Shown here: piece by piece, positions 1-64,000 of the stretch | How positions within the stretch are numbered: the first letter of the stretch is position 1 | Layout of the letters: each line of letters starts with the position of its first letter | DNA from: Candidatus Dojkabacteria bacterium HGW-Dojkabacteria-1 | GTDB lineage: Bacteria > Patescibacteriota > Dojkabacteria > SC72 | Length of the DNA: 64,000 bases | Direction: 5' to 3' | Assembly (NCBI GenBank): GCA_002840365.1 | Contig: PHAO01000001.1 | Location: 441,337-505,336, forward strand | Position numbers and translations under genes: made by a program | The notes under the pieces: generated by a model | Database searches by the model: none | What the model saw: only the letters and a program-made list of their open reading frames with translations | Told to the model about the DNA's origin: nothing

Positions 1-279
1 ATAAGGGAATCAATAATTCTTGCTACAATATATATATTTATTAAATTCGTTAAATTTCTGTATATGGTTGTTACAAATGTAGTAACAGTAATAAAGGGAG
101 ACATTCTCCAGTTAATCTTTAAAGACCAAATTGATATTTCAATATAGTCTTTAAATGAAAGGGGTTTTTTCTTTGACATATCAATTTCTAGGCAATTTAA
201 TAGGCTAATTTTAACAAACAAACACTTTTTGAGTCAATATTGTATACATTTGTTAATTCAGGTATAATGTAATATCAAA

Positions 280-990
280 TTACATACTTAGATACCTCTT
301 TTTTTCAGCTTCAGACATTTTCTCAATTGAATATCTTAGAGTAGTTCTGGGCATACTCTTAATATTTTCATTTAAAAATTCTCTTAGTACATTGATATCT
401 CTTTTTCCAAGCTCTCTTAACATCCATCCTACAGCTTTGTGAATTAAATCATGTTTGTGGTTAAGTAATATTCTTGAAATTTTTAAGGTGTCCTCATATT
501 CATTTCTTCTTAAGAAAGCATATGTAGAAACAATAGAGATTCTTTGTTTCCATAGGTCATTTGAATCAGCAAATTGATACAAAATTCCTTTCTCTGTATT
601 TGTAATATACAAATATTCTCCTAATATTTTGTAACAAGAAAGATCTACAATATCCCAATTGTTACATCCTTTTAAATTCTCTATATAGAAAATATATACC
701 TCTTTCTTACCTTCAATATCAGCTTTCTCAAATTTGTAAGTAAGAATAATGTATGAACATAGGCGTACTTCATGTACAGGATGTACCAACAGAGGTTCTA
801 ATTCATCAAAAGAGATCTTTTTGAAATATTTTTTCGCAACAAAACGAATATTTGGAACAGTAATTCCCCAAAATTCATCACCCTCCCCATATTCTCCTTT
901 ACCAGTTTTAAAAAATCTTGGGAAAAATACTGCCTTTTCTTTGTTTGAAAAAGACTTTAAATCACTAAGGATATCTTTAGAAAGGCTCAT
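280..990 (-). CDS. AlkD-like DNA alkylation repair protein (HEAT-like repeat DNA glycosylase family)
   Basis: 236-aa ORF; overall resemblance to the pfam 'DNA alkylation repair enzyme' family, with helical repeats and Trp/Arg-rich motifs; recognition by eye only. Confidence 0.5.
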   Translation of the reverse strand: MSLSKDILSDLKSFSNKEKAVFFPRFFKTGKGEYGEGDEFWGITVPNIRFVAKKYFKKISFDELEPLLVHPVHEVRLCSYIILTYKFEKADIEGKKEVYIFYIENLKGCNNWDIVDLSCYKILGEYLYITNTEKGILYQFADSNDLWKQRISIVSTYAFLRRNEYEDTLKISRILLNHKHDLIHKAVGWMLRELGKRDINVLREFLNENIKSMPRTTLRYSIEKMSEAEKKRYLSM

Positions 991-1031
991 ATGTAATAAT
1001 AGCAGGAAGAAATAATATTAAACATACCCAT

Positions 1032-2399
1032 ATGAAATTAATTTCCCAATTCTCCAATAAATACAACAATATTACATACAAGACCTATGAACTTGAGAAT
1101 GGTATTAAATTACTTCATTTGGATAATCCTGCTACTGTTGATTTTGATTTTGCTCTAATATTTAAAGCAGGTACATCCTTTGAAATGAAAGAGGGTGTTC
1201 CAAAAGGTACTGCACACTTTCTAGAGCATATGTTACTTAATCCGAATTCTACATTTAAGACAAAAGCTGATATCGACAGATTTGAACAAGGAAACAAAGA
1301 TAGACCCGCTATATATACAAATGCATACACCACAAGAAAGAATATATATCTTACATGTCATGCAAATGAACAGGGTGATATGAGAGTACTTGATAGGATG
1401 GAAAGCTTACTTCAATTTCCTAAACGTAAATTTTCAAATCAAATGGAGAAAGAAAGAGGCATTATACTTGCAGAAAAAAGTAGGAAACCAAAGAGAGAGA
1501 AAGATGGATATTTAATGAGTTTAGAGTTTCTTTTTAAAGATATACAAGATGAATTTGCATATGATGTATTAGGAGAAAGTGAAGATATTAAAAGGATAAC
1601 GATAGATGATTTAGAGAAGTTTTACAAAAATAGATATGTTTCGGGTAATACAGTAATTGCAATACAAAGTAATGGGGATTTAAGGAAATCTTTAACTAAC
1701 AGAATTGAAGAAATTGCAAAGAAGATTCCTCTTGGTGAAATGGATAATCATAGAGAAGTAGAATTAGAGAACAAATGGAGAGTAGGGACCTTTACAGAAG
1801 ACAGAGCAAATGGAGTGAGTATATCCTTTATATACTACGACAAAGTAGATAAAAGGATAGATTACAAAAAATATGCAATAGAATATATATATGGAAGATT
1901 GCTTGATTGGTTAACATTTGACATATTGAGAGAACAAATGAGTTTAATATATGATTTCTCAGTATTTAGAATTGGAAACATGTCATACGATTATAATATG
2001 AATGGTTTTAGATTTGTTACAGAGAAGGAAAAGGTAGAAAAGATGCTTCAAGAGCTGTACACACTTCTACATACTACTTCCTTTATCTTTCTTAAATCTA
2101 AAAGAGGAAAAGAGTGGTTTGATGATGTAATAAGTACATATGTATTTCCAAGAACAACAAAATTCAATGAAGAACTTGCCGAAAATGCTATTACAGCCCT
2201 ACTTGAAGATGGAGAAATATTTAACTCTAATACTGCAGTTAGAATTGCTAAAAAGATTACAATATCAGATATCAAAGAGTACTTAACTGAAAGATTAGAA
2301 ATGAAACCCCATATATGGGTAGAGAGTGATATGACTCAAACTCAGATGGATATTTTGATCAACAATTCTCCTTTTTCAAAAAAATTTAATAGGGTATAA
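1032..2399 (+). CDS. M16 family zinc peptidase (insulinase-like)
   Basis: 455 aa; inverted zinc-binding motif HxxEH present as 'HFLEHM' near the N-terminus; length and two-domain layout typical of M16. Confidence 0.7.
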   Translation: MKLISQFSNKYNNITYKTYELENGIKLLHLDNPATVDFDFALIFKAGTSFEMKEGVPKGTAHFLEHMLLNPNSTFKTKADIDRFEQGNKDRPAIYTNAYTTRKNIYLTCHANEQGDMRVLDRMESLLQFPKRKFSNQMEKERGIILAEKSRKPKREKDGYLMSLEFLFKDIQDEFAYDVLGESEDIKRITIDDLEKFYKNRYVSGNTVIAIQSNGDLRKSLTNRIEEIAKKIPLGEMDNHREVELENKWRVGTFTEDRANGVSISFIYYDKVDKRIDYKKYAIEYIYGRLLDWLTFDILREQMSLIYDFSVFRIGNMSYDYNMNGFRFVTEKEKVEKMLQELYTLLHTTSFIFLKSKRGKEWFDDVISTYVFPRTTKFNEELAENAITALLEDGEIFNSNTAVRIAKKITISDIKEYLTERLEMKPHIWVESDMTQTQMDILINNSPFSKKFNRV

Positions 2400-2400
2400 T

Positions 2401-2427
2401 CCATTTCTAATTTTTTTTTAGAAATGT
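2401..2427 (+). terminator. AT-rich palindromic hairpin just after the M16 peptidase stop (weak terminator or attenuator candidate)
   Basis: catttctaa-ttttttt-ttagaaatg: perfect 9-bp inverted repeat around a T7 loop, 1 nt after the stop at 2399. Confidence 0.25.
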
Positions 2428-2430
2428 ACT

Positions 2431-2817
2431 ATGCCTGAAATTAGAGAAACAGGACAATATCAAATAGCATACGAAAGACTTTTACAAGAGCTTCATAAGT
2501 ATAATATTTCTGAAACAGAGTTCGATGATTACATATATCTTCTTTTGGATGAGGTAAAGAACAAAGTTAATGACGCAGGTAAGATACCTGAATACTCATA
2601 TACATTGTATGTAAATCTTCCAATGATTTATGAGTATAGCGGAAGTAATTATATAGAACTTCTATGTGGTTTTAATCCAATACCAGAATATGTAGATGAT
2701 ATGACTATAGAAGGTTCAATAATGATTCCAAAAAATGCAAGTGCAAGAATGAATCTGACAAATGGTGAATATGATGTCGTTATTTCTTGGCATGAAATAT
2801 TTTTAGAAAACAATTGA
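2431..2817 (+). CDS. hypothetical protein
   Basis: 128-aa ORF in an operon-like position after the M16 peptidase gene; no recognisable motif. Confidence 0.4.
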   Translation: MPEIRETGQYQIAYERLLQELHKYNISETEFDDYIYLLLDEVKNKVNDAGKIPEYSYTLYVNLPMIYEYSGSNYIELLCGFNPIPEYVDDMTIEGSIMIPKNASARMNLTNGEYDVVISWHEIFLENN

Positions 2818-2842
2818 CCATTAAGATATGATACATGTAATA

Positions 2843-2865
2843 TTTAGATATACTAAATATCTAAA
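2843..2865 (+). promoter_or_regulatory. candidate palindromic operator upstream of the FNR-family oxidoreductase gene
   Basis: TTTAGATAT-actaa-ATATCTAAA: perfect 9-bp inverted repeat with a 5-nt spacer, 17 nt upstream of the ATG at 2882. Confidence 0.25.
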
Positions 2866-2881
2866 TTGATTATCAATTACA

Positions 2882-3583
2882 ATGGAACTAGTTTTTAAAG
2901 AAATGAAAAAAGAAGCACAAAACGCTTACTCCCTTATCTTCGAACCTAACTCTGAATTCAAATGGAATGCAGGAGAATATCTTGAGATAAAGATGCCACA
3001 TAGTAATGAAGATGATAGAGGAATAGAAAGATATTTCTCAATATCCGCAGCACCAAGTGAAGGAGTAGTCATGATTACTACTCGATTTTTTGAAAATGAA
3101 GCTAGTTCATTTAAAAAAGCCCTTTTTGAGCTAAAAACAGGTGATAAACTTGAAAATGTTAAAAAACCAGAAAACAATGATAGCTTTTTTAATGCAAATA
3201 ACCCAAATAGAGAATATATATTTTTAACAGCAGGTATTGGTATAACACCAGTAAGATCAGTAATAAAGGAATATCATCTTAATAAAAGAGATTTAAAAGG
3301 TATTCTCCTTTATGCAAATAGGGATGATGAATATATATTTGGTGAAGAATTAGAGAGAATGACAAACGATATGCCAGAATTTTCAATACAAAAATATCAT
3401 GGAAAAAGAATTAACAAAGAAGTCCTAGAAAAGCTATTAAAGGAATATGATAACCCAATATTTAATATCTCTGGTACATATGATTTTAATATGCAAATGA
3501 AAGATATTCTCCTTAATCAATTAAAGATAGATTCTTCAAATGTAAAGAGTAGTTCTTTTGGAAAAGGATATTCTCAATCCTAG
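2882..3583 (+). CDS. FNR-family FAD/NAD(P)-binding oxidoreductase
   Basis: RxYS-like FAD motif (ERYFSISAAP) and GxGxxP NAD(P) motif (AGIGITP); 233 aa. Confidence 0.55.
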   Translation: MELVFKEMKKEAQNAYSLIFEPNSEFKWNAGEYLEIKMPHSNEDDRGIERYFSISAAPSEGVVMITTRFFENEASSFKKALFELKTGDKLENVKKPENNDSFFNANNPNREYIFLTAGIGITPVRSVIKEYHLNKRDLKGILLYANRDDEYIFGEELERMTNDMPEFSIQKYHGKRINKEVLEKLLKEYDNPIFNISGTYDFNMQMKDILLNQLKIDSSNVKSSSFGKGYSQS

Positions 3584-4104
3584 TTTTTCATAAATTTCCT
3601 TATCTCTTTTTTAAGATATTCAATATCCTCATAACTATGATTATCATCCCTTTCATTGGGTCTTTTGTACTCTGTTGTTTTTACATTAAGACTCTTTGCC
3701 TTAAGTATTGTATCTAACTCTTTGTATCCAATTACCGGATCTTTAGGTTTTTGTATGAACAAAGCCTTTGTTTTTAAATTTTCCAATAGATAATCTACCT
3801 CATCACCCCTATTTAATGCCCAGTAGTAGGGGAAGCCAATAAATATATATGCGCCTACATCAAGGTATCCTAGCTTTTGTGCCTTCATACCTAATATACA
3901 ACCTGCACTCTTTCCTATTACATATGTTTTCCCTTGTATTTTTAAACCCATTATCTTATCTAATTCAGTATTCCAATCAATATTACCATCACCTATCCAA
4001 TGATTATAAAAGAGCATTAGTTTATCCTTTTCATCAAAGCTATCACGCAAAGATTCACACCATTGCTTATTATCTTTGTTGTTACCTGGGAGAAATAGAT
4101 ACAT
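3580..4104 (-). CDS. small alpha/beta serine hydrolase (YdeN/RBBP9-like esterase)
   Basis: 174 aa; GxSxG nucleophile elbow 'GKSAG'; Asp and His candidates in the C-terminal part (DDNHSYED). Confidence 0.5.
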   Translation of the reverse strand: MYLFLPGNNKDNKQWCESLRDSFDEKDKLMLFYNHWIGDGNIDWNTELDKIMGLKIQGKTYVIGKSAGCILGMKAQKLGYLDVGAYIFIGFPYYWALNRGDEVDYLLENLKTKALFIQKPKDPVIGYKELDTILKAKSLNVKTTEYKRPNERDDNHSYEDIEYLKKEIRKFMKN

Positions 4105-4195
4105 ATGCGTATATATTACAATTTATATATACATCTATATTGTAGTCTGTTTGTATTACTAATTCAAACTTAGTTTGGTATAATTCTCTAGTCAT

Positions 4196-4273
4196 GGTGG
4201 CTATAGCTCAATTGGTTAGAGCATCGGTTTGTGGAACCGAGGGTTGTGGGTTCAAGTCCCATTAGCCACCCCA
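4196..4273 (+). tRNA. tRNA-His(GUG): tRNA-His (anticodon GUG) with encoded G-1 and 3' CCA
   Basis: Cloverleaf folded by hand. Acceptor GTGGCTA pairs with TAGCCAC; D arm GCTC/GAGC; anticodon stem TCGGT/ACCGA with loop TTGTGGA; T arm GTGGG-TTCAAGT-CCCAT. An extra 5' G pairs with discriminator C. CCA is present in the genome. Confidence 0.85.
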
Positions 4274-5718
4274 TTTCCCAGTTTTTTGAAATCTACCAGC
4301 AAATCAAAGGGGTTTATGTAATCATATAGCAGATTCTTTCCATCCCATCTGATATTCGAAAGTACAGTGTTAATTAATATTGCTCTTTCTTCATCCAAAG
4401 CATTCTCAAATAGTTCTCCACTGTGCTTTGCAAGTTCTAATACATATTTAGCAGTGATATAGAAAGTATCCTCTGTTTGTTCTGATGAACGGATTTTATC
4501 AGTAACTTCTTTATACAACCTGTCATACTCTTTCGCTTTTTCTTCATAGAAACTACTAGTAATACTACCATCAACATATAGATCATAATTCTTTGATTTC
4601 ATTCTAGAATACCTTTCCTGTTCCCTGCGTAGATTTCTTACTCTGGAAATAGATACTTCTAAATTAGTTTCATTGATTGATTTCAAATCATTTAATATCT
4701 TCTCTGCATCATTTTCTGTTAATCTAATCCTATCAAATGCTTCTGCAAACTGCTTACTCAATTCTTCTTCACTTACATACTGGGCTCCATGTTTACCCTT
4801 ATATTCAGTACAACAATAGGAGTTCTTCCCATTATGCTCCTCTGGGCACATAGAATAACCGCAAATAGCACATCTTATTAATCTTCTATACTTAAATGGT
4901 TTCCCAGCATACTTACCTTTGTTTTTGTTTTGTAATCTACCTTCTCTAATTTCTTGTACTCTGTTAAATAAATCCTCTGATATTATTGTTTCATAACAAT
5001 GAGGGTATTCAATATTCTTCTTCTGATACAAGATGATACCTATATAAAACTTGTTTGTAAGTATTCTAGCAATTTGAGAACCAGCAAATTCAACATTAAA
5101 TAATTCTAGGATTTTCTTTCTCAATGTCCTATCAGAATAACTATTGGTTGAATATAACTCATACATCTTCTTTACAATCAGAGATTCCTCATAGTTAACT
5201 TCAACTGTTTTCTCCTTGTCATTAATTGTAATGTTGTTATATCCATAGGGTGCTTTCGTTAGTAATTCTCCATTCCTCATCTTTTGTTCAAATCTCCTTT
5301 TGACATTATCCCTTATTGAATCAGAATAATACTGTGCTAGTGCAACCCCCATTGAGAATTTAAATAGGTCCACAGCGGGGCTAGATGCCCGTAGAACGAG
5401 GTTATCTGATGGGAAGTGTAATTGTACCTTTTCTCTCTTTCGAAGGTCATCAAACAACGGTAAATAGCGATTGAAATCTCTTAATAACCTATCTATCTTA
5501 TCAGTAATAAGTGCAACTGTTTTATTCGTTTCTTCTATCGTTTTTAATACTTCTTCAAATTGCTTTCTATTCCCTTTATATGCACTTTCTGAAATATCAA
5601 ATATATCCTTATCACTGTATTCTAGATTATTACTCTTTGCATATTCTATTAATCTTGGTATCTGCTGTTCTGTTGATTGCTCATCTGTTGATACTCTCGC
5701 TAATAGAATTGCTCTCAT
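4252..5718 (-). CDS. large serine recombinase (resolvase/invertase catalytic domain + recombinase domain + zinc ribbon)
   Basis: N-terminal 'AILLARVSTDEQ' catalytic Ser motif; 488 aa; Cys-rich C-terminal zinc ribbon (CAICGYSMC...CCTEYKGKHG); 3' end overlaps the antisense of the tRNA-His 3' end by about 22 nt. Confidence 0.85.
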   Translation of the reverse strand: MRAILLARVSTDEQSTEQQIPRLIEYAKSNNLEYSDKDIFDISESAYKGNRKQFEEVLKTIEETNKTVALITDKIDRLLRDFNRYLPLFDDLRKREKVQLHFPSDNLVLRASSPAVDLFKFSMGVALAQYYSDSIRDNVKRRFEQKMRNGELLTKAPYGYNNITINDKEKTVEVNYEESLIVKKMYELYSTNSYSDRTLRKKILELFNVEFAGSQIARILTNKFYIGIILYQKKNIEYPHCYETIISEDLFNRVQEIREGRLQNKNKGKYAGKPFKYRRLIRCAICGYSMCPEEHNGKNSYCCTEYKGKHGAQYVSEEELSKQFAEAFDRIRLTENDAEKILNDLKSINETNLEVSISRVRNLRREQERYSRMKSKNYDLYVDGSITSSFYEEKAKEYDRLYKEVTDKIRSSEQTEDTFYITAKYVLELAKHSGELFENALDEERAILINTVLSNIRWDGKNLLYDYINPFDLLVDFKKLGNGVANGT

Positions 5719-8700
5719 ACTTTAAAAGATTCTACAATTTGGATTTCTTCTTCGCTTAAATCATATATTTTATAAAGGATTGTATCGATTTCAGATTCAA
5801 TATTTTTTATTTCGAGTACCATTTCTTTTAACTTTTTCTGCTTATCTTTAATCCAATTGTGTAATTTCTCCTTTTCTTCAATTGAAAGTCGTGTTTTCTT
5901 TTTATCAAGTATCTCTACAATTTGATTCCAACCATATTCGAGTATGTTTTTTAAATCTAAATGATATTCATTACCCAAAAATACACTGGTTTCTTCATTT
6001 AACATATAAAAATCTTTATACTTACTTTCAAGATCAAAAACATATTGCTCTATAACTAATATATCCTCTTTGTTAGTATCCTTGATTGGGAATAGGAGTA
6101 ATGGTCCCTTATCAACTTGTAATAATTCCCCAAGTAATTTACCTCTATTTCTGAACCAAAAATTACTAATAGTTGAATTAAGTAGTGCAGTTAAATACTT
6201 TAAATTAATCCTATCAGTAACAATAAAGTTGAGTGCTCTTGAACCATAATATTCAGAGATTGTATAGAAGAATGTAGGATATTTTACTCTAACACCACAC
6301 ACAATTTTATCTCCTGCTTTAAAGAACTGCTCATTTCTCTCCCTATGTAAATAATAGTAGGGTTTGTTAGGAGTTTTATACTTAATTTTCGCATCAATTA
6401 ATACATCTTTGTACTTATTAAAATGAGTATATAAATTGGGGAAATCCTCTAATTTTTTATCATCAAAATTTTTTGAGGACAGGTAAATAATAAAACTATT
6501 TGTACTTCCAACAGAATATCTTGAAACATTAGTATAAAAAGGTTTAATAAATTCTCTTTCAGAAATGTTAAATTTTGTTAAATCATCCACAATAAAACAC
6601 TCATCTGGTGCTCCCACAATTCCCTGTGCTACTTCATTATCATTCAGTGTAAATGTTCTACTCTTTGAAATCTTATCTATAACTTTTTCAAATTTCTCAT
6701 CTGAAAACACTATATTCCCATTACCTATTTTCTCCCTATCTATTGTTGCGTCAATACTTTTTATACTGTCAGAATAGTTTATACTCCTATCATTTAATAC
6801 AAGTTGAATCAAATCCAAACCAATCTGTTTATCTAATATCTTTGTATATTCAACTTTGTATCTATTCTTTACATTCTTTTCTTTTTTAAAAACAAATATC
6901 ATAGTTTGAATACCTGCATCTTTAAAAACTTGAAATCCTCCAAAATCAAAATAGGAGATGATTTCACCCTCATTAAGTATCTTTTCCCTAAAAATTGATG
7001 CACCAGCATTTGTAATCCAATTATTAGGAGCAATAAAACTTAAATATCCATTTTCCTTTAACAAATCAATAGATAAACAAGCAAAATAGGTCCAAATATC
7101 CATTTTCCCTTGATAATAAGGTCCATCATGTAATCCAGTAAATGCTGTTTTATTAGTATATTCTTTAATGTAAGGAGGATTCGCGACTATTACATCAAAA
7201 CCACCATTGTCAATGATATCTTTATACTCAACCCCCCAATTAAATGCTTTATCCCCAGCGATAGCGGGATCATCTATTAGTGAATTACCACACTTAATAT
7301 TTTTATCTAAATTCTGTAAAGGTTCAGTATTCTTCGCTGTTTTTAACCATAATGCAAGTTTTGTAATTTCCACACTTTCTTTGTTAAGATCTACCCCAAA
7401 GAGGTTATTAAGTAGGATTCCATTATTTACACTCGCAGGATCATAATCATCAATTTCAAGATTGAGTTTCCCGGACTCTCTTATATTCTGCAATTTCTCT
7501 TCAAATCTCCTAGCATATTCTTGTTTAAGATAAGTATGTGCTTGATTTAAAATTGCACCACTACCACAAGCAGGATCCAATATCTTAATTTCATTCAATT
7601 TATCGGGATTTTCTTCTAAAAACCTTCCTACTGTATTTTCTACTATGTATTTTGTAATATATTCTGGCGTGTAGAATATTCCATCTTTTTTCCTTCTTCC
7701 CTTTTTTTCAGTAACTGTTAAATCTTCAATCATCTCCAATCTATTATCACTATCCTTTACTTGCATTACATTCTCTTTAATCCTTTCTAAATCAGAAATA
7801 CTTTGCTCAAATATGTGTCCTAGGATATTAACATTAATATCTGTTTGATAATCATATTCCGCAAGTTCTAATATCCTTTTCCAAAAACTATCTAGAATGA
7901 TAAGGTTATCCAATATCTCATCTTTCTTAAACAATCCCCCATTATAAGCATTAATTGGTGGAGTAACTCTTGAATTTCCCTCATCAATAGATTTAAACAA
8001 ACCCTTAAACTCATTCCAAACTCTCTCATCACTACTAGCAAAAGAACTCAATGCTCTCTCATAGGTATTCTTCACTATTTCGTAGGGTAATAATTCTGTT
8101 GTATCTTCACAGAATAGTGTAAATACAATTCTATCTAGTAATTTCTGTGTTTTCTCTAATAATACCTCTGCTGATATACCTTTGTTATTTTCTAATAGAT
8201 GGTTAAGCAATCCCAATCTAACCTCTTTATACTTTGCATAATAATCATTTGTTATATCCTGCTCTTGTTGATTACTTTCCAAAGATAGTACATCTACAAC
8301 ACTGTTATCCTCTTTCTTAATTAGGTTATCTTTTGATAGTAAGAAATAGAATCTTTTAAATTCCTGCTCATCTAGTAAATCTAATACCATAAATCTTTCA
8401 AAATATTCTTGTGATCTAGATTTACTATATAAACGAATCTCTTTGAAATTTGATACTATAATCCATTTACATTTATCTTCTTTACTTGCATAGTTAAATG
8501 CTTGGTCAACAGGTGTTTGCTTTGTATCTCTGTGTTGCTTTTTATCTAAATCTGTTTTTGCATCCTTTAACTCAATTACAACACGAGTATCCTTATTATC
8601 TTTTGTAAAGAACCCTAAACTTCCATCTGGTTCACCAACATTGTTTTCTATTCTTGGATGTTGTATTAAGGTATATTCTTGCTCTGCGGAAGTTACATCA

Positions 8701-8900
8701 TCATAGTTAAGGATATTTTCAAAAAAGGTTTGTAGGAATTTACCTTGAATGCTTTTTTCTTTTGTATTTTCTAAATCACTATCCTTTAATGCTCTCTGCC
8801 ATTTATCTATTAATGTGTTAATCTCCTCTAATTTCTTTCCTGTTGGAAACTCAAAATTTGTGTATTTCTGCTGTAATAATTTCTTGTTAATTAGATTCAT
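5715..8900 (-). CDS. Type IIG/IIL restriction-modification enzyme (MmeI-like single-chain endonuclease plus N6-adenine methyltransferase)
   Basis: 1061 aa. N-terminal PD-(D/E)xK-type motif (EPDGSLGFF...VVIELKDAK). MTase motif I 'ILDPACGSGAILN' and motif IV 'VIVANPPYIKE' (gamma-class NPPY). Long C-terminal TRD-like region. 4-nt overlap with the recombinase gene. Confidence 0.7.
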   Translation of the reverse strand: MNLINKKLLQQKYTNFEFPTGKKLEEINTLIDKWQRALKDSDLENTKEKSIQGKFLQTFFENILNYDDVTSAEQEYTLIQHPRIENNVGEPDGSLGFFTKDNKDTRVVIELKDAKTDLDKKQHRDTKQTPVDQAFNYASKEDKCKWIIVSNFKEIRLYSKSRSQEYFERFMVLDLLDEQEFKRFYFLLSKDNLIKKEDNSVVDVLSLESNQQEQDITNDYYAKYKEVRLGLLNHLLENNKGISAEVLLEKTQKLLDRIVFTLFCEDTTELLPYEIVKNTYERALSSFASSDERVWNEFKGLFKSIDEGNSRVTPPINAYNGGLFKKDEILDNLIILDSFWKRILELAEYDYQTDINVNILGHIFEQSISDLERIKENVMQVKDSDNRLEMIEDLTVTEKKGRRKKDGIFYTPEYITKYIVENTVGRFLEENPDKLNEIKILDPACGSGAILNQAHTYLKQEYARRFEEKLQNIRESGKLNLEIDDYDPASVNNGILLNNLFGVDLNKESVEITKLALWLKTAKNTEPLQNLDKNIKCGNSLIDDPAIAGDKAFNWGVEYKDIIDNGGFDVIVANPPYIKEYTNKTAFTGLHDGPYYQGKMDIWTYFACLSIDLLKENGYLSFIAPNNWITNAGASIFREKILNEGEIISYFDFGGFQVFKDAGIQTMIFVFKKEKNVKNRYKVEYTKILDKQIGLDLIQLVLNDRSINYSDSIKSIDATIDREKIGNGNIVFSDEKFEKVIDKISKSRTFTLNDNEVAQGIVGAPDECFIVDDLTKFNISEREFIKPFYTNVSRYSVGSTNSFIIYLSSKNFDDKKLEDFPNLYTHFNKYKDVLIDAKIKYKTPNKPYYYLHRERNEQFFKAGDKIVCGVRVKYPTFFYTISEYYGSRALNFIVTDRINLKYLTALLNSTISNFWFRNRGKLLGELLQVDKGPLLLFPIKDTNKEDILVIEQYVFDLESKYKDFYMLNEETSVFLGNEYHLDLKNILEYGWNQIVEILDKKKTRLSIEEKEKLHNWIKDKQKKLKEMVLEIKNIESEIDTILYKIYDLSEEEIQIVESFKV

Positions 8901-8912
8901 AGTATATAGTAA

Positions 8913-10064
8913 TTATAAATTGTTTCCACCAACATTAATAGTATCAGTATAACTCTTCAAATCCAATGGTTTGTAGGTTTTTAAATAATTGCTTATAAAT
9001 TCAAAACATTCAAGGTTATCTTCAACAATATTTATACTATTCATTTTATACTTTATCCCATACCAACTTCTGCTGGAATATACACTTTCAATTATCTTCC
9101 GAAATTCTCTTACTCCGAATGTTTTACAGTATTCAATGAAACCATAGATAGATAAGAGGTTGTTTAACTTAATATCTGGATTATTACTAACTAACTCTCT
9201 GAAAAACAACTCTTTATTATCTATTGAGCAGTTTAATAGATTGTAGTTACTAACAATATCATTCCAAACACTTCTCAATACTGATAATGATATATCACTA
9301 TCACATACCTGCACTAAATTGAAATCCCTTTTGAAAACACTACGAATCTTCTGAATACTGTTATATCTTACTTCAATTCTTAATATCTCAAATTTCTTTT
9401 GGCTGTTTATACTATCAAAGATATTAAATTGTATAGCATTTCCTTTCTCAATAGATCTAGAATCGCTTATCCTTCCCTTTTGTAAATCTTTCTTCTTATC
9501 ATACAGAATTACCTCAAATGAATTAGTATGGAATCTAATACTATCTCCCTTATTTCTATAATCCTTTTCTGTTAAATCATACCTTAAACTTAAATCTGTT
9601 TTAGAAACTTCCTTTGTTATGAAATAAGGTATTACATATTCAGGTAAGGGTATATTCTTTGAAAAATGGACTTTACATACTAATGCTTTTTTCAGTACAT
9701 CCGATGATACCTCTACACTCATCTTTCTTAATGAATCTGATAACTTTTCAACTACATTCTCTATATCTTCATTCCTTAACTCATCAAAATTGTTTAAGAA
9801 CACTATCTTTGGGGCGGAGAATTGAATATACAGATAGATTAATGGTAGAGCATTTACCATTTTTTTTCTTAATGTAAGTTGCGGTTTATATATTCTATTC
9901 TTGTAATCTGCTTGTGTAGGGTTGTTATATGCTTCGATATACCCCCTTGCTCCAAAACGAGAGTAGGGCGGATAGTAGAAATTGTAGGTATTCGGAGTAA
10001 AAGCATTGTGATCTAATATCTTAAAATCCTTTTCGTTTAATCTTAATGTAATTGTATCGATCAT
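8913..10064 (-). CDS. Rep_trans-family (pT181 RepC/D-like) rolling-circle replication initiator
   Basis: 383 aa; motifs 'VILYDKKKD' and 'ILRIEVRY' resemble the 'RIYNKKQE' and 'RVEIELKR' signatures of the pT181 Rep family; N-terminal 'MIDTITLRL' similar to Rep_trans N-termini. Confidence 0.5.
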   Translation of the reverse strand: MIDTITLRLNEKDFKILDHNAFTPNTYNFYYPPYSRFGARGYIEAYNNPTQADYKNRIYKPQLTLRKKMVNALPLIYLYIQFSAPKIVFLNNFDELRNEDIENVVEKLSDSLRKMSVEVSSDVLKKALVCKVHFSKNIPLPEYVIPYFITKEVSKTDLSLRYDLTEKDYRNKGDSIRFHTNSFEVILYDKKKDLQKGRISDSRSIEKGNAIQFNIFDSINSQKKFEILRIEVRYNSIQKIRSVFKRDFNLVQVCDSDISLSVLRSVWNDIVSNYNLLNCSIDNKELFFRELVSNNPDIKLNNLLSIYGFIEYCKTFGVREFRKIIESVYSSRSWYGIKYKMNSINIVEDNLECFEFISNYLKTYKPLDLKSYTDTINVGGNNL

Positions 10065-10068
10065 ATTT

Positions 10069-10341
10069 TTATTTTTCTAATTTACTCACTCTACAACCAC
10101 TGTTTGTACCCTTTTTAACTATTTGTACTCTTTCATTGATTTGCATTAATGTGTATATGTACAATGAAAGAGGATTAGTAAGTTCCTCTTGGATAATTGG
10201 AGTAGGATATTCTTTTATTAGTACATTCCGAACCACTTTTCTCATTACAAAGCACAAAAGATACCAATTTAGGTATCTCTTTGATTTTCCCTGGGAGTGA
10301 AGATATAAAATATCATTCTGCCGCCAGTATCGGAACCTCAA
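10069..10341 (-). CDS. small hypothetical protein inside the island
   Basis: 90-aa ORF co-directional with island genes, 4 nt upstream of rep; no motif recognised; may not be real. Confidence 0.25.
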   Translation of the reverse strand: MRFRYWRQNDILYLHSQGKSKRYLNWYLLCFVMRKVVRNVLIKEYPTPIIQEELTNPLSLYIYTLMQINERVQIVKKGTNSGCRVSKLEK

Positions 10342-10544
10342 AGAGGTTGGGCAGTTTTAATATTTATATAACTAATTATAACACAATTTTTTGGACAACA
10401 AAAACTAGCAACTACATTAACAATTGCTCATGGTTAGGAAATAGGTTTTTGAAGTTATTTAGGAACAGGGTAGAATTTATAGATTTAATTGATTCAATAA
10501 ATTTCTGTTCAAAATACGCCCACTGCTTCACCCCATCTTACCTA

Positions 10545-11909
10545 CTAACTACTCGTAGTCCAAGTAACACCACCATACCTATCATTAATATTAGCTTTCT
10601 TGTTTGAATATATTTCATTCAATATTTTTGGTACTGCAGCTAAATCCTTTGGTATTTGAAATAGATGCTCAACAACCTTCCCTCCCTTTGAATCTCGTAC
10701 CCTTTGATCAATAACTAAATAAGCATTAGTAAAAAAATCATACGGAATATACTCACCACCAGGCAATATATCATCAACAGCTCTAGCATGCATTCTCCAA
10801 TTAGACATTTGTTTAATTGCAGCTACCCAATCACTAGGAGTTCTATTTAAATGCCTCGTGGTATTAAGAGACCTTACAACTGTATTGAAATCTATATTCT
10901 TTCTTTCTGCATCTGTTCTTAAAACCTTAGTATACATATAGTCCTCAACACCTACATTAGGTGTGTAATGAGTAATTGCTCTCATACCTGAGACATAGTT
11001 AGCAACCTTACTCATCAAAGCACCACCAGGAAGTGTAATAAACTTTTTCTTATTCTCTATTTGATATCCTAATTGAGTAGGCCCAACAGGAGTAGTAAGT
11101 AGTGGTTTACCACTTTCTTTTTCCATTATCGCAAACAAATCTTTTGTCCCAACAGCAGTTAATTTTCCTCTTACCAAATTGTCATACATAGTTCTAAAAG
11201 GAGTCTTAACTAAAAGACCCCTTTCATCATTAAAACTAAGAATTGTTTCAGCATCCATTTGATATACAAAATCAGGAGCATATCCCTTTACTATTTGTGC
11301 ATAAAGGAAATTAGAAACATCTCTTAATGCTCTAACCTTACCTTTATTCAAATCACTAGAATCTTTTTGTTGCCTAATTAAAAAAGCTCTGCTTTCTCCC
11401 TCTCTTTCATCAATCTCTGCTATCTCAACAGGAATATCCCAAGCAGTAGCAGCATCAATATCTTCAGTATTAGGTTTGCGAGTAATTATTCTTCTAATAC
11501 TTTCCTCTTTTAAATGCTTCTTAAGTAGAGAATCTATACGGTTATACATCTCTTCTCCAATTCTTGGTGATGCTCCTCCTCCATTGTTACATACTAATAG
11601 AAAATCCAGATCGATATTCGAATCTTTTGCTTGTACAAGTAAGTCTTGAAAAGATTTCTCAAACATTGAAGATGTTAAGTATGATTCATCCTCTTCCCAA
11701 AGGGAAATAACTACGCAACCACGAGGTCTTTTTCTTTCAACTTTGTTCTCATTTAAAGACTGTTCCAATTCTGTTACACCTTCTGAATACATTTCTAAAA
11801 TATTCTCTCTTAACACCTCGTTAGGATTTACTTCTGTAGCCTCTATACTGTTGTTAGGTTCCATATACATATACATATATAGGTTAATAATAGATGATAA
11901 CATATTCAA
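10545..11909 (-). CDS. island cargo protein of unknown family
   Basis: 454-aa ORF, first gene of the minus-strand island block; no Walker, NTase, nuclease or capsid signature recognised; three in-frame ATGs within (ATGTAT)3 at the 5' end. Confidence 0.5.
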   Translation of the reverse strand: MNMLSSIINLYMYMYMEPNNSIEATEVNPNEVLRENILEMYSEGVTELEQSLNENKVERKRPRGCVVISLWEEDESYLTSSMFEKSFQDLLVQAKDSNIDLDFLLVCNNGGGASPRIGEEMYNRIDSLLKKHLKEESIRRIITRKPNTEDIDAATAWDIPVEIAEIDEREGESRAFLIRQQKDSSDLNKGKVRALRDVSNFLYAQIVKGYAPDFVYQMDAETILSFNDERGLLVKTPFRTMYDNLVRGKLTAVGTKDLFAIMEKESGKPLLTTPVGPTQLGYQIENKKKFITLPGGALMSKVANYVSGMRAITHYTPNVGVEDYMYTKVLRTDAERKNIDFNTVVRSLNTTRHLNRTPSDWVAAIKQMSNWRMHARAVDDILPGGEYIPYDFFTNAYLVIDQRVRDSKGGKVVEHLFQIPKDLAAVPKILNEIYSNKKANINDRYGGVTWTTSS

Positions 11910-11983
11910 TATGTCTCGACATTTTGCTTTATAGAATAGTATAATTACCCTTATTCAATTCCTTTCAAAAGGAGGTGATTAAA

Positions 11984-12103
11984 GTGCTCAGTAAGCTTTG
12001 GACTAAACTTGTCCATGCTGTGCAGTGGTATTGTTGCTGCAAATGCGACGATTGTCGCAAAGATGACCACTGCGGAGGTCCCAGATGCCATCGCTACGAT
12101 TAG
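11984..12103 (+). CDS. cysteine-rich 39-aa peptide (VLSKLWTKLVHAVQWYCCCKCDDCRKDDHCGGPRCHRYD), GTG start
   Basis: Perfect SD 'AAGGAGGTGA' 5 nt upstream of GTG; 8 Cys and 3 His; region visibly GC-richer than its flanks; followed by a 12-bp hairpin; not in the ORF track because under 60 aa. Confidence 0.4.
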   Translation: MLSKLWTKLVHAVQWYCCCKCDDCRKDDHCGGPRCHRYD

Positions 12104-12120
12104 GATAGGCATCACAAGAG

Positions 12121-12168
12121 GGTAGTCCCAATCACAGATTTATATCTTTCGTATTGGGACTACCTTTT
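12121..12168 (+). terminator. 12-bp perfect stem-loop followed by TTTT (terminator-like)
   Basis: GGTAGTCCCAAT-(20 nt loop)-ATTGGGACTACC then TTTT; 17 nt after the Cys-peptide stop. Confidence 0.35.
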
Positions 12169-12236
12169 CATTCAATTCATTCCTTTCACAAACCTTTACA
12201 TGCTATACTTTATCTATTAAGTTCATTTATATTTGA

Positions 12237-12467
12237 ATGAATAAAAAAATAGCAGTTATCGAAGATGATGGAATATTACTTAAGGCATTAAACATAGAGC
12301 TACTAAGTAAAGGATTTGAAGTAATTTCTGCAACAGATGGAGAGACAGGATTAGGATTGTATATAGCAAAAGCAGTAGTAGAAGCTCATGGTGGTAAAAT
12401 ATGGTTTGAATCTAAAAGTAGAAAAGGAACTACCTTTTACTTTTCTCTTCCAAAAGGTAATAATTAA
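12237..12467 (+). pseudogene. chimeric remnant of a two-component system (receiver N-terminus fused to histidine-kinase HATPase C-terminus)
   Basis: 76-aa ORF: '[36 protein letters not shown]' is receiver-like; '[35 protein letters not shown]' matches the HK G2 box and C-terminal segment; an in-frame deletion scar. Confidence 0.5.
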
Positions 12468-12496
12468 ATATTAACTTAATATCTTTATTCATCTCC

Positions 12497-12925
12497 ATGG
12501 ATAAAAACACAAAATCCACTGCAAGCAGAATTACTGAAGCAGTTTTTGGAATACTCTTTAATCTTCTTTTCTACTATCTCTTAAACAGATTCTATACACT
12601 AGTTCCATTTTTAAATGAAGATTTTGAAAGAATATTACCAATATACAATCTCGCAATAATGGTATCCATCTTTATACATGCTTCTAGAATTCTCTTTGAA
12701 AGTAAAATATACAAAGATATTGGTGAAATCGTTAATACAGGATTTTTTGTATATATTGCATACTTACTTTGGACTATATTTCCATTTAATCTTGAATGGT
12801 TTAACAATACAGCTCTATGGAATATATTGATAAGATTTCTAATTGTAGTTCCTGCATTTATTGCTTTTATTAGTGCTTTTGTATCCCTATTTAAAACCTT
12901 AATAGATATAGGTAGGAAAGTATAA
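12497..12925 (+). CDS. small integral membrane protein (4 TM) of unknown function
   Basis: 142 aa, hydrophobic segments throughout. Confidence 0.5.
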   Translation: MDKNTKSTASRITEAVFGILFNLLFYYLLNRFYTLVPFLNEDFERILPIYNLAIMVSIFIHASRILFESKIYKDIGEIVNTGFFVYIAYLLWTIFPFNLEWFNNTALWNILIRFLIVVPAFIAFISAFVSLFKTLIDIGRKV

Positions 12926-13066
12926 TCCTCTTACCAACCCTATAGTATCATGATATAATATCTCCTGTTCAGTCTTGAGACTTTGCGAGTTGGTCGCTAA
13001 CAAGGTTTCTGTTTTAGACTAAACAAATTGCACTTTAATAATCAACGAACAAATAGGAGATAATCG

Positions 13067-13711
13067 ATGAAAAAGCTTCTTGCTTTAATAGTCCTACTGG
13101 TACTGTGCACTGGCATTGTTCTGGTAACAGAGAAAGTTACAGCGCAAGGTCAGGACACTTGCCCGCAAGGTAATGGCTGGGTTAAGGTTGATGACTTGAG
13201 TGGATATTCTTACACTTTTGATGCTCCCGAAGGGACATTGATTGTGGAGAGCTGCTACAAGGCATCTACCACTGTTGTGTTTGAAACTTACAATCCCCCC
13301 CAGGAATCAGTGACTATTACAAGCACTGTAATAAATCCTGGAGGTCAGATTGCTGAGTTATCACATGCAAGTTTCAAGCTTGTAGTAAAACCAACGGCAA
13401 CACCTCCGATTGAGGAAACGCCTACAGCAACTCCTCCGGTCGAGGAAACGCCTACAGCAACACCTCCGGTCGAGGAAACACCAACGGCAACGCCTCCAGT
13501 TGAGGAAACGCCTACAGCAACACCTCCGGTCGAGGAAACACCAACGGCAACACCTCCAGTTGAGGAAACGCCAAGAGCAACAGAGACACCAGGAGAAATT
13601 ATCACTACGGTTCAAACCGGTGGTGGTGGTATCGCTCCTCTCTTAATCCTGCTAGGCTTTGGAGGTGCATTCCTTCTTTGGGCATTTTTTCGCTCTCGCA
13701 TCGCGAGGTAA
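13067..13711 (+). CDS. secreted cell-surface protein with a conserved N-terminal domain, Thr/Pro/Glu-rich decapeptide repeats and a C-terminal TM anchor
   Basis: Signal peptide. An N-terminal domain of about 80 aa is paralogous to the protein at 37676-38785. TATPPVEETP repeated about 6 times. C-terminal 'GGGG-hydrophobic-RSRIAR' sorting-signal-like tail. GC-richer than the genome by eye. Confidence 0.7.
   Translation: MKKLLALIVLLVLCTGIVLVTEKVTAQGQDTCPQGNGWVKVDDLSGYSYTFDAPEGTLIVESCYKASTTVVFETYNPPQESVTITSTVINPGGQIAELSHASFKLVVKPTATPPIEETPTATPPVEETPTATPPVEETPTATPPVEETPTATPPVEETPTATPPVEETPRATETPGEIITTVQTGGGGIAPLLILLGFGGAFLLWAFFRSRIAR
13391..13590 (+). repeat. 30-nt tandem repeat (about 6.5 copies) encoding the TATPP(V/I)EETP linker
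   Basis: Near-identical 30-mers 'cc(a/t)ac(g/a)gcaac(a/g/t)cctcc(g/a)(a/g)t(t/c)gaggaaac(g/a)' seen directly. Confidence 0.85.
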
Positions 13712-14420
13712 AAAAATAGCCCTTGTGGGAGTTATCCTAGTGCTGATAACTGCTTTTGTTTCAGCACAAACAGTCAAAGAAAATGTGCCAGAAGTGGCGC
13801 AAAGTACTGAGACTGTCGTAGTAACATCTCCTACCCATACCCTTTCGCCTTCGGCAACTCATATCCCTACACAAGTAGTAGTGGAACAAATTGAGGAGCC
13901 AACCCCAATTCCAACCTTACAGCCAACGGAAGAACCGGAGAACATCAGTCTCCAAGGTATCTATACCGTGACTGTCCAGTCGGATGCAATAACCGATTGG
14001 TATAGGAGCTTCTTTAAGGAGCTTAAGGTGGAACTGTGCCAAGAGCCCTGCACTGCAGAGCAAATAATGGCGCAGTTGGGAAAACAAAGCGACAAAGAGT
14101 GGGTAGCAGTCCAACACGGAAGAGTCTTGTACGTCCATTCCGGTTGGAGTATAACTTCTGGTCCCGAGTTTGGAGAAATACTTCTCAGAGTTCATAACTC
14201 TGGAGACCTGAAGTCTGCTGTTATCTGCCTAGAGGAAAGGCGCTGCTTCCAAGTAGTGGACCTTGTACTCCTAGGTAGGGGATCTATAGGTGATAACATA
14301 TCCACTGGAGAGTTGTTCAGCGTAGAACATGGAGACTACTTCATCGTAACTTGCAGTGAACGCTTAATTCCGGGTTTGGAAACACCCAAACTGATCCTCC
14401 AGATTAGAAAAATCGAATAA
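13659..14420 (+). CDS. secreted protein, Thr/Pro-rich N-terminal region plus a Cys-containing C-terminal domain, unknown function
   Basis: ORF-track start at 13659 overlaps the upstream gene by 53 nt; the true start may be GTG 13725, giving a signal peptide MGVILVLITAFVSAQ; GC-richer region. Confidence 0.5.
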   Translation: MEVHSFFGHFFALASRGKKIALVGVILVLITAFVSAQTVKENVPEVAQSTETVVVTSPTHTLSPSATHIPTQVVVEQIEEPTPIPTLQPTEEPENISLQGIYTVTVQSDAITDWYRSFFKELKVELCQEPCTAEQIMAQLGKQSDKEWVAVQHGRVLYVHSGWSITSGPEFGEILLRVHNSGDLKSAVICLEERRCFQVVDLVLLGRGSIGDNISTGELFSVEHGDYFIVTCSERLIPGLETPKLILQIRKIE

Positions 14421-14427
14421 GTGCAAA

Positions 14428-14477
14428 AAGGAAGGGTCTTCGCGACCAAAGCAATAAAGATCCTTCCTTCGATTTTC
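14428..14477. terminator. imperfect 13-bp hairpin between convergent genes (candidate bidirectional terminator)
   Basis: AAGGAAGGGTCTT-(15 nt)-AAAGATCCTTCCTT followed by a T-rich tract. Confidence 0.35.
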
Positions 14478-14671
14478 TAAGACCTCTTTTGAAAAAATTT
14501 CAAATATACAATAGGTAATATACCTACAGTATTAAAAATCAATATACATATATACCATGCTAATTGGTTATTTTTTGCTGCTTTCCACAAGGCAATAGCC
14601 TTCCAAATACCTTCCCACAAAGAAAGTAAAAGAAGAATAGGTAACCATGCCATTAATATTTCTGTATCCAT
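14477..14671 (-). CDS. small 2-TM membrane protein, PLD-nuclease N-terminal (PLDc_N)-like family
   Basis: 64 aa; pattern W..A...WKA.K......W......N..G...Y resembles PLDc_N small membrane proteins. Confidence 0.4.
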   Translation of the reverse strand: MDTEILMAWLPILLLLSLWEGIWKAIALWKAAKNNQLAWYICILIFNTVGILPIVYLKFFQKRS

Positions 14672-14791
14672 ATATAAATATTTTTAACTTATATCAACAT
14701 CATACATTCAAATGAACAATTTTGTTAATATATTTTTCTTAAATATTTTCTGATATAAAAAAAGAGCAAATGGGAACAGAAAGGAGTTAAA

Positions 14792-14920
14792 ATGGTCATT
14801 GTAACTGTTGCATGTCCATGCTGTGGACAGAAGTTTACGGGTACAGGAGAAACGGAACAAGAAGCAAGTGAACTTGCACACGAATCCCTTAATGAACATT
14901 TAGATCTAGAAATTTGTTAA
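14792..14920 (+). CDS. 42-aa zinc-ribbon-like peptide (MVIVTVACPCCGQKFTGTGETEQEASELAHESLNEHLDLEIC)
   Basis: RBS AAAGGAG 7 nt upstream of ATG; CPCC...C motif; followed by a 14-bp perfect hairpin; not in the ORF track because under 60 aa. Confidence 0.35.
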   Translation: MVIVTVACPCCGQKFTGTGETEQEASELAHESLNEHLDLEIC

Positions 14921-14931
14921 ACCCTTTTGCC

Positions 14932-14975
14932 AGTAGAGGCTGTATCGATTTCATATCAAATATACAGCCTCTACT
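14932..14975 (+). terminator. 14-bp perfect hairpin downstream of the small peptide ORF
   Basis: AGTAGAGGCTGTAT-(16 nt)-ATACAGCCTCTACT; no immediate T-run, so function uncertain. Confidence 0.3.
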
Positions 14976-15080
14976 AACTACCTTGTATATTTTAAGAAAA
15001 TAAAAGAAAATATACACATTAGAAAACTCATCAAAACTACAATTTTTTCCTCTATTTTTTTAGTAACAATACTACTTACT

Positions 15081-16664
15081 TTGCTAATATATTCCTTCTT
15101 TTTGTATGAAAAATTTAAATCACCGATTGAAATTCCTAAATATTCATATCAATTAAAAATTCCTACATTAGTGTATAACTCAAAAGAGCTTGAAGTATTA
15201 CCAAGTAATTTTGAAAAAGTTGTAAAAGAAAACAGTATTAAACTTCAAAAAGACAATATTGTTTCACTACTTAACGATGGGTATACATCAATTGAGAAAG
15301 AAGAATTAATCAATATATCCTCTGATACCCCCCTTCTTTTAACAAGTGAAAGTGTCAAAGAATATGTATTACAAAATCTTTCTTTTGAAGATGAGACTCT
15401 AAGTAAAAAGAGTGATTTTGAAAGAGGAAAAATACTTCTAGACTTAAAATACAAGTCTCTCTTTTTACTACCATTCCTCTCCTCAACTGAAAGAAATACC
15501 GTATTAGAAATGTATAAAGGAGATATTACACTTGAGCAGATACAAAACGAAGATATTTTCAAAAAGCTACTTAACCTCTCTGAGAACAAAGAGAAGTACA
15601 TCTCCCTTACCCAATTAAAAGAAGTCTTGATAAAGAATGGAGAAAAACAAATTCTCAATGAAGATATTTCTAATCCAATATACCTAGAAGAAAATAATGA
15701 GTATTACACAAGTCTTTTGGAATATGTTAAAGAGAGAAGAGAAATATTAAAAGATTTTGGAATATATACAGACGAATATGAAGAACTAATATCAGATATT
15801 CAAAAGATAATAGAGAAAGATACAAGTATATATTCAAAGATACTTCATCAAAAAGGAGAGTATTTACTTCTAAAAGAGGTAGACGGAGTATTAACAATCG
15901 CATCAGTAAAGGACAAAAGAGAGAATACAAAGATAAACAATAGCAATTTCGATGAAGAGTATGAAGTTAATCGTACAATGCAATCAAATGGTACTGTTCG
16001 TTTACCTGTCATTATGTATCATCAAATTGAAAATGTTCCTGCAGGAGCATCCTCCTTTGTAGCTGGTCTATTTACTTCCCCCGAGGAGTTCGAGAGACAG
16101 ATTGCATATTTGACAAAAAAGAATTACAAAACAGTTTCTTCAAGGGAATTCTATGAAATATTACAAAGTGGTAAAAATCCAGAACAAAAAACAGTAATGC
16201 TTACCTTTGACGATAGTACTATCTCTCACTATACAAATGCATACAGAATACTTAAGAAATACAATCAAATTGGTACATTCTTTGTTACATCACATAGATC
16301 TCAAATATCTAATGCACAATTAAAAGAAATGTCAGACAATGGAATGGATATACAATCTCATACACAATCTCATCCTGATTTAGTAAAGGTATATGATGCA
16401 GGTAGAATGCAAAGTGAAATAGGGGGAAGTAAAATTGAACTTGAAGCAAGAACAGGAAGGAGTGTAATAGCTCTTGCATATCCAGGATGTGTTGCTGATG
16501 GAAAGGCGTATGGAGCTATGAGTAGTAATGGATATCTTTTGGGTTTCTCTTGTGGAAAAAGTATAGATCATAGAATATCCTCTAGGTATTCACTTGCTAG
16601 AGTACATAATCCATACAATGTAGAGGATTTAAAAAAGATTCTTTCTGGTATATATCCTTTTTAG
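15081..16664 (+). CDS. polysaccharide deacetylase (CE4/NodB homology domain) with a long N-terminal domain of unknown function
   Basis: C-terminal 'VIMYHQI', 'LTFDDSTISHY' and 'HTQSHPDL' motifs typical of the NodB domain (TFDDG, H-x-x-H). Confidence 0.7.
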   Translation: MLIYSFFLYEKFKSPIEIPKYSYQLKIPTLVYNSKELEVLPSNFEKVVKENSIKLQKDNIVSLLNDGYTSIEKEELINISSDTPLLLTSESVKEYVLQNLSFEDETLSKKSDFERGKILLDLKYKSLFLLPFLSSTERNTVLEMYKGDITLEQIQNEDIFKKLLNLSENKEKYISLTQLKEVLIKNGEKQILNEDISNPIYLEENNEYYTSLLEYVKERREILKDFGIYTDEYEELISDIQKIIEKDTSIYSKILHQKGEYLLLKEVDGVLTIASVKDKRENTKINNSNFDEEYEVNRTMQSNGTVRLPVIMYHQIENVPAGASSFVAGLFTSPEEFERQIAYLTKKNYKTVSSREFYEILQSGKNPEQKTVMLTFDDSTISHYTNAYRILKKYNQIGTFFVTSHRSQISNAQLKEMSDNGMDIQSHTQSHPDLVKVYDAGRMQSEIGGSKIELEARTGRSVIALAYPGCVADGKAYGAMSSNGYLLGFSCGKSIDHRISSRYSLARVHNPYNVEDLKKILSGIYPF

Positions 16665-17533
16665 GTAAGTGTTACAGGTGGATTATCACTTCTTGAGAGT
16701 ATTTTTCTTTCATTGGTCTCTTGTTGATATCTCGAGTATTGACCACCTGCAACAAGATTAACACCTTTTCTTTCATTTGCTTTTCTTTCATGAATCATAG
16801 GGGTATCTAAATATCCTTCTAAATGTTGTCTGTAGATTTCTTCATCGTATTTTTTTATCACTTCTTCTGCAGAAACAACTCGAATATTTAATTCACCATT
16901 CTTTATACTCTCTAACCCTTTTAAAAAGTTTTCTGTTCTCTCTTGAGGGAAAGATAACCATGAGAGATTCAAAAGAAGAGCCTGTACTCTTGCACAATGA
17001 TATTCATTTGTAATACAAACTCCATGATTCCATTCATTCTCTTCACATATTTCTACGAGCCTTACAAGCTCTGCAATAGTGTCTAGAGTATCTGGGTCAG
17101 ACAGAATTCTTTCCTCATCTAACCCAAGCATTTTTAACTCCTCCTTCATTACGATACTTGGGGCAGGTTGTTGATCATTCGCATATTTACTTCCTACAAT
17201 TGCTTTAGCCTCAGGCAATATCCTCATGGCTATAGCTCCTGCAGCTACCCTATACGCTCCACCTGAGCACAACCCATTGTTATCTGTTCCCTCAAATCCA
17301 GGAGATTGCCACGTTAATATACCTTCTACTTCCTGTTCTTTTGTACCAGCTGCTAAGATTCTTATTACTTGAGTATCACTACCCAAGAGCTTTTCTAATG
17401 ATTCTTTTTGTTCTAATGTTGTGGGTATTAAAAGTGTATATCCAATCTCCGTTAAGACAGGGCTTAAACTGACTGGTACTTCGGGTTCTTTAGTATCTAC
17501 TTGGACATCTTGATCCAACTCTATATCAGGCAT
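16661..17533 (-). CDS. DUF218/YdcF(SanA)-like protein
   Basis: Motif 'VCITNEYHCARVQALL' resembles the conserved 'TxxYHxxRA' of DUF218; 290 aa. Confidence 0.45.
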   Translation of the reverse strand: MPDIELDQDVQVDTKEPEVPVSLSPVLTEIGYTLLIPTTLEQKESLEKLLGSDTQVIRILAAGTKEQEVEGILTWQSPGFEGTDNNGLCSGGAYRVAAGAIAMRILPEAKAIVGSKYANDQQPAPSIVMKEELKMLGLDEERILSDPDTLDTIAELVRLVEICEENEWNHGVCITNEYHCARVQALLLNLSWLSFPQERTENFLKGLESIKNGELNIRVVSAEEVIKKYDEEIYRQHLEGYLDTPMIHERKANERKGVNLVAGGQYSRYQQETNERKILSRSDNPPVTLT

Positions 17534-17610
17534 ATATGTAATTTAACATATATCGATATAAAAAAAGAAGACCTCCTAAGAGGTCTTCCTTGATATATAT
17601 CTAAAGTATG

Positions 17611-19125
17611 TTACAAACTCTTAATATCTTCATCACAATGAGGTACACCCTTCATACCTTCATTGTATGATCCAAGAATACCTGCTAAATCAATGAATTG
17701 CTTCCTTAGAGTAGAGTTCCCTTTCAAAGCTTTTATCTGAGCAGGAGTGTAAGTATTAAACAATATTGTTGCAGAATTAAATGCTGTATGTACTGCTGGT
17801 GGCATATCAGCATCATTTAATTCATTCATTTGAGCGGCAATATATTGGTGTGCTAAGTTGTAATATGCATTACCTGCAGGAGGAGTCCACATTACCTTGT
17901 GATATGACATACCACTAAGGAAAAAGGTAGTTTCCGCACCACTAGGGTTTAATAGTGCCCATGTTGAATCATATGGTGCTGGACCAAATTCTGAGTGAGT
18001 CTTCCAATATCCTTGAGTTAATGTACAACCCATTACACAATCAACAAATATCGCTATTGTTACAGAAGAGTCTCCTGTAGATTCTGATGTATTAGTTATG
18101 AAAGATGCTGTATTAGTATATTCTGATTCCCCACACATATCACTAGGTACTTCCATACTGTATGGTATTTCTTCTTCAAACTCTCCTGTTCCAGTGGCAC
18201 AAACTTCTCCAAGAGAACCAAACTTATCATCATCTACATCTACACAATCATCCTCTTTGTATATCTTTGCAGAAGCAAAACTTACATATTCTTGGGCACT
18301 ATCACCCCCAACAGGACCAATTGTCGTAACTAAAAGATAATTAACTCTATCATCTCCGTCATCAAGAGGAGAATAATATTTACATGTAAGTGTTTCTCCA
18401 CTTGGTAATATATAGTTATTCATTGGAGTAATGATTGCCCCACAATCAATAGTTGGAAACACATTCTCTTTGCCATCAGCTTTAATCATATCTTGAACAG
18501 ATGTTATTGTTGCATTTTCTGGCCCAGGATTATTAATTGTAATTTTTCCCCATACTTTCCAATCACTATCGTCAGGATTTGCAGTTAACTTTACAAGATA
18601 TTGAACATAGAAGGATTGTCCCTTTGCAAGATTTAATTCACTATCAGATTCATTTTTTAACATTTTTTCAATTGTCCAATCCCATGTTCTTTTTAAAGAA
18701 GTCTTCACCGTTTTATCTACTTCTAACTCATAATCATAACAGAATGATATATGGCTTAATCCATATGGCTTATCATTATTTGGATTTATTGGAGCTGATA
18801 AAGTTGTATCACTTGTTGCTTCAGGATTGTATACATAGAGATTTGCATTTGGTCCTCCCTTTACAACAACTGCATCAATACCAATATCTGATTCCCAAGA
18901 TACATATGGGTCATTAACATCAATAGTAACATTTTTTGTTCCATACAAATTGTATGTTCCTGAAGTTACTGGTTTTATCTTTTTTTCTATACCATATCCC
19001 AAATCTCCACATGTTGGATTCCCATCTACAAAAGTTGGAGTAACACTCGCAGCTCTTGCTGGAGAAACTAACATTAATGGTATAGCTAGGATAATAAATG
19101 AGAAGAGGAGTTTATATATTCTCAT
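17611..19125 (-). CDS. large secreted protein of unknown function
   Basis: 504 aa; N-terminal signal peptide (MRIYKLLFSFIILAIPLMLVSPARA); many Cys; no family recognised. Confidence 0.55.
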   Translation of the reverse strand: MRIYKLLFSFIILAIPLMLVSPARAASVTPTFVDGNPTCGDLGYGIEKKIKPVTSGTYNLYGTKNVTIDVNDPYVSWESDIGIDAVVVKGGPNANLYVYNPEATSDTTLSAPINPNNDKPYGLSHISFCYDYELEVDKTVKTSLKRTWDWTIEKMLKNESDSELNLAKGQSFYVQYLVKLTANPDDSDWKVWGKITINNPGPENATITSVQDMIKADGKENVFPTIDCGAIITPMNNYILPSGETLTCKYYSPLDDGDDRVNYLLVTTIGPVGGDSAQEYVSFASAKIYKEDDCVDVDDDKFGSLGEVCATGTGEFEEEIPYSMEVPSDMCGESEYTNTASFITNTSESTGDSSVTIAIFVDCVMGCTLTQGYWKTHSEFGPAPYDSTWALLNPSGAETTFFLSGMSYHKVMWTPPAGNAYYNLAHQYIAAQMNELNDADMPPAVHTAFNSATILFNTYTPAQIKALKGNSTLRKQFIDLAGILGSYNEGMKGVPHCDEDIKSL

Positions 19126-19190
19126 AGCAAAAATGAATAAATTTAATTTGCCTATCTAAATGTTAGCACGTGAGAAATATTTGTCAATAA

Positions 19191-19583
19191 TTAATAATAT
19201 TGACCAGTCTGATAGTAAAAATCATCCTCTACTACAAAGTTATGCCATATATCATGTCTCTCTTCACAAGAAAGAGGAAGCATATCAAGTGGCCAATACA
19301 ACATACCCTCAAAATCTGTATATGAATAGTAAGTAAGAAGAATAGGGTGATCTGGTTCACTTCCATTCATAACTTTGACAGGACAAACTTCTACTGTAAA
19401 ATTTTCTCTGTTAGGATAATGATCTATTCTTAAAATTTCTCGAGATGCATCATATACCTTCCAATAAAGTTCAGGAAGTTCCTCTCTTACCCTAGCTGCT
19501 CTTTGGAAAAAAAGTTCTTGAAAGTTTTCATCTTCAAGTGGTGTATATGGTAATTCTCCTGTATATTCTCTGGTTCTTAACAT
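19191..19583 (-). CDS. hypothetical protein
   Basis: 130-aa ORF, no motif recognised. Confidence 0.4.
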   Translation of the reverse strand: MLRTREYTGELPYTPLEDENFQELFFQRAARVREELPELYWKVYDASREILRIDHYPNRENFTVEVCPVKVMNGSEPDHPILLTYYSYTDFEGMLYWPLDMLPLSCEERHDIWHNFVVEDDFYYQTGQYY

Positions 19584-19651
19584 ATCCTAAAATATACTAG
19601 CATATTTCTTACCAAATATTGTAGTATGTATATATTGATTAGCTGCCCAAT

Positions 19652-20176
19652 ATGTTTCTTTCAAACAAAACAATACAAGAATATATAGAGAGTGGGAAAA
19701 TATCTGTAATAGGGGATATAGAGTTAGAATCCACTGGACTTGCTGTACACTTAGGAAGTGAATTGTTAATCCCAAAAGATGGACAAACTTTTGATAGTAA
19801 AAATCCAATCGAAATCAAATATGATAGATACAATTTAAACAATTCCCCATACATTCTTAAACCTAATAACTTTGTTTTAGGTATTACAAAACAAAGCATA
19901 AACACAGACAAAGACATATTAACAATGATTGATGGTAGAAGTACATATGCAAGAGCAGGAATGACAATTCATCTTTGTGCAATGATATTAGATGGTGTTC
20001 CCTTTAATATTGAAAATTCTGTATTAGAGATAAAGAATTTGGGTAATTGTAATATATTACTCCACCCAGGAGAAAAGATAGGGACATATCTTTTTGCAAA
20101 ACTTTCATCATCAATTGAAGGGGAGAAAGATAGTAAATATACTAATCAAAATTCTGTAATACCGCCACAATTTTAG
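19652..20176 (+). CDS. dcd: dCTP deaminase
   Basis: 'GRSTYARAGMTIH' matches the Dcd 'GKSSLARLGL' motif; 174 aa; dUTPase-like fold family. Confidence 0.75.
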   Translation: MFLSNKTIQEYIESGKISVIGDIELESTGLAVHLGSELLIPKDGQTFDSKNPIEIKYDRYNLNNSPYILKPNNFVLGITKQSINTDKDILTMIDGRSTYARAGMTIHLCAMILDGVPFNIENSVLEIKNLGNCNILLHPGEKIGTYLFAKLSSSIEGEKDSKYTNQNSVIPPQF

Positions 20177-20559
20177 AGATGATGCTCTTCTTCTGCTAAC
20201 ATTGCTTCTTCTTTCGTTACATGCTCCGTATTTTCTGGATGATTAGAAGGTGCATATATTGTATACAGCTTTAAAGTCTCTGTTTCAGAAACATTAATTA
20301 CATTATGAAGTGAACCAGCAGGAACAATTATTACCATATCTTCATCAACAATATGCTCCTCACCACCAATAATTACTTTGGCCTCTCCTTCTTCTACTCT
20401 AAAAAATTGGTCTACATTGTCATGAACCTCTTCACCAATATCCTCACCTGGTTTAAGAGACATAACTACTAATTGCATATATGTACCTGTAAATAGAACC
20501 TTTCTAAAACTACTATTCTCCTTTGTCCTATCCTCAATATTGTCTACATATCCTTTCAT
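20173..20559 (-). CDS. cupin domain protein
   Basis: 128 aa; cupin motifs with His/Glu residues (EEVHDNVDQFF...IVPAGSLHNV). Confidence 0.6.
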   Translation of the reverse strand: MKGYVDNIEDRTKENSSFRKVLFTGTYMQLVVMSLKPGEDIGEEVHDNVDQFFRVEEGEAKVIIGGEEHIVDEDMVIIVPAGSLHNVINVSETETLKLYTIYAPSNHPENTEHVTKEEAMLAEEEHHL

Positions 20560-20605
20560 ATTTTTTAACTACTAAAATTATCTATATATTTTTAGTATAC
20601 CACTT

Positions 20606-21694
20606 TTATCTTAGTGAATATTTAAGGTCTAAAATCTTTAATACTTTTCTGTTTAAATCCTCCTCTTTGATAACTCCCTCTTTTACAGCCTCTAAGACTG
20701 CTCTGTATGCTTCTGCTTGTTCTTCAGGTTCACCCGTATATATCAAAATATCATTTCCAACTAATACTGCCTTAACTGCTGCTTCTCTTACAGAATACAT
20801 GTCATAAATTGATTTCATCTGCATATCATCTGTAATAATCAAACCTTCAAATCCAAGCTCTTTTCTTAAAAGGGTATCAACAAAATAGCTGGAAACAGTT
20901 GTAGGGTTATCTTTATCTATCTTCGGAAAAAGCATATGACCAGTCATAACAGTATCGGTATATTTGAGAACTTCTTTAAATTGAAAAATATATTCATCAA
21001 GCTCATCAGCTGAAATATCAACACTATCTAATTGTGAGTGAGAATCTAATGTCTCATTACTGTGTCCTGGAAAATGTTTTACAGAAGAAATAATGCCTGC
21101 ACTTTTGTATCCTTTAACCATTGCAACAGCTAAATCAGAAACCTCTTGAGGTGTACCTCTAAACGATCTTGTAAAAAGAAATGACTGCTCATTGGTTACA
21201 TGGTCTAATACAGGAGAAAAATTCATATTAATACCCAATTCCTTTAATTGCTTACCTCTATCCTTTGCAACTTTAAAAGCCTCTTTTTCATTCTCTATGT
21301 CATACTGAGAAATATCATATGTATCTTCAAACCAAATTCTAGCCACTTCTCCTCCCTCTTGATCTACACTAATGAAAAGTGGAATTTTAGAAAGAGCTTG
21401 AAGTGAAGATGTAAGTTTTGTGACCTGTTCTTCACTATCAATATTGTAACCAAGAAGTATTACTCCACCAATATATCTTTCTTTAATCATTTTAGTAATG
21501 TAATAGTCGGGTTCCTTTCCCCAAAATCCAAAGATAAAGAGCTGTCCTACTTTCTCTTCTAATGTCATTTCACTTAGCATTTGTTGTGTGTCTACTCTTT
21601 TACCTGAAAAATATGGTGTAAGAAAACCAATAGCGATAGTACAAAATATTAAAAATACAACCAAGAGCAGAATTTTTGAAATATTCTTTTTCAA
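20606..21694 (-). CDS. nagZ: beta-N-acetylhexosaminidase, GH3 family (NagZ-like), membrane-anchored
   Basis: GH3 N-terminal domain motifs 'VGQLF', 'SVDQEGG' and 'KHFPGHS..TLDSH'; N-terminal TM helix. Confidence 0.7.
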   Translation of the reverse strand: MKKNISKILLLVVFLIFCTIAIGFLTPYFSGKRVDTQQMLSEMTLEEKVGQLFIFGFWGKEPDYYITKMIKERYIGGVILLGYNIDSEEQVTKLTSSLQALSKIPLFISVDQEGGEVARIWFEDTYDISQYDIENEKEAFKVAKDRGKQLKELGINMNFSPVLDHVTNEQSFLFTRSFRGTPQEVSDLAVAMVKGYKSAGIISSVKHFPGHSNETLDSHSQLDSVDISADELDEYIFQFKEVLKYTDTVMTGHMLFPKIDKDNPTTVSSYFVDTLLRKELGFEGLIITDDMQMKSIYDMYSVREAAVKAVLVGNDILIYTGEPEEQAEAYRAVLEAVKEGVIKEEDLNRKVLKILDLKYSLR

Positions 21695-22473
21695 CTCTTT
21701 TTTACAAAAATTTTAGGTAAAAGAATCCCTGTATTATGTATGTACTCGAGATACTTTTCATTACTTCCATACCTTTCCATATCTCTTTTTTCTAACGTTG
21801 GTATTCCTGTTACAAAAAGGAGTAGGTAGGTAATATACATTGGAGAAATAACTGTAAATATTGCCCAATCATTAATGTATGGTAGTACGTATACAAAGAC
21901 TCCTAACCACATTAATATTTCTCCTAAATAGTTAGGGTGTCTGGAATATTTCCAAAGTCCACTCTGTATCCATTTGCCTCTATTCTCTTTCTTACTTTTG
22001 AATATATATTTTTGTATATCTGCACTAGATTCAAGTAATATCCCTAAGATTGCAATTAAGAATCCAATATATGAAAAAGTAGAAATATGTGTGCTCTGTT
22101 CTAAAAGTAGGGCATATGTAGTAGGTAGAAGTATAATAAAGACGGATATTGCTTGTAATATCCAAAATCCAGCAAACTTCAAAGGTTTCTCCCTTATTCC
22201 ATCAAATCTTTCATCCTTACCTGTTTTCAATATTCTTATAAAAAGATATATCGCTAATCTTAAACCCCAAACTACTATTAGAAGTGCTAATAACCACTTG
22301 TAAATGGATATGTATTCTGATGCAAGAGATATGGATGCGATAGAAGCAACAATAAATGTTAAACCATATGAAAGATCCGTTACCTTATCTGTTTTTTGTA
22401 TTACAGCATAAGTAAAGAATATTAACTGTAGAAAAAATATTACTCCAAATACAATTAAAATATTTGTAAGCAT
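21691..22473 (-). CDS. membrane methyltransferase of the ICMT/PEMT/DUF1295 family
   Basis: Multi-TM; conserved 'RHPNYLGE' motif near the C-terminus. Confidence 0.55.
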   Translation of the reverse strand: MLTNILIVFGVIFFLQLIFFTYAVIQKTDKVTDLSYGLTFIVASIASISLASEYISIYKWLLALLIVVWGLRLAIYLFIRILKTGKDERFDGIREKPLKFAGFWILQAISVFIILLPTTYALLLEQSTHISTFSYIGFLIAILGILLESSADIQKYIFKSKKENRGKWIQSGLWKYSRHPNYLGEILMWLGVFVYVLPYINDWAIFTVISPMYITYLLLFVTGIPTLEKRDMERYGSNEKYLEYIHNTGILLPKIFVKKS

Positions 22474-22687
22474 ATATATTTAAACTAAGGTTATATCAAT
22501 ATTATACTCAATCTTAAAAAATAGTAAATCAATCAAACCTTAGACCTCTAGTATTGCAAGCAAAGAATATAATTAATATTTAGAAAAGGTATTACTATCA
22601 AAATATCAGACTAACATTTTATATCCCTTAGTATTTTTCTGATAATATTTGTTTGACAACACTTTGTAAGTCATGTAACTTTGAAAT

Positions 22688-22929
22688 ACTAGGATATTCA
22701 AATCCTAATAGCTGGCCCTTGAGGCAGTTGTACTGGTATTGGTCCAAACACCTTTATCTTTACTGCTATGGATGAGAATAATATTGTATGGTGGCTTCGG
22801 TCTCCATCGCCTAAATAGTTGATTGGTGTCAAAGCTAATCGTTTATTCTATTTAGGTTAATTCTTGTGCTGAGATGCACATGTTCCTGGTATTGAGCAGT
22901 GCAGTTTGGTGTGCTGTTCTTTTTTTTTT
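22688..22929 (+). ncRNA. candidate small structured RNA ending at an intrinsic terminator
   Basis: 450-nt intergenic gap in a compact genome; several local hairpins (taggat/atccta, ctaaatag/ctatttag, gtgc/gcac); TTGACA-like -35 at 22653; a plus-strand terminator at 22894-22929 with no plus-strand CDS upstream. Confidence 0.2.
22894..22929 (+). terminator. rho-independent terminator (6-bp stem with one G-U, followed by T10)
   Basis: GAGCAG-(14 nt)-CTGTTC followed by TTTTTTTTTT; seen directly. Confidence 0.4.
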
Positions 22930-22931
22930 CT

Positions 22932-24530
22932 TTATATCTCGAACAGTTTCCTAATTTCTCTTACTTTGGCTGTTGCTAATTCTAAAATTGAAATAGCATC
23001 GACTAATACATTTCCATTGTACTCATCTTCCTCTTGTAGTTTGGTAACATGCTCATCAAAATGTTGCTGAATATGCTCTGTGAGTCTTAATTCCCTCTCC
23101 TTTATACTCTTTAACTTCTCATCAGAAGGCTCTAGTATTAATGGGATTAATTCTCTTACTAAATCTAAGAATTCACTTTGAATAGAACTCAACTGATCGA
23201 TACAGACATCTTTTTTCGCAACACCTAAAGTATGCATTCTTGTAAATACCTCTGACAGATCCTGTCCTAAATCGCCAATCTGTTCAATATTGTTAGAAAT
23301 CTTTACTAACAAGACACTACTTTTAGCATCCATAGCTGACAATTTCTTTTTTGCTAACCTTAGAATTGCTTTCGTAATTTCATCATCAAGATAGTCATTT
23401 AGAGCTTCTAATTTTTGAATCTTCATTAAACTCTGCTTACCAGAGTTGTAATATACAGCAATAGCTTCTTCATATATATGAATTGTATTTTCAATAGAGT
23501 AAATCATTTCCCTTTTAATATCTTGTATTTGTTTTTTAGGAGGATCTTCATCTCCATTAAGATACTTAGGTTTGAAAAGAACCTCTTCTTCATCTCCAGG
23601 AACTAACTTAAGTATTAATTTTTCAAACGGAGTTAACAAAAGAAGGAATATCGAGGAATTTATTACATTAAACATTACATGAGCAAGAGCTGCCTGTTGT
23701 GCTGCACCATTTACGAGAGAGGTAATGAATGTCGTGAAGTAGGGAAGCAGTAGCATGAAAAGAGAAGTACCAAAAAAATTGAAAAGTACGTTAGCAATAC
23801 CTGCTCTCTTTGAATGAAGAGAAAGCCTTGATGAAGCGATAAAGGCAGTAACACTTGAGCCTAGGTTCGCACCAAGTACCATAGGAATTGCAACTTCAAT
23901 CGGAATCAATCCTTCCATAGCTAATATGACTACAATACCAGAAGTCACAGAACTCGATTGTATAATTGCAGTAAAGAAAGCACTAACAAAATACGCTATT
24001 AAGGGATTTGAAAGGTTTGCGAAAATCTCAACAATCTCATTATTATCCCTTAATGGAGCAATAGTTGATGAAAGTAATCCTAAACAGAAAAGAATAAAAC
24101 CAAGAAAAAATATTGGTTTACTAATTAAACGGAACTTGCTTCCCAAAAGTTTCATCAATGTACCAACGATAATGAGAATAGGGGCTAAAGCCGTTGAACT
24201 AAGAAGGGCAAGTTGAGCAGTAACAGTAGTACCTATCTTCGAACCAAATATTATTGCTAAGCTATTTCGAAATGAGAGAACACCAGTATTAACAAGAACA
24301 ACAGTTATAACTGAAACAGCAGAACTAGATTGTATTACTGCAGTAGAGATTGCTCCTGCAAGTAATCCTGCTATCCTGTTTTTTGATATCTTGCCAATAA
24401 AATCTCTAAACTTATCTGAAGCTAGAGATTGTAATTCACTACTTAGATTATCAATTGCATACAAAAAAAGAATCAATGCAGAAACAATTCCAAGTGCAAT
24501 TTTTAAATATATTGGATCAATATCAAACAT
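22932..24530 (-). CDS. Na+/phosphate symporter (NptA-like) with C-terminal PhoU-like domains
   Basis: 532 aa; duplicated 'QSSSA/QSSSV' Na/Pi-cotransporter signature; cytoplasmic helical C-terminus. Confidence 0.7.
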   Translation of the reverse strand: MFDIDPIYLKIALGIVSALILFLYAIDNLSSELQSLASDKFRDFIGKISKNRIAGLLAGAISTAVIQSSSAVSVITVVLVNTGVLSFRNSLAIIFGSKIGTTVTAQLALLSSTALAPILIIVGTLMKLLGSKFRLISKPIFFLGFILFCLGLLSSTIAPLRDNNEIVEIFANLSNPLIAYFVSAFFTAIIQSSSVTSGIVVILAMEGLIPIEVAIPMVLGANLGSSVTAFIASSRLSLHSKRAGIANVLFNFFGTSLFMLLLPYFTTFITSLVNGAAQQAALAHVMFNVINSSIFLLLLTPFEKLILKLVPGDEEEVLFKPKYLNGDEDPPKKQIQDIKREMIYSIENTIHIYEEAIAVYYNSGKQSLMKIQKLEALNDYLDDEITKAILRLAKKKLSAMDAKSSVLLVKISNNIEQIGDLGQDLSEVFTRMHTLGVAKKDVCIDQLSSIQSEFLDLVRELIPLILEPSDEKLKSIKERELRLTEHIQQHFDEHVTKLQEEDEYNGNVLVDAISILELATAKVREIRKLFEI

Positions 24531-24634
24531 ACTCTATTTAATCTATCACATCTTTTAATATCCTCCAACTATATATACTTGTACAAATTTAAAAAGGAAT
24601 ATATATTTAGATATATAAACTAATTACCCTTGTC

Positions 24635-25396
24635 ATGGATAAATACAAAAATCTCAGGGTATATAACATTGTAATGGGTATCTTCCATTTTATCCAAAGT
24701 GTTTTAATGTTTTTCTTAAGTAATGATTTTTCACTACCAGTAAACACAAGCTATTTAAAATTCGATGTTCAATCATTAACTCTGCAACCACTTTTAGAGA
24801 ATGTCGGAGATTTAAGAGTAGGATACTTAGTAGCTCTTTTCTTACTACTTTCTTCAATTTCTCACTTTGTAATTTCTCTTCCAAAGGTATATGAGTGGTA
24901 TATTGCGAATTTAAAGAAAGGTATTAACTATGCGAGATGGTATGAATATGCAATAAGTTCCTCAGTTATGATTGTCGTAATAGCAATGCTTGTTGGAGTA
25001 TACGATCTTAGTTCCCTTCTTCTCATCTTCTTTATGAATATGATGATGATTCTCTTTGGCCTAATGATGGAACTACATAATCAAGCAACAAAGAGAACAG
25101 ATTGGACTTCATACATATTTGGTTGTATTGCTGGAATTCTTCCATGGGTAGTAATAGCATTGTATCTTTTCGAATCTGGAGATGGAGAAAACAAAGCTCC
25201 TGATTTCGTATATTGGATATTCTTTAGTATATTCCTATTCTTTAATACCTTTGCCGTTAATATGGTACTACAATACAAGAAAGTCGGTAAATGGAGTGAC
25301 TATACATACGGAGAAAAAGTATATATTTTACTTAGTTTAGTTGCAAAATCTCTACTTGCATGGCAAGTATTTGCAGGAACATTAAGACCAGTATAA
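24635..25396 (+). CDS. heliorhodopsin (7-TM retinal protein)
   Basis: 253 aa. Strong resemblance to heliorhodopsin 48C12: 'FHFIQ...NDF(S/A)LP', 'RW(Y/V)EY(A/S)(I/L)SSSVMIV', 'FGCIAGI(L/V)PW' and TM7 'LSLVAKSLLAWQ(V/I)F(A/S)GTL' with Lys238. Glu104 is at the counter-ion position. Confidence 0.8.
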   Translation: MDKYKNLRVYNIVMGIFHFIQSVLMFFLSNDFSLPVNTSYLKFDVQSLTLQPLLENVGDLRVGYLVALFLLLSSISHFVISLPKVYEWYIANLKKGINYARWYEYAISSSVMIVVIAMLVGVYDLSSLLLIFFMNMMMILFGLMMELHNQATKRTDWTSYIFGCIAGILPWVVIALYLFESGDGENKAPDFVYWIFFSIFLFFNTFAVNMVLQYKKVGKWSDYTYGEKVYILLSLVAKSLLAWQVFAGTLRPV

Positions 25397-25399
25397 GGA

Positions 25400-25615
25400 T
25401 TACTCTGCTGGGATAGGTCCACCATGATCACCACTGATGACAATACCATCAGGTCCAAAAGCGCCCATTCTTACCATCTCCATTAATTCTCCGATGGTAA
25501 GTGCGTCAGGGTCAAAATCATCAGGATTATATCCAAGCGATAAAAGAATATCTCTCAAACTTGAAGATGGTTCTTCTCTTGGACTTTCTTCTGTGTAGTT
25601 TATTTCATTTTCCAT
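25400..25615 (-). CDS. small acidic hypothetical protein
   Basis: 71-aa ORF. Confidence 0.3.
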   Translation of the reverse strand: MENEINYTEESPREEPSSSLRDILLSLGYNPDDFDPDALTIGELMEMVRMGAFGPDGIVISGDHGGPIPAE

Positions 25616-25636
25616 AGTTAGATTATACCATTTTTT

Positions 25637-26050
25637 CTAAAAAAGGTCTTCACAACAACTTTCTCTGATTCTTTCTAGATGTTCACGGTAAAGGAAAATA
25701 GCAGGTATTCCACTTTCTTCAATTCTTTGTCTTTGTCTCTGTTTTCTTAATCTTGTCTTCCTATCTGAGTTCCCATTACCACCATTCTCATAAAGAAGAG
25801 TTATCTCAACAATCTTACCTGTTCTTGTTTTCGGATTAAAAACAAAGAAATCTGGGACACAATCTAAATCCTCAATGTAGGGCTCTCTGTATACAATCAT
25901 ACCCCTGTCAATTAATAGTTCTAGAAATCTACCCTCGTAGTCATTCATTCCATATTCAGGAAATTCTACAGGAGAATCTACATAAAGATTGGGATACAAA
26001 TCTGATATATATCTGGAGAGTTCTTCGTATGAATATTCTTGTTCTAGCAT
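25637..26050 (-). CDS. hypothetical protein
   Basis: 137 aa; Arg/Gln-rich segment; possible PD-(D/E)xK-like core (DLDCVPDFFVF...EIT), unverified. Confidence 0.4.
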   Translation of the reverse strand: MLEQEYSYEELSRYISDLYPNLYVDSPVEFPEYGMNDYEGRFLELLIDRGMIVYREPYIEDLDCVPDFFVFNPKTRTGKIVEITLLYENGGNGNSDRKTRLRKQRQRQRIEESGIPAIFLYREHLERIRESCCEDLF

Positions 26051-26313
26051 GTAGGTAAAATATGTAGCAGGTATATCACCATAGTAAATGCAAAAGGGAT
26101 ATCTTACAAGACCGATAGTGTTGATTAATAGGGCGGAAAGAAATATAATTGCACATTAATACCAATGTACCACAAATACTTGATATTAACCTAGTACAAC
26201 TATATAGGTTGTATTGTTCTTTAAAAAGTGAATAGAATCGAATTGATGGACGATTAATGTTTTTTCGTGAATATCAATCGTCCATCAAAATTCAAACCAG
26301 AAAGGAGTTCGCC

Positions 26314-27693
26314 ATGTTGTTCATACTAGCGGGGCTAGCAACGATAGGCGGAATCCTTTTCGTTGCGTTGCCAGAAGTTGTAAAACAAGATATCCTCTTC
26401 AAGATTGTTGAGGCTCTATCTAAAGGAGCGCACACTGCTTCCGATATTGTTGCAAAAGCCGGAGAAGGAATTGTGAAATTCCTACTTCGAGGAACCATAG
26501 TTGGTACAGTAGCCGTAGTAGGCTTCTCTGTGCTAGACATGGTTGCTGATCATAGATTGCAAATGCCAACGTCACAGGTCCAGATATTGAAAGATTACTG
26601 GCACTTGATTGACAAGGCAGCACAAGAGAGCGACACCGACCCATATATGATTGCAGCCGTTTGGCGAGTGGAGAACTCTCTGCTACCATCTGGCCCAAAC
26701 AATCAGCAGGGAATCGGTGGATTCTACTCTGCGGTACAAGCTGGGGAGAGATTTCCTGTTGGCCAACTCTCAGATGGAGAAATCCTCAGTCAGTTGACAC
26801 GCATTGGAAATATACTCCATGGTAAGTGCCCAGGTGTAGATATTAGCTATGCATCCCAAAACAACCATTCTGAAGATCACATGTGGAGCAGAGCTCTTTG
26901 CTTTGCAACCTACAATGGATCTCAAGGAACACTTGTAAGGGGTGTGTATCAATCAAATGGCCAAGTCTTTAACAACCTCCCTGGACATCCTCAAACAAAC
27001 GGCCTAAACATTTGTTTGACAGATGGTTGTACCAGGAGAGGACCTATGCAACATGATGGCTATGAAACAAGCTACAGAAAGATCAAAGCCCATGTTGTAA
27101 GTCATCCTCAGATGACAGGAGGTAAAGTAACAGCACCAATAGAAGCAGTAATACGTATAACCGACAAGGTCTCTGGAGAATTAGAGCGAATGGCAATGGC
27201 TTTAGACGCCATAACCATAGCTTGGAAAGCTCAGAACATTGTCGAAGAGGCATATGCTTCAGTTGTTAAACCCCCACCAGAGGGTAAACTAGCATGGCCT
27301 GGTCCAAGCAATACCTGGATTCAGTTCGCCTTTGGAAGTCCACCGGGATACTCCTGGTCGAGTTTTCATAACGGCGTAGACATAGATGCTCCAGGGTTTA
27401 CACCCTTCACAGTGACTTCCGCTTCAACAGGGAAAGTCATATATGCCCAACGCATGGATTCATGCAATGTTGGCGTAGTGAAGGTTCAATGGACCCCAGA
27501 GTTAGTAATAAACTATGTTCATTTGGATCCAGATTCTTTAATGGTAGGGAAAGGTGACAAGGTAGAAGTAGGGCAAATTATCGGAACCGTTTTTAACGGC
27601 AAAACCACCTGCTCGGATGGACCACACTTGCACTTCATGGTCGTTCGAAATGGTGTACCAATCAATCCACAACAATTTCTAGTAAAGGAGTAA
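26314..27693 (+). CDS. membrane-anchored bifunctional cell-wall hydrolase: lytic-transglycosylase-like domain plus C-terminal M23 (LytM) peptidase
   Basis: M23 motifs 'FHNGVDI' (HxxxD) and 'HLHFMV' (HxH). Middle 'IAAVWRVENS' resembles the SLT catalytic Glu-Ser region. RBS AAAGGAG before ATG 26314; the ORF track starts at 26257. GC-richer than the genome by eye. Confidence 0.6.
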   Translation: MLFILAGLATIGGILFVALPEVVKQDILFKIVEALSKGAHTASDIVAKAGEGIVKFLLRGTIVGTVAVVGFSVLDMVADHRLQMPTSQVQILKDYWHLIDKAAQESDTDPYMIAAVWRVENSLLPSGPNNQQGIGGFYSAVQAGERFPVGQLSDGEILSQLTRIGNILHGKCPGVDISYASQNNHSEDHMWSRALCFATYNGSQGTLVRGVYQSNGQVFNNLPGHPQTNGLNICLTDGCTRRGPMQHDGYETSYRKIKAHVVSHPQMTGGKVTAPIEAVIRITDKVSGELERMAMALDAITIAWKAQNIVEEAYASVVKPPPEGKLAWPGPSNTWIQFAFGSPPGYSWSSFHNGVDIDAPGFTPFTVTSASTGKVIYAQRMDSCNVGVVKVQWTPELVINYVHLDPDSLMVGKGDKVEVGQIIGTVFNGKTTCSDGPHLHFMVVRNGVPINPQQFLVKE

Positions 27694-27696
27694 TTG

Positions 27697-28212
27697 ATGG
27701 AAGCAATACCTGTACCACGCGAGCTTATCGTCCCCCTTACCGCCGTTTTGCTTGCCACGGTGACATACCTCCTCAAGGATGTCAATAAGGGGAAGGGACT
27801 TGGCACACAAATCTGGAACATTGCTCAAGGCATGTTCGGGGTTCTGGCGGCATTCTGGCTGGTTCTCAATGTCATGTTGAGATTAACCGGAATTGCCTGG
27901 TCCCGCTTCTTAACAAACCAGTATGTTTCGGCTTTTTTAGCGGAACTCACAATCGAGACAGAAACTTTTCCCGATTGGGTTGTAATACTGGTCGCAGTAG
28001 GTCTGTTCTACCTCAGCATCAAGGTTGCAGCTGGAAGTGGAACAAGCGTCTGGGGAAAGATAGGGAACATCTTGAAATACTATGCCTTGTTTTTGATCTT
28101 ACTCGGCATCGTAAGCAGCATTCTGTTCGCACTCGTGAACACTGTTGCCAAGAGTTTCCTCAGCAATCCATACGTCATCTCTCTGTTGAAAGAATTTGGC
28201 TTCGTGCCATAG
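27697..28212 (+). CDS. integral membrane protein (4 TM), translationally coupled to the M23 hydrolase gene
   Basis: TAA-ttg-ATG junction with the upstream gene; hydrophobic; GC-richer. Confidence 0.5.
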   Translation: MEAIPVPRELIVPLTAVLLATVTYLLKDVNKGKGLGTQIWNIAQGMFGVLAAFWLVLNVMLRLTGIAWSRFLTNQYVSAFLAELTIETETFPDWVVILVAVGLFYLSIKVAAGSGTSVWGKIGNILKYYALFLILLGIVSSILFALVNTVAKSFLSNPYVISLLKEFGFVP

Positions 28213-28340
28213 ACGGAGAGAAAGAGGAGAGGGCCGTAGGCTTTCACAGATACGGCCCTTTGCCTCTCCCATTCGATTCTATTCACAGATTTAAAGAGAT
28301 TTCATAAATATGAAATTTCTTTCAGATTTAACAGTTAAAA

Positions 28341-30701
28341 ATGGATCCTAAAGAAGAAATACAAAAAATTAAAGAATACGTAGGAGGATTACTTACACCA
28401 CAAGAAATTGTGGTAAGTGAGTACAAAGAAGCTGAGGATTTTCTAGAAGAAAATCTTCCTTCCAAAGAACCTACAGCAGAAGAATATCTTGCTGCATATC
28501 AAAAGATTGAAGCACTAAGAAACTCAAAACATCCTCATAGACAGCAGGAGCATGCTGATTTAGCAATGCTCATTGAAAGGGGTTTACCTTTTTCCTCTAA
28601 AGGTTTCAATCTAATTGCTTTTCAACTCTATTCCGAAGTAATGAATAGAGTACCTAGAGAAGAATCACTAATTGATGGATCTATCTTTATCGATTTTGAT
28701 CAATGGCTCTATGGGTATCCATCATTCAGATTGTGGAGAATGGTAAAACAAGAGAATCAATCACCCCAAGAAAGAGAAGCGGTAGAAAGAATGATATGGA
28801 GATTGCTAACATATTCCACAGAACTTCATGCCCAACTTGATGAAGAGTATCAGGAGAAGAAAACAATTGAGAAAGAGCTCCAAGACAAAAAAGCAAAAGA
28901 GAAAAAACCAATTAATATAGTACCAAAGGTTATTACTAAAAATATTAAGAAAGTGGCTGAAAAGATCTCAGAAGGAAACCCAGACGCCCTTGAGGATTTA
29001 GGGAATACTGTAGAGAGATTCAACAGAACAAGAACATATTTCGAAACAATGATAAAAATATTTAGGAATCCAGAGAATCTCTTTGTTAATTTTGATCAAA
29101 AGATAGGGTTTTGGATGAGTGAAGAAGGAGAAGTAGTCCTTTCTCACCTAATTACTTCAAACAGAGAAGATTTCAGAAACATTTACTACTCAATACTAGA
29201 AAGACTTATCTCTGAAGCAGAATTAAAAAGAGATACTGAAATGCGTGGTAGAGTAGGTACAAGACACGCACTACGCCTTAAAAGGATTTATCCCTTTTCA
29301 AAAGATTTTACAGAAGTTGAATATTGGAGAGGGATTAATTTGCCAAGCAAAAGGAAAGCTAAAGCAGAATCAGAAGTAGTATTACCAAGAAAAAATGATG
29401 GAGATGATAGGAATGGATTTCAAATCCTAGGTTCCTTGTTAAGGTCAAATGATATTAGAGATGCAAGAATTTACAAAAAAACTATGCTTGCCTTTATGGA
29501 ATACATAGAGAAAAACAGAACTGCAATTGCAGATTATGAAATTACAAAAAATTTCTTTAAAACTCAGTATGCATTTGATTTAATCTTTAACCTTCCTGAA
29601 GAGGAAAAAGAAATTGAAGAAGAGGATAGCTCTTTCAATTTTGTTCTTCGAAGATACCTTTGGTTAAAATACGGACCTGAATATACAGAGGAAGAGCCTT
29701 CAGCATTTGAAATAAAACTTTGGAAACTTCAAAAGAATATATTGCTCAAGGGAGTAAGAATTTTTGAAGATTTGTTTAGAGCACAAGATCAATTAGGACA
29801 AGATGGCTATGAAATACATCGTGACTTCTATCAAGAAGCTAGAAATGATTTAGAAGAACAGTATACAGAAAGTGGTTGGCATTTAATAATGTATACAACA
29901 AGAAGATTTAGTGACGTTAGAGATATTTTTTCGAAATCATTTGAAAAATTTAGAATACATTTTTCTCCCCAAGATGAAAAACTCTTCTATCTTTCGGTAC
30001 TACTTGGAACTTTGGATTTTGCACTAACAATGAAACACAGAGAGAATCTAAAGAAAGTTGGAGCAAGCACATTAAGATACTTACATGGAACAAAGGTACC
30101 AACAGCATTTGAAGAGGTATCAGAGAAAGCAGAACAAGAATTAGGCATATGGAGATTTAAGAAAGATACCAAAGATCCAAGCAATCCAAGACTTCAATTT
30201 GATAATAATTTAATAAATTCTCTTCGTAATCTTTCAGTATTCTGGGGTAGGGGGTATGGTGTAACTGTCTTTATCGAACAATCAGGCATAAGGGTAAAAA
30301 ATCCATTACATACAATGGGAGAGGAAAAAGAAGTGAAAAAGGGAGACCAGATTATTAAGGAGAGACCAAATAAAGGAGGAAGGGATGAAGTATTAATACC
30401 ATGGGAAATCATTTCAAAAGCAACTCCTCAATTTGATTACATTAACTGGACCGACTCTGTACTCAGACTTGTTGGAAAATATAGGGCAACAATGGGAAGG
30501 AAAGATTTAGATTGGATATCTGATTTAGCAGCCAAAGGTCCTGCAGTTATTCGTTTTGAAGCTGCAGGTAGCGAGAGAAACTATGAATTGCCTCCTTTAC
30601 CAAATGCCAGAGAAGTTGCGAAGATATTAAAGGAAATCGCAAAACAGATGGTTGTATTAGAGACTCCTCATCCAAAGGATATTCTAAAGAAGTTAGAATA
30701 A
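28341..30701 (+). CDS. large (786 aa) cytoplasmic protein of unknown function
   Basis: Long uninterrupted ORF, charged/helical composition; no TM, nucleotide-binding or catalytic motif recognised. Confidence 0.6.
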   Translation: MDPKEEIQKIKEYVGGLLTPQEIVVSEYKEAEDFLEENLPSKEPTAEEYLAAYQKIEALRNSKHPHRQQEHADLAMLIERGLPFSSKGFNLIAFQLYSEVMNRVPREESLIDGSIFIDFDQWLYGYPSFRLWRMVKQENQSPQEREAVERMIWRLLTYSTELHAQLDEEYQEKKTIEKELQDKKAKEKKPINIVPKVITKNIKKVAEKISEGNPDALEDLGNTVERFNRTRTYFETMIKIFRNPENLFVNFDQKIGFWMSEEGEVVLSHLITSNREDFRNIYYSILERLISEAELKRDTEMRGRVGTRHALRLKRIYPFSKDFTEVEYWRGINLPSKRKAKAESEVVLPRKNDGDDRNGFQILGSLLRSNDIRDARIYKKTMLAFMEYIEKNRTAIADYEITKNFFKTQYAFDLIFNLPEEEKEIEEEDSSFNFVLRRYLWLKYGPEYTEEEPSAFEIKLWKLQKNILLKGVRIFEDLFRAQDQLGQDGYEIHRDFYQEARNDLEEQYTESGWHLIMYTTRRFSDVRDIFSKSFEKFRIHFSPQDEKLFYLSVLLGTLDFALTMKHRENLKKVGASTLRYLHGTKVPTAFEEVSEKAEQELGIWRFKKDTKDPSNPRLQFDNNLINSLRNLSVFWGRGYGVTVFIEQSGIRVKNPLHTMGEEKEVKKGDQIIKERPNKGGRDEVLIPWEIISKATPQFDYINWTDSVLRLVGKYRATMGRKDLDWISDLAAKGPAVIRFEAAGSERNYELPPLPNAREVAKILKEIAKQMVVLETPHPKDILKKLE

Positions 30702-30717
30702 GGTATAATTTCTCAAC

Positions 30718-31224
30718 ATGAAGGAGAAAGTCATTGTCTATGACAAGATGCAATCAGGTTACACATATTTTAAAACAGAACCTGTAGGAAAAAATTTCCA
30801 TGAAGAATTTAAACCCGAATTAACTCCCAAGCAAATGCTTGAATTAGGAGTATTTGGTGGTAAATACATGACAGATTGTCAAAATGAATTTCCTAAAGAG
30901 TGGTTTGTAAAAGCAAAACTTTCCCCTCTTAAAAAGGATATCTCTCTTAATTACTTTAAAATAGATGCAAGCTTACCTCTTTCATACTGGCAAGAGAAAG
31001 GTTGGATATATGAAGATGACCCCAGAGGGTGGTTTCAGTGGTACTGTAGATATTACATGGGAAGAAGAATTCCTGTTGAAGATAAAAGACAGATAAAAAG
31101 GTGGAAAGCTATCAAGAGACATGTACAAGCTGTAAGAAAAAATTGCAAAGAGAGAGATTTAGATTGTAGAAAAAAACAGAGACAAGCTCTCTTACACTGG
31201 GCATATGATAGTAGAAAAATTTAA
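30718..31224 (+). CDS. conserved hypothetical protein (Trp-rich 'GWFQWYCRYYMGRR' motif)
   Basis: 168 aa; basic C-terminus; family not identified. Confidence 0.45.
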   Translation: MKEKVIVYDKMQSGYTYFKTEPVGKNFHEEFKPELTPKQMLELGVFGGKYMTDCQNEFPKEWFVKAKLSPLKKDISLNYFKIDASLPLSYWQEKGWIYEDDPRGWFQWYCRYYMGRRIPVEDKRQIKRWKAIKRHVQAVRKNCKERDLDCRKKQRQALLHWAYDSRKI

Positions 31225-31263
31225 AACTAGAAACCATACCACCCCCCGTGGTAAAATCTACCT

Positions 31264-32430
31264 ATGTCAAAAACAATATACTTAGACAATGCAGCTACAA
31301 CAAAATTAAACCCAAAAGTACTAGAGGAAATGATTCCATACCTTTCTGATATGTATGGAAATGCCTCTAGCATATATCACATTGGAAGAGAAAGTCGAAA
31401 GGCCCTAGATTTAGCCAGAGACAAAGTTGCAAAAGCACTCAATGCAATTAGTAATGAGATATTTTTTACCAGTGGAGGAACAGAGGCCGATAACTGGGCA
31501 ATAAAGGGAGTTGCATTTGCGAATGAAAAAAAAGGTAAGCATATAATTACAACAAACATAGAGCATCATGCTGTTCTTCATACATGCCAATATCTTGAGA
31601 AATACGGATTCGAAGTAACATATCTCCCAGTAAAAGAAAATGGAATAATTGATATTAAGGATCTTAATAATGCTCTACGTAATGACACAATTCTTGTATC
31701 TGTAATGTTTGCAAACAATGAGATAGGTACAATACAACCAATTAAAGAAATTGGTAAGATTACAAGAGAAAGAGGAATATATTTCCATACAGATGCAGTA
31801 CAAGCGGTAGGAAATATTCCAATAGATGTTGAAGATTTAAAGATAGATTTACTCTCTCTTTCTGGGCATAAATTTAATGGTCCAAAGGGAGTAGGAGTGC
31901 TTTACATTAAAAGAGGTATAAATATCCTCCCTATGATTCATGGTGGTGGACAAGAAAGAAATAAAAGGGCTGGTACAGAAAATGTTGCTGGTATTGTGGG
32001 AATAGGAAAAGCAATAGAGCTCGCGACAAAAGATATTGAAAAGAAAAACAAAAAATTAACAGATTTAAGAGATATGACCATTAAAGGATTAATTGAAAGA
32101 ATACCAGATACAATCCTTAATGGAGACCCAGAAAAAAGATTGCCAGGGAATGTAAATGTATGTTTTAAATACATAGAGGGTGAATCTATACTGCTCATGC
32201 TTGATATGAAAGGTGTCTGTGCATCAAGTGGCTCAGCATGTACATCTGGTTCTCTTGATCCTTCACATGTACTCCTAGCAATAGGTCTACCTCATGAGAT
32301 AGCACATGGTTCTCTTAGACTTACATTCTCAATTGAAAATACAAAAAAAGATGTTGAATATCTCTTAGAAACAATACCTCCAATAGTTGAGAGACTTCGA
32401 CAAATGTCACCATTAATTTCAAAACAGTAA
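31264..32430 (+). CDS. iscS: cysteine desulfurase (NifS/IscS, class V aminotransferase)
   Basis: N-terminal 'IYLDNAATT', PLP-Lys region '[12 protein letters not shown]', active-site Cys region 'SSGSACTSG'. Confidence 0.85.
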
Positions 32431-32434
32431 TACC

Positions 32435-32821
32435 ATGGAAGGATATAGTGAAAAAGTTATGGATCACTTTTTTAACCCACGAAATGTAGGAACCATTGAA
32501 GATGCAGATGCCATCGGTGAAGTAGGAAATGCAAAATGTGGAGACATTATGAAAATGTATATGAAAATCAAAGATGATATTATTGTAGATGTAAAATTTC
32601 AAACATTTGGATGTGGTGCTGCAGTAGCAACAAGTAGTATGGTTACAGAATTAATAAAAGGGAAAACAGTTGATGAAGCCCTAGAAGTAACAAATACAGA
32701 GGTAGCAGAAGCACTAGACGGTTTACCACCAATTAAGATGCACTGCTCAAACCTTGCAGAATCCGCAGTGAAATCAGCAATAGAGGATTACAGAAAGAAA
32801 CAGAATGGAGAAAAAAAATAA
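32435..32821 (+). CDS. nifU: Fe-S cluster scaffold protein NifU/IscU
   Basis: Conserved Cys residues (GNAKCGD, FGCGAAVA, MHCSNLAE) of the IscU N-terminal domain. Confidence 0.8.
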   Translation: MEGYSEKVMDHFFNPRNVGTIEDADAIGEVGNAKCGDIMKMYMKIKDDIIVDVKFQTFGCGAAVATSSMVTELIKGKTVDEALEVTNTEVAEALDGLPPIKMHCSNLAESAVKSAIEDYRKKQNGEKK

Positions 32822-33875
32822 GCAAAAAGTAATGCTAGGAATGAGTGGAGGAGTAGATAGCTCTGTAGCAGCTTACCTACTTCAACAAGAAGGATATGAG
32901 GTAATAGGGGTTACAATGCAAATATGGACAGATACTTCTAATGATGATGGTTGTTGTTCACTAAGCGCTGTAGAAGATGCAAGAAGAGTTGCTAACAAAC
33001 TCGGTATTGCATACTACGTTTTCAATATGAAAGAAGATTTTCAAAAATACGTAATCGAATACTTTGTTAAAGAGTATGAATCAGGTAGAACCCCAAATCC
33101 TTGTATAGCGTGTAATAGGTATGTGAAGTTTGGCTCACTACTTGATAAAGCCAAAAGTATGAATATTGACTATGTTGCAACAGGCCACTATGCAATCATT
33201 GAAAAAGTAGAAGGAAGATATCTACTTAAGAAAGCTATAGATGATACAAAAGACCAAAGCTATGTACTGTACAACCTAAACCAAGAACAACTATCCAAAA
33301 CACTTTTTCCACTTGGTAAGTACAAAAAAAGTGAAATAAGGGAGATAGCGAAAGAGTTAGGATTTGGAGTAGCTTCAAAACCAGATAGTCAAGAAATATG
33401 TTTTGTAGATGATAATGATTACAACAACTTTATCAAAACTCATTCAAACAATACTTCTTCAATAGGTGAAATAGTAGATATCCAAGGTAATGTACTTGGA
33501 CATCATAACGGAATAACAAAATTTACAATTGGACAGAGAAGAGGGCTTGGAATAGCTTTAGGCAAACCCATGTTTGTTGTTGATATTGATATAGAAAATA
33601 ACAGGGTAATACTAGGAGAAAATGATGATCTTTTTGTAAAAGAAATATATGCATATGATTTAAACTGGATATCGATAGACAAACTTGATAAACCTCTAAG
33701 AATAAAAGCTAAAATAAGGTATAAAGCACAAGAACAAGATGCTACTGTAGAACCATTGGAAGAGGGTAGGGTAAAAATCATATTTGATGAAAAACAAAGA
33801 GCAGCTACACCAGGGCAATCTGTAGTTTTTTACAAAGATAATACTGTTGTAGGAGGAGGAATAATAGAGAAATAG
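32805..33875 (+). CDS. mnmA: tRNA-specific 2-thiouridylase MnmA
   Basis: PP-loop 'LGMSGGVDSSV', 'CNRYVKF' and 'ATGHYA' motifs. Confidence 0.85.
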   Translation: MEKKNKQKVMLGMSGGVDSSVAAYLLQQEGYEVIGVTMQIWTDTSNDDGCCSLSAVEDARRVANKLGIAYYVFNMKEDFQKYVIEYFVKEYESGRTPNPCIACNRYVKFGSLLDKAKSMNIDYVATGHYAIIEKVEGRYLLKKAIDDTKDQSYVLYNLNQEQLSKTLFPLGKYKKSEIREIAKELGFGVASKPDSQEICFVDDNDYNNFIKTHSNNTSSIGEIVDIQGNVLGHHNGITKFTIGQRRGLGIALGKPMFVVDIDIENNRVILGENDDLFVKEIYAYDLNWISIDKLDKPLRIKAKIRYKAQEQDATVEPLEEGRVKIIFDEKQRAATPGQSVVFYKDNTVVGGGIIEK

Positions 33876-33939
33876 GTTTGACTTTCTCAAAAGATATTGT
33901 GAATATATAGATACACTATAAGTTAACAACCACTTCTGT

Positions 33940-34419
33940 ATGGCAAACGAACTAGAAAAGTACAATGAGAATATATTACATGAATACTCAGATGCAATAT
34001 ACATAGATCCAAGAACTGAATTGCCCGAAGGTTTTCCCGATATTAGTGAACATCTTAAACATCTTGGAGACGAACCTTTAGATGTATTTACAGCACTTGA
34101 ATACATGAGAGTAGCATTTCCCGGAGGAGAGATAGAATATTTTGAAAACAACCAAGAAGGATATCCAAAAGGATTACCATTGATAAATAGAATTGTTATA
34201 TATGGTATTACATCTGAGCCAGGAGTAAGAGCTCGAAATACAAAAGGTTTTGATACACATATACTCTTTGATTTAATACAAGGAGACGAAGTTTCTAATC
34301 TCTCTGATGACGATTGGAAAAACTATTACAGACTTGAAAGTGGTGCATTAATAAAAGTTACAGTAATGGAACCTGAGCAAAAAAATGTTAAAAGTTGGTG
34401 GAATAGCGGAAATATTTAA
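33940..34419 (+). CDS. hypothetical protein
   Basis: 159-aa ORF, acidic; no motif recognised. Confidence 0.4.
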   Translation: MANELEKYNENILHEYSDAIYIDPRTELPEGFPDISEHLKHLGDEPLDVFTALEYMRVAFPGGEIEYFENNQEGYPKGLPLINRIVIYGITSEPGVRARNTKGFDTHILFDLIQGDEVSNLSDDDWKNYYRLESGALIKVTVMEPEQKNVKSWWNSGNI

Positions 34420-34481
34420 GTAGTTTGAAATTCTTTTAATCTTGATATAGATTAGAGATAATAAGTTTCTTTTTTTGTTTA

Positions 34482-35495
34482 ATGGTCAGTCAAAGAGCAC
34501 CTTTGTCTATACTTACATGTCAATCTGGGAGATTTTTTGCAAAAAAGATTGAAAAAGAACTAATCAAAAAGTATACAGCTGATGTACATTTAATACCCTC
34601 TTCACAAGTTATCTTTGCCAATACTGAAATAAAAACAGTAATTGATGAAAGTATTAGAGGAAGAGATGTATACATTATCCAAGATGTAGAGAATCACACT
34701 GAGGACATGTCTGTAGATGAAAACCTTAGATCCATATACACAACCATTGATGCATGTCGAAGATGTGGAGCAGAGAGATTGACAGCAATACTTCCATCAT
34801 ACCCATATGCAAGACAGGATAAACAGGATGGAAGAGATGGCATTACTGCAGCAAGAGTAGCGTGGGAATTAGAGGGAGAAATGGGAGTAGATCATGTAAT
34901 CACTATCGATTTGCACAATAGTGCAATACAAGGTTTCTTTAGGAAAGCAAACATAGATAATCTTAGAGGTGGTACAGTACTTGTCCCATATCTTAAGAAA
35001 TTAATAAAAAATAGAGAAGAAACATTAATCATGCCAACTGATTTAGGAGGAGCTAAAAGAGCTAACTACTATGCCCAATCCCTTGGAACAGGAATAGCAT
35101 TCACATATAAAAAAAGAGATTACAGTAAACCTAATTGTGTAGAAGAAATAGCAATAATGGGAGATTTAAAAGATAAAGATGTATATATTGTAGATGATAT
35201 GATTTGTACAGGAGGAACTCTTTCTAAAGCAATAATTGAAGCAAAAAAATTAGGTGCAAAAAGTGTAACAGCCGTATGTACACTTGCACTTTTTAATGGC
35301 CCAGCAATTGAAAGATTTTCAGATCTTTACAAAAAAGGAGTACTAAAAAGTGTAATAGGCACAGATGCAACTTACCATTCAAAAGAATTTCTTAAAGAAA
35401 ATATTTGGTTTAAAGAAATATCAGTAGCAGGATATTTTTCTGAAGTTATTTACAGAATTAATACAAGACAATCGATAGGGGATTTACTTAAATAA
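34482..35495 (+). CDS. prs: ribose-phosphate pyrophosphokinase (PRPP synthetase)
   Basis: PRPP-binding loop 'VDDMICTGGTLSKA'; 337 aa. Confidence 0.8.
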   Translation: MVSQRAPLSILTCQSGRFFAKKIEKELIKKYTADVHLIPSSQVIFANTEIKTVIDESIRGRDVYIIQDVENHTEDMSVDENLRSIYTTIDACRRCGAERLTAILPSYPYARQDKQDGRDGITAARVAWELEGEMGVDHVITIDLHNSAIQGFFRKANIDNLRGGTVLVPYLKKLIKNREETLIMPTDLGGAKRANYYAQSLGTGIAFTYKKRDYSKPNCVEEIAIMGDLKDKDVYIVDDMICTGGTLSKAIIEAKKLGAKSVTAVCTLALFNGPAIERFSDLYKKGVLKSVIGTDATYHSKEFLKENIWFKEISVAGYFSEVIYRINTRQSIGDLLK

Positions 35496-35934
35496 AGAGA
35501 ATACCCTTATCCAACCTATACTTATCAGTATATCCAATAATCTTCAATTGCAATTCTTCACCATTTGGATATTTAACAGCAGTAAAAACAGTATCAGACG
35601 ATGGTACTAGACAAGCTACCTTACCTTTTAATATCACAGAGCATATCTCTTTCTCTCTATTTCCATAAACTATTTGAAACTCTCCTTGGTAGTTCTCAGC
35701 TTCAAAGATTACTAACTTTTTCCATTTAAAATTCAACTGTACAATTAGATGCCAAACATTGGTTAAGGGGTGATTACTCTTTTCAGCTTTAACAAAAACT
35801 CCTTTTTCAATCTTCTTAGTATATTTACTCCAATTCCACCAATGTGATCTTTTCTTAGAGAAAGGCTCCCACAACAGCATGATTAAGGGTAGAAACAATA
35901 TTGCTTCAATATGGAATTTTGATGTTTTTAACAT
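35488..35934 (-). CDS. hypothetical membrane-anchored protein
   Basis: 148 aa, N-terminal TM helix. Confidence 0.4.
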   Translation of the reverse strand: MLKTSKFHIEAILFLPLIMLLWEPFSKKRSHWWNWSKYTKKIEKGVFVKAEKSNHPLTNVWHLIVQLNFKWKKLVIFEAENYQGEFQIVYGNREKEICSVILKGKVACLVPSSDTVFTAVKYPNGEELQLKIIGYTDKYRLDKGILFI

Positions 35935-35987
35935 ACCAAATTATACTTTATTTACACGCCCAATTAAAACATATACACTGATTAGAG

Positions 35988-36596
35988 ATGAAATTGCCAA
36001 AGCTAAATAAAGTAGTAATATACCTTAGTCTTTCAGATGTATTCACATGGGGACCATACACCATAATCTCAATGCTTACAGGTTTGTATCTTGCATCTAA
36101 ACTAGGTGAGAATGTAGTACAGTTCGTTGGAATAGGTACTTCTATATATTTCTTTACTAGAGCACTTTTCCAAATGCCAGTCGGTATTCTTACAGATAAA
36201 TACAAACATGATAAAGATGAAATATTAATTCTCTTTGTCGGTATATTACTAATGGGTTTTCCTTTCCTTTTGTATCCATACATACAGAATCAATATCAGT
36301 ATTTCTTTTTACAATTCCTTTTTGGTTTGGGAGTATCACTAAATTTAACTAATTGGAGAAAACTTTTTGCTCTTAATGTAGATACCGGTAGGGAAGGAAG
36401 ACAGTACAGTATGTATGAAGTAATAATGAGTGTATCAACTGCATTAATATGTATCTTAGGTGGATATATCGCGAATATGGGAGATATTTACTTTGATACT
36501 GTAATGTCAGTTGCAGGTGTAATCATAATGTTGGGAGGAATTTGGTCCATTATGATATATAGATACGAAGGTAGAAAGAGTAGGAAGAAGAAATAG
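35988..36596 (+). CDS. 6-TM MFS-like half-transporter (possible truncated MFS gene)
   Basis: 202 aa; six hydrophobic helices; motif-A-like loop 'GILTDKYKHDKDE' after TM2; half the usual MFS length, with no room upstream for the other half. Confidence 0.4.
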   Translation: MKLPKLNKVVIYLSLSDVFTWGPYTIISMLTGLYLASKLGENVVQFVGIGTSIYFFTRALFQMPVGILTDKYKHDKDEILILFVGILLMGFPFLLYPYIQNQYQYFFLQFLFGLGVSLNLTNWRKLFALNVDTGREGRQYSMYEVIMSVSTALICILGGYIANMGDIYFDTVMSVAGVIIMLGGIWSIMIYRYEGRKSRKKK

Positions 36597-36622
36597 AAAT
36601 ATTTAAATTGGTATAACATGGT

Positions 36623-37015
36623 ATGGAGAAGAAAATTTTAATATTAATAACAATAGTTTTACCCTTAGGAATTCTTACAGTATTTTCATTTAAAGACTTT
36701 TTAATTAAAGATTCTCCCATTGAAAACAAAACACCAGAGAGTAAAATTGTAACGAAAGGTAATTTTATACTTGAATATACCTACAAAGGAGAAAATATAT
36801 GGGAATATAGTGTAACAGGACAATTACCTAATCCATGCTATCAAGCATCTACAGATGTAATAGTTGCAGAAAGCTATCCTGAACAAGTATTCGTGACAGT
36901 AACTGTAGCACCACCAGAAGATGATGTAATGTGTGCTCAAGTTATTTCTGAGTATGAATACTCTGGTGAATTTAGTGCAAGCAAGGAGGCTACTGTAGCT
37001 CTTCAGGTGAAATAA
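36623..37015 (+). CDS. small secreted protein
   Basis: 130 aa, signal peptide. Confidence 0.4.
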   Translation: MEKKILILITIVLPLGILTVFSFKDFLIKDSPIENKTPESKIVTKGNFILEYTYKGENIWEYSVTGQLPNPCYQASTDVIVAESYPEQVFVTVTVAPPEDDVMCAQVISEYEYSGEFSASKEATVALQVK

Positions 37016-37676
37016 CAATCCAACCAGATATTAATCTTCTGTCTCCATTTCTTTCTAAACATGTGGAGATAATTAAATCTGCTCCTCCTGGTGTTCTATT
37101 GTCTTCAAGTACTCTAGCATCTTTGTACCAAATAGCTTGAAGCACTGTATCTCCAATCTTTATCTGTGTACCATCTAACTGTCCATTAGAGTAAAGTAGG
37201 TGAAGTAAATCTCCAAAAAGATAGTGTTTGTTACCTAGAGACAGTCCATTATGAGTATGTAATTGATATGTATTATCCATTACAAATATAGGACCACCTA
37301 AGACAATATTTCTGTTTTGATCAAGTTGTCTTTGCCATTTATAATCACCTAAAAGTAGTTCATTTAACTCATTTACAGTATCTTCTGAATACTCTCCTAA
37401 ATATGTGTATTTAAGGGATATTTCTTTTCCTTCCCATCTACTTGGTATATCTCTGTTTAATACTGAGAAAGTATAAAGGTAAGTATTACCATCTACAAAT
37501 GCCAATGATTTACCCAAAGGATTCTCCTGTTCAACAAAAGAAGTAGAATCAGCAACAGCATATATTTCAGTGTTAATAACTTCTTCTTTTGTATTAGGAA
37601 TAAAAACAAAAATTGTGTAGATAGCGGTACTAATTACAAGTACCGCTACCAATATATTCAATATCTTAAACTTCAT
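36990..37676 (-). CDS. sortase-family transpeptidase
   Basis: N-terminal TM anchor; His (NKHYLFGD), Cys in 'LIISTCLE' (compare sortase TLxTC) and Arg (RRLISGW); 228 aa; overlaps the stop of the upstream surface-protein gene. Confidence 0.55.
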   Translation of the reverse strand: MKFKILNILVAVLVISTAIYTIFVFIPNTKEEVINTEIYAVADSTSFVEQENPLGKSLAFVDGNTYLYTFSVLNRDIPSRWEGKEISLKYTYLGEYSEDTVNELNELLLGDYKWQRQLDQNRNIVLGGPIFVMDNTYQLHTHNGLSLGNKHYLFGDLLHLLYSNGQLDGTQIKIGDTVLQAIWYKDARVLEDNRTPGGADLIISTCLERNGDRRLISGWIVISPEELQ

Positions 37677-38785
37677 TAAACTCTATTTATGTATTCTTTA
37701 CCTACATATATTAATGATATACCTGTTACAAGCATTAGTAATGATTGTATTAGGTAAACAGTAGATCTATCCCCTGCAGCTGTAGCAGCAAGTACTACTG
37801 TTGTAGTGCCTTTTACTTCTGTAGTTACACCTTGTACATCTCCATCATCATCTTCATCTTCACCATCCCCTGTTGGTAAACAGAGTGGGTCATCAGCATA
37901 TGTAGCTGTTTCCCAAGGACAAAAATCTCTTTCCTCGTAATCCTTCTCTATTTCAGTACTACATACGATTTCCGAATTTTTAGAATCAAGATTTGATACA
38001 ACTCTCTCTCTTACAAACCTGCTCTCATCCGATGGGTCCACAGTCCAATCGGACCATTCACCAATATATTCTGTTGTTTTTACGCAATAACATGGGGTAT
38101 TGTTTGCAGCCTTAGTATCATCCATAACCCATTGCTGTGTTGTATTGTTCCACCAGTATAGTATAACTGTTTGTGGTTTTTCATCGTATAAAGTTTCAAA
38201 AAGATACGGATCTGTAAATCTTGTTGCTTCGGTATGATTAAATCCAAACAACTTATCCAAACTATTTATTCCCCCTGGAACTACTTTATATCCTAATTGG
38301 ATAGGGAAATATGTATCAGACTTGTCTTTATGAAATACCCTCCAAACCCTTACCATATTGATATGGTCGTAACACATTGAGGTTAAAACAAGATCATGCT
38401 TCTCTTCTTCAACAATAGGCTTATCAATTAATAAAAATGAGGCATGAGAAAGATCTGCTATTTGCCCACCTGGATTAACAGCAGTACTTTCAACCAAGAC
38501 CTTATCCTTAGGAGGATTCACATCATAATATGTAACGACGGTAGATGCTTTATAACATACTTTTGAAACCAATTTCCCTGTAGGTGCAGTATATTCATAA
38601 GTTTTTGATGTTAAATCATCTATTTTAATCCAACCACCGCCTGTATTTGGACATGTTTCTTGACCCTGTCCTTGACCATTATTAGCCTCCACACCCTTAG
38701 GAGAAAGAGTTAAAAACAAACCTAATGTTAATGAAAAAACTAAAAGAAAACTCGCAAAGATTCTTAATTTACTTTGCATAACCAA
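37676..38785 (-). CDS. secreted cell-surface protein, paralog of 13067-13711, with C-terminal TM anchor
   Basis: Signal peptide; N-terminal 'TCPNTGGGWIKIDDL...CYKAST...VNPGGQIADLSHASF' domain aligns with the 13067 protein; acidic tract, then TM and 'KEYINRV' tail. Confidence 0.65.
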   Translation of the reverse strand: MVMQSKLRIFASFLLVFSLTLGLFLTLSPKGVEANNGQGQGQETCPNTGGGWIKIDDLTSKTYEYTAPTGKLVSKVCYKASTVVTYYDVNPPKDKVLVESTAVNPGGQIADLSHASFLLIDKPIVEEEKHDLVLTSMCYDHINMVRVWRVFHKDKSDTYFPIQLGYKVVPGGINSLDKLFGFNHTEATRFTDPYLFETLYDEKPQTVILYWWNNTTQQWVMDDTKAANNTPCYCVKTTEYIGEWSDWTVDPSDESRFVRERVVSNLDSKNSEIVCSTEIEKDYEERDFCPWETATYADDPLCLPTGDGEDEDDDGDVQGVTTEVKGTTTVVLAATAAGDRSTVYLIQSLLMLVTGISLIYVGKEYINRV

Positions 38786-38921
38786 TTAATGATAATTTAT
38801 ATATCATCAATCGGTTTCGCCACTCGCTATCCACTCTTTAGGCGACCATATTACCAAGAGAGGGTCACTGCATTTGATACATATATTTTACTACTCTAAC
38901 TATTGAAAATCAATATAGTAA

Positions 38922-40328
38922 ATGATAAGGGGATACATGTATAATGAGAACATGTTAACCAAATCAGATTTCCTAATATTCACAGAATCTCCCCTTCATC
39001 TTTGGGCAAAAGTAAATAGTCAGTACAAACGAATCTTTACAGAATATGATAACCATCTTACAAAACAGGGATATGAAGTAGAGAATCTAGCAAGAGAATA
39101 CGCAAAAAAATATTTAGGGAAAAATCCTCAATTTCAAAAAGAATACAAAACTGAGAAATTACTAAGTAAGGCAGATATAGTAGTTGGAAATAACATATAT
39201 GAAGTAAAGAGTTCTACAAATATAGAGAAGGAGCATGAATATGACTTACTGTTTCAATACTATGTATCTTCAAAAATCTCTGATATTAAGAAAATCTTCA
39301 TTGTTTACTTAAACAAGGAATATACAAAAGTAGGGAATATTAATCTAGAAGAGCTATTCATAGTAGAAGATATGACGGATTTCGTTAAAGAAAATCTTCA
39401 CTTAGTAGAGGGTTTGATAGAGGAAGCCCTCTTGGTACAAGAATTGAAAAATCCAAAAGGATTAAAAGAATGCTTTAAACCAAAAGATTGTCCATGTATT
39501 AATCTTTGTCATCCAATCTTACCAGAGTATTCGATATATGATATAGCAATGGCAAATGACAATACAAAGAAAAAACTTAAAGAAGATGGAATTTTGGATA
39601 TTAAAGATGTACCAGAAAATTTCAAACTAAGTGCAAAACAGAAAAAACAGGTCGAAGTTGCAAAGCAAGAAAAAATATATGCAGACAAAGAAATGATTAA
39701 AAAGGATTTAAATGAACTTTGCTACCCAATTCATTTCTTAGATTACGAAACTTATTCCTGGGCAGTACCAAGATATGAAAATCACAAGGTGTACCAATTC
39801 GTTGTATTTCAATATTCGCTGCATATATTAAATGATGATGGAAGCATGATACACAAAGAGTTTCTTTCAACTACAAAGGAAGATCCTATGAAAGAAATCC
39901 TTGAAAACTTGAAGAAAGATATTGAAGAAAGAGGAAGTATTCTTGTTTGGAATAAATCATTTGAAATGGGTTGTAACAAAGAAATTGCAAGAATATATCC
40001 ACAACAAGAGGAATATATACAGGAAATCAATAGTAGAATCTATGATTTAGGTGATGTCTTTAGTAAACAAATGTATATAGATCCAAAATTCAAGGGTAGT
40101 TGGAGTATAAAAAATGTTTTACCAGTACTTGTTCCCAATCTTTCTTACAAAGATTTAGATGTACAAAATGGTACTCAAGCTATGATAGGTTGGGAAAGGA
40201 TTGTATATGGTAATTTGTCAGAAAAAGACAAGAAGGAGCTATATAACTCACTACTTGAGTATTGCAAGCTAGACACACTAGCTATGTATGAAATATACAA
40301 GTTTTTAGTTACTTTTTTGAGGTCTTAA
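38922..40328 (+). CDS. Cas4/DUF83-like nuclease N-terminal domain plus DUF2779-like C-terminal domain protein
   Basis: 468 aa; Cys cluster 'CFKPKDCPCINLC'; 'FLDYETYSWAVP' resembles the D-x-E exonuclease-like motif of DUF2779 proteins; assignment from memory. Confidence 0.4.
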   Translation: MIRGYMYNENMLTKSDFLIFTESPLHLWAKVNSQYKRIFTEYDNHLTKQGYEVENLAREYAKKYLGKNPQFQKEYKTEKLLSKADIVVGNNIYEVKSSTNIEKEHEYDLLFQYYVSSKISDIKKIFIVYLNKEYTKVGNINLEELFIVEDMTDFVKENLHLVEGLIEEALLVQELKNPKGLKECFKPKDCPCINLCHPILPEYSIYDIAMANDNTKKKLKEDGILDIKDVPENFKLSAKQKKQVEVAKQEKIYADKEMIKKDLNELCYPIHFLDYETYSWAVPRYENHKVYQFVVFQYSLHILNDDGSMIHKEFLSTTKEDPMKEILENLKKDIEERGSILVWNKSFEMGCNKEIARIYPQQEEYIQEINSRIYDLGDVFSKQMYIDPKFKGSWSIKNVLPVLVPNLSYKDLDVQNGTQAMIGWERIVYGNLSEKDKKELYNSLLEYCKLDTLAMYEIYKFLVTFLRS

Positions 40329-41061
40329 GAATATTCCCTATTTCAAAAAAATCATTAGGAATAGTCATTATTATCTTCTGTGCAGGATCTGCTGATATCT
40401 CTTTTAATGTTTGTAATGTTCTAAGAGAAAGAGCTCCTTGATTTTTAGCTAGTATTCCAGCTGCCTCAGATAATTTAACAGATGCTTCTTTTTCACCTTC
40501 TGCCTTAATGATTCTTGCCTTCCTATCTCTTTCCGCTTCAGCTTGCTGTGCCATTGCTCTTTTCATATCTCCAGGAATTTCAATATTTTGCATTTCAACA
40601 GCTGAGATATCTACTCCCCAATTTTCTGCAGCGATATCTACGATAGCTTTAATTTGTTCAGCGACTGTAGTTCTTTGAGAAAGTAATTCATCCAAGGAAA
40701 CGCTACCGATAATGTCTCTGAGAGCTGTTTGTGATTTAGCTGAGATTTGATTAAGATAATTTTGAACCTTAAATATTGCTACTTGAGGATTAACAACCTT
40801 AAATCTAACGACACCATCTATCATACAAGATACATTATCCAATGTAATAGCTTCCTGCTTTGGTATATCCATTACTTGTTCTCGAATGTCTACTCTTTGA
40901 ACTGTCTCTATGTATGGAATAATCAGATTAAGACCAGGAGATATCGTCCTTGAGTACTTACCTAATCTCAAAACCAATCCTTTAAAACCTTCAGGTATTA
41001 TCCTAATACCAGCTAAGATAGTAACAAAAAAGAGAGTCAAAAGTATATAAAAAAATGCCAT
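40309..41061 (-). CDS. SPFH/band-7 (stomatin/prohibitin-like) membrane protein
   Basis: N-terminal TM; band-7 core 'LVLRLGKYSRTISPGLNLIIPYIE...'; Ala/Glu-rich coiled C-terminus. Confidence 0.75.
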   Translation of the reverse strand: MAFFYILLTLFFVTILAGIRIIPEGFKGLVLRLGKYSRTISPGLNLIIPYIETVQRVDIREQVMDIPKQEAITLDNVSCMIDGVVRFKVVNPQVAIFKVQNYLNQISAKSQTALRDIIGSVSLDELLSQRTTVAEQIKAIVDIAAENWGVDISAVEMQNIEIPGDMKRAMAQQAEAERDRKARIIKAEGEKEASVKLSEAAGILAKNQGALSLRTLQTLKEISADPAQKIIMTIPNDFFEIGNILKTSKK

Positions 41062-41160
41062 ATCTTTTTCCTACTTACTTTATATATCTAAATATACCTT
41101 AAATATCCCTCTAATTCAATATTTTGCACAAGAGTAGGTATTAGGATAGAATACAAAGAT

Positions 41161-41898
41161 ATGGATATGAAAGACAGTATTTTTGAAAAAGGTGAAATAC
41201 AATCAGTAATATTTGATTTAGATGATACCCTTTTTCAAACTGGAGAGTATTACAGAACAAACATGCTTAGTATGGCATCTTTTGCTGCCCAAATGGTAGG
41301 TGATTCTACACCACAAATTGCAGAAAAAATATTTCAAGAGGGAGTAAACATACACAGACAGAATGGTAGACCCGTGCTACTAAATGAACTTATGAAAGAT
41401 GCATTAAGAAGTATATATGGAGAGAATATGCCTCACCAGGGTCATTTACATAACTACATTGATCATATGGTTGAAGAATTTTACAAAGGAGTTCCTAAAC
41501 TTTTTCCAGGGACCCTTCCTGTACTGGAAATGCTAGATAGTAGGGGAATTGCTGTGGCTGCACATTCACATGCACAAACTGATTGGACAGAAAGGAAGAT
41601 TGAATATATAAAAAACAGTTTTTCAGATGAATATCAAAGAGAATTAACCTTACCTTTTCATTCAACTCCATTAGAAAGTAAAAAGGATTCATTGGGATGG
41701 GCAGAAGCAGTAAAAATTTTTGGATTTAATCCTTCAACCACATTAGTAGTTGGAGATAACCTTAGAGATGATATATTAGCTGCTCAAGAAGTAGGAATAG
41801 GGTATGTAATCCTTATAAATGGAAGATATTCCGAGAATACAGAAACTGAGAAAGAGATACTTAGAATAAATGATATTGGAGGACTGCTTGAACTTTAG
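41161..41898 (+). CDS. HAD-superfamily hydrolase
   Basis: Motif I 'VIFDLDDTLF'; motif III/IV candidates 'VVGDNLRDD'. Confidence 0.65.
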   Translation: MDMKDSIFEKGEIQSVIFDLDDTLFQTGEYYRTNMLSMASFAAQMVGDSTPQIAEKIFQEGVNIHRQNGRPVLLNELMKDALRSIYGENMPHQGHLHNYIDHMVEEFYKGVPKLFPGTLPVLEMLDSRGIAVAAHSHAQTDWTERKIEYIKNSFSDEYQRELTLPFHSTPLESKKDSLGWAEAVKIFGFNPSTTLVVGDNLRDDILAAQEVGIGYVILINGRYSENTETEKEILRINDIGGLLEL

Positions 41899-43229
41899 GC
41901 CATTCCTCTTCCTGCCATTACACCAGTTACTGCTGCTCCTGTAATAGAGCCAGAGAGACCTGCTGCATCTCCTGCTACAAAGAGACCCTTAATTGATGTT
42001 TCCATATTCTTCTTTGTTGATATTTTTGAAGATCTAAACTTCACTTCAGGGGCATAAAGAAGTGTTGATCCAGCATTAATACCAGGCATTACCTTATCCA
42101 ACAACTCCAACCCTTCTAAAATATTCAACACTATCCTATGAGGTAATCCCATTGATATATCTCCTGGAACAACATCTTTGAGAGATGGTTCAACAAAAGA
42201 TTTTTCTAATCTAGACCATGTAGATCTTCTACCATCTCTTAAATCATATACACTTTGCAATATTGGTTTACCACCACCCAATAGGGATGTTAATTCTGCA
42301 ATTGATTTAGCATATGCTATAGAATTTTCAAGAGGTTCTTTTAGATTGACTTCACAAAGGAAAGCAAAATTTGAATTTTTACTATCATGGTCCGAATTAG
42401 AGTGACCATTTACACAAACATAGTTTTCATATTCCTCTATTGCAACAAGACCATTAGGACAACTACAAAAAGTCCTCACAATATCTTGATATGTTTTAGT
42501 TCTTACCCTATACACTGTTTCATACAAAGTATCTGCCTGTCTTTTCATAACAGATGAAGGGAATTCTACTCTAACACCAACTTCAACCTTATCATATATG
42601 TACTGTATTCCATATTTATCTGCCAATGTTTGTAACCATCTCGCATTAACACGCCCTGGAGCAAGTAGTACCTTTTTTCCCTTTATCTTTTTCTCTCCAC
42701 ACTCAACACCTGTTATGGATCCTTCTTTAACTGTAATATCTGTTACTTTTGTACTATCTAATATCTCTACACCTTTTTGTACAAGATATTCTTCAAATCT
42801 TTGTACAAATGCCTTCAATTTATCAGTACCAACATGTCTTGCTTTTCTTGTAACCAACTCAATATCATTTATTTGTGCTTCTTCAATTAACTTCTTTAAT
42901 TCTTCTGTTTCTTTTGGAAAATATTCAGAATCAATCCCAAACTCGTTAAATGTATCATCTACATAGTCTAATATTTTTTGATATTCATATTTTGATATTA
43001 GATGGAATGCTTTCTCATGAGAAAGGTTGGCTGTTAAAGTTAATTTTCCATCTGAGAAAGTTCCTGCTCCACCGATACCAATCATAACCTCTGTTGGCTT
43101 CCTATCCTTAATTTTCTTCCCCATATCTATTAATAATATCTTTGCCTTTGGTTTCTTTTTTAATATTTCATAGGTTGCAAACATACCTGCAGGACCAGCA
43201 CCAACAACTATATAGTCATATATTTTCAT
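41895..43229 (-). CDS. FAD-dependent oxidoreductase (COG2509-like NAD(FAD)-utilising dehydrogenase)
   Basis: N-terminal Rossmann 'DYIVVGAGPAGMFA' and second 'GGAGTFSDGKL' dinucleotide-binding motif. Confidence 0.65.
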   Translation of the reverse strand: MKIYDYIVVGAGPAGMFATYEILKKKPKAKILLIDMGKKIKDRKPTEVMIGIGGAGTFSDGKLTLTANLSHEKAFHLISKYEYQKILDYVDDTFNEFGIDSEYFPKETEELKKLIEEAQINDIELVTRKARHVGTDKLKAFVQRFEEYLVQKGVEILDSTKVTDITVKEGSITGVECGEKKIKGKKVLLAPGRVNARWLQTLADKYGIQYIYDKVEVGVRVEFPSSVMKRQADTLYETVYRVRTKTYQDIVRTFCSCPNGLVAIEEYENYVCVNGHSNSDHDSKNSNFAFLCEVNLKEPLENSIAYAKSIAELTSLLGGGKPILQSVYDLRDGRRSTWSRLEKSFVEPSLKDVVPGDISMGLPHRIVLNILEGLELLDKVMPGINAGSTLLYAPEVKFRSSKISTKKNMETSIKGLFVAGDAAGLSGSITGAAVTGVMAGRGMA

Positions 43230-43315
43230 TTATATTTTCTTCTATATTAGACCGTAGAATATACTCTTTATGATATCTCTTTTCAATATACAAAAGTTAA
43301 AAAGATTGATGTATA

Positions 43316-43921
43316 ATGATTAAATTAGTTAGTTGGGAAAATACTATGGATCCAAAAGATACGAATTTTGAACAAAAGAGAGAATCTTACTTTGATGAAG
43401 AAATTCAAGTAGTAGATTATGAAGCTTTCTACGCAGATCTTTTCCAGAGACACACGCCTGAGCAGTTACAAATAGCAACAGATAGAATAAAAGAGGAGAC
43501 TTCTAATATTGAGATGGGGAGTACAACAAAATCCAACTTAGAAAGATGCGAAACTTTTCTTTCTGGCTTAGAGATAGATACAAAGGATAATAGCCAAGCA
43601 AGAGATATTTCTATATTAAGAGTATTAAAAATGGTTCCTGGTCTTTGTTCTCTTCAAGAAAATGAATCTGAAGAGTTTATTATTGGATTAATGATGAACA
43701 CAATTCATTCGTATGTCTTGGGTAAAGAGAAAGAATTTTATAGAGACTTAGTAACAGTGAATGCAGAGGGAACTAAACGAATATATACATATGATCAACA
43801 CATGAGAGAGAATGGTTGTGCTATAAATATTCAAAGAAACATTACTGATGTCGAAATGGGAAGAGTATTAGCACATGTAAGAGATATTGTTGAACAATAT
43901 ATTAATAGTTCTCCTGAATAA
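43316..43921 (+). CDS. hypothetical protein
   Basis: 201-aa ORF, no motif recognised. Confidence 0.4.
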   Translation: MIKLVSWENTMDPKDTNFEQKRESYFDEEIQVVDYEAFYADLFQRHTPEQLQIATDRIKEETSNIEMGSTTKSNLERCETFLSGLEIDTKDNSQARDISILRVLKMVPGLCSLQENESEEFIIGLMMNTIHSYVLGKEKEFYRDLVTVNAEGTKRIYTYDQHMRENGCAINIQRNITDVEMGRVLAHVRDIVEQYINSSPE

Positions 43922-43951
43922 CATTAATACCGTCTTTGTTTTCTCAAAAAC

Positions 43952-45472
43952 TTAAACTATACCAACAAGATTAATATATTCTTCCTTAAAATACGAATAT
44001 CTCTCTTCAGGCATTAACAAGACCTTGTCAATTCCCAATTGTCTCACAAATTCAGGTTCATGACTAACAAGAAGTATTGTACCTTTGTACTCTTTAAGTG
44101 CTTCTAGAAGAATCCTTTGAGAATCTGGATCCAAATATGTAGTAGGCTCATCTAAAAGTAATACATTGTATCTTCCTGCGAATATCTTAGCTAAGGCCAA
44201 TCTAGTTTTCTCACCACCAGAAAGAGTTTTTACTTTTTGATTAACCATCTCTCCTGTAATTAGAAATCTTCCTAAGAATGATCTTCTATCAATATCTCCC
44301 CAATCAAGACCATATACATTTTCTAAAACGGTCTTGTTGTAATTTAAATCCTCATACTCTTGAGAATAGTATCCAACATTTGTACCCAGTCCCCATGAAT
44401 ATTTTCCTTTTGTTTGTTTTAACTTCCCTGCAAGTATTTTAAGGAGAGTTGTTTTTCCTACACCATTCTTTCCGATAATGGCAAATTTTTCTTTCCTCTC
44501 TATTTCAAATGACACATCCTTTAAAACCTTAGTACCCTTAAGGTACTCCTTAGATATCTTTTCAACCTTTAGAACTAACCTTGCACTATTAGGAGGAGTA
44601 GGTATGCCGATTTTCATTTTCTTACTTTTTACAAGTTTTTCCTCTGTTCTCTTTGCTTCTTCTCTTACTTTTTCAGCTTGTTCAAATTTTCTAGCAGCTT
44701 TTTTCTTCTCTTTAGAGGAACCTCTTCCAGCTAATACTTTTGCACTTTCATATATTCTCTTTGCCTTTCTTTCTTGTGCCTTAAGAGTCTTTACTAGACC
44801 CTCTTCCTTAAGCTCCATTAGTTTTAAAAATTGATCATAGTTACCTTTGTATACTTCTACATTCTGCTCTCTTTCATTAAGGTACCAAATCTTAGAAATT
44901 CCTTTATTCATTACTCTTAGATCATGTGAGACAACAAGTACAGCATTTGGATAGGAAACGAGATATTGCATTAACCACTGAGCAGAGGGAATATCCAAAA
45001 AATTTGTTGGTTCATCAAGTATGAGTAAGTCTGATTTCTCTAAAAGTATCCTTATCAATTCTACTTTAATTTTTTGCCCTCCAGAGAGTTCACTTAATAC
45101 AGAATTACTGTTTTTATCACTCATATTCATATGACCAAGTAATTTGTTTATTTCCCATTCATCTACCTCCAATCCTTTCTCTATAATCAGATATTCACCT
45201 ATTGTAATCTTGATTTTTGGATTAACCTTAGATATTTCATTGTTAACTATCTCCTTATGAATTTCCTGAGAAAGGTATGACATTGAACCTTTGAAAGAAA
45301 TACTTCCTAAATCAGGTTCTTCGATACCTGCAACTATCTTAAGCAGAGTGGATTTTCCTGCACCATTAACACCAACCAACCCTATCTTTTCTCCTTGGCC
45401 TAAAAACAAATTAATCTTTTTTAATATATCTCTTTCTCCTCTTGAAAAGGATACTGCATTTATGCTTAACAT
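43952..45472 (-). CDS. ABC-F family ATPase (tandem ABC domains, EttA/Uup-like)
   Basis: Two Walker A sites (GVNGAGKST, GKNGVGKTT) and two signature motifs (LSGGQKIKV, LSGGEKTRL) in one 506-aa polypeptide without TM segments. Confidence 0.8.
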   Translation of the reverse strand: MLSINAVSFSRGERDILKKINLFLGQGEKIGLVGVNGAGKSTLLKIVAGIEEPDLGSISFKGSMSYLSQEIHKEIVNNEISKVNPKIKITIGEYLIIEKGLEVDEWEINKLLGHMNMSDKNSNSVLSELSGGQKIKVELIRILLEKSDLLILDEPTNFLDIPSAQWLMQYLVSYPNAVLVVSHDLRVMNKGISKIWYLNEREQNVEVYKGNYDQFLKLMELKEEGLVKTLKAQERKAKRIYESAKVLAGRGSSKEKKKAARKFEQAEKVREEAKRTEEKLVKSKKMKIGIPTPPNSARLVLKVEKISKEYLKGTKVLKDVSFEIERKEKFAIIGKNGVGKTTLLKILAGKLKQTKGKYSWGLGTNVGYYSQEYEDLNYNKTVLENVYGLDWGDIDRRSFLGRFLITGEMVNQKVKTLSGGEKTRLALAKIFAGRYNVLLLDEPTTYLDPDSQRILLEALKEYKGTILLVSHEPEFVRQLGIDKVLLMPEERYSYFKEEYINLVGIV

Positions 45473-45561
45473 AGCGAGAAATTATACATCACTACGAGAG
45501 ATATTTGAAATACAAAATAGTTTGTGGTTGAATATACATAGTAATTTTAAAAGAAAACATT

Positions 45562-46176
45562 ATGAAGAAAATATTTCTTCTTTTAACCCTCTCAATCCTT
45601 CTTGTCTCTCCTAATTTTGTATTAGCTCAAGAAGATCTTGAGGTTGAGAACCCTAAAGTAGATACAATATCCATGTTTTTTAATGATCTTTACGAAAGAG
45701 TACAACTTCTTTTTACATTCAATGAGGATGCCAAATTTGAAAAAAGGATGGAATTTGCTGAAAGGAAACTTGCACAAATAGAAGAATTAAGAGATGTCGT
45801 AGATGAAGAAACATTAAAGAAATTAGAAGAAAGATATGAATACCAAATGCAAAAAGCAGAAGAAATGGCACTTAAAAGGGAAGAGAGACAACAGGAAAGA
45901 CTTCAAAGGATTCTTGAGGCAAGAGAAAGACATATCCTAAGGCTATTACAGGTCTCAGAACAGGTCCCTGAAGAAGCAAAGGATTCTTTAGATATGGTAA
46001 TTGAAAAAAGTTTAGAAAGATATGAGAGTATTCCAGAGAAAATTCAAGAGAATTTACAAAAGAAAGAAGGGGTCAATATTGACAAGCCATTACCTGAAAA
46101 AGTAAGAAAAACTCCTGAAGAGATTGAAGAATACAAAAGACTCTTGAGAGAAAGTAAACTACAAGAGAACAATTAA
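45562..46176 (+). CDS. secreted coiled-coil protein
   Basis: Signal peptide followed by highly charged Glu/Lys/Arg-rich helical sequence. Confidence 0.45.
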   Translation: MKKIFLLLTLSILLVSPNFVLAQEDLEVENPKVDTISMFFNDLYERVQLLFTFNEDAKFEKRMEFAERKLAQIEELRDVVDEETLKKLEERYEYQMQKAEEMALKREERQQERLQRILEARERHILRLLQVSEQVPEEAKDSLDMVIEKSLERYESIPEKIQENLQKKEGVNIDKPLPEKVRKTPEEIEEYKRLLRESKLQENN

Positions 46177-46195
46177 CCTTATTATTTCTTAATCA

Positions 46196-47974
46196 ATGGA
46201 TAACTGCCAACCTTCAAGTAAACTTTCCAAAATTGTTGGAATAGGGGTATTAAGTTTGGGAATTTTACTGTTTTCAGTTATTACGATACTATTTGTTGCA
46301 AATGTATATCCAGGTAGTCGTCTTTTCATTGACTATGATGAGCCATTTTTAAACTCAAGATATATTTCTGATGATATTGCATCTGATACTTTTAGTGCAA
46401 ATGGCACGGAAATGTATCAAGAAAATATCATAAATGAGAAGCAGGGTGTACTAAAGGTTGATGAAAACAGAAAAGTTGTTACTTTCCAAAAAGACTTAAC
46501 TCAACAAGAGAAACAGAGTATTGAAAGTAAGTATGGTGTGAAGTTTGTTTCTGGAACTATCAGCGGGAAAATATATGTTCTAAATATATCCGAAGAAAGC
46601 TCTTTAGATGAGTTAAAATCAGAATATTCAACAGTCATTGAAACTGATATTCCCGTTAAAATTGCATCTGACATGATTGATTGGGGGGTAGCAAGAATAG
46701 GAGCGGACAAGGTATGGAATCAGAGTACAGGTAGTGGAGTAAAGATTGCGGTAATTGATACAGGAGTACAAAGAGATCATCCTGATTTAAGAAACAACAT
46801 AATTCAAGGATATGATTTTGTAAATGATGATAACGATGCAACAGATGATAACGGGCATGGAACACATGTTGCAGGCATAGCAAGTGCAACACTTAATCAG
46901 AGTGGAACAGTTGGTGCAAGTTACAATGCTCAGATAATGCCTATAAAGGTTCTAAATAATCAAGGTTACGGATATCTTTCAGACGTAGCAAAGGGAATAT
47001 ACTTTGCAGCAGATAATGGGGTCAGAATTATTAATATGAGCTTAGGTTCAAGTAGTGATTCTACTACACTTAGAAATGCAGTTACATATGCTGCAAACAA
47101 AGGTGTTCTTTTAGTTGCTGCAGCTGGTAACAATAGTGGTGGACCATGCCTTTATCCTGCAGCATATAGCTCTGTCATCTGCGTTGTAGCAACAGATAGC
47201 AAAAATCAATTAGCAAGCTTTAGTAATATGGGAGGAGAACTCTCTGCTCCAGGAGTCTCAAATTACTCAACATTCCTAGGCAGTTCATATAGATATCTTA
47301 GTGGAACAAGTATGGCATCTCCACATGTAGCAGGAGCAGGGGCAATCATTATGAGTAAGTGTCCAACTTGTACAACGTCCGAAGTAAGAAATATACTAAG
47401 AGATACAGCAATAGATTTAGGAGATACAGGAAAAGATATATTGTTTGGATATGGATTAGTAGATTTAGTTTCCGCTATGAATTACCTTTCTCCAAATGAC
47501 AATCCTCCCGTTGTAGAAGAACCTACTGAACCTACAAAACCTGCCCCTTCAAAACAGCAGCAACCGAAATCTCCTGAATCACCGAGAATGATAAAACAAA
47601 GTATAAAGATAGAGGAACCAATTCCTAATAGAGGTACAAAATATATTCCAAATTCCGTAGGAGATATCAATGTGAAATTTAGCTTAAATCCTATTGTTGA
47701 TAATACAAATCTTCAGAGTATATCTGTTTTAATTAATAACCTTGAAGTTTACTCAACTACAAAACAATCAGATACATATGTAATACCAAAAGAGATGCTT
47801 GATCACTCTCAACATTGGTTAACAGTAACCGCAACCTTTACTGATGGCTCTAGAAGTAGCGAAAAGATGATTCTTGATTTAACTTACTTTAAGACGTTTG
47901 AGAAAGTAAACTTTAGAGATAGGTCAGTACTTGGTGTATCTTTCTCTATTTTAGATTGGTTTAGATTTTTTTAA
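46196..47974 (+). CDS. subtilisin-like serine protease (S8), membrane-anchored, with C-terminal extension
   Basis: Catalytic triad motifs 'VIDTGV' (Asp), 'HGTHVAG' (His) and 'GTSMASPHVAG' (Ser); N-terminal TM. Confidence 0.8.
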   Translation: MDNCQPSSKLSKIVGIGVLSLGILLFSVITILFVANVYPGSRLFIDYDEPFLNSRYISDDIASDTFSANGTEMYQENIINEKQGVLKVDENRKVVTFQKDLTQQEKQSIESKYGVKFVSGTISGKIYVLNISEESSLDELKSEYSTVIETDIPVKIASDMIDWGVARIGADKVWNQSTGSGVKIAVIDTGVQRDHPDLRNNIIQGYDFVNDDNDATDDNGHGTHVAGIASATLNQSGTVGASYNAQIMPIKVLNNQGYGYLSDVAKGIYFAADNGVRIINMSLGSSSDSTTLRNAVTYAANKGVLLVAAAGNNSGGPCLYPAAYSSVICVVATDSKNQLASFSNMGGELSAPGVSNYSTFLGSSYRYLSGTSMASPHVAGAGAIIMSKCPTCTTSEVRNILRDTAIDLGDTGKDILFGYGLVDLVSAMNYLSPNDNPPVVEEPTEPTKPAPSKQQQPKSPESPRMIKQSIKIEEPIPNRGTKYIPNSVGDINVKFSLNPIVDNTNLQSISVLINNLEVYSTTKQSDTYVIPKEMLDHSQHWLTVTATFTDGSRSSEKMILDLTYFKTFEKVNFRDRSVLGVSFSILDWFRFF

Positions 47975-47984
47975 TTTATAAAAA

Positions 47985-48716
47985 ATGAGAAAAACCCTTT
48001 TAGCAATAGCTACAATTATAATGGTAGGATTCAATTTCTTTGTTGAATATTTTACCCTCAATGGATATACCCGTTTTGAAATCATTGAGGCAATCCCTAT
48101 ATATTTCCTTCCTTCAACATTTGTATACAATATTTGGTACGTAATCTATGTGGGTTTAATTGTTTTTGCAATATACCTTCTTCTTTCAAAGAAAGATATT
48201 GAAGCTGATCTTACAAAGTGGATATATGTAACATATATTTCAAATTTTGTATGGATTTTTACATGGCACTATGGACTTACAGGACTTGCAGTTCTTGCGG
48301 TATTAATTCAACTTATTAGTTTAGTTCAAGTGTATATTAGGTTATGGAGATACAATAAACCTATCTTTGCATATGGAATTTTTCGTGTTTACTTTGCTTG
48401 GATAGTTGTAGCTACAATATCAAATATTGCAGCGGTTAACTACCTAGCAAGAGGAGGGGAGTATATCTTCTCTGCTGAATGGACTGCTGTCGCTCTAATG
48501 GCCATCATTACTTTTCTTGCCCTAGGAGCATTAAAAAAACATATGGATTGTTTGTTTGCAACAGTAATTACATGGGCAATTTTTGGTATATTAGTTAAAC
48601 ATTTCTATACCTCTGAGATAATTGTTAATTCCGCTATTCTTTTAATACTTCTTTTAATTGTTGGGCTAGCAGTTAATGCTCTAAACTCAAATCTTTCTAA
48701 ACCATCCAAGTCTTAG
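47985..48716 (+). CDS. integral membrane protein (about 7 TM), unknown function
   Basis: 243 aa, hydrophobic, Trp/Tyr-rich. Confidence 0.5.
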   Translation: MRKTLLAIATIIMVGFNFFVEYFTLNGYTRFEIIEAIPIYFLPSTFVYNIWYVIYVGLIVFAIYLLLSKKDIEADLTKWIYVTYISNFVWIFTWHYGLTGLAVLAVLIQLISLVQVYIRLWRYNKPIFAYGIFRVYFAWIVVATISNIAAVNYLARGGEYIFSAEWTAVALMAIITFLALGALKKHMDCLFATVITWAIFGILVKHFYTSEIIVNSAILLILLLIVGLAVNALNSNLSKPSKS

Positions 48717-48754
48717 GTAATTATCACTTTTTGTGATAGAATCTAGGCTTGTGT

Positions 48755-50644
48755 ATGGAAAAGATTTCTTTTAAACAAGAAAATATAAGAAATGTCGCTA
48801 TAATAGCACATGTAGACCACGGCAAAACCACTTTGGTAGATGCCTTTATGAAGCAAACTCATCTTTTCAGAGAGAATCAAGAGGAAATGTCTCAAACAAG
48901 AATATTAGATAGTGGAGAATTAGAAAAAGAAAAGGGTATCACTATAAAAGCTAAAAATATTGCAATTAAATATGGTGATTTCAAAATTAACATAATTGAT
49001 ACTCCTGGACATGCTGATTTCGGAGGAGAAGTAGAAAGAACATTAAACATGGCAGATAGCTGTCTTCTTTTAGTAGATGCACAGGAAGGACCCATGCCTC
49101 AAACAAAGTTTGTACTTAAGAAGGCTTTGGAATTAGGCTTGAAACCGATTTTAGTAATAAACAAAATAGATAAAAAGCTCGCTAATTGTACAAAAACTAT
49201 CGGTAAGGTTCAGGATTTGTTCCTTGAATTAGCAACAGATCCAGAGCAATTAGACTTTCCCGTATACTACGCAATTGCAAGAGAAGGACTAATCTTCAAA
49301 GATTTACCAGAAGGGGATTTAACAAATACTGATAATTTAAATGGAGATGTAACACCAATACTAGATGAAATAGTTAATAATACCCCTGCACCAAAAGGAG
49401 ATATTAATGGCACATTTCAAATGCAGGTAACCTCCTTAGAGTATGATAATCATTTAGGTAGATACCTTGTTGGTAGAATAAATAGAGGACAAGTTAAAGT
49501 AGATAGTCCCATTATCCTTCTTTCAAAGGAAGAAAAAATTCAAGGGAGAGTAAAAGAGCTTTTCACAAAAGAAGGTCTTTTCTGGGAACCAACAGAGAGT
49601 GCAATAGCTGGAGATATTGTAGCATTAACAGGTATTGAATCTACTGCAATAGGTGCAACCATATGTGATATTAGTAATCAAGAAGTATTACCAGATATCA
49701 ATATTACCCCACCATCAGTAAAGGTCAAATTTGAATCAAATAGCTCTCCCTTTGCTGGAAAAGAAGGGAAGTTTGTAACTGCAAAACAATTAGAACAAAG
49801 ACTTGAACAAGAAAAAGATACTAATATCAGTCTAAATATCTCTAAGGTCGGGGGTTCATCATACTATGTAGCTGGAAGAGGAGAGCTTCAACTCTCAATT
49901 CTTGTTGAACAATTAAGAAGAGAAGGATATGAATTCCAATTGAGTAAACCAGAGGTCGTTTTAATCGAAAGAGAAGGTAAGAAGTTTGAACCAATTGAGG
50001 AATTAATAATTGATTGTCCAAGTGAATACTTGAGTATAATTACTCAAGAGGTAAGTAACAGAAAGGGAGAATTAATTGATATTGAAAATAGTGATAATCA
50101 AACAAGATTTACATACAGAATTCTAACAAGAAATTTAATAGGTCTTCATAGAATCCTTATGAATGCAACAAAAGGGACAGCACTAATCAATAGCTTTGTA
50201 TATGATTATGTACCCCACTCAGAAGGAGAAAATCTCTTCAGAAAAGGGGTAATCATATCTGCAGAAACAGGTACTTCTCTTGGATATGCACTAACTACAA
50301 TACAGGAGAGAGGACAGCTCTTCACAGGTCCTTCTGAAGAAGTATATGAAGGAATGATTATTGGTATTAACAATCATGAACAAGATTTAGAGGTCAACCC
50401 ATGTAAAGCAAGGCATAAAACAAATGTAAGAATGCTAAGGAGTGAAATGACAGATATATGTCTAAAATCAACAATTCAATTAACAATTGAATATGCGCTT
50501 TCCTTTATTAATGACGATGAGCTAATTGAGGTTACACCTAAAAATATTAGACTAAGAAAGAAACTATTAACAAATACACAAAGAACTTGGGCTAAAAGGG
50601 GTAATCTAACTGCATATGCTAAACAGCAAATGCAATCAATATAA
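48755..50644 (+). CDS. typA: translational GTPase TypA/BipA
   Basis: G1 'AHVDHGKTT', G3 'DTPGHADF' and G4 'NKID'; EF-G-like domain layout; the ORF track starts 2 codons earlier at 48749. Confidence 0.85.
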
Positions 50645-50647
50645 TAA

Positions 50648-51937
50648 CTATTCGTATCTTAATGCCTTAACAGGATCCAATTTTGCTGCTTTCATTGAAG
50701 GATATATTCCAGCAACTACCCCAACCAAGATACTAAACATTGTAATTATAAATGCATTCCAGAATTGAAAATGGAAGAACTGATCAATATCAACAAAACC
50801 TTGAGTAGAGAGTGTTTGAACTATAAAAGGATCTATTGCTTTCATAAGCAAAAAGGTTACTGATAGTCCTAATATACCTCCAAACAAACCTATTAATGAT
50901 GATTGAATTAAAAATATCAACAAAACTTGAGTATTTGAAGCCCCAATTGCCTTAATTATCCCTATCTCTCTAGTTTGTTCATATATACTCATAATCATTG
51001 TATTAACAATACCTATTGATGCAACAATTGCAGAGATTGAACCAAAAAGAATTAACGCTATTGTTAGTCCCGCTGTAAATGTATCTATAAAACCAAGAAT
51101 CGTATCTGAAGAGATTACAAACAATTTCAAATCCTCATCAATATATCTTTCGATATCTTTTGTTTTACCCTCATTAGTTGTTACATATAACTGGAAATAT
51201 CCAACATTCGAAATATAATCTGCACCATCATCATATCCTCCTAAATCTACTAATATATCTAATGCTGTATCATTGTTTACCCAAAAAGCATCATTTCCAG
51301 TATCAACAACTCCTACAATTGTAAATTCATATTCCTTATCTATCATGCTTTTTGAAGCTGCAGAAAAGAATGATCCTGAAGATGAACTCTTTGCATGTAT
51401 CTTCTTTCCTATAATGTCTTCTTGGGTTGTTTCAAAGAAGGATACAACATACTTACTAACAAACATTTCATAACTATCAAGAGTATCTTTATCACCATAA
51501 AAACTTTTAAATATATGATGATTACCAGGTAAGTCAGAGGCTGCAATCAATTTCATAGGGTAGGGAGTATCGTCATCTTCTAAGTACATATCTAAACCAT
51601 TTATAAAAAGAAGAGGTTCAACAGATTCTACTCCACTAATTTGTTGAATCTTCTCTTTAATCTCTTCTGTTAATACAGTTTCCTCTTTCTTTATTCCATC
51701 CTTTGTTGGTGCAACAGCCATCCCACCAAAAGACATATTATCTTGCCCTGATACATACAAATCTAAGGGATTAAACCTAGTTTCAATCTCAGAAAGCATT
51801 ACATTCTTTAAATCCGTCATTCCAAAAAGGATAAAAGACATTAGCATTACAGCAAGCATAATACCAAGACTTGTTAGAGCCGTTCTAAATTTTCTTCTTA
51901 ATACTAAATTGATAGCATATTTAAACATTTTTTCCAT
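50648..51937 (-). CDS. ABC transporter permease, FtsX/MacB-like
   Basis: N-terminal TM, large extracytoplasmic domain, three C-terminal TMs; coupled to the downstream ATPase by a 17-nt overlap. Confidence 0.75.
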   Translation of the reverse strand: MEKMFKYAINLVLRRKFRTALTSLGIMLAVMLMSFILFGMTDLKNVMLSEIETRFNPLDLYVSGQDNMSFGGMAVAPTKDGIKKEETVLTEEIKEKIQQISGVESVEPLLFINGLDMYLEDDDTPYPMKLIAASDLPGNHHIFKSFYGDKDTLDSYEMFVSKYVVSFFETTQEDIIGKKIHAKSSSSGSFFSAASKSMIDKEYEFTIVGVVDTGNDAFWVNNDTALDILVDLGGYDDGADYISNVGYFQLYVTTNEGKTKDIERYIDEDLKLFVISSDTILGFIDTFTAGLTIALILFGSISAIVASIGIVNTMIMSIYEQTREIGIIKAIGASNTQVLLIFLIQSSLIGLFGGILGLSVTFLLMKAIDPFIVQTLSTQGFVDIDQFFHFQFWNAFIITMFSILVGVVAGIYPSMKAAKLDPVKALRYE

Positions 51938-52580
51938 CTACCAAACTTATTCTTTTCTTAGTATGCTTCGCAATATCTTTATCATGAGTAACTAGTAGTA
52001 TGGTAACCCCTTCTGATATATTTAGTTCTTGAAGAAGTTGAAGAATAGATTCTCCAGTTTTACTATCAAGGTTACCAGTAGGCTCATCTGCAAGGACAAT
52101 CTTTGGAGAATCTATCAATGCTCTTGCAATTGCAACTCGTTGTGCTTGACCCCCAGAGAGCTCTTTAGGAAGATGCTTTCTTCTATCACTTAACCCAACC
52201 ATATCAATAATATAATCTAATCTTTCTTTAATTTCCTTAGAATCTCTTTTCTGAAATTTAATTGGTAACAATATATTTTCTTCAACACTAAGGGAAGGAA
52301 TTAAGTAAAACTGTTGAAATATTGTTCCTACAATATATCTTCTGTAGTAGTTTTTATCATATTCTTTTATATTCTTTCCATCGATTGTAATTTCTCCTGT
52401 ATATTCCCAATCTAATCCTCCAAGAATATTCAACAGTGTAGATTTACCAGAACCAGAGGAACCTACAACTGAAACAAAGTCTCCCTTTTCAAGGGTAAAA
52501 TTAACCCCCTGCAAAGCTCCAACACTAATCTCTTTTCCCATTTTGTATTCTCTTTTTAGATTCTTTACTTCGATAAACAT
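51921..52580 (-). CDS. ABC transporter ATP-binding protein (MacB/LolD-type)
   Basis: Walker A 'GSSGSGKST', signature 'LSGGQAQRV', Walker B 'VLADEPTGNLD'. Confidence 0.85.
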   Translation of the reverse strand: MFIEVKNLKREYKMGKEISVGALQGVNFTLEKGDFVSVVGSSGSGKSTLLNILGGLDWEYTGEITIDGKNIKEYDKNYYRRYIVGTIFQQFYLIPSLSVEENILLPIKFQKRDSKEIKERLDYIIDMVGLSDRRKHLPKELSGGQAQRVAIARALIDSPKIVLADEPTGNLDSKTGESILQLLQELNISEGVTILLVTHDKDIAKHTKKRISLVDGKNV

Positions 52581-52641
52581 AGCTCTTTACTTTATACAAA
52601 TCCTCATTAGAATTCAATATATTGTGATATAATCATTAATT

Positions 52642-53130
52642 ATGGCTAAAAAATTACGAATATTACAAATAAATAATGAGAAGGATTTAAGCATACTTAG
52701 GAATGTTTCTAAAGAAGTAAAAATAGAGGAGATAAAAGACCCTTCTTTTCAAGAGTTTTTAGATGATTTGATATTCACTGCAAAAAATACTGAAACAGAA
52801 GAAGGATACAGAGTTGCTGGACTAGCGGCAGTACAAGTAGGAAAAGAAATTAGGGCATTCTGCTACCTTAAAGATAATGATGAATTTGAAGTAATGATTA
52901 ATCCTGAAATAAAAGTAATTAAGGAAGATTTAGTAATAGGGACTGAAGCATGCTTAAGTATTCCAAATAGGACTGGGGATGTACCAAGATACAAAAAGAT
53001 TAAAGTTACATTTACTGATAGAGAGGGCAAAAAGAGAAAAGAAAGATTTAGCAACTGGGAAGCAAGAGAAATACTCCATGAATATGACCATTTGGAGGGT
53101 GTTTTGTTTACAGATAAAACCATTGACTAG
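52642..53130 (+). CDS. def: peptide deformylase
   Basis: Motifs 'GLAAVQVG', 'EACLSIP' and 'HEYDHLEG'. Confidence 0.8.
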   Translation: MAKKLRILQINNEKDLSILRNVSKEVKIEEIKDPSFQEFLDDLIFTAKNTETEEGYRVAGLAAVQVGKEIRAFCYLKDNDEFEVMINPEIKVIKEDLVIGTEACLSIPNRTGDVPRYKKIKVTFTDREGKKRKERFSNWEAREILHEYDHLEGVLFTDKTID

Positions 53131-53189
53131 AAACTTTTTCAAAATACATATACAATTATCCTAGTTTAAATAACTGTAACTGCCTTCAT

Positions 53190-54335
53190 ATGAAAAAAAT
53201 ACTTTTAACAGCATTAATACTTCTTCTATCCCCAATTACACTATTAGCAATTGGAGATATTTCCCTTTCACAACTTTATGCTCAAGCAGAACTTTCAGAA
53301 TTAGAACAAATTGAACAACAAAGAATTAAAGGTTTAGAAGAACAACTAGGTTTTAGCTTACCAAAATATACTGACAATCCAAGCTATGTTATTACATTCC
53401 AAGATCCTTCTCCAGGTAAGAATGGTATTCAAATTGAGATAGATGGTAAAGAATTTGTAGAAATAACTAGTCCGTATACATTTCCCGCATTAAGTATTGG
53501 TGAGCATTCTGTAAAATTTAGATTCAATGATAAGGACGGAAATACACAAACCTTAGAATATTCACTAATTGTTGTACCAAGAACTCCAATCATTAATCCT
53601 CCTGTGGTAGAGGATAAAGTTATAACAATTAATGGAACAGGTCTATCAAATTCTGAAATATTTCTTTTTTTAACATCAAATACTTACAATCTTAAGGATA
53701 CAGTCACAACTAATTCTAGTGGAGAGTGGAGTTTTACCGTTACCCAAGAAGAAGGATTTGCAGAAGGGATATATACCTTAACTGCATATACAAGAAAATA
53801 TGGCTATGCAAGTGAGCTATCCGATGCAACCGTTTTTGAGGTAGGAGCAAGTGGCATATTTCAAAACAATGGTAACAAATCTATTGTATCTTTTGCTTTT
53901 AAAGATTTAAAAGGGGTAAACATAATAGATGTTTTAGGTAAAAATCCGGATCTGATAATATTAATTCTTACTCCTTTCATTTTAGGTTGCATATTAGCCC
54001 TAGTAGGAAGAAACATTATTAAATCAAACAAAGAGGAATATATATCAAAAAAAGTTGAAAACAGTATTAAAGGAGAGAAAAATGGAGAAGAGAAAACCTT
54101 AAGGGAACTTTTTGAATCAAATGGCAAAGAAAAAGCTCCAGAAGAACAAATTAAAATAAATACGGATGTAAGCAAAAAGATAACAAAGATGAAAAAAGAA
54201 CCAAAAGTAATAAGTAAAGAAGATTTCCTTAAAGATTTTAAATCTGTAGATCCTGACGACAGTGCAGGAAAAGAAAAACCTGCAGAGAAAGTAAAAAAAG
54301 AAATTAAGGTATCTCTCACCTCAAGAGAAGAATAA
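53190..54335 (+). CDS. secreted/membrane-anchored protein with beta-rich ectodomain and Lys/Glu-rich cytoplasmic tail
   Basis: Signal peptide; TM near residue 270; charged C-terminus. Confidence 0.5.
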   Translation: MKKILLTALILLLSPITLLAIGDISLSQLYAQAELSELEQIEQQRIKGLEEQLGFSLPKYTDNPSYVITFQDPSPGKNGIQIEIDGKEFVEITSPYTFPALSIGEHSVKFRFNDKDGNTQTLEYSLIVVPRTPIINPPVVEDKVITINGTGLSNSEIFLFLTSNTYNLKDTVTTNSSGEWSFTVTQEEGFAEGIYTLTAYTRKYGYASELSDATVFEVGASGIFQNNGNKSIVSFAFKDLKGVNIIDVLGKNPDLIILILTPFILGCILALVGRNIIKSNKEEYISKKVENSIKGEKNGEEKTLRELFESNGKEKAPEEQIKINTDVSKKITKMKKEPKVISKEDFLKDFKSVDPDDSAGKEKPAEKVKKEIKVSLTSREE

Positions 54336-54369
54336 GCTTAATAAATGTGATAAAATCTCCTATCTATAA

Positions 54370-54451
54370 GCCAAGGTGGTGGAATTGGCAGACACGCTAC
54401 GTTCAGAGCGTAGTCCAGTAATGGGTGGGGGTTCAAATCCCCCTCTTGGCA
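54370..54451 (+). tRNA. tRNA-Leu(CAG): tRNA-Leu (anticodon CAG), class II with long variable arm
   Basis: Acceptor GCCAAGG/TCTTGGC; anticodon stem CTACG/CGTAG with loop TTCAGAG; T arm GGGGG-TTCAAAT-CCCCC; discriminator A; CCA not encoded. Confidence 0.8.
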
Positions 54452-54453
54452 AA

Positions 54454-56238
54454 CTACTTAGTCCAGTATGCAATATCTTCAAATCTTTCGTGGGGGAATA
54501 TAATATTTTGAATTTCTCCAACTTTTATATCTTTTTTTACAACGTATTTGTAATTAGGGTGATAAAGAAATACTACTGGAGCATCCTGTGTAAGATATCT
54601 CTGGAATAGTGTATATTTCTCTTTTCTTACTTTTTGATCAACACTCCTTCTTCCATCTTCTAAAAGAATATCTACTCTTTCATAGCTATAACCTGAAAGA
54701 TTTAAGTCTGGATAGTTACTCTTTATTGAATGCCATAGATTGTATTGATCTGGATCTACTGTTGTTACAACCTCATACATAAGGAGTTCGAAATCTCTTG
54801 TAGCCACAATTTCTTGAGTCAGTTGAGTATATGTTAATGGTTCAAGATTAATAACAATACCTTCGTCTTTAAGCATATCTTTAAAGACATTCGCTAATCG
54901 ATTGTTAAAGTCACTATTATAATAACTAAGATTGAAACTTAATATCTTTTTATCCTCACTTTCAAAATATCCACTAGTTTCGTTCTTTGTATATCCCAAG
55001 CCAGATAGGAGTTCCGCAGCCTTTGCAGGATCATACCCATACACAGTTTGTTCAGGATTATACGCCCATGAAGTAGAAGGTATTGGTCCATTTGTCACTA
55101 CACCTGATACTTGGGATTCTTCTAAGAACAACTCTTTGTTAATCAAATGATTGAGAGCAATTCGAATTTCTTTCCTTTCTAATTTTTCCTTTCTGGTATT
55201 AAAAAATATCATCCTAATTCTTGAGAAGAGTGTAGTCTCATATTCAACATAATCTGGATATTCCGTAGAAAATTTCATGCTACTACTGTCGACACCTCCC
55301 ATTGCATCCAATACACCATTCCTAAATGCTGCCTCTAATGATTTATAATCAGAGTAAAGACGATATACAATTGTATCTATCTTTGGAGTAACCCAGTAAT
55401 GCTCAGAGGCCTTTAAATATACAACATTAGGCTCAGACCTATACACCCTATATGCTCCAGAACCGAGAGGATATCTTGAAAAGGCATTAAATGGAATATC
55501 GCTAGTAGAGACATCTTCCAAAATATGCTTTGGTACAATATACACAGAGACTATCTCAAAAAAAGTAGCATTACTTTCTGGTAAAGTAAATCTTAACTTA
55601 TCCTCAGATATCTTATCTATCTTTACATCTACAAGAGTTGAACCTACTGTATCATATCCATGATCTTTTGAGAGTTTTTTTGCTAATTCAAAAGTAAAGA
55701 TAACATCATCTACTGTAAGTTTCTCCCCATCTTGCCATTTATGAGTTAACGAAATAGAGAAATCATATGTTTTTGCATCACTTGAAACTACCCATTCTTT
55801 AGCAATATTAGGCAAAGGTGTTCCATCTGGTGCAAGATCAAGGAATTTTTCAAAAACTAATGCATGAATATCACTATCTACAACATTCTGAGATACAAAA
55901 AGAGGATTAAAGGTGGATATAGCTCCGATGTTTCCTTCTACAAAAACCTGTGTTCTCTTTGCAGTAAATACCTCTGCAAAGGTATCACTCCTTAAGAAAC
56001 CAAACATACCAATTCCCAAGAGAATGAAAATCATAATGAAACTTAATGGTGATGTTCTCTTAAAGAAACTCTCTAAATTTTGGGGATATTCCCAAATATA
56101 GTCTCTAAGAGTTTTTTTCCTTTTGTTAACAACACCGACTTTGATAACATCTTGGGAAGGTTTTAGAAGTTCAAAAGCCTCTTTCATGGAGAGTTTCTTT
56201 GAGCCTGTTTTTTTGGCATCTTCCATATGCTTTTCCAT
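54454..56238 (-). CDS. ABC transporter substrate-binding protein, family 5 (peptide/nickel-type), membrane-anchored
   Basis: 594 aa; N-terminal TM; overall SBP_bac_5-like architecture. Assignment by resemblance. Confidence 0.6.
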   Translation of the reverse strand: MEKHMEDAKKTGSKKLSMKEAFELLKPSQDVIKVGVVNKRKKTLRDYIWEYPQNLESFFKRTSPLSFIMIFILLGIGMFGFLRSDTFAEVFTAKRTQVFVEGNIGAISTFNPLFVSQNVVDSDIHALVFEKFLDLAPDGTPLPNIAKEWVVSSDAKTYDFSISLTHKWQDGEKLTVDDVIFTFELAKKLSKDHGYDTVGSTLVDVKIDKISEDKLRFTLPESNATFFEIVSVYIVPKHILEDVSTSDIPFNAFSRYPLGSGAYRVYRSEPNVVYLKASEHYWVTPKIDTIVYRLYSDYKSLEAAFRNGVLDAMGGVDSSSMKFSTEYPDYVEYETTLFSRIRMIFFNTRKEKLERKEIRIALNHLINKELFLEESQVSGVVTNGPIPSTSWAYNPEQTVYGYDPAKAAELLSGLGYTKNETSGYFESEDKKILSFNLSYYNSDFNNRLANVFKDMLKDEGIVINLEPLTYTQLTQEIVATRDFELLMYEVVTTVDPDQYNLWHSIKSNYPDLNLSGYSYERVDILLEDGRRSVDQKVRKEKYTLFQRYLTQDAPVVFLYHPNYKYVVKKDIKVGEIQNIIFPHERFEDIAYWTK

Positions 56239-56252
56239 TTGTTACTCTTAAC

Positions 56253-56483
56253 CTAAGAATACTTAACTAATACTAATGAGATAGCAACTAATACAAGAGC
56301 AAGAAACATTGTAAAGTAGTAAAGAAATTTTTCAAATCCTCTTTTAGTTCTAAATACCTCACCACCACCTCCAAACATCTTTCCCAAACCTTCAGCCCTG
56401 TTTTGTAAAAGTACAGAGACTACTATCAATGCACAGACTGCTATCTGAACATAAAGTAATATATTTTGTAATGTTGCATCCAT
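56253..56483 (-). CDS. secG: preprotein translocase subunit SecG
   Basis: 76 aa; two TMs flanking the Gly-rich 'LGKMFGGGGEVFRTKRG' loop; pattern matches SecG. Confidence 0.65.
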   Translation of the reverse strand: MDATLQNILLYVQIAVCALIVVSVLLQNRAEGLGKMFGGGGEVFRTKRGFEKFLYYFTMFLALVLVAISLVLVKYS

Positions 56484-56501
56484 GGAATCGATTATACTAT
56501 A

Positions 56502-56909
56502 TTATGAGCTTTTCTCAAGAACAAAAAGTAGAGAACCAAGAAATGAAGCAGATACCGAAGCAAATACCATTGTAATGATTGGTGTCATTTCAAAACTATT
56601 AATTATTAAACTTCCTAAATCCCAACCTTCAAAGGTATATGCCTCTATATAGAAGCCAGTCATAAAAAAATCTAATAGGAAAAACATACCAATACAAATC
56701 AATGAAGACATTAAAATTGTTGTTATAAAATTCTCTTTAATAGTAAGAAATTTAAGAATAGGGGAAACCATTAACATGCCAATTGAAAGTACTAAAAGAG
56801 AAGCAATTAAATACAAAGTATTAATTGGAAGTACAATACCTTTAAAAAGAGTGAAGATGAAATACGAAACAAGCATAAACTGAATTAAATGCTTAAAAAA
56901 GTTCTTCAT
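56502..56909 (-). CDS. small integral membrane protein
   Basis: 135 aa, 4 predicted TM. Confidence 0.4.
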   Translation of the reverse strand: MKNFFKHLIQFMLVSYFIFTLFKGIVLPINTLYLIASLLVLSIGMLMVSPILKFLTIKENFITTILMSSLICIGMFFLLDFFMTGFYIEAYTFEGWDLGSLIINSFEMTPIITMVFASVSASFLGSLLFVLEKSS

Positions 56910-57064
56910 AATTATCCTACCAATCTTATTCCTTGCATTTTACATGCATAAAAGTTTCCTTTGCAATACTTTTTCTCTTTTTCTAAGGATAAATATAATA
57001 TAGGATAGTACTTAGCTTGTTACATATACAAAGATTCATGTATATTTAGGTATAACTGTCCAAT

Positions 57065-58486
57065 ATGAAAGAATTAGCCAAAACAAAAATAGTAGCTACA
57101 ATAGGTCCATCATCTTGGGATGAAAAGATTCTCAAAGATATGATTTACAATGGAATGTCCATTGCAAGAATTAATGCTTCATTTGCAGATTTTGATGAAC
57201 TTAAAAGAGTATCAAGAAGCATTAGAAAGCTCTCACCAAGAGTTGCTGTTATGCTTGATACCAAAGGACATAAGATAAGAGTAACAGGATTTGAGAAGGA
57301 AAAAGAACTTAAAACAGGTGATACTGTTGTCATTCTTTCAGAGGATACTACATACAAGGAACCTCTTTCAGACAAACATATAGCAATAACATATCCCAAC
57401 CTACATAATGAGATCTCTAGACATGCAAAAATATTGCTAGATGATGGTAATATTCTGCTTTCAGTAGAAGATATTAGAGGAGAACAAATATTATGTAAAA
57501 TTGAACAGGGAGGAATACTTAAGCCAAAAAAGACAGTAAATATTCCTGGTACCCATCTAAACTTCCCAAGTCTTAGTGAAAAAGATGAAGGAGATATTAA
57601 ATATGCTGTAAAAAACGACTTTGATTTTATCTCTGCCTCATTCATTCGAAATGTACAAGATGTTGCAATGATTAGAGAAGCGATGGGTAATACAGATTGC
57701 AAACTAATAGCGAAGATAGAGGATCGGGAAGGATTAGACAACTTTGATGAAATATTGCCTTTAGTAGATGGCATTATGATTGCTCGAGGTGATATGGGAG
57801 TAGAATTACCTCTTGAGGATGTACCTATTTATCAAAAACAAATGATATATAAATGCAGGAATGTTGGTAAGCCTGTTATTGTTGCAACTCAAATGTTAGA
57901 GAGTATGAGAGAAAATATACGACCTACAAGAGCTGAGGTTAGTGATGTAGCAAATGCCATTATGGATGGTACAGATGCAGTAATGCTTTCTGCAGAGACC
58001 TCTACTGGAAAATATCCCGTAGAAGCTGTTAAAACTATGAACAAGATTGCATTGAGAGTTGAGAATATTCTTAAACCTCAAAAGGTTATGGGAGATACAA
58101 GTGCATGTATTGAAACAGACGAGCTTTGTAGGAGTCTTTTTGATATGACAGAGAGAGTAATGATAAAGGGAATAGTAGTAATATCAGTCACAGGGAAAAC
58201 AGTTAGAAGCCTATCAAGACATAGACTTAATATTCCAATATGGGAAATTGCTGAAAATATTAAACAGGTAAGACAAAGTGGTATATTACGAGGAGTTAAG
58301 ACATACTACCTAAATGAATTTCCTAAAGACAGAGACAAGGCTGTAAAGCAAGCCGTAGAAACCGTATATTCATACGGAGAGTTGGATTTAAACGATAAAA
58401 TTGCTATTATTAGTGGCAGTTCTATTAAAAACAAATCCACTAATACCATCCTAGAGATAGTAGAAGTGAAAGACATAATTGCCTAA
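57065..58486 (+). CDS. pyk: pyruvate kinase
   Basis: N-terminal 'KIVATIGP', 'MLDTKGHKIRV' and 'MIARGDMGVE' motifs. Confidence 0.85.
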   Translation: MKELAKTKIVATIGPSSWDEKILKDMIYNGMSIARINASFADFDELKRVSRSIRKLSPRVAVMLDTKGHKIRVTGFEKEKELKTGDTVVILSEDTTYKEPLSDKHIAITYPNLHNEISRHAKILLDDGNILLSVEDIRGEQILCKIEQGGILKPKKTVNIPGTHLNFPSLSEKDEGDIKYAVKNDFDFISASFIRNVQDVAMIREAMGNTDCKLIAKIEDREGLDNFDEILPLVDGIMIARGDMGVELPLEDVPIYQKQMIYKCRNVGKPVIVATQMLESMRENIRPTRAEVSDVANAIMDGTDAVMLSAETSTGKYPVEAVKTMNKIALRVENILKPQKVMGDTSACIETDELCRSLFDMTERVMIKGIVVISVTGKTVRSLSRHRLNIPIWEIAENIKQVRQSGILRGVKTYYLNEFPKDRDKAVKQAVETVYSYGELDLNDKIAIISGSSIKNKSTNTILEIVEVKDIIA

Positions 58487-58489
58487 CAA

Positions 58490-58562
58490 GGTGACGTAGC
58501 CAAGCTGGTTAAGGCCGCGGTCTGCAAAACCGCTATCACGGGTTCGAGTCCCGTCGTCACCT
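58490..58562 (+). tRNA. tRNA-Cys(GCA): tRNA-Cys (anticodon GCA)
   Basis: Acceptor GGTGACG/CGTCACC; anticodon stem GCGGT/ACCGC with loop CTGCAAA; T arm ACGGG-TTCGAGT-CCCGT; discriminator U. Confidence 0.8.
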
Positions 58563-58610
58563 TATGTATTGAAAAACAGGTATTTTAGAGATAGAATACG
58601 AACAGATTTA

Positions 58611-58694
58611 GCCGAGATGGCGGAACAGGCAGACGCGCGGGACTTAAAATCCCGTTCTAGAAATAGAGTGGGGGTTCGATTCCCCCTCTCGGCA
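58611..58694 (+). tRNA. tRNA-Leu(UAA): tRNA-Leu (anticodon UAA), class II
   Basis: Acceptor GCCGAGA/TCTCGGC; anticodon stem CGGGA/TCCCG with loop CTTAAAA; long variable arm; T arm GGGGG-TTCGATT-CCCCC; discriminator A. Confidence 0.8.
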
Positions 58695-58696
58695 TA

Positions 58697-59059
58697 TTAC
58701 TCATACAAGCGATTCTTCCCATTTTTCCTATATTCCTCATGTTGTTTCTTAGGATCACAACCTACGGGAAATTTCTTTGCTAGTTTTGGAAATTTTTCAT
58801 CAAAAGCTTTTTCAATATCAATACCTGATTTATCAGCTAATCTGAACAAATACCATAAAACATCAACAAACTCATATGATATCTCTTTCTTCTCTTCCTC
58901 GGTAAATTCTTTAAATTCTTTTTGCCATTGATAGTGCTCAGCAAGCTCTCCAAGCTCAGAAAAGGTTGCTGTTAAAAGACCAGTAGGGCTGGAATGACTC
59001 CATCCTCTCTCATCACAAAATTTCCGTATATTCTCTGTAATCTCTTGTACACTCTTCAT
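58697..59059 (-). CDS. MazG-like nucleotide pyrophosphohydrolase
   Basis: 120 aa; 'FSELGELAEH...EEKKEISYEFVDVLWYLFRLAD' matches the MazG EExxE/EVxD metal-binding helix pattern. Confidence 0.6.
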   Translation of the reverse strand: MKSVQEITENIRKFCDERGWSHSSPTGLLTATFSELGELAEHYQWQKEFKEFTEEEKKEISYEFVDVLWYLFRLADKSGIDIEKAFDEKFPKLAKKFPVGCDPKKQHEEYRKNGKNRLYE

Positions 59060-59062
59060 ATA

Positions 59063-59308
59063 TTAGTCAGCATCTTCAAACATATCAGGATTTTCATTAC
59101 CACACCTTGGACATTTCTTTAATTCTTTCATTCCTTCATAAAGATAACCACAGTTAAGACATTTCCATCTTAACCATCTACTTTCCAAATCTTCTGGATT
59201 AGTATCGTGTGTAGCTAAACCATTTGTAGGTGGAACATGCTCTGTTGGATCCAAGTTAGTATCTTGATTAGGAACTTGTGTATTACCATTATTTAATGTA
59301 TCGTCCAT
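59063..59308 (-). CDS. small zinc-ribbon protein
   Basis: 81 aa; CxxC...CxxC (CLNCGY...CPRCGN) at the C-terminus; 20-nt overlap with the upstream kinase gene. Confidence 0.5.
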   Translation of the reverse strand: MDDTLNNGNTQVPNQDTNLDPTEHVPPTNGLATHDTNPEDLESRWLRWKCLNCGYLYEGMKELKKCPRCGNENPDMFEDAD

Positions 59309-59882
59309 CTTCTAATTCCTTTAAAATTAAATTAAAAGTCTCCACCTCATCTAAATTAGAGGTGTCTAAAACAATATCGTAATACTCTGAAGGCTTATCA
59401 TATTTAATCTTATACAATCTTTGATACTTCTCCTTATCTATCCTGTATCTCTTTTTTAACCTTCTGTGTATCTCAAATCTTTTCCAAATTTTTGCAATAC
59501 CAGTAATACCCTCTTTAGAAATCTGTCTTTCTATTCTTTTTTCCATTTCGCAATCTAACCATATTGTTGCAGTACAAGGAATGTTTCTTACTTTTGCTAA
59601 AGCTCCAAATATTTTACTTTCAATTAATATATTTCCTACTTTTGAATACTCTAGTAAAAGGTTATCAATCTCTAAATCCAAACTGTTTCCACCTTCAGAA
59701 ATCTCTTGTAAGAACTCTTCAAAAGATTCAAAATCTTCTTCCTTTGCTTTCTCTCTAAACAAATCTCCAGCATAAATACGAGGTATAGAGAAATGCTTGG
59801 CAAGCATCTCAGAAATAGTAGAACTACCTGAACCACCTGGACCTCCAACAACAAGTAATATCTTTTCTCTCTTTTGTTTCAT
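59289..59882 (-). CDS. P-loop nucleoside-monophosphate kinase (cytidylate/adenylate-kinase-like)
   Basis: Walker A 'GGPGGSGSST'; 197 aa. Confidence 0.55.
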   Translation of the reverse strand: MKQKREKILLVVGGPGGSGSSTISEMLAKHFSIPRIYAGDLFREKAKEEDFESFEEFLQEISEGGNSLDLEIDNLLLEYSKVGNILIESKIFGALAKVRNIPCTATIWLDCEMEKRIERQISKEGITGIAKIWKRFEIHRRLKKRYRIDKEKYQRLYKIKYDKPSEYYDIVLDTSNLDEVETFNLILKELEDGRYIK

Positions 59883-59914
59883 ATTACAATATATAGTATA
59901 TTAGTAGACGTACA

Positions 59915-61099
59915 ATGTCGAGAAAAGAAGTAAAAAAAAGACAAAGCACAACAAACAGACAGGGTCCTGATAAAGGGATTCTTTTTTTCTTAATCATTAT
60001 GGCTATCTTTGGAGCCATTATGATTTATGATGCAAGTGTATATCAAGCTAATCAACTCTTTAAAGATCAATTCTATTTCCTAAAGCAACAAGTACTTTGG
60101 CTCTTCATCGGTACCATACCAGCATTCTTCTTCTATTTCATTGACTATCGGAAACTTCTTAAATTAGCACTTCCAGGTTTAATAACCATTATTATCCTTT
60201 TAATATTAGTTCTAGTATTTGGCGAAGAAGTTAATGGTTCAAAAAGATGGTTTCAAATTGGCCCCATCCCTCCCATTCAACCTGCAGAATTCGCAAAAAT
60301 CATAGTTGTAATGTATTTCTCCAGCTGGTTAGCTAAAAGAGAACATAGCTATACAAAGTTTGAAGATGCTCTTAAAAAGGGCTTTGGTAACAGTTTACTT
60401 GGTTTCATTGCGATATTAGGAGTAGTAGCCGTATTAATACTTCTGGAACCTGACTTAGGAACTACAATGATAATATGTGTAACTGCTTTTGCAATGTTCT
60501 TTGTCTCAGGAAAAGACAAGGCTCACAGCCTTGGCTCTTTCCTCATGATATTTCTTTTACTACCAATAGCTGCCATTGCAGCAATACTTGAACCATACAG
60601 ATTAAGTAGAGTTCAAACTTTCCTAAACCTAATACTCACAGGAGAAGTATCAGATCCAAGAGGAAGTGGGTATCAAATGCAACAGATATTGATAGGGATA
60701 GGATCAGGAGGATTCTGGGGTAAAGGGTTTGGACAATCAAGGCAAAGATTTGGATATTTAGTTGAGAATACAGCTTTCACAGATTCAATCTTTGCAGTAG
60801 TCCTTGAAGAATTAGGCCTTTGGGGAGGAGCGATAATAGTGTTTTCTTGGATATTCTTCCTTTGGAGGGGATTTAAAATTGCTATGAATGCAATTGATAG
60901 GGAAGGTCAACTATTAGCTGCAGGTATAACCATATGGTTAACATGCCAGGCGTTTTTCAATATGGCAGCCAATGTAGGATTAATTCCCTTAACAGGAATA
61001 CCTCTACCATTCCTTACTTATGGAGGATCTAGTACAATAGTGACATTAATGGCATTTGGATTACTTTTAAATGTAAGTAGATATGCAAAACAAAAATAA
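59915..61099 (+). CDS. ftsW: SEDS-family peptidoglycan glycosyltransferase FtsW/RodA
   Basis: 10-TM SEDS topology; conserved 'QPAEFAK' and 'LTYGGSS' motifs. Confidence 0.8.
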   Translation: MSRKEVKKRQSTTNRQGPDKGILFFLIIMAIFGAIMIYDASVYQANQLFKDQFYFLKQQVLWLFIGTIPAFFFYFIDYRKLLKLALPGLITIIILLILVLVFGEEVNGSKRWFQIGPIPPIQPAEFAKIIVVMYFSSWLAKREHSYTKFEDALKKGFGNSLLGFIAILGVVAVLILLEPDLGTTMIICVTAFAMFFVSGKDKAHSLGSFLMIFLLLPIAAIAAILEPYRLSRVQTFLNLILTGEVSDPRGSGYQMQQILIGIGSGGFWGKGFGQSRQRFGYLVENTAFTDSIFAVVLEELGLWGGAIIVFSWIFFLWRGFKIAMNAIDREGQLLAAGITIWLTCQAFFNMAANVGLIPLTGIPLPFLTYGGSSTIVTLMAFGLLLNVSRYAKQK

Positions 61100-62258
61100 C
61101 AAGAAAATTCTTGTAGTAGGGGGAGGAAGCGGAGGACATCTTTCAAGTGCAAATGCTCTACTTGAATCTATGTTAGATGAATATATGATTCCTGCTGAAA
61201 ATATCGTATATGTTGGAGGAGATTTAGGTATGGAAGGAGAAAGGGTTGGGAATTCGTTAGAACAGAAACAAATGGTTAACAAACCATACAGTGTATATTT
61301 TTTAAGAGCAGGTAAACTTCAAAGACAAATTTCCTTTAATACCGTTAAATTACTATTCAGAACAATATTAGGCTTTTTTGATGCAGTAAAGATATTAAAA
61401 ATAGAAAAACCAAATCTAGTTATTTCTACTGGAGGATTTGTATCAGTTCCCATATGTATTATAAGTTGGATATCAAAAATCCCAATATATTTACATGAAC
61501 AAACTGCTTCTGTTGGACTTTCAAACAAGATAGTTGGAAAGCTTGCAAAAAGAGTATATGTATCATTTAAAGAATCTACTAAATATTTTTCTAAAGGTAA
61601 GGCTTTACACGTTGGAAACAATGTAAGAAAGGCTATCTTTACAAAAGAAAAAAATGACAATACAAGTAAAGAAATAGTAGAGATATTCAAAAATTCAAAA
61701 GAGTTTCCCGTTATATATGTTTCAGGAGGCAGTCTTGGATCTCATATATTAAATAGGAAAGTAATTTCCTCTTTGAACCAACTATTAGAGAAATACTCCG
61801 TAATACTTCAAACTGGTGATAATCAACAATTTAAGGATTTTGAATATGCTCTAGGTAAGAAACTTGAATTGGATGAAAATATTTCTAGAAGATTTCTTCC
61901 TGTAAAATATATAGAGAAGGAAAATATTGGATATGTACTTAACAATATGCATCTTTTTGTTGGTAGGTCTGGTGCAAACACTGTATATGAAATAGGAGTA
62001 TTAAAAAAGAATGCTCTCTTCATTCCAATTCCTTGGGTAACACACAATGAACAGTATCTTAATGCAAAAGTATTAGAGAATATCGGTACAGCTAAAATAT
62101 TGGAGGAAAAATATCTTACTGAGAGCAATCTATTAGATGAGATACAAAGACTCGAAGAGCAATTAAAACTAAGAGAAATTCAGTATGAGAAACTTGATGA
62201 ACTATTCCCAATAAATGCAACCTCAAGAATTTTAGACGATATATTGAAAGAAAAATAA
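61083..62258 (+). CDS. murG: undecaprenyldiphospho-muramoylpentapeptide beta-N-acetylglucosaminyltransferase MurG
   Basis: N-terminal 'ILVVGGGSGGH' (G-loop 1); GT28 architecture; overlaps ftsW by 17 nt. Confidence 0.8.
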   Translation: MQNKNNKKILVVGGGSGGHLSSANALLESMLDEYMIPAENIVYVGGDLGMEGERVGNSLEQKQMVNKPYSVYFLRAGKLQRQISFNTVKLLFRTILGFFDAVKILKIEKPNLVISTGGFVSVPICIISWISKIPIYLHEQTASVGLSNKIVGKLAKRVYVSFKESTKYFSKGKALHVGNNVRKAIFTKEKNDNTSKEIVEIFKNSKEFPVIYVSGGSLGSHILNRKVISSLNQLLEKYSVILQTGDNQQFKDFEYALGKKLELDENISRRFLPVKYIEKENIGYVLNNMHLFVGRSGANTVYEIGVLKKNALFIPIPWVTHNEQYLNAKVLENIGTAKILEEKYLTESNLLDEIQRLEEQLKLREIQYEKLDELFPINATSRILDDILKEK

Positions 62259-63335
62259 ATGAAAATAGAGAGAAACAAAAACTTAAAAGATTACAACCAG
62301 TATGGTGTTGAAGCTAAGGCTAAATATTTTGTTGAAATCTCTACCAAGAAAGAGATTGTCGATGTTCTTAAATCAGAATATTCAAAAGATAATCTATTAA
62401 TACTTGGAGATGGTAACAATATTCTTTTCACTAAGGATTTTGATGGATTAATAATAAAACCAAATCTTAAAGGAAGAAAAATTGTTGAAGAGAATGATGA
62501 CTTCGTTTTAGTTGAAATGGCAAGTGGAGAAAATTGGGATGAGTTTGTGAAATGGGCAGTAAAAAACAGTTATCAGGGTATAGAAAATATGATTTTAATC
62601 CCAAGCAGTATAGGAGGTGCTGTTTCTCAAAATATCGCTGCCTACGGACAAAATATTATGGATGTAGTTACAAAAGTATATGCAATTGAAATTGAAACGG
62701 GAGAAGAAAAAGAGTTTGAGCATAAAGATTGTGAATTTAAATATAGAGAAAGTATTTTTAAGAAAAAATTTAAGAACAAATATATTATTACCTCTGCAGT
62801 ATTTAAACTTAATAAGGTAGTAAAGGAATTAGAAACTAGTTACCACGAAAGAAAGTCAAGATATGGCTCTTTAGAAGATGAGCTAAAATCTTTTGCCAAA
62901 GAACCATATACAATTCACAACGTCATGACTGCAGTAATAAATCAGAGAAATAAAAAGCTGCCCTCTGTTAGTGAATACGGTACATGTGGTTCAGTCTTTG
63001 CAAATCCAACGATATCAAAAGAAAAATATTTAGAACTTTCAAAAATAATCTCAGAGTTACAATCGTATCCGGTAGATAAACTACAATATACTATAAAAGA
63101 GTGGGATAAAATTAATGATAATTATGTAAAAATCCCTGCAGGTAGAATTATTGATGAACTAGGATGGAGGGGAAAGTGGGAAAGAAATGTAGGAGTATAT
63201 GATAAGCATGCTCTCTGTATAGTTACAAATCGTAAAGCTAATGGAAAAGATATATATGAATTCTTAGAGAATATTCGTAATGATGTAAAAAAGCATTACG
63301 ATATAGATCTTGAATATGAAATTAATATTATTTAA
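62259..63335 (+). CDS. murB: UDP-N-acetylenolpyruvoylglucosamine reductase MurB
   Basis: FAD-binding domain motif 'LILGDGNNILF' and C-terminal MurB domain; directly adjacent to murG. Confidence 0.7.
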   Translation: MKIERNKNLKDYNQYGVEAKAKYFVEISTKKEIVDVLKSEYSKDNLLILGDGNNILFTKDFDGLIIKPNLKGRKIVEENDDFVLVEMASGENWDEFVKWAVKNSYQGIENMILIPSSIGGAVSQNIAAYGQNIMDVVTKVYAIEIETGEEKEFEHKDCEFKYRESIFKKKFKNKYIITSAVFKLNKVVKELETSYHERKSRYGSLEDELKSFAKEPYTIHNVMTAVINQRNKKLPSVSEYGTCGSVFANPTISKEKYLELSKIISELQSYPVDKLQYTIKEWDKINDNYVKIPAGRIIDELGWRGKWERNVGVYDKHALCIVTNRKANGKDIYEFLENIRNDVKKHYDIDLEYEINII

Positions 63336-63344
63336 CAATCACAT

Positions 63345-64000
63345 ATGTCCAATTTAAAAGTCCGTGGAGGTAAAAGATTAAGCGGTGAAATAACTCCTGC
63401 AGGAAATAAAAACTCTGCATTACCAATCCTTTGTGCAACTCTGCTTACAGATGAATCAATAACAATACATAATTTCCCAGATTTAACAGACATTAATAAA
63501 TTAATTGACCTTATGGTTGAACTTGGTTCAAAGGTTGATTGGAACAAGGAAGAACAAACGATAACAATAGATAATTCTAAATTTTGCGATTCCTTTGGAG
63601 AAGAAGGTTTTCCACTAGGTATGAGGGGAGCACTATTAATTCTTGCACCACTTTTGTATAGACATAAATATCTTGAAATAGAGGAGGAAATAGGAGGGTG
63701 TTCTCTGGGTATTAGAGAAATAGATCCACATTTAGATGTTTTTAAAAGGTTAGGAGCAAAAGTAGATACAAATGGTTCGATCAAGATAGATGCAAAAAGT
63801 GGATTGACAGGAGGGGAGTTATGGCAAGACTATATGTCCGTTACTACAACAGAAAACTTTGTTATGGCAGCTGCTTTAGCAAAGGGAAAATCTGTAATGG
63901 TTAATAGTGCATCAGAACCACATGTACAAGATTTGTGTAATTTTCTTGTTAGTATGGGTGCAAAAATAGATGGAATCGGTTCTTCGACATTAATTGTTCA
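63345..64000 (+). CDS. murA: UDP-N-acetylglucosamine 1-carboxyvinyltransferase MurA (5' partial; runs off the window end)
   Basis: ATG at 63345; translation 'MSNLKVRGGKRLSGEITPAGNKNSALPILCATLL' is the canonical MurA N-terminus; absent from the ORF track because there is no stop within the window. Confidence 0.8.
   Translation, partial: MSNLKVRGGKRLSGEITPAGNKNSALPILCATLLTDESITIHNFPDLTDINKLIDLMVELGSKVDWNKEEQTITIDNSKFCDSFGEEGFPLGMRGALLILAPLLYRHKYLEIEEEIGGCSLGIREIDPHLDVFKRLGAKVDTNGSIKIDAKSGLTGGELWQDYMSVTTTENFVMAAALAKGKSVMVNSASEPHVQDLCNFLVSMGAKIDGIGSSTLIV

Follow-up and report, generated by a model that had tools for sequence, protein, structure and literature searches.

A recently mobile 6.3-kb element at a tRNA-His gene of a Dojkabacteria genome, with an integrase reading frame that spans its attachment site

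The window analysed here, a stretch of 64,000 nucleotides, comes from a Dojkabacteria (CPR) genome in which a mobile element of ~6.3 kb adjoins the end of a tRNA-His gene. The tRNA-His(gtg) gene, the integration target (4197..4273, plus strand), was called by ARAGORN, encodes its CCA end and, at 70.9 bits against the tRNA family, was the only Rfam match over the whole block. Next to it lie five co-directional minus-strand ORFs (4252..5718, 5715..8900, 8913..10064, 10069..10341 and 10545..11909), as in the original prediction, which had read the whole block up to 11983 as an element integrated at the tRNA's 3' end.

Integration at this site was borne out by two contigs from other samples, L009 and L011, on which a 441-aa gene, tRNA-His and a 174-aa gene are contiguous without an insert (flank identities to the window 98.5% and 99.97%). 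Comparison of these empty-site alleles with the window, which is occupied, as is L010, defined an insertion of 6,262 bp at 4275..10536. The join is exact, and tRNA-His is intact in occupied and empty alleles alike and identical in L009. Occupied and empty alleles share 99.97% identity in their right flanks, which indicates that the event was recent and precise to the base. Site polymorphism, which had been named beforehand as the test of the prediction, was present and favours mobility. The island is real, recently mobile and smaller than claimed earlier: the mobile unit ends at 10536, ~1.4 kb short of the predicted right boundary.

The element does not include the minus-strand ORF beyond this boundary (10545..11909, 454 aa, although a start at an internal ATG, giving 441 aa, is more likely). 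Because the 441-aa gene is already present at the empty site of the near-identical strains L009 and L011, directly beside tRNA-His, it is chromosomal and not cargo. Two of the four more distant relatives whose contigs were examined (P0124 and P0123) also lie in ordinary chromosomal contexts, and these contexts together with the empty site rule out the earlier proposal that the 454-aa protein is carried by the element. The protein has few homologues, and no match was found in Pfam, PHROGs, NCBIfam, PADLOC or PDB sequences.

The insertion is flanked by an 8-bp direct repeat, CACCCCAT, which consists of the last 7 nt of the tRNA and one further base (T). Its two copies are the attL core (4267..4274) and the attR core (10529..10536), neither assigned to a strand, and crossover occurs somewhere inside the core. 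The element thus sits exactly between short att sites that share a minimal core. A 26-nt query with up to 3 mismatches allowed found no second, longer copy of the tRNA end in the window, and the 8-bp core was found only through the empty site. Dyad symmetry around attP and attB was weak, being limited to a distal TTCAAAA/TTTTGAA pair, and did not decide the crossover dinucleotide. An element 81–84% identical to this one, L001, lies on a contig whose two breaks both fall exactly at the core. In JGI metagenome contigs, the attP of the excised element had no match as an exact 27-mer, and a 20-mer gave three matches, all to unrelated sequences and attributable to chance; no short related contig had the terminal overlap of a circular form.

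The ORF nearest the tRNA (4252..5718, minus strand) encodes the large serine recombinase (LSR), which is 488 aa long in the integrated form. The predicted assignment was upheld by matches to Resolvase PF00239 (7.3e-21, residues 3-151) and Recombinase PF07508 (1.1e-11) in Pfam and to the integrase family phrog_95 in PHROGs (9e-65). Zn_ribbon_recom PF13408 scored 24.3 bits, just below the cutoff of 25.3, and is recorded for most homologues. The predicted Ser nucleophile, S10 in ARVSTDEQ, is invariant in the homologue alignment (A4), and the AF2 model of one homologue (P0279) has long helices at 336-383 and 389-432. The protein therefore has the layout of its class, with an N-terminal Resolvase domain that carries the Ser, followed by Recombinase and zinc-ribbon domains with an inserted coiled coil.

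The last 7 codons of this gene, att core included, overlap the tRNA in antisense, and the host specifies the stop codon and the final 4 residues (ANGT), which lie beyond the core. The predicted antisense overlap with the last 22 nt of the tRNA was thus confirmed; the idea that the junction reconstitutes the tRNA end did not hold, as only 8 bp are duplicated. The 22-nt overlap is the recombinase ORF running across the attL junction into host DNA. At the other end of the element, a detached 3' segment of the LSR gene (10412..10528, minus strand, 38 codons and a stop) joins in frame to 4275 onward only in the excised circle, where the predicted product is 522 aa. Since the LSR reading frame contains the attP core, a conserved C-terminal tail of ~20-45 residues is replaced upon integration.

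Several observations speak for the split ORF. Between the window and L001, 14 of its 19 differences fall at codon position 3. Homologous tails are present in L003 and in database proteins, as well as in independently predicted circular joins, and natural long-form LSR proteins exist on contigs in which no tRNA follows the gene. The tail helix itself is modelled with low confidence (pLDDT ~50). We infer that the change between the 488- and 522-aa isoforms would help set directionality or stabilise the integrated state. An integrase split by integration, so that the two states encode different proteins, suggests a directly testable control principle; if true, the isoform swap would be a new way of controlling the direction of a serine integrase, without or on top of a recombination directionality factor.

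The next gene (5715..8900, minus strand) is the cargo, a 1061-aa MmeI-like Type IIG restriction-modification enzyme. The prediction of a stand-alone enzyme of this type was matched by its Pfam domains, which are in order MmeI_N, MmeI_hel, N6_Mtase/Eco57I/MmeI_Mtase and TaqI_C, and by the PADLOC model REase_MTase_IIG (4e-100). It retains D92...E110-x-K112, DPACGSG442 and NPPY574 as intact motifs. A single polypeptide thus combines an N-terminal PD-(D/E)xK nuclease, a helical spacer, a gamma-class N6-adenine methyltransferase and a C-terminal target recognition domain.

Upstream lies the gene for a 383-aa protein (8913..10064, minus strand), a putative rolling-circle initiator or nickase. Its model has a catalytic beta-sheet domain at residues 1-240 and a helical domain at 250-372, and fold comparison revealed the TBP-like horseshoe beta-sheet that characterises Rep_trans. 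The Rep_trans-like initiator of the original prediction was thus supported by fold and by none of the sequence tests. The protein had no match to Rep_trans PF02486 or any other Pfam model at E ≤ 0.01, nor any in PHROGs, NCBIfam, PADLOC or PDB sequences. A profile of 34 family members retrieved no Rep_trans chain from the PDB, only a chance match to Spt5, and hhalign of the family against pT181 RepC was not significant. The conserved residues lie on predicted beta strands (D3 at ≥90%, H133, Y188-x-K190..D193 and R229-x-E231), and H133, Y188-D-K190 and R229-x-E231 are invariant. Compared by eye rather than by superposition, their order parallels D46, D142, Y191-x-K193..E196 and R212-x-E214 of RepC/RepDE (PMC4797284), with His as one putative metal ligand where the RepC type has Asp. 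The family (~1,400 clusters at 50% identity, with no Pfam model) extends the Rep_trans superfamily and deserves an annotation profile.

The fourth ORF, a 90-aa frame with a TTG start (10069..10341), is better read as a 58-aa ORF (10069..10245, minus strand), which is called in L010, aligns with clusters c7, c14, c19 and c30, and is the first gene of the operon. Its product is a member of a conserved small-protein family encoded upstream of the Rep gene, with the C-terminal motif L..FF.LL..ID.R. Further upstream, a conserved non-coding control region (10256..10383, minus strand) was recognised from alignment A2, its ssDNA fold and its inverted repeats. Between the window and L001 its mean column identity is 91%, compared with 81–84% in the coding stretches of the element. 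It folds as ssDNA with z = -3.16 and has no Rfam match. On the minus strand it contains an extended -10-like sequence, TGTTATAAT (10383..10375), and two hairpins, CTGCC[AACCTC-TTT-GAGGTT]...GGCAG (10354..10318) and AGATACC-TAAATT-GGTATCT (10282..10256). From these sequence features, the region is a candidate for both a promoter and a double-strand origin or nick site. The genes for the 58-aa protein, the 383-aa protein, the Type IIG enzyme and the LSR form one operon, with the candidate promoter beside attR.

Within a widespread family, which appears to be undescribed in the literature searched, the element is a reduced member. At least 327 species genomes, most of them uncultivated, contain relatives of the 383-aa protein, and these relatives form 1,381 clusters at 50% identity. 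The conserved gene order in relatives is small genes, Rep, an excisionase-like HTH gene, cargo and LSR; methyltransferase and restriction endonuclease domains dominate the cargo slot, so that the cargo is mostly restriction-modification. Three genes that most relatives carry are missing here, namely the HTH_17-type excisionase-like c4, the SpoVG-like c2 and the ~350-aa gene c3. For lack of these genes, the element may be impaired in excision. CPR genomes are tiny and little is known of how they exchange genes; an element with exact boundaries, recent mobility and an empty site for control, and with relatives in hundreds of mostly uncultivated species, has a bearing on this gene flow.

The 3' end of the LSR gene overlaps a convergent tRNA in ~38 of 56 loci. 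A 2020 paper stated that serine integrases had not until then been reported to use tRNA genes and that proof was needed (PMC7192596); in this LSR clade such use is systematic. Tentatively, and with more doubt than confidence, we suggest that the family represents a large, undescribed LSR clade specialised on tRNA 3' ends, in many members of which the antisense of CCA would supply a Trp codon at the crossover. In this clade the attP core would lie inside the integrase's own ORF, and integration would swap a conserved C-terminal helix for a few tRNA-encoded residues. Together with the new Rep_trans-like initiators, such integrases would make up pan-bacterial minimal restriction-modification shuttles that travel between CPR and other uncultivated lineages. 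For genome engineering, too, compact serine integrases whose tRNA att sites are defined could be of use.

We believe that 4275..10536 is probably a 6.26-kb integrative element with a split integrase, replication by a protein of Rep_trans fold and a Type IIG cargo, whose life cycle would comprise four steps. In integration, the LSR would recombine attP, carried on the circular element, with the tRNA-His 3' end, which would account for the 8-bp repeat and the intact tRNA seen in the comparison of alleles. The circle would express the 522-aa integrase with its conserved helical tail, and the integrated state the 488-aa form that ends in four residues from the antisense of the tRNA. After excision, the 383-aa protein, judging from its fold, may nick a hairpin origin within the conserved region that adjoins attP, and nicking would drive either rolling-circle replication or the production of ssDNA for transfer. 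The Type IIG enzyme, as its domains suggest, would methylate the host and cut unmodified DNA, and might thereby both protect the host from phage and act as an addiction module for the element. Weighing against this reading, no circular form of the element was found in the JGI metagenome contigs, and no transfer machinery was found among the element genes with Pfam and PHROGs, which leaves the reading without a route between cells.

That absence of transfer genes would also fit a strictly integrative mobilizable element (IME), in which the 383-aa protein is not a vegetative initiator but a MobT-like relaxase that nicks an oriT for export by a co-resident conjugative system. The Rep_trans superfamily includes the MobT relaxases of Tn916/ICEBs1/ICESt3 type, and MobT is paired with site-specific recombinases in many streptococcal IMEs (PMC5704250). 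Proteins of the MobT type can, moreover, serve as relaxase and replication initiator both. MobT carries an HTH at its N terminus. In the 383-aa protein the catalytic domain comes first and the helical domain is C-terminal, an order that resembles pT181-type Reps (PMC4797284) rather than MobT. No coupling protein was found within the window, and the 72,556 plasmids of PLSDB contain no relative of the 383-aa protein. Patescibacteria/CPR are not known to have conjugative type IV secretion systems. A role restricted to mobilization is on balance unlikely. A link to phage, as an inovirus-type prophage or as a satellite packaged by a helper phage, is suggested by two points. Among viral proteins, those that match the 383-aa protein best in structure come from Inoviridae sp., and one of these carries the annotation replication protein (G2P); inoviruses, moreover, have been reported from CPR, and serine recombinases are among the enzymes they can use (PMC6813254). 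The four element proteins include no pI/Zot-like morphogenesis ATPase, coat, terminase or capsid protein detectable with Pfam and PHROGs, the Rep family is absent from the 2.9 million contigs of IMG/VR and from 50,697 GenBank phage records (INPHARED), and the cargo of relatives consists of restriction-modification and not of virion genes. We therefore agree with the original prediction that this is not an inovirus prophage, and regard any phage origin as highly improbable.

The element could also be a decaying, immobile remnant of a larger one, its polymorphism reflecting a single old gain or a loss through chance recombination and its Rep and recombinase no longer functional. The missing c2, c3 and c4 genes, the failure to detect the attP form in JGI metagenome contigs and the C-terminal truncation of the integrated recombinase are what such decay would leave. 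Against this, all four ORFs are intact with their catalytic motifs, and L001 has the same reduced architecture under purifying selection that extends to the detached ORF tail. The near-identity of the flanks points to a recent, base-precise event rather than an old one, and the L001 contig breaks at both cores. A dead remnant thus seems to us quite improbable, and we retain the reading as an integrative element with a split integrase.

The original statement that the architecture could not be assigned to any described type of element was too strong, as close analogues exist. The closest known kinds are serine-recombinase/Rep_trans IMEs (PMC5704250) and tycheposons (10.1101/2020.12.28.424599). 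Like the Firmicutes IMEs with a serine recombinase and Rep_trans/MobT (Guedon et al. 2017, PMC5704250), the element is small, integrated and flanked by very short repeats; it has its own integration/excision module (LSR, att sites and site polymorphism), a putative nickase of the Rep_trans superfamily (here by fold), restriction-modification as cargo and no transfer apparatus of its own. Unlike in those IMEs, the nickase is undetectable by PF02486, the integrase ORF spans attP, the hosts are CPR and other uncultivated phyla, and neither a coupling protein nor a helper is evident within the window. The serine-recombinase IMEs known so far have their insertion sites within protein-coding genes rather than at tRNA 3' ends (PMC5704250).

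With the Prochlorococcus tycheposons (Hackl et al., 10.1101/2020.12.28.424599) the element shares compactness, a tRNA target, a streamlined host genome, an integrase at one end, a small replication module, a cargo slot and the lack of capsid or conjugation genes. Tycheposons, whose integrase faces inward, use a lineage-specific tyrosine recombinase (910/937) and primase/helicase/polymerase modules. Here the recombinase is of the serine type, reads outward across the junction and is paired with an initiator of Rep_trans fold, and the tyrosine recombinase and primase/helicase hallmarks are absent, so that only the overall logic is common.

For the initiator, there is no detectable sequence similarity to RepC/RepD/RepDE or Geobacillus RepSTK1 (PF02486; PDB 4CWC, 4CIJ; PMC4797284). 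Compared with these pT181-family initiators, which are plasmid-borne, the 383-aa protein is encoded in an integrated element, has His in place of a metal-binding Asp and lacks an Arg at Tyr-2. It resembles the Rep-Arvir archaeal initiators (PMC13107129, 2026), also a large family tied to Rep_trans by structure only and found in an integrating element whose excision re-creates a reading frame or operon, as we propose here. The likeness is one of description and not of sequence, and Rep-Arvir differs in being archaeal, in its DUF7845 and wHTH domains and in its tyrosine integrase partner.

SSV1-type archaeal integrases are tyrosine recombinases whose gene is partitioned into two large fragments by integration into a tRNA gene. 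As in those systems, a tRNA is the target and attP falls within the integrase ORF, so that the integrated and excised states encode different integrase products. Unlike in those systems, the enzyme here is a serine recombinase, and only its last ~20-45 residues are exchanged.

ARAGORN placed tRNA-His(gtg) at 4197..4273 on the plus strand of the window, whose G+C is ~30%. The minus strand carried ORFs for a large serine recombinase (LSR; 488 aa, 4252..5718), a Type IIG enzyme (1061 aa, 5715..8900), a 383-aa protein (Rep; 8913..10064), a 90-aa product (TTG start, 10069..10341) and a 454-aa protein (TTG start, 10545..11909), and the recombinase ORF overlapped the last 22 nt of the tRNA gene. The tRNA-His, the minus-strand ORFs and the 22-nt overlap had been described correctly in the original prediction, as judged by ARAGORN and ORF calls. 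Four Logan contigs carried the last gene in a 441-aa version, and one of them, L010, was identical to the window. On L009 and L011, from other samples, the 441-aa gene was followed directly by tRNA-His and then by a 174-aa gene (3580..4104 in the window). BLAST of L009 against the window matched 1..4274 at 98.55% and 10529..13471 at 99.97%. Since these two matches overlapped by 8 bp, the insertion measures 6,262 bp (4275..10536).

The occupied-versus-empty comparison yielded an 8-bp flanking repeat, CACCCCAT, at 4267..4274 and 10529..10536. This core is made up of the discriminator base, the CCA end and one base more. The tRNA-His was intact in the occupied and the empty state alike, and no repeat of the tRNA end longer than this core was present in the window. 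Comparing occupied with empty sites showed integration and its precision at the sequence level. The empty-site alleles put the end of the element at 10536, not at 11983 as first proposed, and supplied the site polymorphism that had been named as the refutation test, in support of mobility. On these alleles, the element is recently mobile. The flanks of L009 and L011 diverged from the window asymmetrically around the insertion site: the tRNA side (1..4274) held 63 alignment differences (59 mismatches plus gaps), clustered at 556..3835, and the other flank (10529..13471) a single mismatch in 2.9 kb.

Because the 441-aa gene lies beside tRNA-His at the empty site, the 454/441-aa gene is chromosomal, and the "unknown cargo" of the original prediction falls outside the element. 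The 454-aa protein had only five database relatives. The closest, on the four Logan contigs, was 100% identical and read as 441 aa from an internal ATG; two more distant ones (P0124, P0123) were flanked by TrpRS and FtsH, or by NUDIX and NADAR genes, and had no element in their vicinity.

Three of the four element genes had been identified correctly, in a block over-extended by this one host gene. The predicted large serine recombinase was borne out by Resolvase and Recombinase domains in the 488-aa protein, with a marginal Zn_ribbon_recom and a PHROG integrase family match (9e-65). Likewise, the 1061-aa protein was the expected MmeI-like Type IIG enzyme, as judged by its complete series of MmeI-type domains, a 4e-100 match to PADLOC Type IIG models and intact motifs (nuclease D92...E110xK112, SAM-binding DPACGSG, NPPY). 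The 90-aa TTG ORF was rejected in favor of a 58-aa ORF at 10069..10245, the version found on L010, which belongs to a small-protein family located upstream of Rep in relatives.

The 383-aa protein had no match in Pfam, PHROGs, NCBIfam, PADLOC or PDB sequences, and none of its hundreds of full-length homologues carried a Pfam domain. A protein of Candidatus Dojkabacteria bacterium HGW-Dojkabacteria-1 (CPR/Patescibacteria) matched it at 100% identity. An AF2 model built from 34 homologues was confident (pLDDT 84.7, pTM 0.82). Foldseek found nothing in the PDB, and among viral models it retrieved Inoviridae sp. proteins (E from 1.5e-8), one of them annotated as replication protein (G2P). We compared conserved residues of the family by eye with a reconstructed pT181 RepC sequence and the published RepC/RepDE active site (PMC4797284). 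D3 (conserved at ≥90%) corresponded to D46, H133 to D142, Y188-D-K190..D193 to Y191-N-K193..E196, and R229-x-E231 to R212-x-E214. In this by-eye correspondence, the conserved residues lay on predicted beta strands in the same order as in RepC/RepDE; hhalign of the family against pT181 RepC did not detect it. The earlier label "Rep_trans-like" therefore held for the fold and failed for the sequence profile, and a Rep_trans-like active site is plausible but unproven.

Of 56 loci in which an LSR follows Rep, ~38 had an LSR ORF that terminated inside a convergent tRNA gene, the targets being tRNA-His, Asn, Gln, Arg, Pro, Asp or Glu. The antisense-translated tRNA 3' end formed the terminal residues of at least 86 of the 120 best LSR homologues, and in many of those with tRNA-derived ends a Trp codon was read from CCA. 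According to a 2020 survey (PMC7192596), there was no earlier report of serine integrases using t(m)RNA genes.

When the ends of the window element were joined through the core, the LSR ORF grew from 488 to 522 aa. Against L001, a contig with an element of equal architecture and 81–84% identity, third codon positions of this extension held 14 of 19 nucleotide differences. Joining the predicted ends of L003 (Rep 49% identical, also at tRNA-His) yielded a homologous tail, and the joined-end tails of independent elements at tRNA-Arg genes (L042, L051, L052) were homologous to each other. Tails of this kind, whose motif resembles L-x-D-x-(F/L)-R-T, also occurred in database LSR proteins of ~504–530 aa, encoded on contigs that lack a tRNA after the gene. 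The third-position excess, homologous tails and database long forms show, at the level of sequence comparison, that the extension is coding; the attP core is therefore internal to the LSR ORF, and a conserved tail is replaced upon integration. The exchanged tail was predicted helical, with low model confidence.

In the stretch separating the detached ORF tail from the 58-aa gene, the window element was visibly more conserved relative to L001 than in its coding parts (81–84%). This stretch contained an extended -10-like TGTTATAAT and two hairpins, folded better as ssDNA than shuffled controls (z = -3.16) and had no Rfam match. It putatively combines the operon promoter with a candidate origin or nick site.

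Two further features of L001 were observed. The 81–84% identity was interrupted over ~1.3 kb in the C-terminal part of the Type IIG gene (window ~5915..7220, L001 3396..4700), which suggests that the target-recognition domain, and hence specificity, was exchanged between otherwise similar elements. The contig (Logan SRR8925765, 1..6159) began with TGGGGTG and ended with ATGGGGTG; each end of the contig therefore falls precisely on the att core, which would be expected were alternative junctions (empty site, circle or other flanks) to coexist in the sample.

Relatives of the 383-aa protein occurred in at least 327 genomes in a scan of one genome per species, with hosts in Patescibacteria, Omnitrophota, Thermodesulfobacteriota, Alpha- and Gammaproteobacteria, Rickettsiales, Dependentiae, Dehalococcoidia and others. 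Searching 1.84 billion representative proteins with a profile yielded 1,381 clusters at E≤1e-3. Clustering of neighboring ORFs in the 80 loci kept for analysis (80/80 from MAGs) revealed a conserved order: a ~350-aa protein, a ~55-aa protein, a ~97-aa SpoVG-like protein, Rep, a ~63-aa HTH_17 excisionase-type protein, variable cargo and a ~490-aa LSR. Pfam counts among 81 cargo ORFs (including N6_Mtase 17, Eco57I 13, MmeI_Mtase 10, N6_N4_Mtase 6, Type I S 6, C5 MTase 4, ResIII 4) indicate that the cargo slot is mostly restriction-modification; EcoRII, Type ISP, HNH and three Erm-like rRNA methylases were also present. By gene content, the window element is a reduced family member, retaining only the small gene, Rep, the restriction-modification enzyme and the LSR. 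We found no description of such a Rep/LSR element family in the literature searched.

The element is real, recently mobile and compact, and a restriction-modification system is among its genes. The evidence best supports an integrative element composed of four working parts. The LSR would insert it at tRNA-His, the Rep_trans-fold nickase would replicate the excised circle or make it transferable, the Type IIG enzyme would act as defence and addiction cargo at once, and the integrase product would change with integration state; of these, we infer replication, the origin and the isoform switch. Were the nickase to act as a MobT-like relaxase, the element would be a strict IME, which we consider unlikely. 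An attP form of the window's own element was looked for and none was found; that the element is a locked-in remnant nonetheless seems quite improbable. Relatives of the 383-aa protein were absent from IMG/VR, PLSDB and GenBank phages, and a phage-related element is very improbable. Family-level features of this integrative element deserve experimental follow-up.

An Erm-like rRNA adenine dimethylase (RrnaAD 1e-47) was the only cargo in L069 (3417..4301), L078 (11324..12208), L049 (11357..12241) and also L066, possibly a gene for macrolide resistance that this element type moves among uncultivated bacteria. In L095 (817..4644), the partners of a long-form LSR from the same clade were a DnaG-type zinc-ribbon primase and an AAA_25 helicase, in place of the Rep_trans-fold protein; the integrase module thus occurs with different replication modules. 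In L025 (JAHLWS010000050.1, 10001..13002), a Promethearchaeota MAG contig binned as an Asgard archaeon, a Rep and LSR pair adjoins tRNA-Gln, reflecting either binning contamination or cross-domain occurrence. Immediately upstream of Rep and after the SpoVG-like gene, L002 (3173..4036, 287 aa) and L003 (6554..7012, 152 aa) carried ORFs with only the serine-integrase Recombinase DNA-binding domain, which may be either second-integrase remnants or accessory DNA-binding proteins.

Beyond the chromosomal 454/441-aa gene, a 40-aa Cys-rich ORF (VLSKLWTKLVHAVQWYCCCKCDDCRKDDHCGGPRCHRYD; 11983..12105, plus strand) had a strong RBS (AAAGGAGGTGAT), G+C above its surroundings and a terminator-like 3' hairpin (12121..12175). 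The best promoter-like site of the region (TCGACA-18-TATAAT, 11916..11945) lies just 5' of this ORF, whose product is possibly a small peptide, secreted or metal-binding. A 76-aa ORF (12237..12467, plus strand; HATPase_c C-terminal end, Pfam 3.7e-13), found in all strain variants, looked as though a response-regulator receiver N-terminus had been fused in frame to the histidine-kinase HATPase_c end, and is probably a deletion scar within a two-component operon. The stretch 13000..14500 had 45–48% G+C, compared to ~30% for the genome. It encodes a 214-aa protein (13067..13711) that combines a signal peptide and six TPTATPPVEE repeats with a membrane anchor at its C-terminus, overlapped by a 253-aa ORF, and may represent foreign DNA or a surface protein of biased composition.

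Follow-up and report, generated by a model that had tools for sequence, protein, structure and literature searches.

In ICEBs1, Tn916 and many integrative mobilizable elements, proteins of the Rep_trans type maintain the excised form (PMC5704250), and integrative elements of actinomycetes combine an integrase and a tRNA site with a rolling-circle Rep (PMC3218068). The active-site residues of RepC/RepD-type initiators have been defined as D46, Y191, K193, E196, R212 and E214 (PMC4797284), and in gpII of the filamentous phages the residue covalently linked to DNA has been mapped experimentally to Tyr-197 (PMC5405960). Rep-Arvir (RepSNJ2) of the archaeal pleolipoviruses is an initiator with the Rep_trans fold that is recognisable only by structure, and its Asp equivalent to the second metal ligand is dispensable (PMC13107129).

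We examined a 64-kb window (the whole stretch of DNA analysed, 64,000 nucleotides) from Candidatus Dojkabacteria bacterium HGW-Dojkabacteria-1, in which an earlier note had described a pT181-family rolling-circle Rep encoded within a chromosomal island. The gene lies at 8913-10064 on the minus strand, and its 383-aa product, referred to here as Rep, is by its predicted function a rolling-circle initiator (a nicking-joining enzyme) and an unannotated distant relative of filamentous-phage gpII. With moderate confidence, we read Rep as an outlying branch of the gpII (Phage_CRI)/Rep_trans superfamily of tyrosine nicking-joining enzymes and as a core gene of a 6.3-kb element that was put into the 3' end of a tRNA-His gene by its own recombinase and that would replicate after excision.

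Layout and boundaries of the island

The island extends over approximately 4267-10536 (6.3 kb) at the tRNA-His gene and contains a large serine recombinase, a Type IIG enzyme, Rep and a small ORF. The integration target is tRNA-His (GTG) at 4197-4273 on the plus strand (detected by ARAGORN and by the Rfam tRNA model at 70.9 bits), and its last bases form the end repeat CACCCCAT (4267-4274, plus strand). The island ends on the far side with a second copy at 10529-10536 (plus strand); the 64-kb window has no further occurrence of the 8-mer, and both copies (at 4267 and 10529) read on the plus strand. The sequence adjoining this copy (10507-10535) is a degenerate version of the tRNA 3' end, and scanning for another copy of that 3' end with as many as 3 mismatches allowed found none. 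The far boundary was located only through a metagenome contig, L013, that carries an 83%-identical homologous element and both of whose termini are the complement TGGGGTG, exactly the 7-nt repeat. The locus encodes its own terminal recombinase, is inserted where a tRNA gene ends and is flanked by direct repeats, and so bears out the earlier proposal that the Rep gene lies inside an integrated island. A 454-aa gene at 10545-11909 was considered as a further member and rejected, since its position is outside the end repeat and no homologue accompanies related elements.

The recombinase gene (4252-5718, minus strand; 488 aa as integrated; Pfam Resolvase, Recombinase and Zn_ribbon_recom) runs through the attachment site, with its final four codons and stop in tRNA sequence past the end repeat. 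Joining the island ends in silico lengthens the ORF from 488 to 522 aa by a continuation of 38 codons and a stop (10412-10528, minus strand). Both the window and L013 keep the frame of this tail open, and between them 10 codons differ synonymously and 7 non-synonymously; the other frames are closed. Related tail peptides are found at loci L031, L056, L084 and L049, and at L058, L059 and L060, and the tail is natively read in tandem arrays. Since the ORF crosses the attachment site, the conserved C-terminal tail of 25-38 residues would be present only in the excised (or tandem) form. The in-frame passage of this ORF across the circular junction and the termination of L013 at the 7-nt repeat are both hints of a circular form.

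Between the recombinase and Rep lies the cargo, a single-polypeptide Type IIG (MmeI/Eco57I-like) restriction-modification enzyme of 1061 aa (5715-8900, minus strand) with Pfam matches to Eco57I (3e-41), N6_Mtase, MmeI_N, MmeI_hel, MmeI_Mtase and TaqI_C. The cargo slot is variable among homologous elements, in which it holds a Type III restriction-modification system or an HTH gene only, or is empty. The first gene of the core operon is a small conserved ORF of about 58 aa (10069-10245, minus strand) with the motif LxxLMQINERVQIVKK, which resembles by eye the ORFs of 48-60 aa that precede Rep in L001 and L007 ('...LLIKINNKVKLVK' and '...VLMKINKREKLVK'), a likeness that tblastn failed to pick up. 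Most likely, it is this 58-aa gene that is held within the mechanically called 90-aa ORF at 10069-10341. Upstream of 10245, conservation of the DNA far exceeds that of coding third positions, as would be expected of non-coding sequence, and we place the probable start of the gene at M33 of the 90-aa ORF. The intergenic gap of 200 nt previously drawn at 10342-10544 was accordingly mis-delimited: the 90-aa ORF is probably shorter, 10412-10528 reads as the recombinase tail of the circular form and 10529-10536 is the end repeat.

Relationship of Rep to gpII and Rep_trans initiators

Scans of the 383-aa Rep against Pfam, NCBIfam and PHROG matched no model, nor did PF05144, PF05155 or the NCBIfam II/X profiles. 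PF02486, by which the earlier note had proposed to check a pT181 assignment, gave no match to the protein even at E <= 1, and the note had named this very outcome as evidence against the assignment; among 74 relatives of Rep, the profile matched one (E 0.026). A Rep-family profile searched against PDB sequences returned only a chance match to SPT5.

The two motifs on which the assignment had been built, VILYDKKKD and ILRIEVRY, are present in the ORF (residues 185-193 and 227-234) and correspond to the catalytic motifs. Among 74-144 relatives with 27-37% identity, no substitution is seen at Y188, K190, E231 or R233, while conservation of D193 and R229 is at least 90%. D3 and H133 are also each at least 90% conserved and, with N171 and G173, are further key residues. 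The active-site Tyr that the earlier note had expected an alignment to reveal is thus found in the invariant Y188, our proposed catalytic residue. Y188 and K190 lie in the region of a predicted strand (183-189) and the R-x-E motif on another (227-234), so that the Rep_trans-type succession of a Tyr strand with flanking Lys and then an R-x-E strand is present in the family. The motif-bearing strands of pT181 RepC/RepD and RepSTK1 (PF02486) follow the same order, and when mapped by motif order, not by superposition, D46, Y191, K193, E196, R212 and E214 of RepC/RepD correspond to D3, Y188, K190, D193, R229 and E231 of Rep. Rep_trans proteins have a metal triad of three carboxylates, each on its own strand (D46, D142 and E214); in Rep, D3 and E231 would fit the first and third ligands, and His133, not an Asp, would take the place of the second. 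The Rep_trans R189, however, has no conserved counterpart in the Rep family, in which I186 occupies this position two residues before the Tyr. Rep also differs from RepC/RepD by an extra insertion of 20 residues between the Tyr strand and the R-x-E strand and by its C-terminal domain.

The catalytic domain of Rep is predicted to form a crescent-shaped, TBP-like, pseudo-twofold beta-sheet, as in Rep_trans proteins. The closest PDB structures are indeed those of Rep_trans proteins of the RepC/RepD type and RepSTK1 (4CWC, 4CIJ), although a Foldseek search against the PDB gave no match at E <= 0.001. Against the viral models of BFVD, the top five Foldseek matches (E 3e-8 to 5e-5) include two with a name, both from Inoviridae, of which one is 'Replication-associated protein G2P'; the three strongest of the five are not named here.

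Sequence comparison of the family likewise points to gpII. The Pfam model Phage_CRI (PF05144) matches 9 of 74 diverse Rep relatives (best E 5.8e-7), and one of them, P0259, scores above threshold (33.8 bits, cut-off 21.7). Alignment by hhalign of 144 Rep relatives with 44 relatives of M13 gpII gave E 8.2e-5 over 259 columns, with a probability of only 61%, and the controls (reversed, 20 column-shuffled, recombinase and RepC alignments) were negative, all at P >= 0.023. In this alignment, Y188, K190, D193, R229 and E231 pair with gpII Y197, K199, E202, R243 and E245; the pairs Y188/Y197 and K190/K199, which make up the Tyr-x-Lys motif, are invariant in both families, and gpII R243, E245 and R247 align with R-x-E-x-R of Rep. 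A Rep-family HMM compared with the single M13 gpII sequence was not significant, though it also paired Y188 with Y197. Comparison by hhalign of the Rep family with alignments of the pT181 RepC family and of a small, diverse set of Rep_trans proteins gave no signal (P >= 0.11); the RepC homologue search yielded only sequences more than 80% identical and was thus of little use.

The resemblance to gpII/G2P of the Ff phages (PF05144 plus PF05155) extends along the protein. The two are of similar length (410 aa in gpII, 383 aa in Rep), begin alike (MIDMLVLRL and MIDTITLRL, respectively) and share five collinear motifs, and their C-terminal helical regions align as well. One difference lies in the gpII strand IDATFS, whose Asp corresponds to His133 in Rep. 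The closest sequence family of Rep is therefore Phage_CRI/gpII of the filamentous phages and not pT181. Of the original assignment, the initiator fold common to Rep_trans and gpII stands, but the family is gpII-like.

Conserved hairpins in the leader

The earlier note had suggested as a double-strand origin an imperfect inverted repeat at about 10406-10429. The repeat is present as placed (10407-10428, no strand assigned; AGCAA at 10407-10411, TTGCT at 10424-10428) and straddles the stop codon of the recombinase extension, but it does not rise above chance, lacks conservation and is not supported as an origin. Its A/T-rich stem of 5-6 bp folds as single-stranded DNA with only -2.5 kcal/mol (z = -1.0), a value equalled by 34 of 200 shuffles, and about 9 perfect 5-bp repeats of its kind are expected by chance in the 291-nt stretch. 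In L013, one arm is mutated (TTGCT to TCGCT) without a compensating change. On the minus strand a T-run comes directly after the repeat, which may therefore act as a weak terminator.

We consider a conserved hairpin block at 10250-10360 to be a better origin candidate. The block includes a nested G+C-rich hairpin, CTGCC-[AACCTC-TTT-GAGGTT]-...-GGCAG (10318-10354, minus strand; inner stem 10334-10348), which folds with z = -3.4, a stability that none of 200 shuffles reached. The hairpin is 100% identical in L013 and the leader as a whole 90-100% identical, whereas third codon positions of Rep are only 64% identical. L031, L063 and L068 have ACCTC...GAGGT hairpins at the corresponding place, and across the family hairpins are most frequent 400-500 nt upstream of Rep (20 of 57 loci, compared to roughly 8% in other bins). 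No nick sequence conserved across the family was found, with CCTC...GAGG hairpins upstream in only 12 of 86 loci, and Rfam recognised no RNA family in the conserved leader. The hairpin at 10318-10354 is our best candidate for a cis-acting site, which may be either an operator or a double-strand origin with its nick region.

The block also includes, immediately upstream of the small ORF, a terminator-like hairpin, AAGAGATACC-TAAATT-GGTATCTTTT (10256-10281, minus strand), whose single-stranded DNA fold has z = -4.0 and which is conserved in L013; the terminator scan returned 2 sites compared to 0.1 expected. On reading the sequence we also noted a candidate extended -10 element, TGTTATAAT (10375-10383, minus strand), which the consensus promoter scan missed because of its poor -35 element. 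With low confidence, we suggest that TGTTATAAT could be the promoter of an operon comprising the small ORF, Rep, the restriction-modification gene and the recombinase.

Distribution, possible roles and comparison with known elements

The Rep family comprises at least 1380 clusters at 50% identity and is represented in more than 340 species-level genomes. The succession of Rep, variable cargo, recombinase and tRNA is found again across 80 genomes from many phyla, and in 58 of the 80 loci the recombinase lies on the Rep strand and downstream of Rep. The 3' end of the recombinase overlaps that of the tRNA in this island and in 40 of the 80 related loci. Homologous elements adjoin tRNA-His, Asn, Arg, Gln, Pro or Asp and converge with it as in this island, with an end repeat that begins at the tRNA terminus in many of the 37 loci scanned. 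Besides the recombinase, the neighbours of Rep relatives are restriction-modification genes, an HTH gene and a SpoVG-like gene, and minimal elements are about 3-4 kb long, with only the SpoVG-like gene, Rep and the recombinase in about 3 kb. The hosts are mostly uncultured and include candidate-phyla-radiation bacteria, Omnitrophota, Dependentiae, Rickettsiales and many metagenome-assembled proteobacterial genomes. Such tRNA-borne islands are a widespread and apparently undescribed family in uncultured bacteria.

Searches for relatives outside chromosomes were negative, both by tblastn against 72,556 plasmids and in a scan of 2.9 million IMG/VR viral contigs, and consequently no autonomous replicon with a Rep-family protein is known. 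This is one point in favor of Rep having kept the fold of an initiator but serving the serine recombinase, in directionality or as a DNA-bending accessory, or acting as a regulator, with no nickase role. Rep is also strictly co-inherited with the recombinase and diverges roughly in step with it (34-49% identity for Rep and 33-53% for the recombinase in the same homologous elements), and the TBP-like fold is a DNA-binding saddle. However, the Tyr, Lys, Glu and Arg of the nicking centre are invariant in more than 140 relatives at about 30% identity, which a non-catalytic role can hardly explain, and we regard this as the least probable of the roles weighed here.

The gpII link raises another alternative, that of the island as a filamentous-phage satellite or remnant in which the gpII-like protein makes single-stranded circles that are packaged by a helper inovirus. 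The RS1 satellite is packaged in this manner by the morphogenesis proteins of its helper, CTX phage. The nearest relatives of Rep in sequence and in models are inovirus replication proteins, and the elements lack structural genes, the minimal ones being reduced as described above. Yet the viral contigs hold no relative and so no linked inovirus is in sight, annotated neighbourhoods of Rep relatives contain no filamentous-phage morphogenesis or coat genes (including pI/Zot-like genes), and the conserved partners of Rep are the recombinase and the SpoVG-like protein rather than phage genes. A satellite origin thus seems quite improbable.

The reading we favor is that of an element replicating after excision. 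The recombinase would excise the island as a circle, Rep would bind a site in the strongly conserved leader (10250-10360), and host helicase and polymerase would then carry out rolling-circle replication of the excised circle. Replication would guard the excised element against loss before re-integration or transfer. Alternatively, Rep might be mainly a relaxase that nicks an origin of transfer on the excised island and guides one strand into a conjugation pore supplied by a co-resident helper element; the island would then be an integrative mobilizable element in which replication is secondary or absent. MobT of ICESt3, Tn916 and ICEBs1 are Rep_trans-fold proteins, and most streptococcal integrative mobilizable elements encode initiator-related relaxases, many without a coupling protein of their own (PMC5704250). 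The small size of the present elements, their lack of transfer genes and the occurrence of the family in very distant phyla, which implies efficient horizontal transfer, would also suit a relaxase. Against it, the sequence link of Rep is to phage gpII, including the C-terminal G2P_X-like region, and not to MobT, and the precomputed Pfam annotations of the loci inspected list no coupling-protein or type IV secretion genes. Moreover, many hosts are candidate-phyla-radiation bacteria, Dependentiae or Omnitrophota, in which conjugation systems are rarely reported. We therefore consider it rather unlikely that Rep is mainly a relaxase, although relaxase and replication roles can coexist in one protein.

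As a tentative extension of the replicative reading, these widespread islands may represent a previously undescribed type of integrative rolling-circle replicon, minimal in size (about 3-15 kb) and with a core of small ORF, SpoVG-like protein, gpII-like initiator and attachment-site-spanning recombinase. The recombinase tail might then be a direction switch coupled to Rep-driven amplification, and defence cargo, including restriction-modification systems, might be shuttled from one tRNA gene to another in uncultured bacteria, including those of the candidate phyla radiation. A large family annotated everywhere as 'hypothetical' can now be read as predicted rolling-circle nickases, which gives a first handle on how common small tRNA-borne islands may persist and spread. 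Because the islands carry restriction-modification systems, they bear on the movement of defence genes among unculturable organisms. They also link filamentous-phage replication proteins to non-viral integrative elements, and Rep, the serine recombinase and the attachment site together could become a compact genetic tool for these lineages, an integrating vector with a replicative phase.

Compared with the described systems, Rep is neither phage-borne nor plasmid-borne: gpII is encoded in a phage genome and RepC/RepD on plasmids, whereas Rep resides in a recombinase/tRNA island without morphogenesis genes. The island shares with ICEBs1/Tn916, integrative mobilizable elements and the actinomycete elements a terminal site-specific recombinase, a target at the 3' end of a tRNA gene or another conserved gene, an initiator that would maintain the excised circle, and variable cargo. 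However, its initiator is gpII-like rather than MobT, Rep_2 or the HUH protein RepSA found in integrative mobilizable or conjugative elements, and its family core of small ORF, SpoVG-like gene, Rep and large serine recombinase differs from that of ICEBs1/Tn916-type elements. Unlike integrative conjugative elements, it has no transfer genes that we could find and a recombinase ORF that crosses the attachment site. Rep-Arvir differs from Rep in being archaeal and in its DUF7845 assignment, wHTH domain and Tyr motif KHYYM, but both proteins belong to an integrating element whose gene arrangement alters on excision and circularisation. In the Rep-Arvir element excision restores the replication operon, whereas in the island it would restore the recombinase tail.

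The rolling-circle initiator and its relatives

The earlier note described a 383-aa rolling-circle initiator of the pT181 family (Rep). The protein is encoded on the minus strand at 8913-10064, and both motifs quoted for it are present, 'VILYDKKKD' (residues 185-193) and 'ILRIEVRY' (residues 227-234). An identical protein from Candidatus Dojkabacteria HGW-Dojkabacteria-1 is already deposited, annotated as hypothetical. A word index returned 386 homologues, nearly all close to 380 aa in length and all devoid of Pfam domains, and an exhaustive profile search with the Rep family recovered 1380 cluster representatives at E <= 1e-3, 623 of them at E <= 1e-30. Rep itself matched no Pfam, NCBIfam or PHROG model, including PF02486, the profile named with the pT181 assignment, which gave no match even at E <= 1.

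Resemblance to the filamentous-phage gene II protein (gpII) emerged when 74 diverse relatives were each scanned singly against Pfam. Phage_CRI (PF05144), the N-terminal domain of gpII, was matched by nine (best E 5.8e-7) and Rep_trans by one, weakly (E 0.026). One relative, P0259, exceeded the curated PF05144 threshold (33.8 bits vs 21.7, residues 68-234), and another matched G2P_X_C weakly in the C-terminal portion. Comparison of the Rep profile with that of 44 M13 gpII relatives (hhalign) gave E 8.2e-5 and a probability of 61% over 259 columns, aligning Rep residues 77-347 with gpII 88-370; the controls (reversed, 20 column-shuffled, an unrelated recombinase and the pT181 RepC family) were clean, all with P of at least 0.023. 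An AlphaFold2 model built from an alignment of 47 relatives was confident (pLDDT 85.8, pTM 0.84) and shows eight strands, four in each of two groups, with a helical domain at the C-terminal end. Foldseek found no significant match to this model in the PDB and seven among viral models at E <= 0.001; the top five had E values of 3e-8 to 5e-5, and the named ones, among them 'Replication-associated protein G2P', belong to Inoviridae. Given such matches, Rep might make single strands for a helper inovirus, which we consider less likely than a role in replicating its own element. Judged from sequence, the Rep family is gpII-like and not pT181-like; the earlier note was right about the kind of protein and mistaken about its family.

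Conservation in the family is confined to a few positions. H133, N171, G173, Y188, D189, K190, D193, R229, E231 and R233 are invariant in the 47-relative alignment and D3 is nearly so (at least 90%); among 144 representatives at 27-37% identity, Y188, K190, E231 and R233 are still invariant, and D3, H133, N171 and R229 still reach at least 90%. The hhalign alignment pairs Rep S83 and K86 with M13 gpII S94 and K97, N171 with N186, Y188 with Y197, K190 with K199, D193 with E202, R229 with R243 and E231 with E245. By motif order, RepD residues D46, Y191, K193, E196, R212 and E214 (PMC4797284) also have counterparts in Rep, whereas the second metal ligand of RepD, D142, corresponds to His133. Since Y188, K190, R229 and E231 pair with gpII residues, and with RepD by motif order, the two noted motifs are taken to be the catalytic ones. 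Set beside these residues, a non-catalytic accessory role for Rep is less likely.

The integrated island and its attachment site

The gene does lie within an integrated island, as had been proposed. A tRNA-His gene (4197-4273) borders the island and is followed by a large serine recombinase (4252-5718), a 1061-aa Type IIG MmeI/Eco57I-like restriction-modification enzyme (5715-8900), Rep and a small ORF. Within the window the 8-mer CACCCCAT has just two copies, one at the tRNA terminus (4267-4274) and one at the far boundary (10529-10536), where a degenerate version of the tRNA 3' end adjoins it. A homologous metagenome contig, L013 (6159 nt; Rep 83% identical), aligns with the window starting exactly at 10535 and going inwards, and has the 7-nt core TGGGGTG at both ends exactly. 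These ends and the two CACCCCAT copies therefore define an island of about 6.3 kb. Contig ends like those of L013 are what an assembly graph would give if several junction forms, whether integrated, excised or empty, occurred together in the sample. The 454-aa gene (10545-11909) belongs to the chromosome. Elsewhere in the window, a 76-aa ORF (12237-12467) looks like a response-regulator receiver N-terminus joined directly to a histidine-kinase ATPase C-terminus, which suggests a deletion remnant. A Pro/Thr-rich repeat is encoded at 13391-13500 by three tandem copies of 30 nt, where local G+C rises to about 0.42; the ORF holding them has a sub-threshold extensin-like Pfam match.

In the window (10412-10528 joined to 4252-5718) and in homologous loci L031, L049, L056, L058-L060 and L084, the recombinase ORF continues across the attachment core; integration therefore swaps the recombinase C-terminus. 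In the integrated window form the final four codons are tRNA-derived, and across the loci examined integrated recombinases end after 0-19 such codons. At the in-silico circular junction the window ORF gains 38 codons (10415-10528; stop 10412-10414), and at circular or tandem junctions the tail is typically conserved and 25-38 residues long (1-146 across loci examined). The tail frame is open in the window and L013, the other two frames being closed, and the two tails differ by 10 synonymous and 7 non-synonymous codons. Other elements have related tail peptides: L031, L056 and L084 share LKDLFxNxKxEF, and L058-L060 share (I/V)Dx-LRT(E/D). Tandem elements occupy one tRNA in L031 (40-453) and L084 (49-753); in both arrays a partial upstream recombinase ORF crosses the next element's left repeat, as it would at an attP-like junction.

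The region upstream of Rep

The inverted repeat that the earlier note offered as a nick site (about 10406-10429) is present (AGCAA, 10407-10411; TTGCT, 10424-10428) but is a weak origin candidate: it folds at -2.5 kcal/mol (z = -1.0), about nine repeats of its kind are expected by chance in the upstream stretch, and in L013 it is broken without compensating change. It also straddles the stop codon of the recombinase tail. The best candidate for an origin or operator is the block at 10241-10360, over which the window and L013 share 90-100% identity, whereas third codon positions of Rep are only 64% identical. Hairpins here include a nested G+C-rich one (10318-10354, z = -3.4) and a terminator-like one (10256-10281, z = -4.0). 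Perfect hairpins of at least 7 bp peak 400-500 nt upstream of Rep (20 of 57 loci, vs roughly 8% in bins elsewhere), about where the window hairpin falls once its missing SpoVG-like gene is allowed for. Their sequences differ clade by clade among the 57 loci, and no nick sequence upstream of Rep could be defined for the family. Within one sub-clade (L033, L062, L077, L081, L083, L095) a repeated palindrome, TTAGCTAA-N3-4-TTAGCTAA, is shared at one position, roughly 275-490 nt upstream of Rep, and looks like a clade-specific protein-binding site.

The island family and its probable mode of replication

Scanning species-representative genomes yielded at least 341 Rep relatives, of which the best 80 were surveyed as loci. 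Homologue neighbourhoods share one gene order, all on a single strand: small ORF, SpoVG-like gene, Rep, variable cargo, then large serine recombinase. A full-length recombinase (at least 450 aa) lies downstream of Rep on the same strand in 58 of the 80; only four lack any recombinase match despite having 4.6 kb or more of sequence downstream, and a few others have short fragments only. Recombinases of homologous elements are 33-53% identical to that of the window, and Rep proteins fall in a similar range (34-49%). At 40 of the 80 loci the recombinase 3' end has a convergent tRNA (His, Asn, Arg, Gln, Pro or Asp) no more than 150 nt away, and in 37 the two overlap. Many loci have a 7-16-nt repeat beginning at the tRNA terminus, 1.5-7 kb upstream of Rep, giving element sizes of about 6-15 kb. 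The SpoVG-like gene, of about 90-100 aa, is directly upstream of Rep and overlaps its start in 57 of the 80 (among L022-L101), with examples at L010 1288-1584 and L008 7736-8035; the window element lacks it, yet keeps the small upstream ORF.

Cargo comprises Type IIG or Type III restriction-modification, a DNA methylase, an HTH gene or nothing. Restriction-modification genes recur in this slot between Rep and recombinase, with Type IIG in the window, L001 and L013, Type III in L008 (9362-13971) and a C5 methylase in L021 (6023-7144). Several elements (L039, L068, L085, L087, L089, L093) carry an additional serine recombinase, larger at 528-599 aa, on the same strand about 2.5-4 kb upstream of Rep, which could be half of a recombinase pair or belong to a neighbouring element of a tandem array.

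All surveyed hosts are metagenome-assembled genomes, from candidate-phyla-radiation groups, Omnitrophota, Dependentiae, Rickettsiales, other Alpha- and Gammaproteobacteria, Thermodesulfobacteriota, Dehalococcoidia and others. L034, from a genome labelled Promethearchaeota archaeon (Asgard), has a complete module of Rep, recombinase and tRNA-Gln, reflecting either cross-domain spread or a binning error. No Rep relatives were found in 72,556 plasmids or in IMG/VR.

In the best-supported reading, the recombinase would excise the island, the gpII-like Rep would nick a site in the conserved leader via Y188, and rolling-circle replication would maintain or amplify the excised circle. That Rep instead serves as a relaxase in mobilisation is less likely. 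Only the identity of the parts was established here, by computational analysis, and the sequence of excision, nicking and rolling-circle replication is inferred by comparison with gpII, RepD, ICEBs1/Tn916 and actinomycete integrative elements (PMC5405960, PMC4797284, PMC5704250, PMC3218068). The searchable literature yielded no description of this Rep family or island type. Integrative elements that carry rolling-circle initiators are already known as a kind; the apparent novelty lies in the gpII-like initiator family, in its constant pairing with a serine recombinase spanning the attachment site, and in the SpoVG-like partner and the host range.

Follow-up and report, generated by a model that had tools for sequence, protein, structure and literature searches.

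What does a short, GC-rich stretch of an AT-rich CPR genome encode – a small cysteine-rich protein, a membrane peptide read from the opposite strand, a structured RNA, or nothing of use to the cell? The stretch in question, referred to here as the cassette, has CVU76_02385 and CVU76_02390 as its neighbour genes and belongs to the closed genome of a CPR bacterium that was obtained from the deep subsurface at Horonobe (PMC5520028). It was analysed within a 64-kb piece of that genome – the window – which is AT-rich as a whole (about 30–32% GC). An earlier, sequence-only reading had seen in it either a horizontally acquired small-peptide gene or a type I toxin–antitoxin-like locus.

Composition and limits of the cassette

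The GC content rises locally in a sharp spike to 46.2% over some 200 bp, compared with 30.3% in the left flank (11700–11970) and 28.9% in the right one (12170–12470), as the sequence-only reading had correctly noted. The cassette, present as a single copy in the window, is set between a 454-aa gene running divergently from it on the minus strand (10545–11909) and a 76-aa ORF (12237–12467). Its features are collected in Table 1.

Table 1. Features of the cassette, and other intergenic ORFs led by a Shine–Dalgarno (SD) sequence, by position in the window
Feature	Position	Strand	Basis or remark
Candidate sigma-70-like promoter, TCGACA-18-TATAAT	11916..11945	+	11/12 consensus matches
Imperfect direct repeat, left copy ATTCAATTCCTTTCAAAA	11953..11970	none	Abuts block
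Shine–Dalgarno sequence AAAGGAGGTGAT	11967..11978	+	12 nt complementary to canonical 16S 3' end
GC-rich block of foreign composition	11971..12169	none	46.2% GC and codon usage
39-codon ORF VLSKLWTKLVHAVQWYCCCKCDDCRKDDHCGGPRCHRYD (cassette; intergenic, SD-led)	11984..12103	+	GTG start; TAG stop at 12101-12103
Antisense ORF, 54/53 aa, MMPILIVAMASGTSAVVIFATIVAFAATIPLH...	12115/12112..11951	−	Mirror of plus-strand ORF; judged not to be a gene
Hairpin followed by TTTT	12118..12168	+	Perfect 12-bp core, 12121-12132 / 12153-12164
Imperfect direct repeat, right copy ATTCAATTCATTCCTTTCACAA	12170..12191	none	Abuts block
Intergenic SD-led ORF, 42 aa, CPCCG protein	14792-14920		SD = GAAAGGAG
Intergenic SD-led ORF, 81 aa, rubredoxin-like	59063-59308
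Intergenic SD-led ORF, 27 aa	63821

Codon usage sets the block apart as well. GC3 amounts to 0.53 in the plus-strand ORF against 0.22 ± 0.07 in the host (host maximum 0.41), and the ORF carries five TGC and two CGC codons; in host genes, 18% of Cys are encoded by TGC and about 0% of Arg by CGC. The synonymous-codon log-likelihood of the ORF is −17.5, versus +13.5 ± 5.5 for host chunks of 39 codons (minimum −5.3), and every other frame of the block is equally alien to host codon usage. The scores turn neutral (about +2) under the codon usage of the GC-rich genes at 13067–14420 and 26257–28212, and the GC-rich block 12926–14722 is an indel relative to related Dojkabacteria. A horizontal origin of the cassette is, as judged by composition, well supported; no donor was found in the protein, genome, metagenome, viral, plasmid and phage searches.

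An imperfect direct repeat with the pattern ATTCAATTC[ATTC]CTTTCA[A/C]AA stands on both sides of it; aligned boundary versus boundary, the repeat reaches a p of only ~0.02–0.05, and it was dropped as proof of an insertion, of which it is suggestive only. Two further ideas were dropped: an integron cassette, as there are neither attC-like core sequences nor an integron integrase – the sole recombinase being a serine recombinase in a separate island – and a fragment of the 16S 3' end, as identity ends after the 12-nt anti-SD complement.

Genomic setting

Four same-species Logan contigs were recovered, one from SRR3546457 and three from SRR129010xx runs, and the cassette is intact and 100% identical in all of them. 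With four identical copies, there is no substitution pattern that could show selection. The left flank differs by 1.45% between contigs, and the whole right flank is nearly identical. Two of the contigs (L001 and L003) span the junction without window positions 4275–10528: in both, position 10529 follows immediately on the 3' end of tRNA-His, which fixes the right edge of the missing island at 10528. This island encodes a large serine recombinase, an MmeI-type restriction–modification enzyme and a 383-aa unknown protein. The sequence-only reading had placed the cassette at its right edge and was wrong by 1.4 kb; the 454-aa gene lies between the two and is present in island-free genomes.

Homologues of a neighbouring 142-aa gene (12497) led to related Dojkabacteria (L018–L020, at 73–81% nucleotide identity). 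These are collinear with the window rightwards of that gene, inclusive, and carry a methyltransferase to the left of it instead of the window content, and the whole stretch from tRNA-His to 12497 is without counterpart in these relatives. The cassette itself is missing from the nearest relatives (L018–L021), and the segment accordingly offers no evidence of purifying selection. In the 76-aa ORF that follows the cassette, the N-terminus of a receiver is fused in frame to a histidine-kinase C-terminus. The cassette, although outside the island, is by this comparison still in a variable region next to tRNA-His.

Such decaying and variable surroundings, with a receiver/kinase fusion next door and no counterpart in relatives all the way from tRNA-His to 12497, are what would be expected if the cassette were an unselected relic. 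It would then be a foreign scrap, maybe the end of a larger, deleted insertion, that kept the SD, the open frame and the terminator of its donor and is useless to the cell, the ORFs on both strands being open as GC-rich DNA has few stops. Four reading frames of the block are indeed open for 38–54 codons, neither homologues nor a gene call are found, and host codon adaptation is seen in no frame. What a relic does not readily account for is that the unit is complete and in the correct order, its stop closely followed by the terminator and its start preceded at a suitable distance by a strong promoter; the identity of the cassette across contigs whose left flanks differ also counts against a relic, albeit in the company of a right flank that is nearly identical too. 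We regard a relic as less likely than not, yet as the main rival of the explanation preferred below.

Expression signals on the plus strand

The plus strand presents, in this order, a promoter-like site, an SD sequence, a GTG, the ORF, its stop, a hairpin and a TTTT run, with the TAG stop only 15 nt before the hairpin. Chance would not be expected to line up promoter, SD, start, stop and hairpin in this order within a single intergenic GC spike.

The promoter-like site lies outside the GC-rich block, in AT-rich DNA of host type. Matches of 11/12 are not enriched overall in the 64-kb window (3 observed versus 4.9 expected); the chance of one at exactly 11916–11945 is p ~0.002. The site does not feature in the sequence-only reading. 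It overlaps a second, weaker site that points the other way, TTGAAA-16-AATTAT on the minus strand (11968..11941), which could serve as the promoter of the 454-aa gene, a GT-A glycosyltransferase.

The ideal ribosome-binding site that had been claimed is borne out: AAAGGAGGTGAT stands at 11967–11978, and the GTG at 11984 starts 8 nt past GGAGG. The 8-mer AAGGAGGT occurs only once on the plus strand of the window. At the other end, the claim of a 12-bp stem–loop with a T-tract holds for the repeat, which is a perfect 12 bp, and less well for the tract, which is merely four T (12165–12168). The stem extends to about 16 bp (−25.3 kcal/mol), and the T-run lies 3' of the hairpin on the plus strand only, the minus-strand sequence beyond the hairpin reading CTCTTGTG. 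The hairpin and its TTTT look like an intrinsic terminator of plus-strand transcription only.

Is an SD sequence a meaningful signal in this lineage? Just two of 60 long host ORFs have an upstream 5-mer SD core, both inside GC-rich blocks, and many host genes have a TATAAT-like box directly before their ATG. The absence of an SD from 58 of these 60 ORFs and of a GTG start from all 60 speaks against an orphan gene in the cassette. A scan of the 64 kb for intergenic SD-led ORFs of 25 aa or more gave just four, the cassette ORF among them (Table 1). One of the others, the 42-aa ORF, is conserved together with its SD in a related genome (L019), where it is called as a gene; its differences fall 10/7/18 on the three codon positions, a third-position bias by which it is recognizable as a real gene. 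Small Cys-containing proteins are therefore made from SD-led genes in this lineage, and the cassette ORF could be translated as well; what sets it apart from this control is its lack of conservation.

Transcript structure

Structured RNAs typically stand out as GC-rich islands where a genome is AT-rich, and the cassette is just such an island. It might then specify a structured non-coding RNA of about 215 nt, reaching from the promoter at 11916–11945 to the hairpin, in which the ORF is incidental. The transcript folds far better than its shuffles (z = −6.2) and has four local hairpins, including a perfect 8-bp stem (12022–12029 / 12066–12073). Most of that z, however, comes from the terminator: the ORF part reaches z = −2.6 on both strands, so that the RNA of the plus-strand ORF alone is only somewhat over-structured. 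Rfam returned nothing for the block at the gathering score and no match even at E <= 10, there are no relatives and hence no covariation to read, and the 12-nt SD with its ideally spaced start would be left unexplained. A non-coding RNA is, on balance, improbable. The sole Rfam output was a chance match to MIR159 (E = 2.7) outside the block.

Consecutive Cys codons in a short ORF, with a terminator hairpin behind it and an operon further downstream, are also reminiscent of a leader peptide. In that case, the cassette would act as a cysteine-sensing attenuator of a downstream, now decayed two-component operon; the downstream genes are unrelated to cysteine. In constrained folding, the terminator stays intact in each of three positions of the ribosome footprint (CCC run, last Cys and stop codon), and no competing antiterminator forms, on which grounds the attenuator was rejected as scarcely credible.

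The predicted plus-strand peptide

The peptide had been described as 39 aa long, with eight Cys and three His. The length, the GTG start and the three His stand, whereas the Cys number seven (7/39 residues, 18%), accompanied by five Asp. Cys and His together account for 26% of the residues and are clustered in about 23 of them. Such richness is less distinctive than it seems: the 64 kb contain five more stretches, all of them off-frame, in which 30 aa include at least 6 Cys, and a Cys-rich short ORF alone is not rare. An AlphaFold single-sequence model of a 42-aa form has a helix at residues 3–23 and a small hairpin at 32–39 (pLDDT 67); the predicted fold – an N-terminal helix and a Cys/His-rich tail – is suggestive only. 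The predicted helix is amphipathic, with 2 Trp and 2 Tyr. 'Metallothionein-like', as applied to this peptide, would be a statement on its composition only.

Neither the peptide nor any other product of the cassette has a recognizable relative in the collections that were searched. No ORF is called at the cassette on either strand in the annotations consulted (NCBI, JGI/IMG, ENA, Logan and others). With the 42-aa form, phmmer found no true homologue among 1.84 billion representative proteins; its single match, a 5126-aa protein without a matching stretch, is an artefact of composition. A concatenate of the four reading frames had no match at E <= 10 in an index of 5.8 billion clusters, and exact look-ups of eight possible products gave no true relative. 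At the DNA level, a back-translated pattern combined with tblastn gave no true relative among genomes sampled at one per GTDB species – the one candidate of the genome scan (L009), which falls within a spirochaete's histidine-kinase gene in a GC-rich genome, was spurious – and no homologue in JGI metagenomes and IMG/VR. Phage and plasmid collections held no relative by blastn and tblastn, and a search of IMG/VR with the hairpin pattern gave no true one. Families were likewise not found for the frames of the cassette in Pfam (E <= 0.01), NCBIfam (E <= 10), PHROG or PADLOC, and metallothionein models in Pfam and NCBIfam, at the same respective thresholds, did not match the peptide.

With what looks like a helical leader ahead of a core rich in Cys and Asp, the peptide also recalls the precursors of ribosomally made, modified peptides (RiPPs), and a SCIFF- or RiPP-like core had in fact been suggested. 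The peptide would then be either a SCIFF/ranthipeptide-like precursor or a glycocin-like one, Cys-glycosylated by the divergent 454-aa GT-A glycosyltransferase. The ORF adjoins that gene, and one homologue of the glycosyltransferase (L006) is encoded directly behind a RiPP maturase of the ATP-grasp type and an ORF that resembles a precursor. The suggestion nonetheless finds little to sustain it. NCBIfam (TIGR03973 and related Cys-rich models, E <= 10) yields 0 families for the 42-aa peptide and Pfam none; among ORFs of at least 120 aa between 2431 and 32430, Pfam detects no Radical_SAM, SPASM, peptidase-transporter or thiol-disulfide oxidoreductase domain, nor any other maturase. A Cys-rich small ORF is near none of four other loci of glycosyltransferase homologues (L005–L008), and the five homologues compared have unrelated contexts, again with no such ORF. 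The glycosyltransferase gene is moreover host-like in composition and the cassette is not, which implies that the two did not arrive together. A RiPP precursor is, in our estimate, very improbable.

The antisense reading frame

The sequence-only reading also reported a 53-aa peptide with one TM helix on the opposite strand. The ORF is there, and it has one strongly hydrophobic segment (maximum 19-aa Kyte–Doolittle window 2.26). It shares its codon register with the plus-strand ORF, in which TGT/TGC (Cys) are read back as ACA/GCA (Thr/Ala), GAC/GAT (Asp) as GTC/ATC (Val/Ile) and AAA (Lys) as TTT (Phe). Sense–antisense complementarity of hydropathy is a known property of the genetic code (PMC2206014, PMC8431130). 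Because of the shared register, the hydrophobicity of the antisense ORF is an automatic mirror of the plus-strand codons (codon-by-codon hydropathy, r = −0.70), and one of the two facing readings is therefore a by-product of the other.

Which of them is the by-product can be approached from two directions. DNA able to encode CCCKCDDC was found at eight loci in JGI metagenomes and IMG/VR, and at all eight it is antisense to or off-frame of a real gene, with a Cys-rich gene at none of them. In two cases, the real gene uses the +1 frame; in the other six it is antisense in matching codon register, and there it mostly encodes a signal peptide (of a lipoprotein or a secreted protein, for instance MTITKIAAVIALAAATLTLGAC) or a TM helix, with a 2243-aa protein also among the six. 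With 8/8 of such loci not being Cys-rich genes, the prior for a Cys-rich reading is low, and by this analogy the prior expectation would favour the hydrophobic, minus-strand reading. All the expression signals of the cassette – promoter, SD, start spacing and T-run – favour the plus strand. As they are specific to this locus, we give them more weight than the prior.

If the minus strand were nonetheless the coding one, the cassette could be a type I toxin–antitoxin system, with a 53/54-aa membrane toxin and a fully overlapping plus-strand RNA as its antitoxin. In length and outline the product resembles such toxins, with its TM segment N-terminal and a charged tail; a promoter-like site and a hairpin lie on the strand of the supposed antitoxin RNA, which however also bears an SD and an ORF; the hairpin lies directly against the start codon of the minus-strand ORF, which it could mask; and the missing SD means little where 58/60 host genes do without one. 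Yet the hydrophobicity that prompted the idea is the mirror of Cys/Asp/Lys/His codons (PMC2206014), and the minus strand is poor in signals of its own: no promoter-like site of at least 9/12 is found upstream of 12115, nor any on manual reading of 12116–12240, the nearest upstream gene on this strand lies 2.3 kb to the right, and there is no minus-strand T-run. The locus is moreover unrepeated in the window and absent from L018–L021, has no family match in PADLOC, PHROG, Pfam or NCBIfam, and would leave it to coincidence that the 'antitoxin' strand bears a perfect SD with a start codon. The toxin–antitoxin-like locus, one of the two original proposals, is thereby made highly unlikely.

Origin and possible function

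Our best explanation, held tentatively, is a horizontally acquired orphan gene on the plus strand, led by an SD, expressed from a host promoter and encoding a helix with a Cys7His3 metal-binding peptide. That the cassette is an orphan gene at all appears plausible from its signals. The cassette would be a lineage-specific foreign insert of about 200 bp in the variable region next to tRNA-His. The promoter lying outside the block in host-type DNA, the insert would have been a promoterless unit – a strong SD, a 39-codon ORF and an intrinsic terminator – dropped behind a host sigma-70-type promoter, in the divergent promoter region that it shares with the glycosyltransferase gene. Transcription would start near 11952 and end at the hairpin, giving an RNA of ~215 nt on which the SD would recruit the ribosome to start at GTG 11984. 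The product would be an orphan peptide of 39 residues, with an amphipathic helix at about residues 1–17 that contains the third His, and a C-terminal tail of 23 residues with 7 Cys and 2 His; this tail would most plausibly fold around one or two metal ions as a Zn, Cu or Fe-S type knot, and might benefit the cell. The hydrophobic antisense ORF would be a by-product of the genetic code and not a partner gene.

Of the original proposal of a horizontally acquired small-peptide gene, this retains the foreign composition, the codon score and the plus-strand signals; lacking are a homologue or donor, and any copy in the nearest relatives. As far as the data go, the segment is absent from these and offers no coding-type substitution pattern, which is the outcome that the sequence-only reading had itself named as counting against it.

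Two more elaborate variants, in which a minimal CPR symbiont would have captured a working module recently, go further, one a dual-function RNA that encodes the Cys7His3 metal-binding peptide while silencing a mirror-encoded toxin, the other a Cys-rich peptide glycosylated by the neighbouring GT-A enzyme. We accord these a slim chance; the glycosylation variant, if true, would amount to a new glycosylated-peptide system in Patescibacteria. Should the ORF simply be expressed, a closed CPR genome of 734 kb, in which every gene counts, would have gained by horizontal transfer a small protein that is missing from its annotation, and SD-dependent translation would be exemplified by an organism otherwise barely using SDs. 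At present, its main value is one of caution: where a Cys-rich ORF and a 'transmembrane' ORF lie opposite one another in a shared codon register, one signal is being read twice, and there are not two genes.

Comparison with known systems

Closest to home, the 42-aa and 81-aa genes of the same genome resemble the cassette ORF in being intergenic, short, Cys-containing and led by a strong SD. Unlike the 42-aa gene, the cassette ORF is not conserved, not called and foreign in its codon usage.

Further afield, bacterial metallothioneins (SmtA/BmtA, MymT) and zinc-finger microproteins share with it a length below 60 aa, a high Cys and His content (26% here) and a stand-alone gene with its own ribosome-binding site and terminator. 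The cassette peptide differs from metallothioneins in its N-terminal amphipathic helix, its 2 Trp and 2 Tyr, its status as a singleton and a metal binding that is predicted only.

Type I toxin–antitoxin systems of the ibs/sib kind place a short hydrophobic ORF opposite an RNA bounded by a promoter and a terminator, a layout that the promoter-like site and the hairpin of the cassette would give. In contrast to these, the cassette has no toxin promoter, carries an SD and an ORF on the 'antitoxin' strand, and is neither repeated nor conserved. The precursors of SCIFF peptides, ranthipeptides and glycocins, in turn, are similar insofar as they are short, with a helical N-terminus and a Cys/Asp-rich C-terminal core, and a GT-A enzyme is encoded next door to the cassette; they differ in that the cassette has no radical SAM enzyme, transporter, peptidase or HMM match, and its link to the glycosyltransferase is not conserved. 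Every reading of the cassette falls within known kinds of system.

A variable region beside tRNA-His

The integrative island sits at the 3' end of tRNA-His and carries the core CACCCCAT at both of its junctions. In addition to the recombinase and the restriction-modification enzyme listed below, it encodes a third product, a 383-aa protein to which no family was assigned. Comparison with the same-species contigs that lack the island (L001 and L003) reveals an uneven picture on its two sides: to the left of tRNA-His (window 1-4274) these contigs diverge by 1.45%, whereas to the right (10529-13471) they differ by a single base in 2.9 kb. A recent exchange or sweep may have affected the variable region right of tRNA-His.

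On this right-hand side lies CVU76_02385, in which approximately 35 residues from the N-terminus of a response-regulator receiver domain are followed by the final ~40 residues of a histidine-kinase HATPase_c domain; it is the leftover of a two-component operon since deleted. Further along, three proteins are encoded in a GC-rich block: a secreted one of 214 aa, in which PTATPPVEET is repeated at least six times, one of 253 aa, and a DUF5652 protein. In place of this block, related Dojkabacteria have a beta-lactamase-family gene (near 14977).

Features of the window and of locus L006 (L019, a related Dojkabacteria locus)
Feature	Position	Strand	Remark
Compact integrative island, 6.25 kb	4275-10528		tRNA-His 3' end; empty site in L001, L003
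Large serine recombinase	4252-5718		island gene
MmeI/Eco57I-type restriction-modification enzyme	5715-8900		island gene
CVU76_02385, 76-aa ORF	12237-12467	+	in-frame fusion
GC-rich block, about 47%	12926-14722		missing from related Dojkabacteria
42-aa small gene MVIVTVACPCCGQKFTGTGETEQEASELAHESLNEHLDLEIC, SD GAAAGGAG	14792-14920; L019:6267-6395	+	conserved
Intergenic stretch rich in GC (maximum 44%)	22650-22930	+	hairpin-like sequence, 10-T run at end
Heliorhodopsin gene	24635-25396	+	Pfam E = 1e-102
c-di-GMP-II (GAG variant) riboswitch	38801-38884	-	upstream of 369-aa gene (37676-38785)
SD-led 81-aa ORF	59063-59308	-	C-terminal rubredoxin/rubrerythrin-like CxxC...CxxC domain
Glycosyltransferase homolog and MvdD-type ATP-grasp RiPP maturase	L006:467-3287		different organism

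Shine-Dalgarno usage and small genes

Across the whole window, 58 of the 60 long ORFs lack a Shine-Dalgarno (SD) core, and many ORFs have a TATAAT-like box only 5-12 nt ahead of the ATG, which suggests that most mRNAs are leaderless or have very short leaders. Strong SDs occur in a handful of small genes; the gene for the 214-aa secreted protein bears one of the few SDs of the window. Both the 42-aa gene and its own SD are kept in related Dojkabacteria, with differences distributed 10/7/18 over the three codon positions. Its product has no family match in Pfam or NCBIfam. Although the gene looks unannotated, it is a real small gene. The domain of the 81-aa ORF is matched in NCBIfam at E = 5e-7 to 9e-5.

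Other elements

The intergenic GC-rich stretch, for which Rfam gave no match at gathering score, may be an unclassified small RNA. The heliorhodopsin gene and the c-di-GMP-II riboswitch both occur in this CPR genome.

At L006, which holds a homolog of the window's 454-aa glycosyltransferase, the maturase gene lies directly upstream of that homolog, and a 59-aa precursor-like ORF with a PFGLQFL leader motif weakly matches GRASP_targ (E = 0.039); the locus may be a glycosylated graspetide cluster.

Follow-up and report, generated by a model that had tools for sequence, protein, structure and literature searches.

In Gram-positive bacteria, substrate-specific sortases are encoded in operons together with the proteins on which they act: SrtB accompanies its NPQTN substrate IsdC, and class C pilin sortases lie beside their pilins. 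A lifestyle of attachment to other cells is assumed for CPR bacteria (Patescibacteria), and most of the machinery involved is unannotated. Members of this group commonly encode sortases as well as cell-surface and pilus proteins, which are thought to mediate cell-cell interaction, and a sortase family is present in over half of their genomes (Méheust et al. 2019, PMC6744442). In C. difficile, the sortase substrates CD2831 and CD3246 are under the control of a c-di-GMP-II riboswitch (PMC4591827), and a collagen adhesin of Bacillus thuringiensis is also riboswitch-controlled (PMC4933901).

The locus described here lies in a window of 64,000 nucleotides from Candidatus Dojkabacteria bacterium HGW-Dojkabacteria-1 (contig PHAO01000001.1), and consists of a gene for a surface protein (gene 1) followed by a gene for a putative partner enzyme (gene 2). 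Two types of such cassettes occur in Dojkabacteria: type A, to which genes 1 and 2 belong, is GC-rich and carries a VxTG motif, while type B, of which the window also holds a copy, is AT-rich and carries an LAxTG-like motif. The reading that we consider reasonably probable is that genes 1 and 2 form a chromosomal operon for a surface protein and a divergent sortase-like partner, in which the high GC content is a persistent property of the cassette and not the sign of a recent foreign insertion. The coordinates of all features are collected in Table 1.

This arrangement resembles that of the Gram-positive operons in that the gene for a putative membrane-anchored His/Cys transpeptidase lies directly beside that for a secreted protein, whose C-terminus comprises a short T-G-type motif, a hydrophobic helix and a basic tail; furthermore, the modelled β-barrel of the type B partner places His, Cys and Arg at canonical strand positions. 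It differs in its motifs, which are VxTG and LA(A/P)T(A/G/S) and not LPXTG, in the lack of detectable similarity to Pfam and NCBIfam sortase models or to PDB sortases, in the Lys that type A carries where the catalytic Arg is expected, and in its CPR host. Since the proteins are invisible to standard sortase models, they probably fall outside the CPR sortase family fam000526. As in C. difficile and B. thuringiensis, a c-di-GMP-class riboswitch leads a surface-adhesin gene (that of type B here, and that of type A in relatives); unlike in those systems, however, it precedes an operon that also encodes a private sortase-like enzyme, the predicted type B aptamer of the window has RF03169, the GAG variant family, as its best match, and the type A copy in the window has no aptamer core.

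Table 1. Features of the type A and type B cassettes, with positions in the window
Feature	Position	Strand	Basis or description
Promoter-like site TTACCA-17-TATAAT, extended TG	12931-12959	+	Consensus scan, 10/12 matches; pattern match only
Conserved leader hairpin of the type A operon	12966-13025	+	Fold -17.1 kcal/mol, z = -2.0
Gene 1, type A surface protein, 214 aa	13067-13711	+	ORF, domain family, hydropathy
Gene 1, predicted signal peptide	13067-13144	+	Hydrophobic N-terminal segment
Gene 1, N-terminal two-Cys domain	13145-13393	+	Domain family
Gene 1, tandem repeat array	13391-13582	+	TRF: period 30 nt, 6.4 copies, 60-nt higher-order unit
Gene 1, stalk TATPP(I/V)EETP x6	13394-13573	+	
Gene 1, putative sorting signal VQTGG	13610-13624	+	
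Gene 1, TM	13631-13690	+	Hydrophobic C-terminal segment
Gene 1, basic tail RSRIAR	13691-13708	+	
Gene 2, type A sortase-like protein	13716-14420	+	N-terminal basic residues and TM anchor, Pro/Thr-rich linker, catalytic-type domain
Gene 2, His138	14136-14138	+	Numbering from GTG 13725
Gene 2, Thr209-Cys210	14349-14354	+	Numbering from GTG 13725
Gene 2, Lys222	14388-14390	+	Numbering from GTG 13725
Terminator-like hairpin after gene 2, then CGAUUUUC	14428-14469	+	Fold -18.7 kcal/mol, z = -3.0
Type B sortase-like protein, 228 aa	36990-37676	-	His142, Cys206, Arg214 invariant
Type B paralog surface protein, AT-rich	37676-38785	-	Same N-domain, different middle, C-terminal LAATAAG, TM and basic tail
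c-di-GMP-II-class riboswitch aptamer, type B leader	38801-38884	-	Rfam RF03169

The surface protein and its repeat stalk

The N-terminal domain of gene 1 is a small, unannotated two-Cys domain. The original prediction held that about 80 of its residues are shared with the product of the AT-rich gene at 37676-38785 on the reverse strand, and the alignment confirms this over 85 aa, of which 47 are identical (55%; BLASTP E = 1e-31). It had also proposed a family of surface proteins, and this family proves to be large: an exhaustive representative search places the domain in 237 clusters at 50% identity, and its members, which are present in Chloroflexota, CPR and Actinobacteria, end in C-terminal signals of the sortase type (LPxTG, LAxTG-like, AGGxGPS or VxTG) followed by a TM segment and a basic tail. 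The stalks of large members contain SpaA, SdrD-B or Ig-like domains. The spread over these groups comes from a scan of genome contigs with a 12-sequence alignment of the N-domain.

In gene 1 itself, hydropathy peaks are found at residues 1-24 and 188-208, followed by the tail RSRIAR, and this layout of a signal peptide and a C-terminal motif, helix and basic tail is kept in the type A relatives, among which the V-x-T-G, TM and basic tail are conserved. The LPXTG pentapeptide is present neither in gene 1, which has VQTGG, nor in the paralog, which has LAATA; neither protein is matched by PF00746 or TIGR01167, and the only Pfam or NCBIfam match in gene 1 is a sub-threshold one to Extensin_1 on the repeat. 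The candidate cleavage site is VQT/G.

Between these two regions lies the stalk, for which about 6.5 perfect 30-nt repeats had been claimed. The period of 30 nt and the copy number, which is 6.4 by TRF, stand, but the nucleotides match to only 83% (period 30) or 91% (period 60), and it is the peptide alone that repeats exactly, as TATPP(I/V)EETP, the first unit having Ile where the five others have Val. At synonymous sites, neighboring units differ from each other, following a higher-order pattern of 60 nt. The expected tendency of the array to vary in copy number is seen among relatives, since the ortholog in L023, whose cassette DNA is ~81% identical, has seven peptide units, homogenized as TVTPPVEETP, against six in the window.

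The N-domain of gene 1 is 62-64% identical to members outside the clade, and thus slightly closer to them than to its own paralog (55%); gene 1 also lacks a Cys-rich insertion that is found in the type A proteins of L018 and L012. These affinities, together with the absent insertion, leave room for a recombination event or a xenologous replacement.

Base composition of the cassette

That both genes are GC-richer than their surroundings, as originally predicted from the sequence, is borne out by windowed GC, per-gene GC and GC3. In 500-nt windows, 13001-14500 has 45-48% GC, with ~26-37% on both sides, and the genes at 13067-13711 and ~13716-14420 have GC contents of 0.487 and 0.463, as compared to 0.324 ± 0.021 for the 55 other ORFs (z ~7-8). 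GC3 reaches 0.363 in gene 1 and 0.440 in gene 2, against 0.222 ± 0.030 in the other 55 ORFs (maximum 0.302), with z ~4.7 and ~7.3, respectively. Because these synonymous sites are also outlying, the anomaly is not just one of amino-acid composition. The differing composition that had been noted for the two copies of the surface protein therefore holds at synonymous sites as well, and GC3 is not elevated in the type B genes.

These values bear on the idea that the high GC is a mere by-product of linkers and repeats rich in Pro, Thr, Ala, Gly and Glu, and is uninformative with regard to history or selection. Gene 1 does have very high GC1 (0.58) and GC2 (0.52), the surface-protein genes of L012, L026 and L028 have a GC3 barely above background (0.28-0.34), and other members of the N-domain family likewise exceed the GC of their own loci. 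A by-product of this kind is nonetheless highly improbable, given that GC3 stands at 0.36 and 0.44 against 0.22 ± 0.03, that the N-domain part of gene 1, repeats excluded, has a GC3 of 0.38 as compared to 0.19 in the homologous part of the type B paralog, and that the catalytic domain of gene 2, which is no low-complexity linker, nonetheless ranks first in GC3 in each lineage.

The cassette is not peculiar to the window. In the related contigs L022-L025 it occupies the same site, with the same downstream genes, while L012, L018 and L026-L031, which are more distant, carry it at other sites, and the order of surface protein and partner is conserved at every locus with enough sequence. In the more distant Dojkabacteria, types A and B are separated by no more than a few kb, both with a riboswitch, whereas in the lineage of the window they are 24 kb apart. 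All type A cassettes recovered (L018, L012/L026/L027, L028-L030, L031 and L022-L025) are GC-richer than their flanks, and the type A sortase-like gene has a GC3 of 0.36-0.47, against 0.23-0.32 in most neighboring long ORFs. Since high GC recurs in type A throughout the related genomes examined, it does not speak for a recent foreign insertion here; it fits better as a conserved property of the type A cassette than as a mark of recent arrival.

The term “insert,” as well as the suggestion that one copy had been acquired from a GC-richer relative, should be considered in this light. Like atypical-composition islands that have been read as horizontal transfers, the segment shows a sharp deviation of both GC and GC3 over whole genes; unlike them, its edges are marked by neither an integrase nor a tRNA nor repeats, its deviation is conserved in deeply diverged cassettes, and its leader is of native type. 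Flanking direct repeats, att-like sites and other insertion scars were searched for and none was found, nor was there an empty site, a donor, or absence of the cassette from close relatives; “insert” was thus an interpretation only. With all recovered type A cassettes being GC-rich and with neither scar nor donor, recent acquisition from a GC-richer relative is not established. An assembly chimera was ruled out, as the same junctions occur in independent assemblies, including an independent ENA contig of 547 kb.

Further features of the window include a second, similar GC island at 26257-28212, which was absent from the original prediction, a fused two-component-system remnant upstream of the cassette and, 7 kb upstream, a serine recombinase and restriction-modification island adjoining tRNA-His.

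A horizontal acquisition is possible but rather unlikely, and would mean that the cassette came from a GC-richer organism (such as a neighboring member of Chloroflexota, or a different lineage of Dojkabacteria or CPR) and has not yet drifted to the composition of its host; it may have come by xenologous replacement, the ancestral type A cassette having formerly stood beside type B. The GC3 excess is indeed larger in the window (+0.14 and +0.22) than in L018 or L012 (+0.04 to +0.15), the site differs from that in L012, L018 and L026, the leader has lost the riboswitch core, the N-domain is nearest to members outside the clade and is devoid of the type A insertion, the two-component-system remnant suggests rearrangement, and the recombinase island by tRNA-His is close at hand. 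However, no att-type repeats join the GC island to this tRNA-His/serine-recombinase element; the GC step falls on the start and stop codons, the AT-rich promoter-like site and leader lying outside it and the leader being homologous to those of relatives; the genes at 10545-12925 have native composition; and the gene 2 family was recovered only from Dojkabacteria or metagenomic sequences, the contigs being low in GC and Dojkabacteria-like. As for a donor, the best N-domain matches outside the clade reach only 62-64%, as compared to 55% for the in-genome paralog, and none is closer than 64% over 84 aa. In addition, with every other type A cassette being GC-richer than its host, composition cannot date a transfer. 

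In the reading favored here, the GC-richness is a persistent property of a fast-evolving surface cassette and may be kept up by selection, by a GC bias tied to recombination or by exchange that has recurred between Dojkabacteria; an old or recurrent transfer within this group may have taken place as well.

The downstream gene as a candidate sortase-like enzyme

The start of gene 2 has been placed differently by each method: the longest ORF, 13659-14420 on the forward strand, encodes 253 aa from a TTG, NCBI begins at GTG 13725 and Prodigal at GTG 13740. The overlap of 53 nt with gene 1 that had been proposed is exact for the longest ORF, but the TTG, or an internal GTG as its alternative, is less favored by the comparative data than a conserved ATA at 13716, behind a GAGG and right after the stop codon of gene 1; in type A, such a Shine-Dalgarno sequence and ATA are found at or overlapping this stop, and initiation there would be the favored reading. 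A programmed frameshift at the A7 run of the stop, joining genes 1 and 2, was discarded, the frame of gene 2 being +1 in the window and -1 in L018. The hairpin that follows gene 2 was not called by the consensus terminator scan, owing to its long loop.

The sortase-likeness of gene 2 was absent from the original prediction. Its protein, which is 100% identical to one of Ca. Dojkabacteria HGW-Dojkabacteria-1, shares only 31% identity with those of L018 and L012, and its N-terminus shows a conserved R-G-K-K and a hydrophobic segment followed by a Pro/Thr linker, in keeping with a predicted membrane anchor. Neither gene 2 nor the type B partner at 36990-37676 is matched by the Pfam and NCBIfam sortase models, with Pfam even at E ≤ 10, and profile searches of both families against PDB sequences returned no sortase, but noise only. 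For the type B partner, a sortase fold is modelled with confidence, in which residues 2-29 make up an N-terminal helix; H142, C206 and R214 are invariant in 102 sequences, and in the model H142 sits at the end of β4, C206 at that of β7 and R214 where β8 begins. The genes of this cassette are translationally coupled through a TAATG stop/start overlap; the likely ATG start of its surface protein is at 38779, and orthologs of the latter occur in L011 (84% identity) and L013.

With regard to type A, the downstream proteins of both types are collinear around H…G…L…TC…G, and the two profiles match with an hhalign probability of 15%, which is weak. The AF2 model of gene 2 has a sortase-like fold at low confidence, and does not constitute independent evidence because the MSA consists mostly of type B sequences. 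The His-(T/S)Cys-Arg triad of sortases is incomplete in gene 2: the catalytic Arg is not conserved, and its position, at the start of the last strand, is taken by Lys222, which is invariant in only four sequences. The absent Arg, the poor structure model, the lack of any match to sequence models and the mere handful of known type A sequences could all be explained if the product of gene 2 were no enzyme acting on that of gene 1: it might be a small and unrelated protein, membrane-bound or secreted, for instance a chaperone or an anti-sigma-like partner, or else the relic of a sortase, degenerate and now inactive, and the product of gene 1 would stay in the membrane by its C-terminal helix. This is unlikely in view of the His, the Thr-Cys and the nearby Gly and Pro residues, which are invariant at an overall identity of 31%, of the strictly conserved order and tight coupling with a protein that bears a sorting signal, of the collinearity with a family of confident sortase fold, and of the V-x-T-G that is conserved ahead of the TM helix in the partner. 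Most likely, gene 2 encodes the very divergent sortase-like anchoring enzyme of gene 1, an activity that is suggested by these sequence features.

Such a pair could operate as follows. The product of gene 1 would be exported via its signal peptide and would display the two-Cys N-domain on its Pro/Thr/Glu-rich repeat stalk, with a presumed cell-wall sorting signal (VQTGG, hydrophobic helix, RSRIAR) at its end. Gene 2, translated straight after the stop codon of gene 1, and probably from the non-canonical ATA behind the GAGG Shine-Dalgarno, would provide a membrane-anchored, extremely divergent sortase-like Cys transpeptidase, employing His138 and Thr209-Cys210, with Lys222 for the sortase Arg. 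This enzyme would recognize the V-x-T-G of the gene 1 product and cleave after Thr, and the cleaved protein would be attached to the cell envelope, or its copies joined together. In this reading, the type A cassette is the sister, now diverged, of the AT-rich type B at 36990-38884.

Riboswitch leaders and the significance of the family

Both cassette types normally stand behind c-di-GMP-II riboswitches. By reference to Rfam clan CL00127 (RF01786 and RF03169), the type B leader of the window is such a riboswitch and its own type A leader is not. The type B aptamer scores 50.7 bits with RF03169, whose gathering score is 40, and 86.8 bits with R1, a clade-specific covariance model; its homologs are found in L011, L013, L012, L018 and L026, and covariation is seen in helices P2 and P3. 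Intact aptamers also precede the type A genes of L018, L012, L026, L028, L029 and L031.

In the window, the promoter-like site upstream of the type A operon lies in AT-rich DNA, and the hairpin that follows it is near-identical to that of L023, though the cassette DNA of the two is only ~81% identical. Stems P1 and P2 are retained, as is the UGGUCGC loop, while the GGAGC…GCGAAACCG core is absent, and on the basis of a manual alignment the hairpin looks like the remnant of a c-di-GMP-II aptamer. The leader (12958-13066) gave no Rfam match at E ≤ 10 other than chance-level ones to miRNA and snoRNA, and was not detected by model R1 either, so its candidacy as an intact riboswitch was dropped. Because only this hairpin remnant of the aptamer has been kept, the type A cassette in the lineage of the window has probably escaped riboswitch control. 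GGDEF, EAL or HD-GYP motifs were not found within the window.

The locus makes an unannotated surface domain, common to CPR, Chloroflexota and Actinobacteria, amenable to experimental testing. Furthermore, structure modelling suggests that more than 100 “hypothetical” proteins of Dojkabacteria are sortase-fold enzymes that standard models miss, and unusual sorting motifs (VxTG, LAxTG-like) are here combined with second-messenger riboswitch control in a reduced genome. For genome scans, it provides a caution that a sharp GC island need not imply recent horizontal transfer, and it evokes the question of what maintains a gene-specific base composition in a small genome. A broader scheme, which is rather doubtful, is that Dojkabacteria possess an undescribed branch of sortases, unrecognizable by sequence and comprising His-Cys-Arg and His-Cys-Lys enzymes, each firmly paired with a single small surface protein, and with a c-di-GMP-II-class riboswitch as the ancestral control. 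Type A would then be a fast-evolving host-attachment cassette whose GC content is actively maintained, for instance through GC-biased conversion linked to recombination or through frequent exchange between lineages, and whose product might polymerize via the nearly invariant Lys of CYKA into a minimal sortase-built fiber.

Composition and context of the cassette

Gene 1, which encodes a surface protein, and the sortase-like gene 2 form together a cassette (type A) across which the GC content of a 500-nt profile rises from ~0.29-0.35 to 0.45-0.48 (13001-14500) and then falls to 0.31, the shift beginning at the ATG of gene 1 and stopping at the stop codon of gene 2 at 100-nt resolution. Both ORFs of the original prediction are present, with a 53-nt overlap, and their GC contents (0.487 and 0.463) exceed that of the 55 other ORFs of the window (0.324 ± 0.021). 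Third-position GC (GC3) is likewise far higher (0.363 and 0.440, vs 0.222 ± 0.030 in the other ORFs, none of which exceeds 0.302), and the anomaly therefore extends to synonymous sites. When the repeats of gene 1 are left aside, the part encoding its N-terminal two-Cys domain (N-domain) displays a GC3 of 0.38, vs 0.19 in the homologous part of an AT-rich paralog, which forms with a second sortase-like gene the type B cassette. Windowed profile and per-gene values agree that the genes are GC-richer than the surrounding DNA, as had been predicted.

An assembly artefact is ruled out, since the cassette recurs in an independent 547,547-bp ENA contig, where gene 1 is encoded amid the same neighbours, and in related contigs L022-L025, which belong to a set of homologous loci from other genomes or metagenomic contigs (L002-L031). 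L022-L024 share 81-83% DNA identity with the window, while the gene 2 product of L025 is 88% identical; the downstream DUF5652 and polysaccharide deacetylase genes are the same in L022, which L024 confirms partially. Hypothetical protein CVU76_02400, from a 733,750-bp contig of Candidatus Dojkabacteria bacterium HGW-Dojkabacteria-1, has 100% identity to the gene 2 product.

Elsewhere in the window, two GC-rich genes form a second island of this type (GC 0.45 and 0.48, GC3 0.40 and 0.57), whose boundaries likewise coincide with those of the coding region. The first product is a 478-aa membrane-anchored protein that carries a C-terminal M23 peptidase domain and, judged by eye, a lytic-transglycosylase-like 'VENS' segment; the second is a 172-aa multi-TM protein without family. 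In addition, a tRNA-His gene adjoins a large serine recombinase gene, next to which lie a restriction-modification fusion and an unannotated 383-aa gene, in a segment with the appearance of an integrated mobile element; a search of 4000-16000 revealed no att-like repeat.

Coordinates of the features discussed (window positions unless a locus is named)
Feature	Position	Strand	Description
Gene 1 ORF	13067-13711	+	214 aa, ATG start
Gene 2, longest ORF	13659-14420	+	253 aa counted from TTG
Gene 2, from gene 1 stop	~13716-14420	+	sortase-like
Putative ATA initiation sites	13705-13718		also L018 ~6530-6550; equivalents in L028, L031, L012
Tandem array in gene 1	13391-13582	+	30-nt period, 6.4 copies
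Type B surface gene (paralog)	37676-38785	-	AT-rich
Type B enzyme gene	36990-37676	-	sortase-like
Aptamer	38801-38884	-	c-di-GMP-II class, 'GAG' variant; Rfam RF03169, 50.7 bits (gathering score 40)
Probable two-component-system remnant	12237-12467	+	76-aa ORF
Second GC-rich island	26257-28212	+	two genes
Heliorhodopsin gene	24635-25396	+	Pfam PF18761, E = 1e-102; same Dojkabacteria genome
Element-like segment	4197-10064		resembles integrated mobile element
tRNA-His	4197-4273		
Serine recombinase gene	4252-5718	-	
Restriction-modification fusion	5715-8900	-	MmeI/Eco57I-type
L018 type B surface gene	2727-4022 (L018)	-	LAATG sorting signal
L003 weak tandem matches	3472-3577, 3598-3696 (L003)	+	23.8 and 20.1 bits, clade-specific model

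The surface protein and its family

The gene 1 product opens with a typical signal sequence (MKK, a hydrophobic stretch and VTA|QG), followed by an 83-aa N-domain, six stalk repeats and a sorting-signal-like C-terminus in which VQTGGGG precedes a 20-residue hydrophobic helix and RSRIAR. No model in Pfam or NCBIfam covers the N-domain. Its similarity to the paralog was confirmed by BLASTP (47/85 identities, E = 1e-31), and the surface-protein family that had been proposed is borne out by an exhaustive profile search, in which the domain was detected in 237 clusters at 50% identity (141 of them with E ≤ 1e-10), with sortase-type C-terminal signals. The N-domain nearly always lies straight after the signal peptide, and its two Cys, Trp, CYKA and SHASF motifs are invariant or nearly so; C-termini carry LPxTG, LA(A/P)T(G/A/S), (P/A)AGGxGPS or V-x-T-G, each with a hydrophobic helix and basic residues. 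Large members have additional SpaA, SdrD-B, DUF11 or Ig-like stalk domains, which are typical of Gram-positive adhesins and pilins. Reference genomes that encode the domain are those of Anaerolineae and other Chloroflexota, several CPR groups (Dojkabacteria, Collierbacteria, WWE3 and bins labelled Saccharibacteria) and two Actinobacteria.

Family genes of the low-GC genomes L002, L003, L005 and L008 also lie in local GC peaks (0.50 vs 0.36 in L002 and 0.54 vs 0.38 in L003, as total GC, with amino-acid and synonymous effects together). In L018, the type B surface protein retains the signal peptide of the clade and the sorting signal, and bears a different Cys/His-rich N-terminus in place of the N-domain, its 'head' being swapped within a constant export and anchoring frame.

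The array within gene 1 had been described as about 6.5 perfect repeats; period and copy number hold, but nucleotides match at only 83% at period 30 (91% at period 60), with units alternating between two synonymous variants. Exact repetition occurs at the peptide level only, as six TATPP(I/V)EETP units with Ile in the first. The L023 ortholog carries seven TVTPPVEETP units vs these six, as expected of repeats prone to copy-number variation, and unit sequence is homogenised inside each gene, copy number and unit sequence hence evolving together.

The sortase-like enzymes and the start of gene 2

Pfam/NCBIfam searches gave no family annotation for gene 2 or the type B enzyme gene. In each product, a hydrophobic anchor at the N-terminus is followed by a conserved His and, ~65-70 residues further on, a Thr-Cys; an N-domain gene immediately precedes the homologs in L018 and L012 (type A) and in L011, L012 and L018 (type B). 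Alignment of the two enzyme families is collinear, K, L, W, L, H, G, L, T, C and G being invariant, and a weak profile-profile match (E = 0.0017, probability 15%) aligned the His and Thr-Cys motifs. A combined profile search yielded 132 proteins of 203-249 aa without Pfam domain, all named members being from Dojkabacteria; the 120 matches listed comprise 118 of type B but only 2 of type A.

Foldseek with the type B model (pLDDT 87, 102-sequence alignment) returned sortases only in its top 50 hits. The model places the invariant His142 at the end of the fourth strand, Cys206 at the end of the seventh and Arg214 at the start of the eighth, which is where the His, Cys and Arg of the sortase triad canonically lie. 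Across the four type A sequences there is no variation at His138, Thr209-Cys210 or Lys222, but the Arg of the triad is not conserved; as a sortase, gene 2 failed both the sequence-model and the Arg tests. Predicted fold and triad thus argue for sortase family membership of type B only, and gene 2 is 'sortase-like'. Its conserved adjacency to gene 1, the V-x-T-G signal and its homology to a sortase-fold family suggest that it could act as the private sorting enzyme of the gene 1 product. The layout of both cassettes is like that of substrate-dedicated sortase operons, and sortases are reported to be common in CPR (PMC6744442).

Gene 2 had been proposed to start 53 nt inside gene 1 or at an internal GTG; the ORF overlap is real, but comparison disfavours both starts. 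In type B, surface-gene stop and enzyme ATG overlap as TAATG. In type A, the gene 2 frame stays open upstream of every annotated start, and encodes there a conserved segment of basic plus hydrophobic residues (R-G-K-K-I-A-L-V… in the window; K-E-(E/K)-K-I-R-N-I-… in L018, L012, L028 and L031), ahead of which no ATG, GTG or TTG is present in L012, L026, L028, L031, L023 or L025. The start region conserves an ATA behind a Shine-Dalgarno sequence (AAGGAGG, 5 nt and ATA in L018 and L028; AAGGAG, six A and ATA in L031; GAGG, 7 nt and ATA 13716 in the window), and in L018, L028 and L031 the ATA and the preceding stop codon overlap as ATAA. The arrangement favours initiation at or beside the gene 1 stop. 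The TTG 53 nt upstream is not conserved, and GTG 13725 (NCBI) or GTG 13740 (Prodigal) would truncate the anchor. A frameshift fusion of the two genes is unlikely, since the frame offset varies among lineages.

Riboswitches and the origin of the cassettes

The aptamer sits immediately upstream of the type B operon, and homologs of it are present ahead of type B in L011, L013, L012, L018 and L026 and ahead of type A in L018, L012, L026, L028, L029 and L031; seven of these aptamers (window, L011, L013, L012, L018) display compensatory changes in inner helices. In L012, L018 and L026, ~1-2 kb at most separates the two cassettes, whose region is syntenic with 32-42 kb of the window; the window lineage differs, with type A 24 kb from type B and downstream of the probable two-component-system remnant. 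This ORF looks like a deletion fusion, in which a response-regulator receiver N-terminus (…ATDGE) is joined to the C-terminal end of a histidine-kinase ATPase domain (HATPase_c match).

A hairpin in the window type A leader matches P1, P2 and the UGGUCGC loop by manual alignment; the GGAGC…GCGAAACCG core is missing, and neither Rfam nor a clade-specific model detected an aptamer there. The hairpin is probably still functional, being almost invariant between the window and L023 despite ~81% identity of the cassette DNA. In view of the homologous aptamers, the closeness of the cassettes in relatives, and the lack of any riboswitch at Anaerolineae or Actinobacteria N-domain loci, in-clade duplication of a riboswitch-adhesin-sortase unit is the simplest origin of both types. 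The ancestral riboswitch-bearing cassette has parallels in C. difficile, with sortase substrates under c-di-GMP-II control (PMC4591827), and in B. thuringiensis, with an adhesin controlled by a riboswitch (PMC4933901); a search of one literature library found no paper combining CPR, riboswitch and c-di-GMP. In L003, a 38% GC bin labelled Chloroflexia, tandem weak c-di-GMP-II matches ~2.2 kb upstream of an N-domain gene may represent a tandem riboswitch or chance.

The reading of the genes as a foreign insert is probably too simple: the GC deviation is real, but acquisition is not established, as in every locus examined type A cassettes exceed their flanks in GC content (0.44-0.47 vs ~0.35 in L018, 0.39-0.49 vs ~0.35 in L012, 0.41-0.52 vs 0.30-0.39 in L025-L031). 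GC3 of the type A enzyme gene is 0.36-0.47, vs 0.23-0.32 in most neighbouring ORFs, and that of type B genes is at background. Type A cassettes are old: the gene 2 product of the window shares 31% identity with that of L018 or L012, a comparison in which the type B enzyme reaches 46-47% and housekeeping proteins about 49-75%. A single recent import into this genome fails to explain a deviation common to diverged copies; the type A cassette has no boundary repeats, and over the N-domain the candidate donors reach 64% identity at most. In the window lineage, recombination or xenologous replacement from another Dojkabacteria is possible, because GC elevation is strongest there, the cassette has moved, and the gene 1 N-domain lacks the Cys-rich insertion of other type A proteins. 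The type A bias may stem from selection on mRNA, from GC bias associated with recombination or from recurrent exchange.

The original observation is essentially correct, and the locus, with its conserved compositional signature and decayed riboswitch, belongs to a divergent Dojkabacteria family of cassettes composed of a sortase-like enzyme and its proposed substrate.
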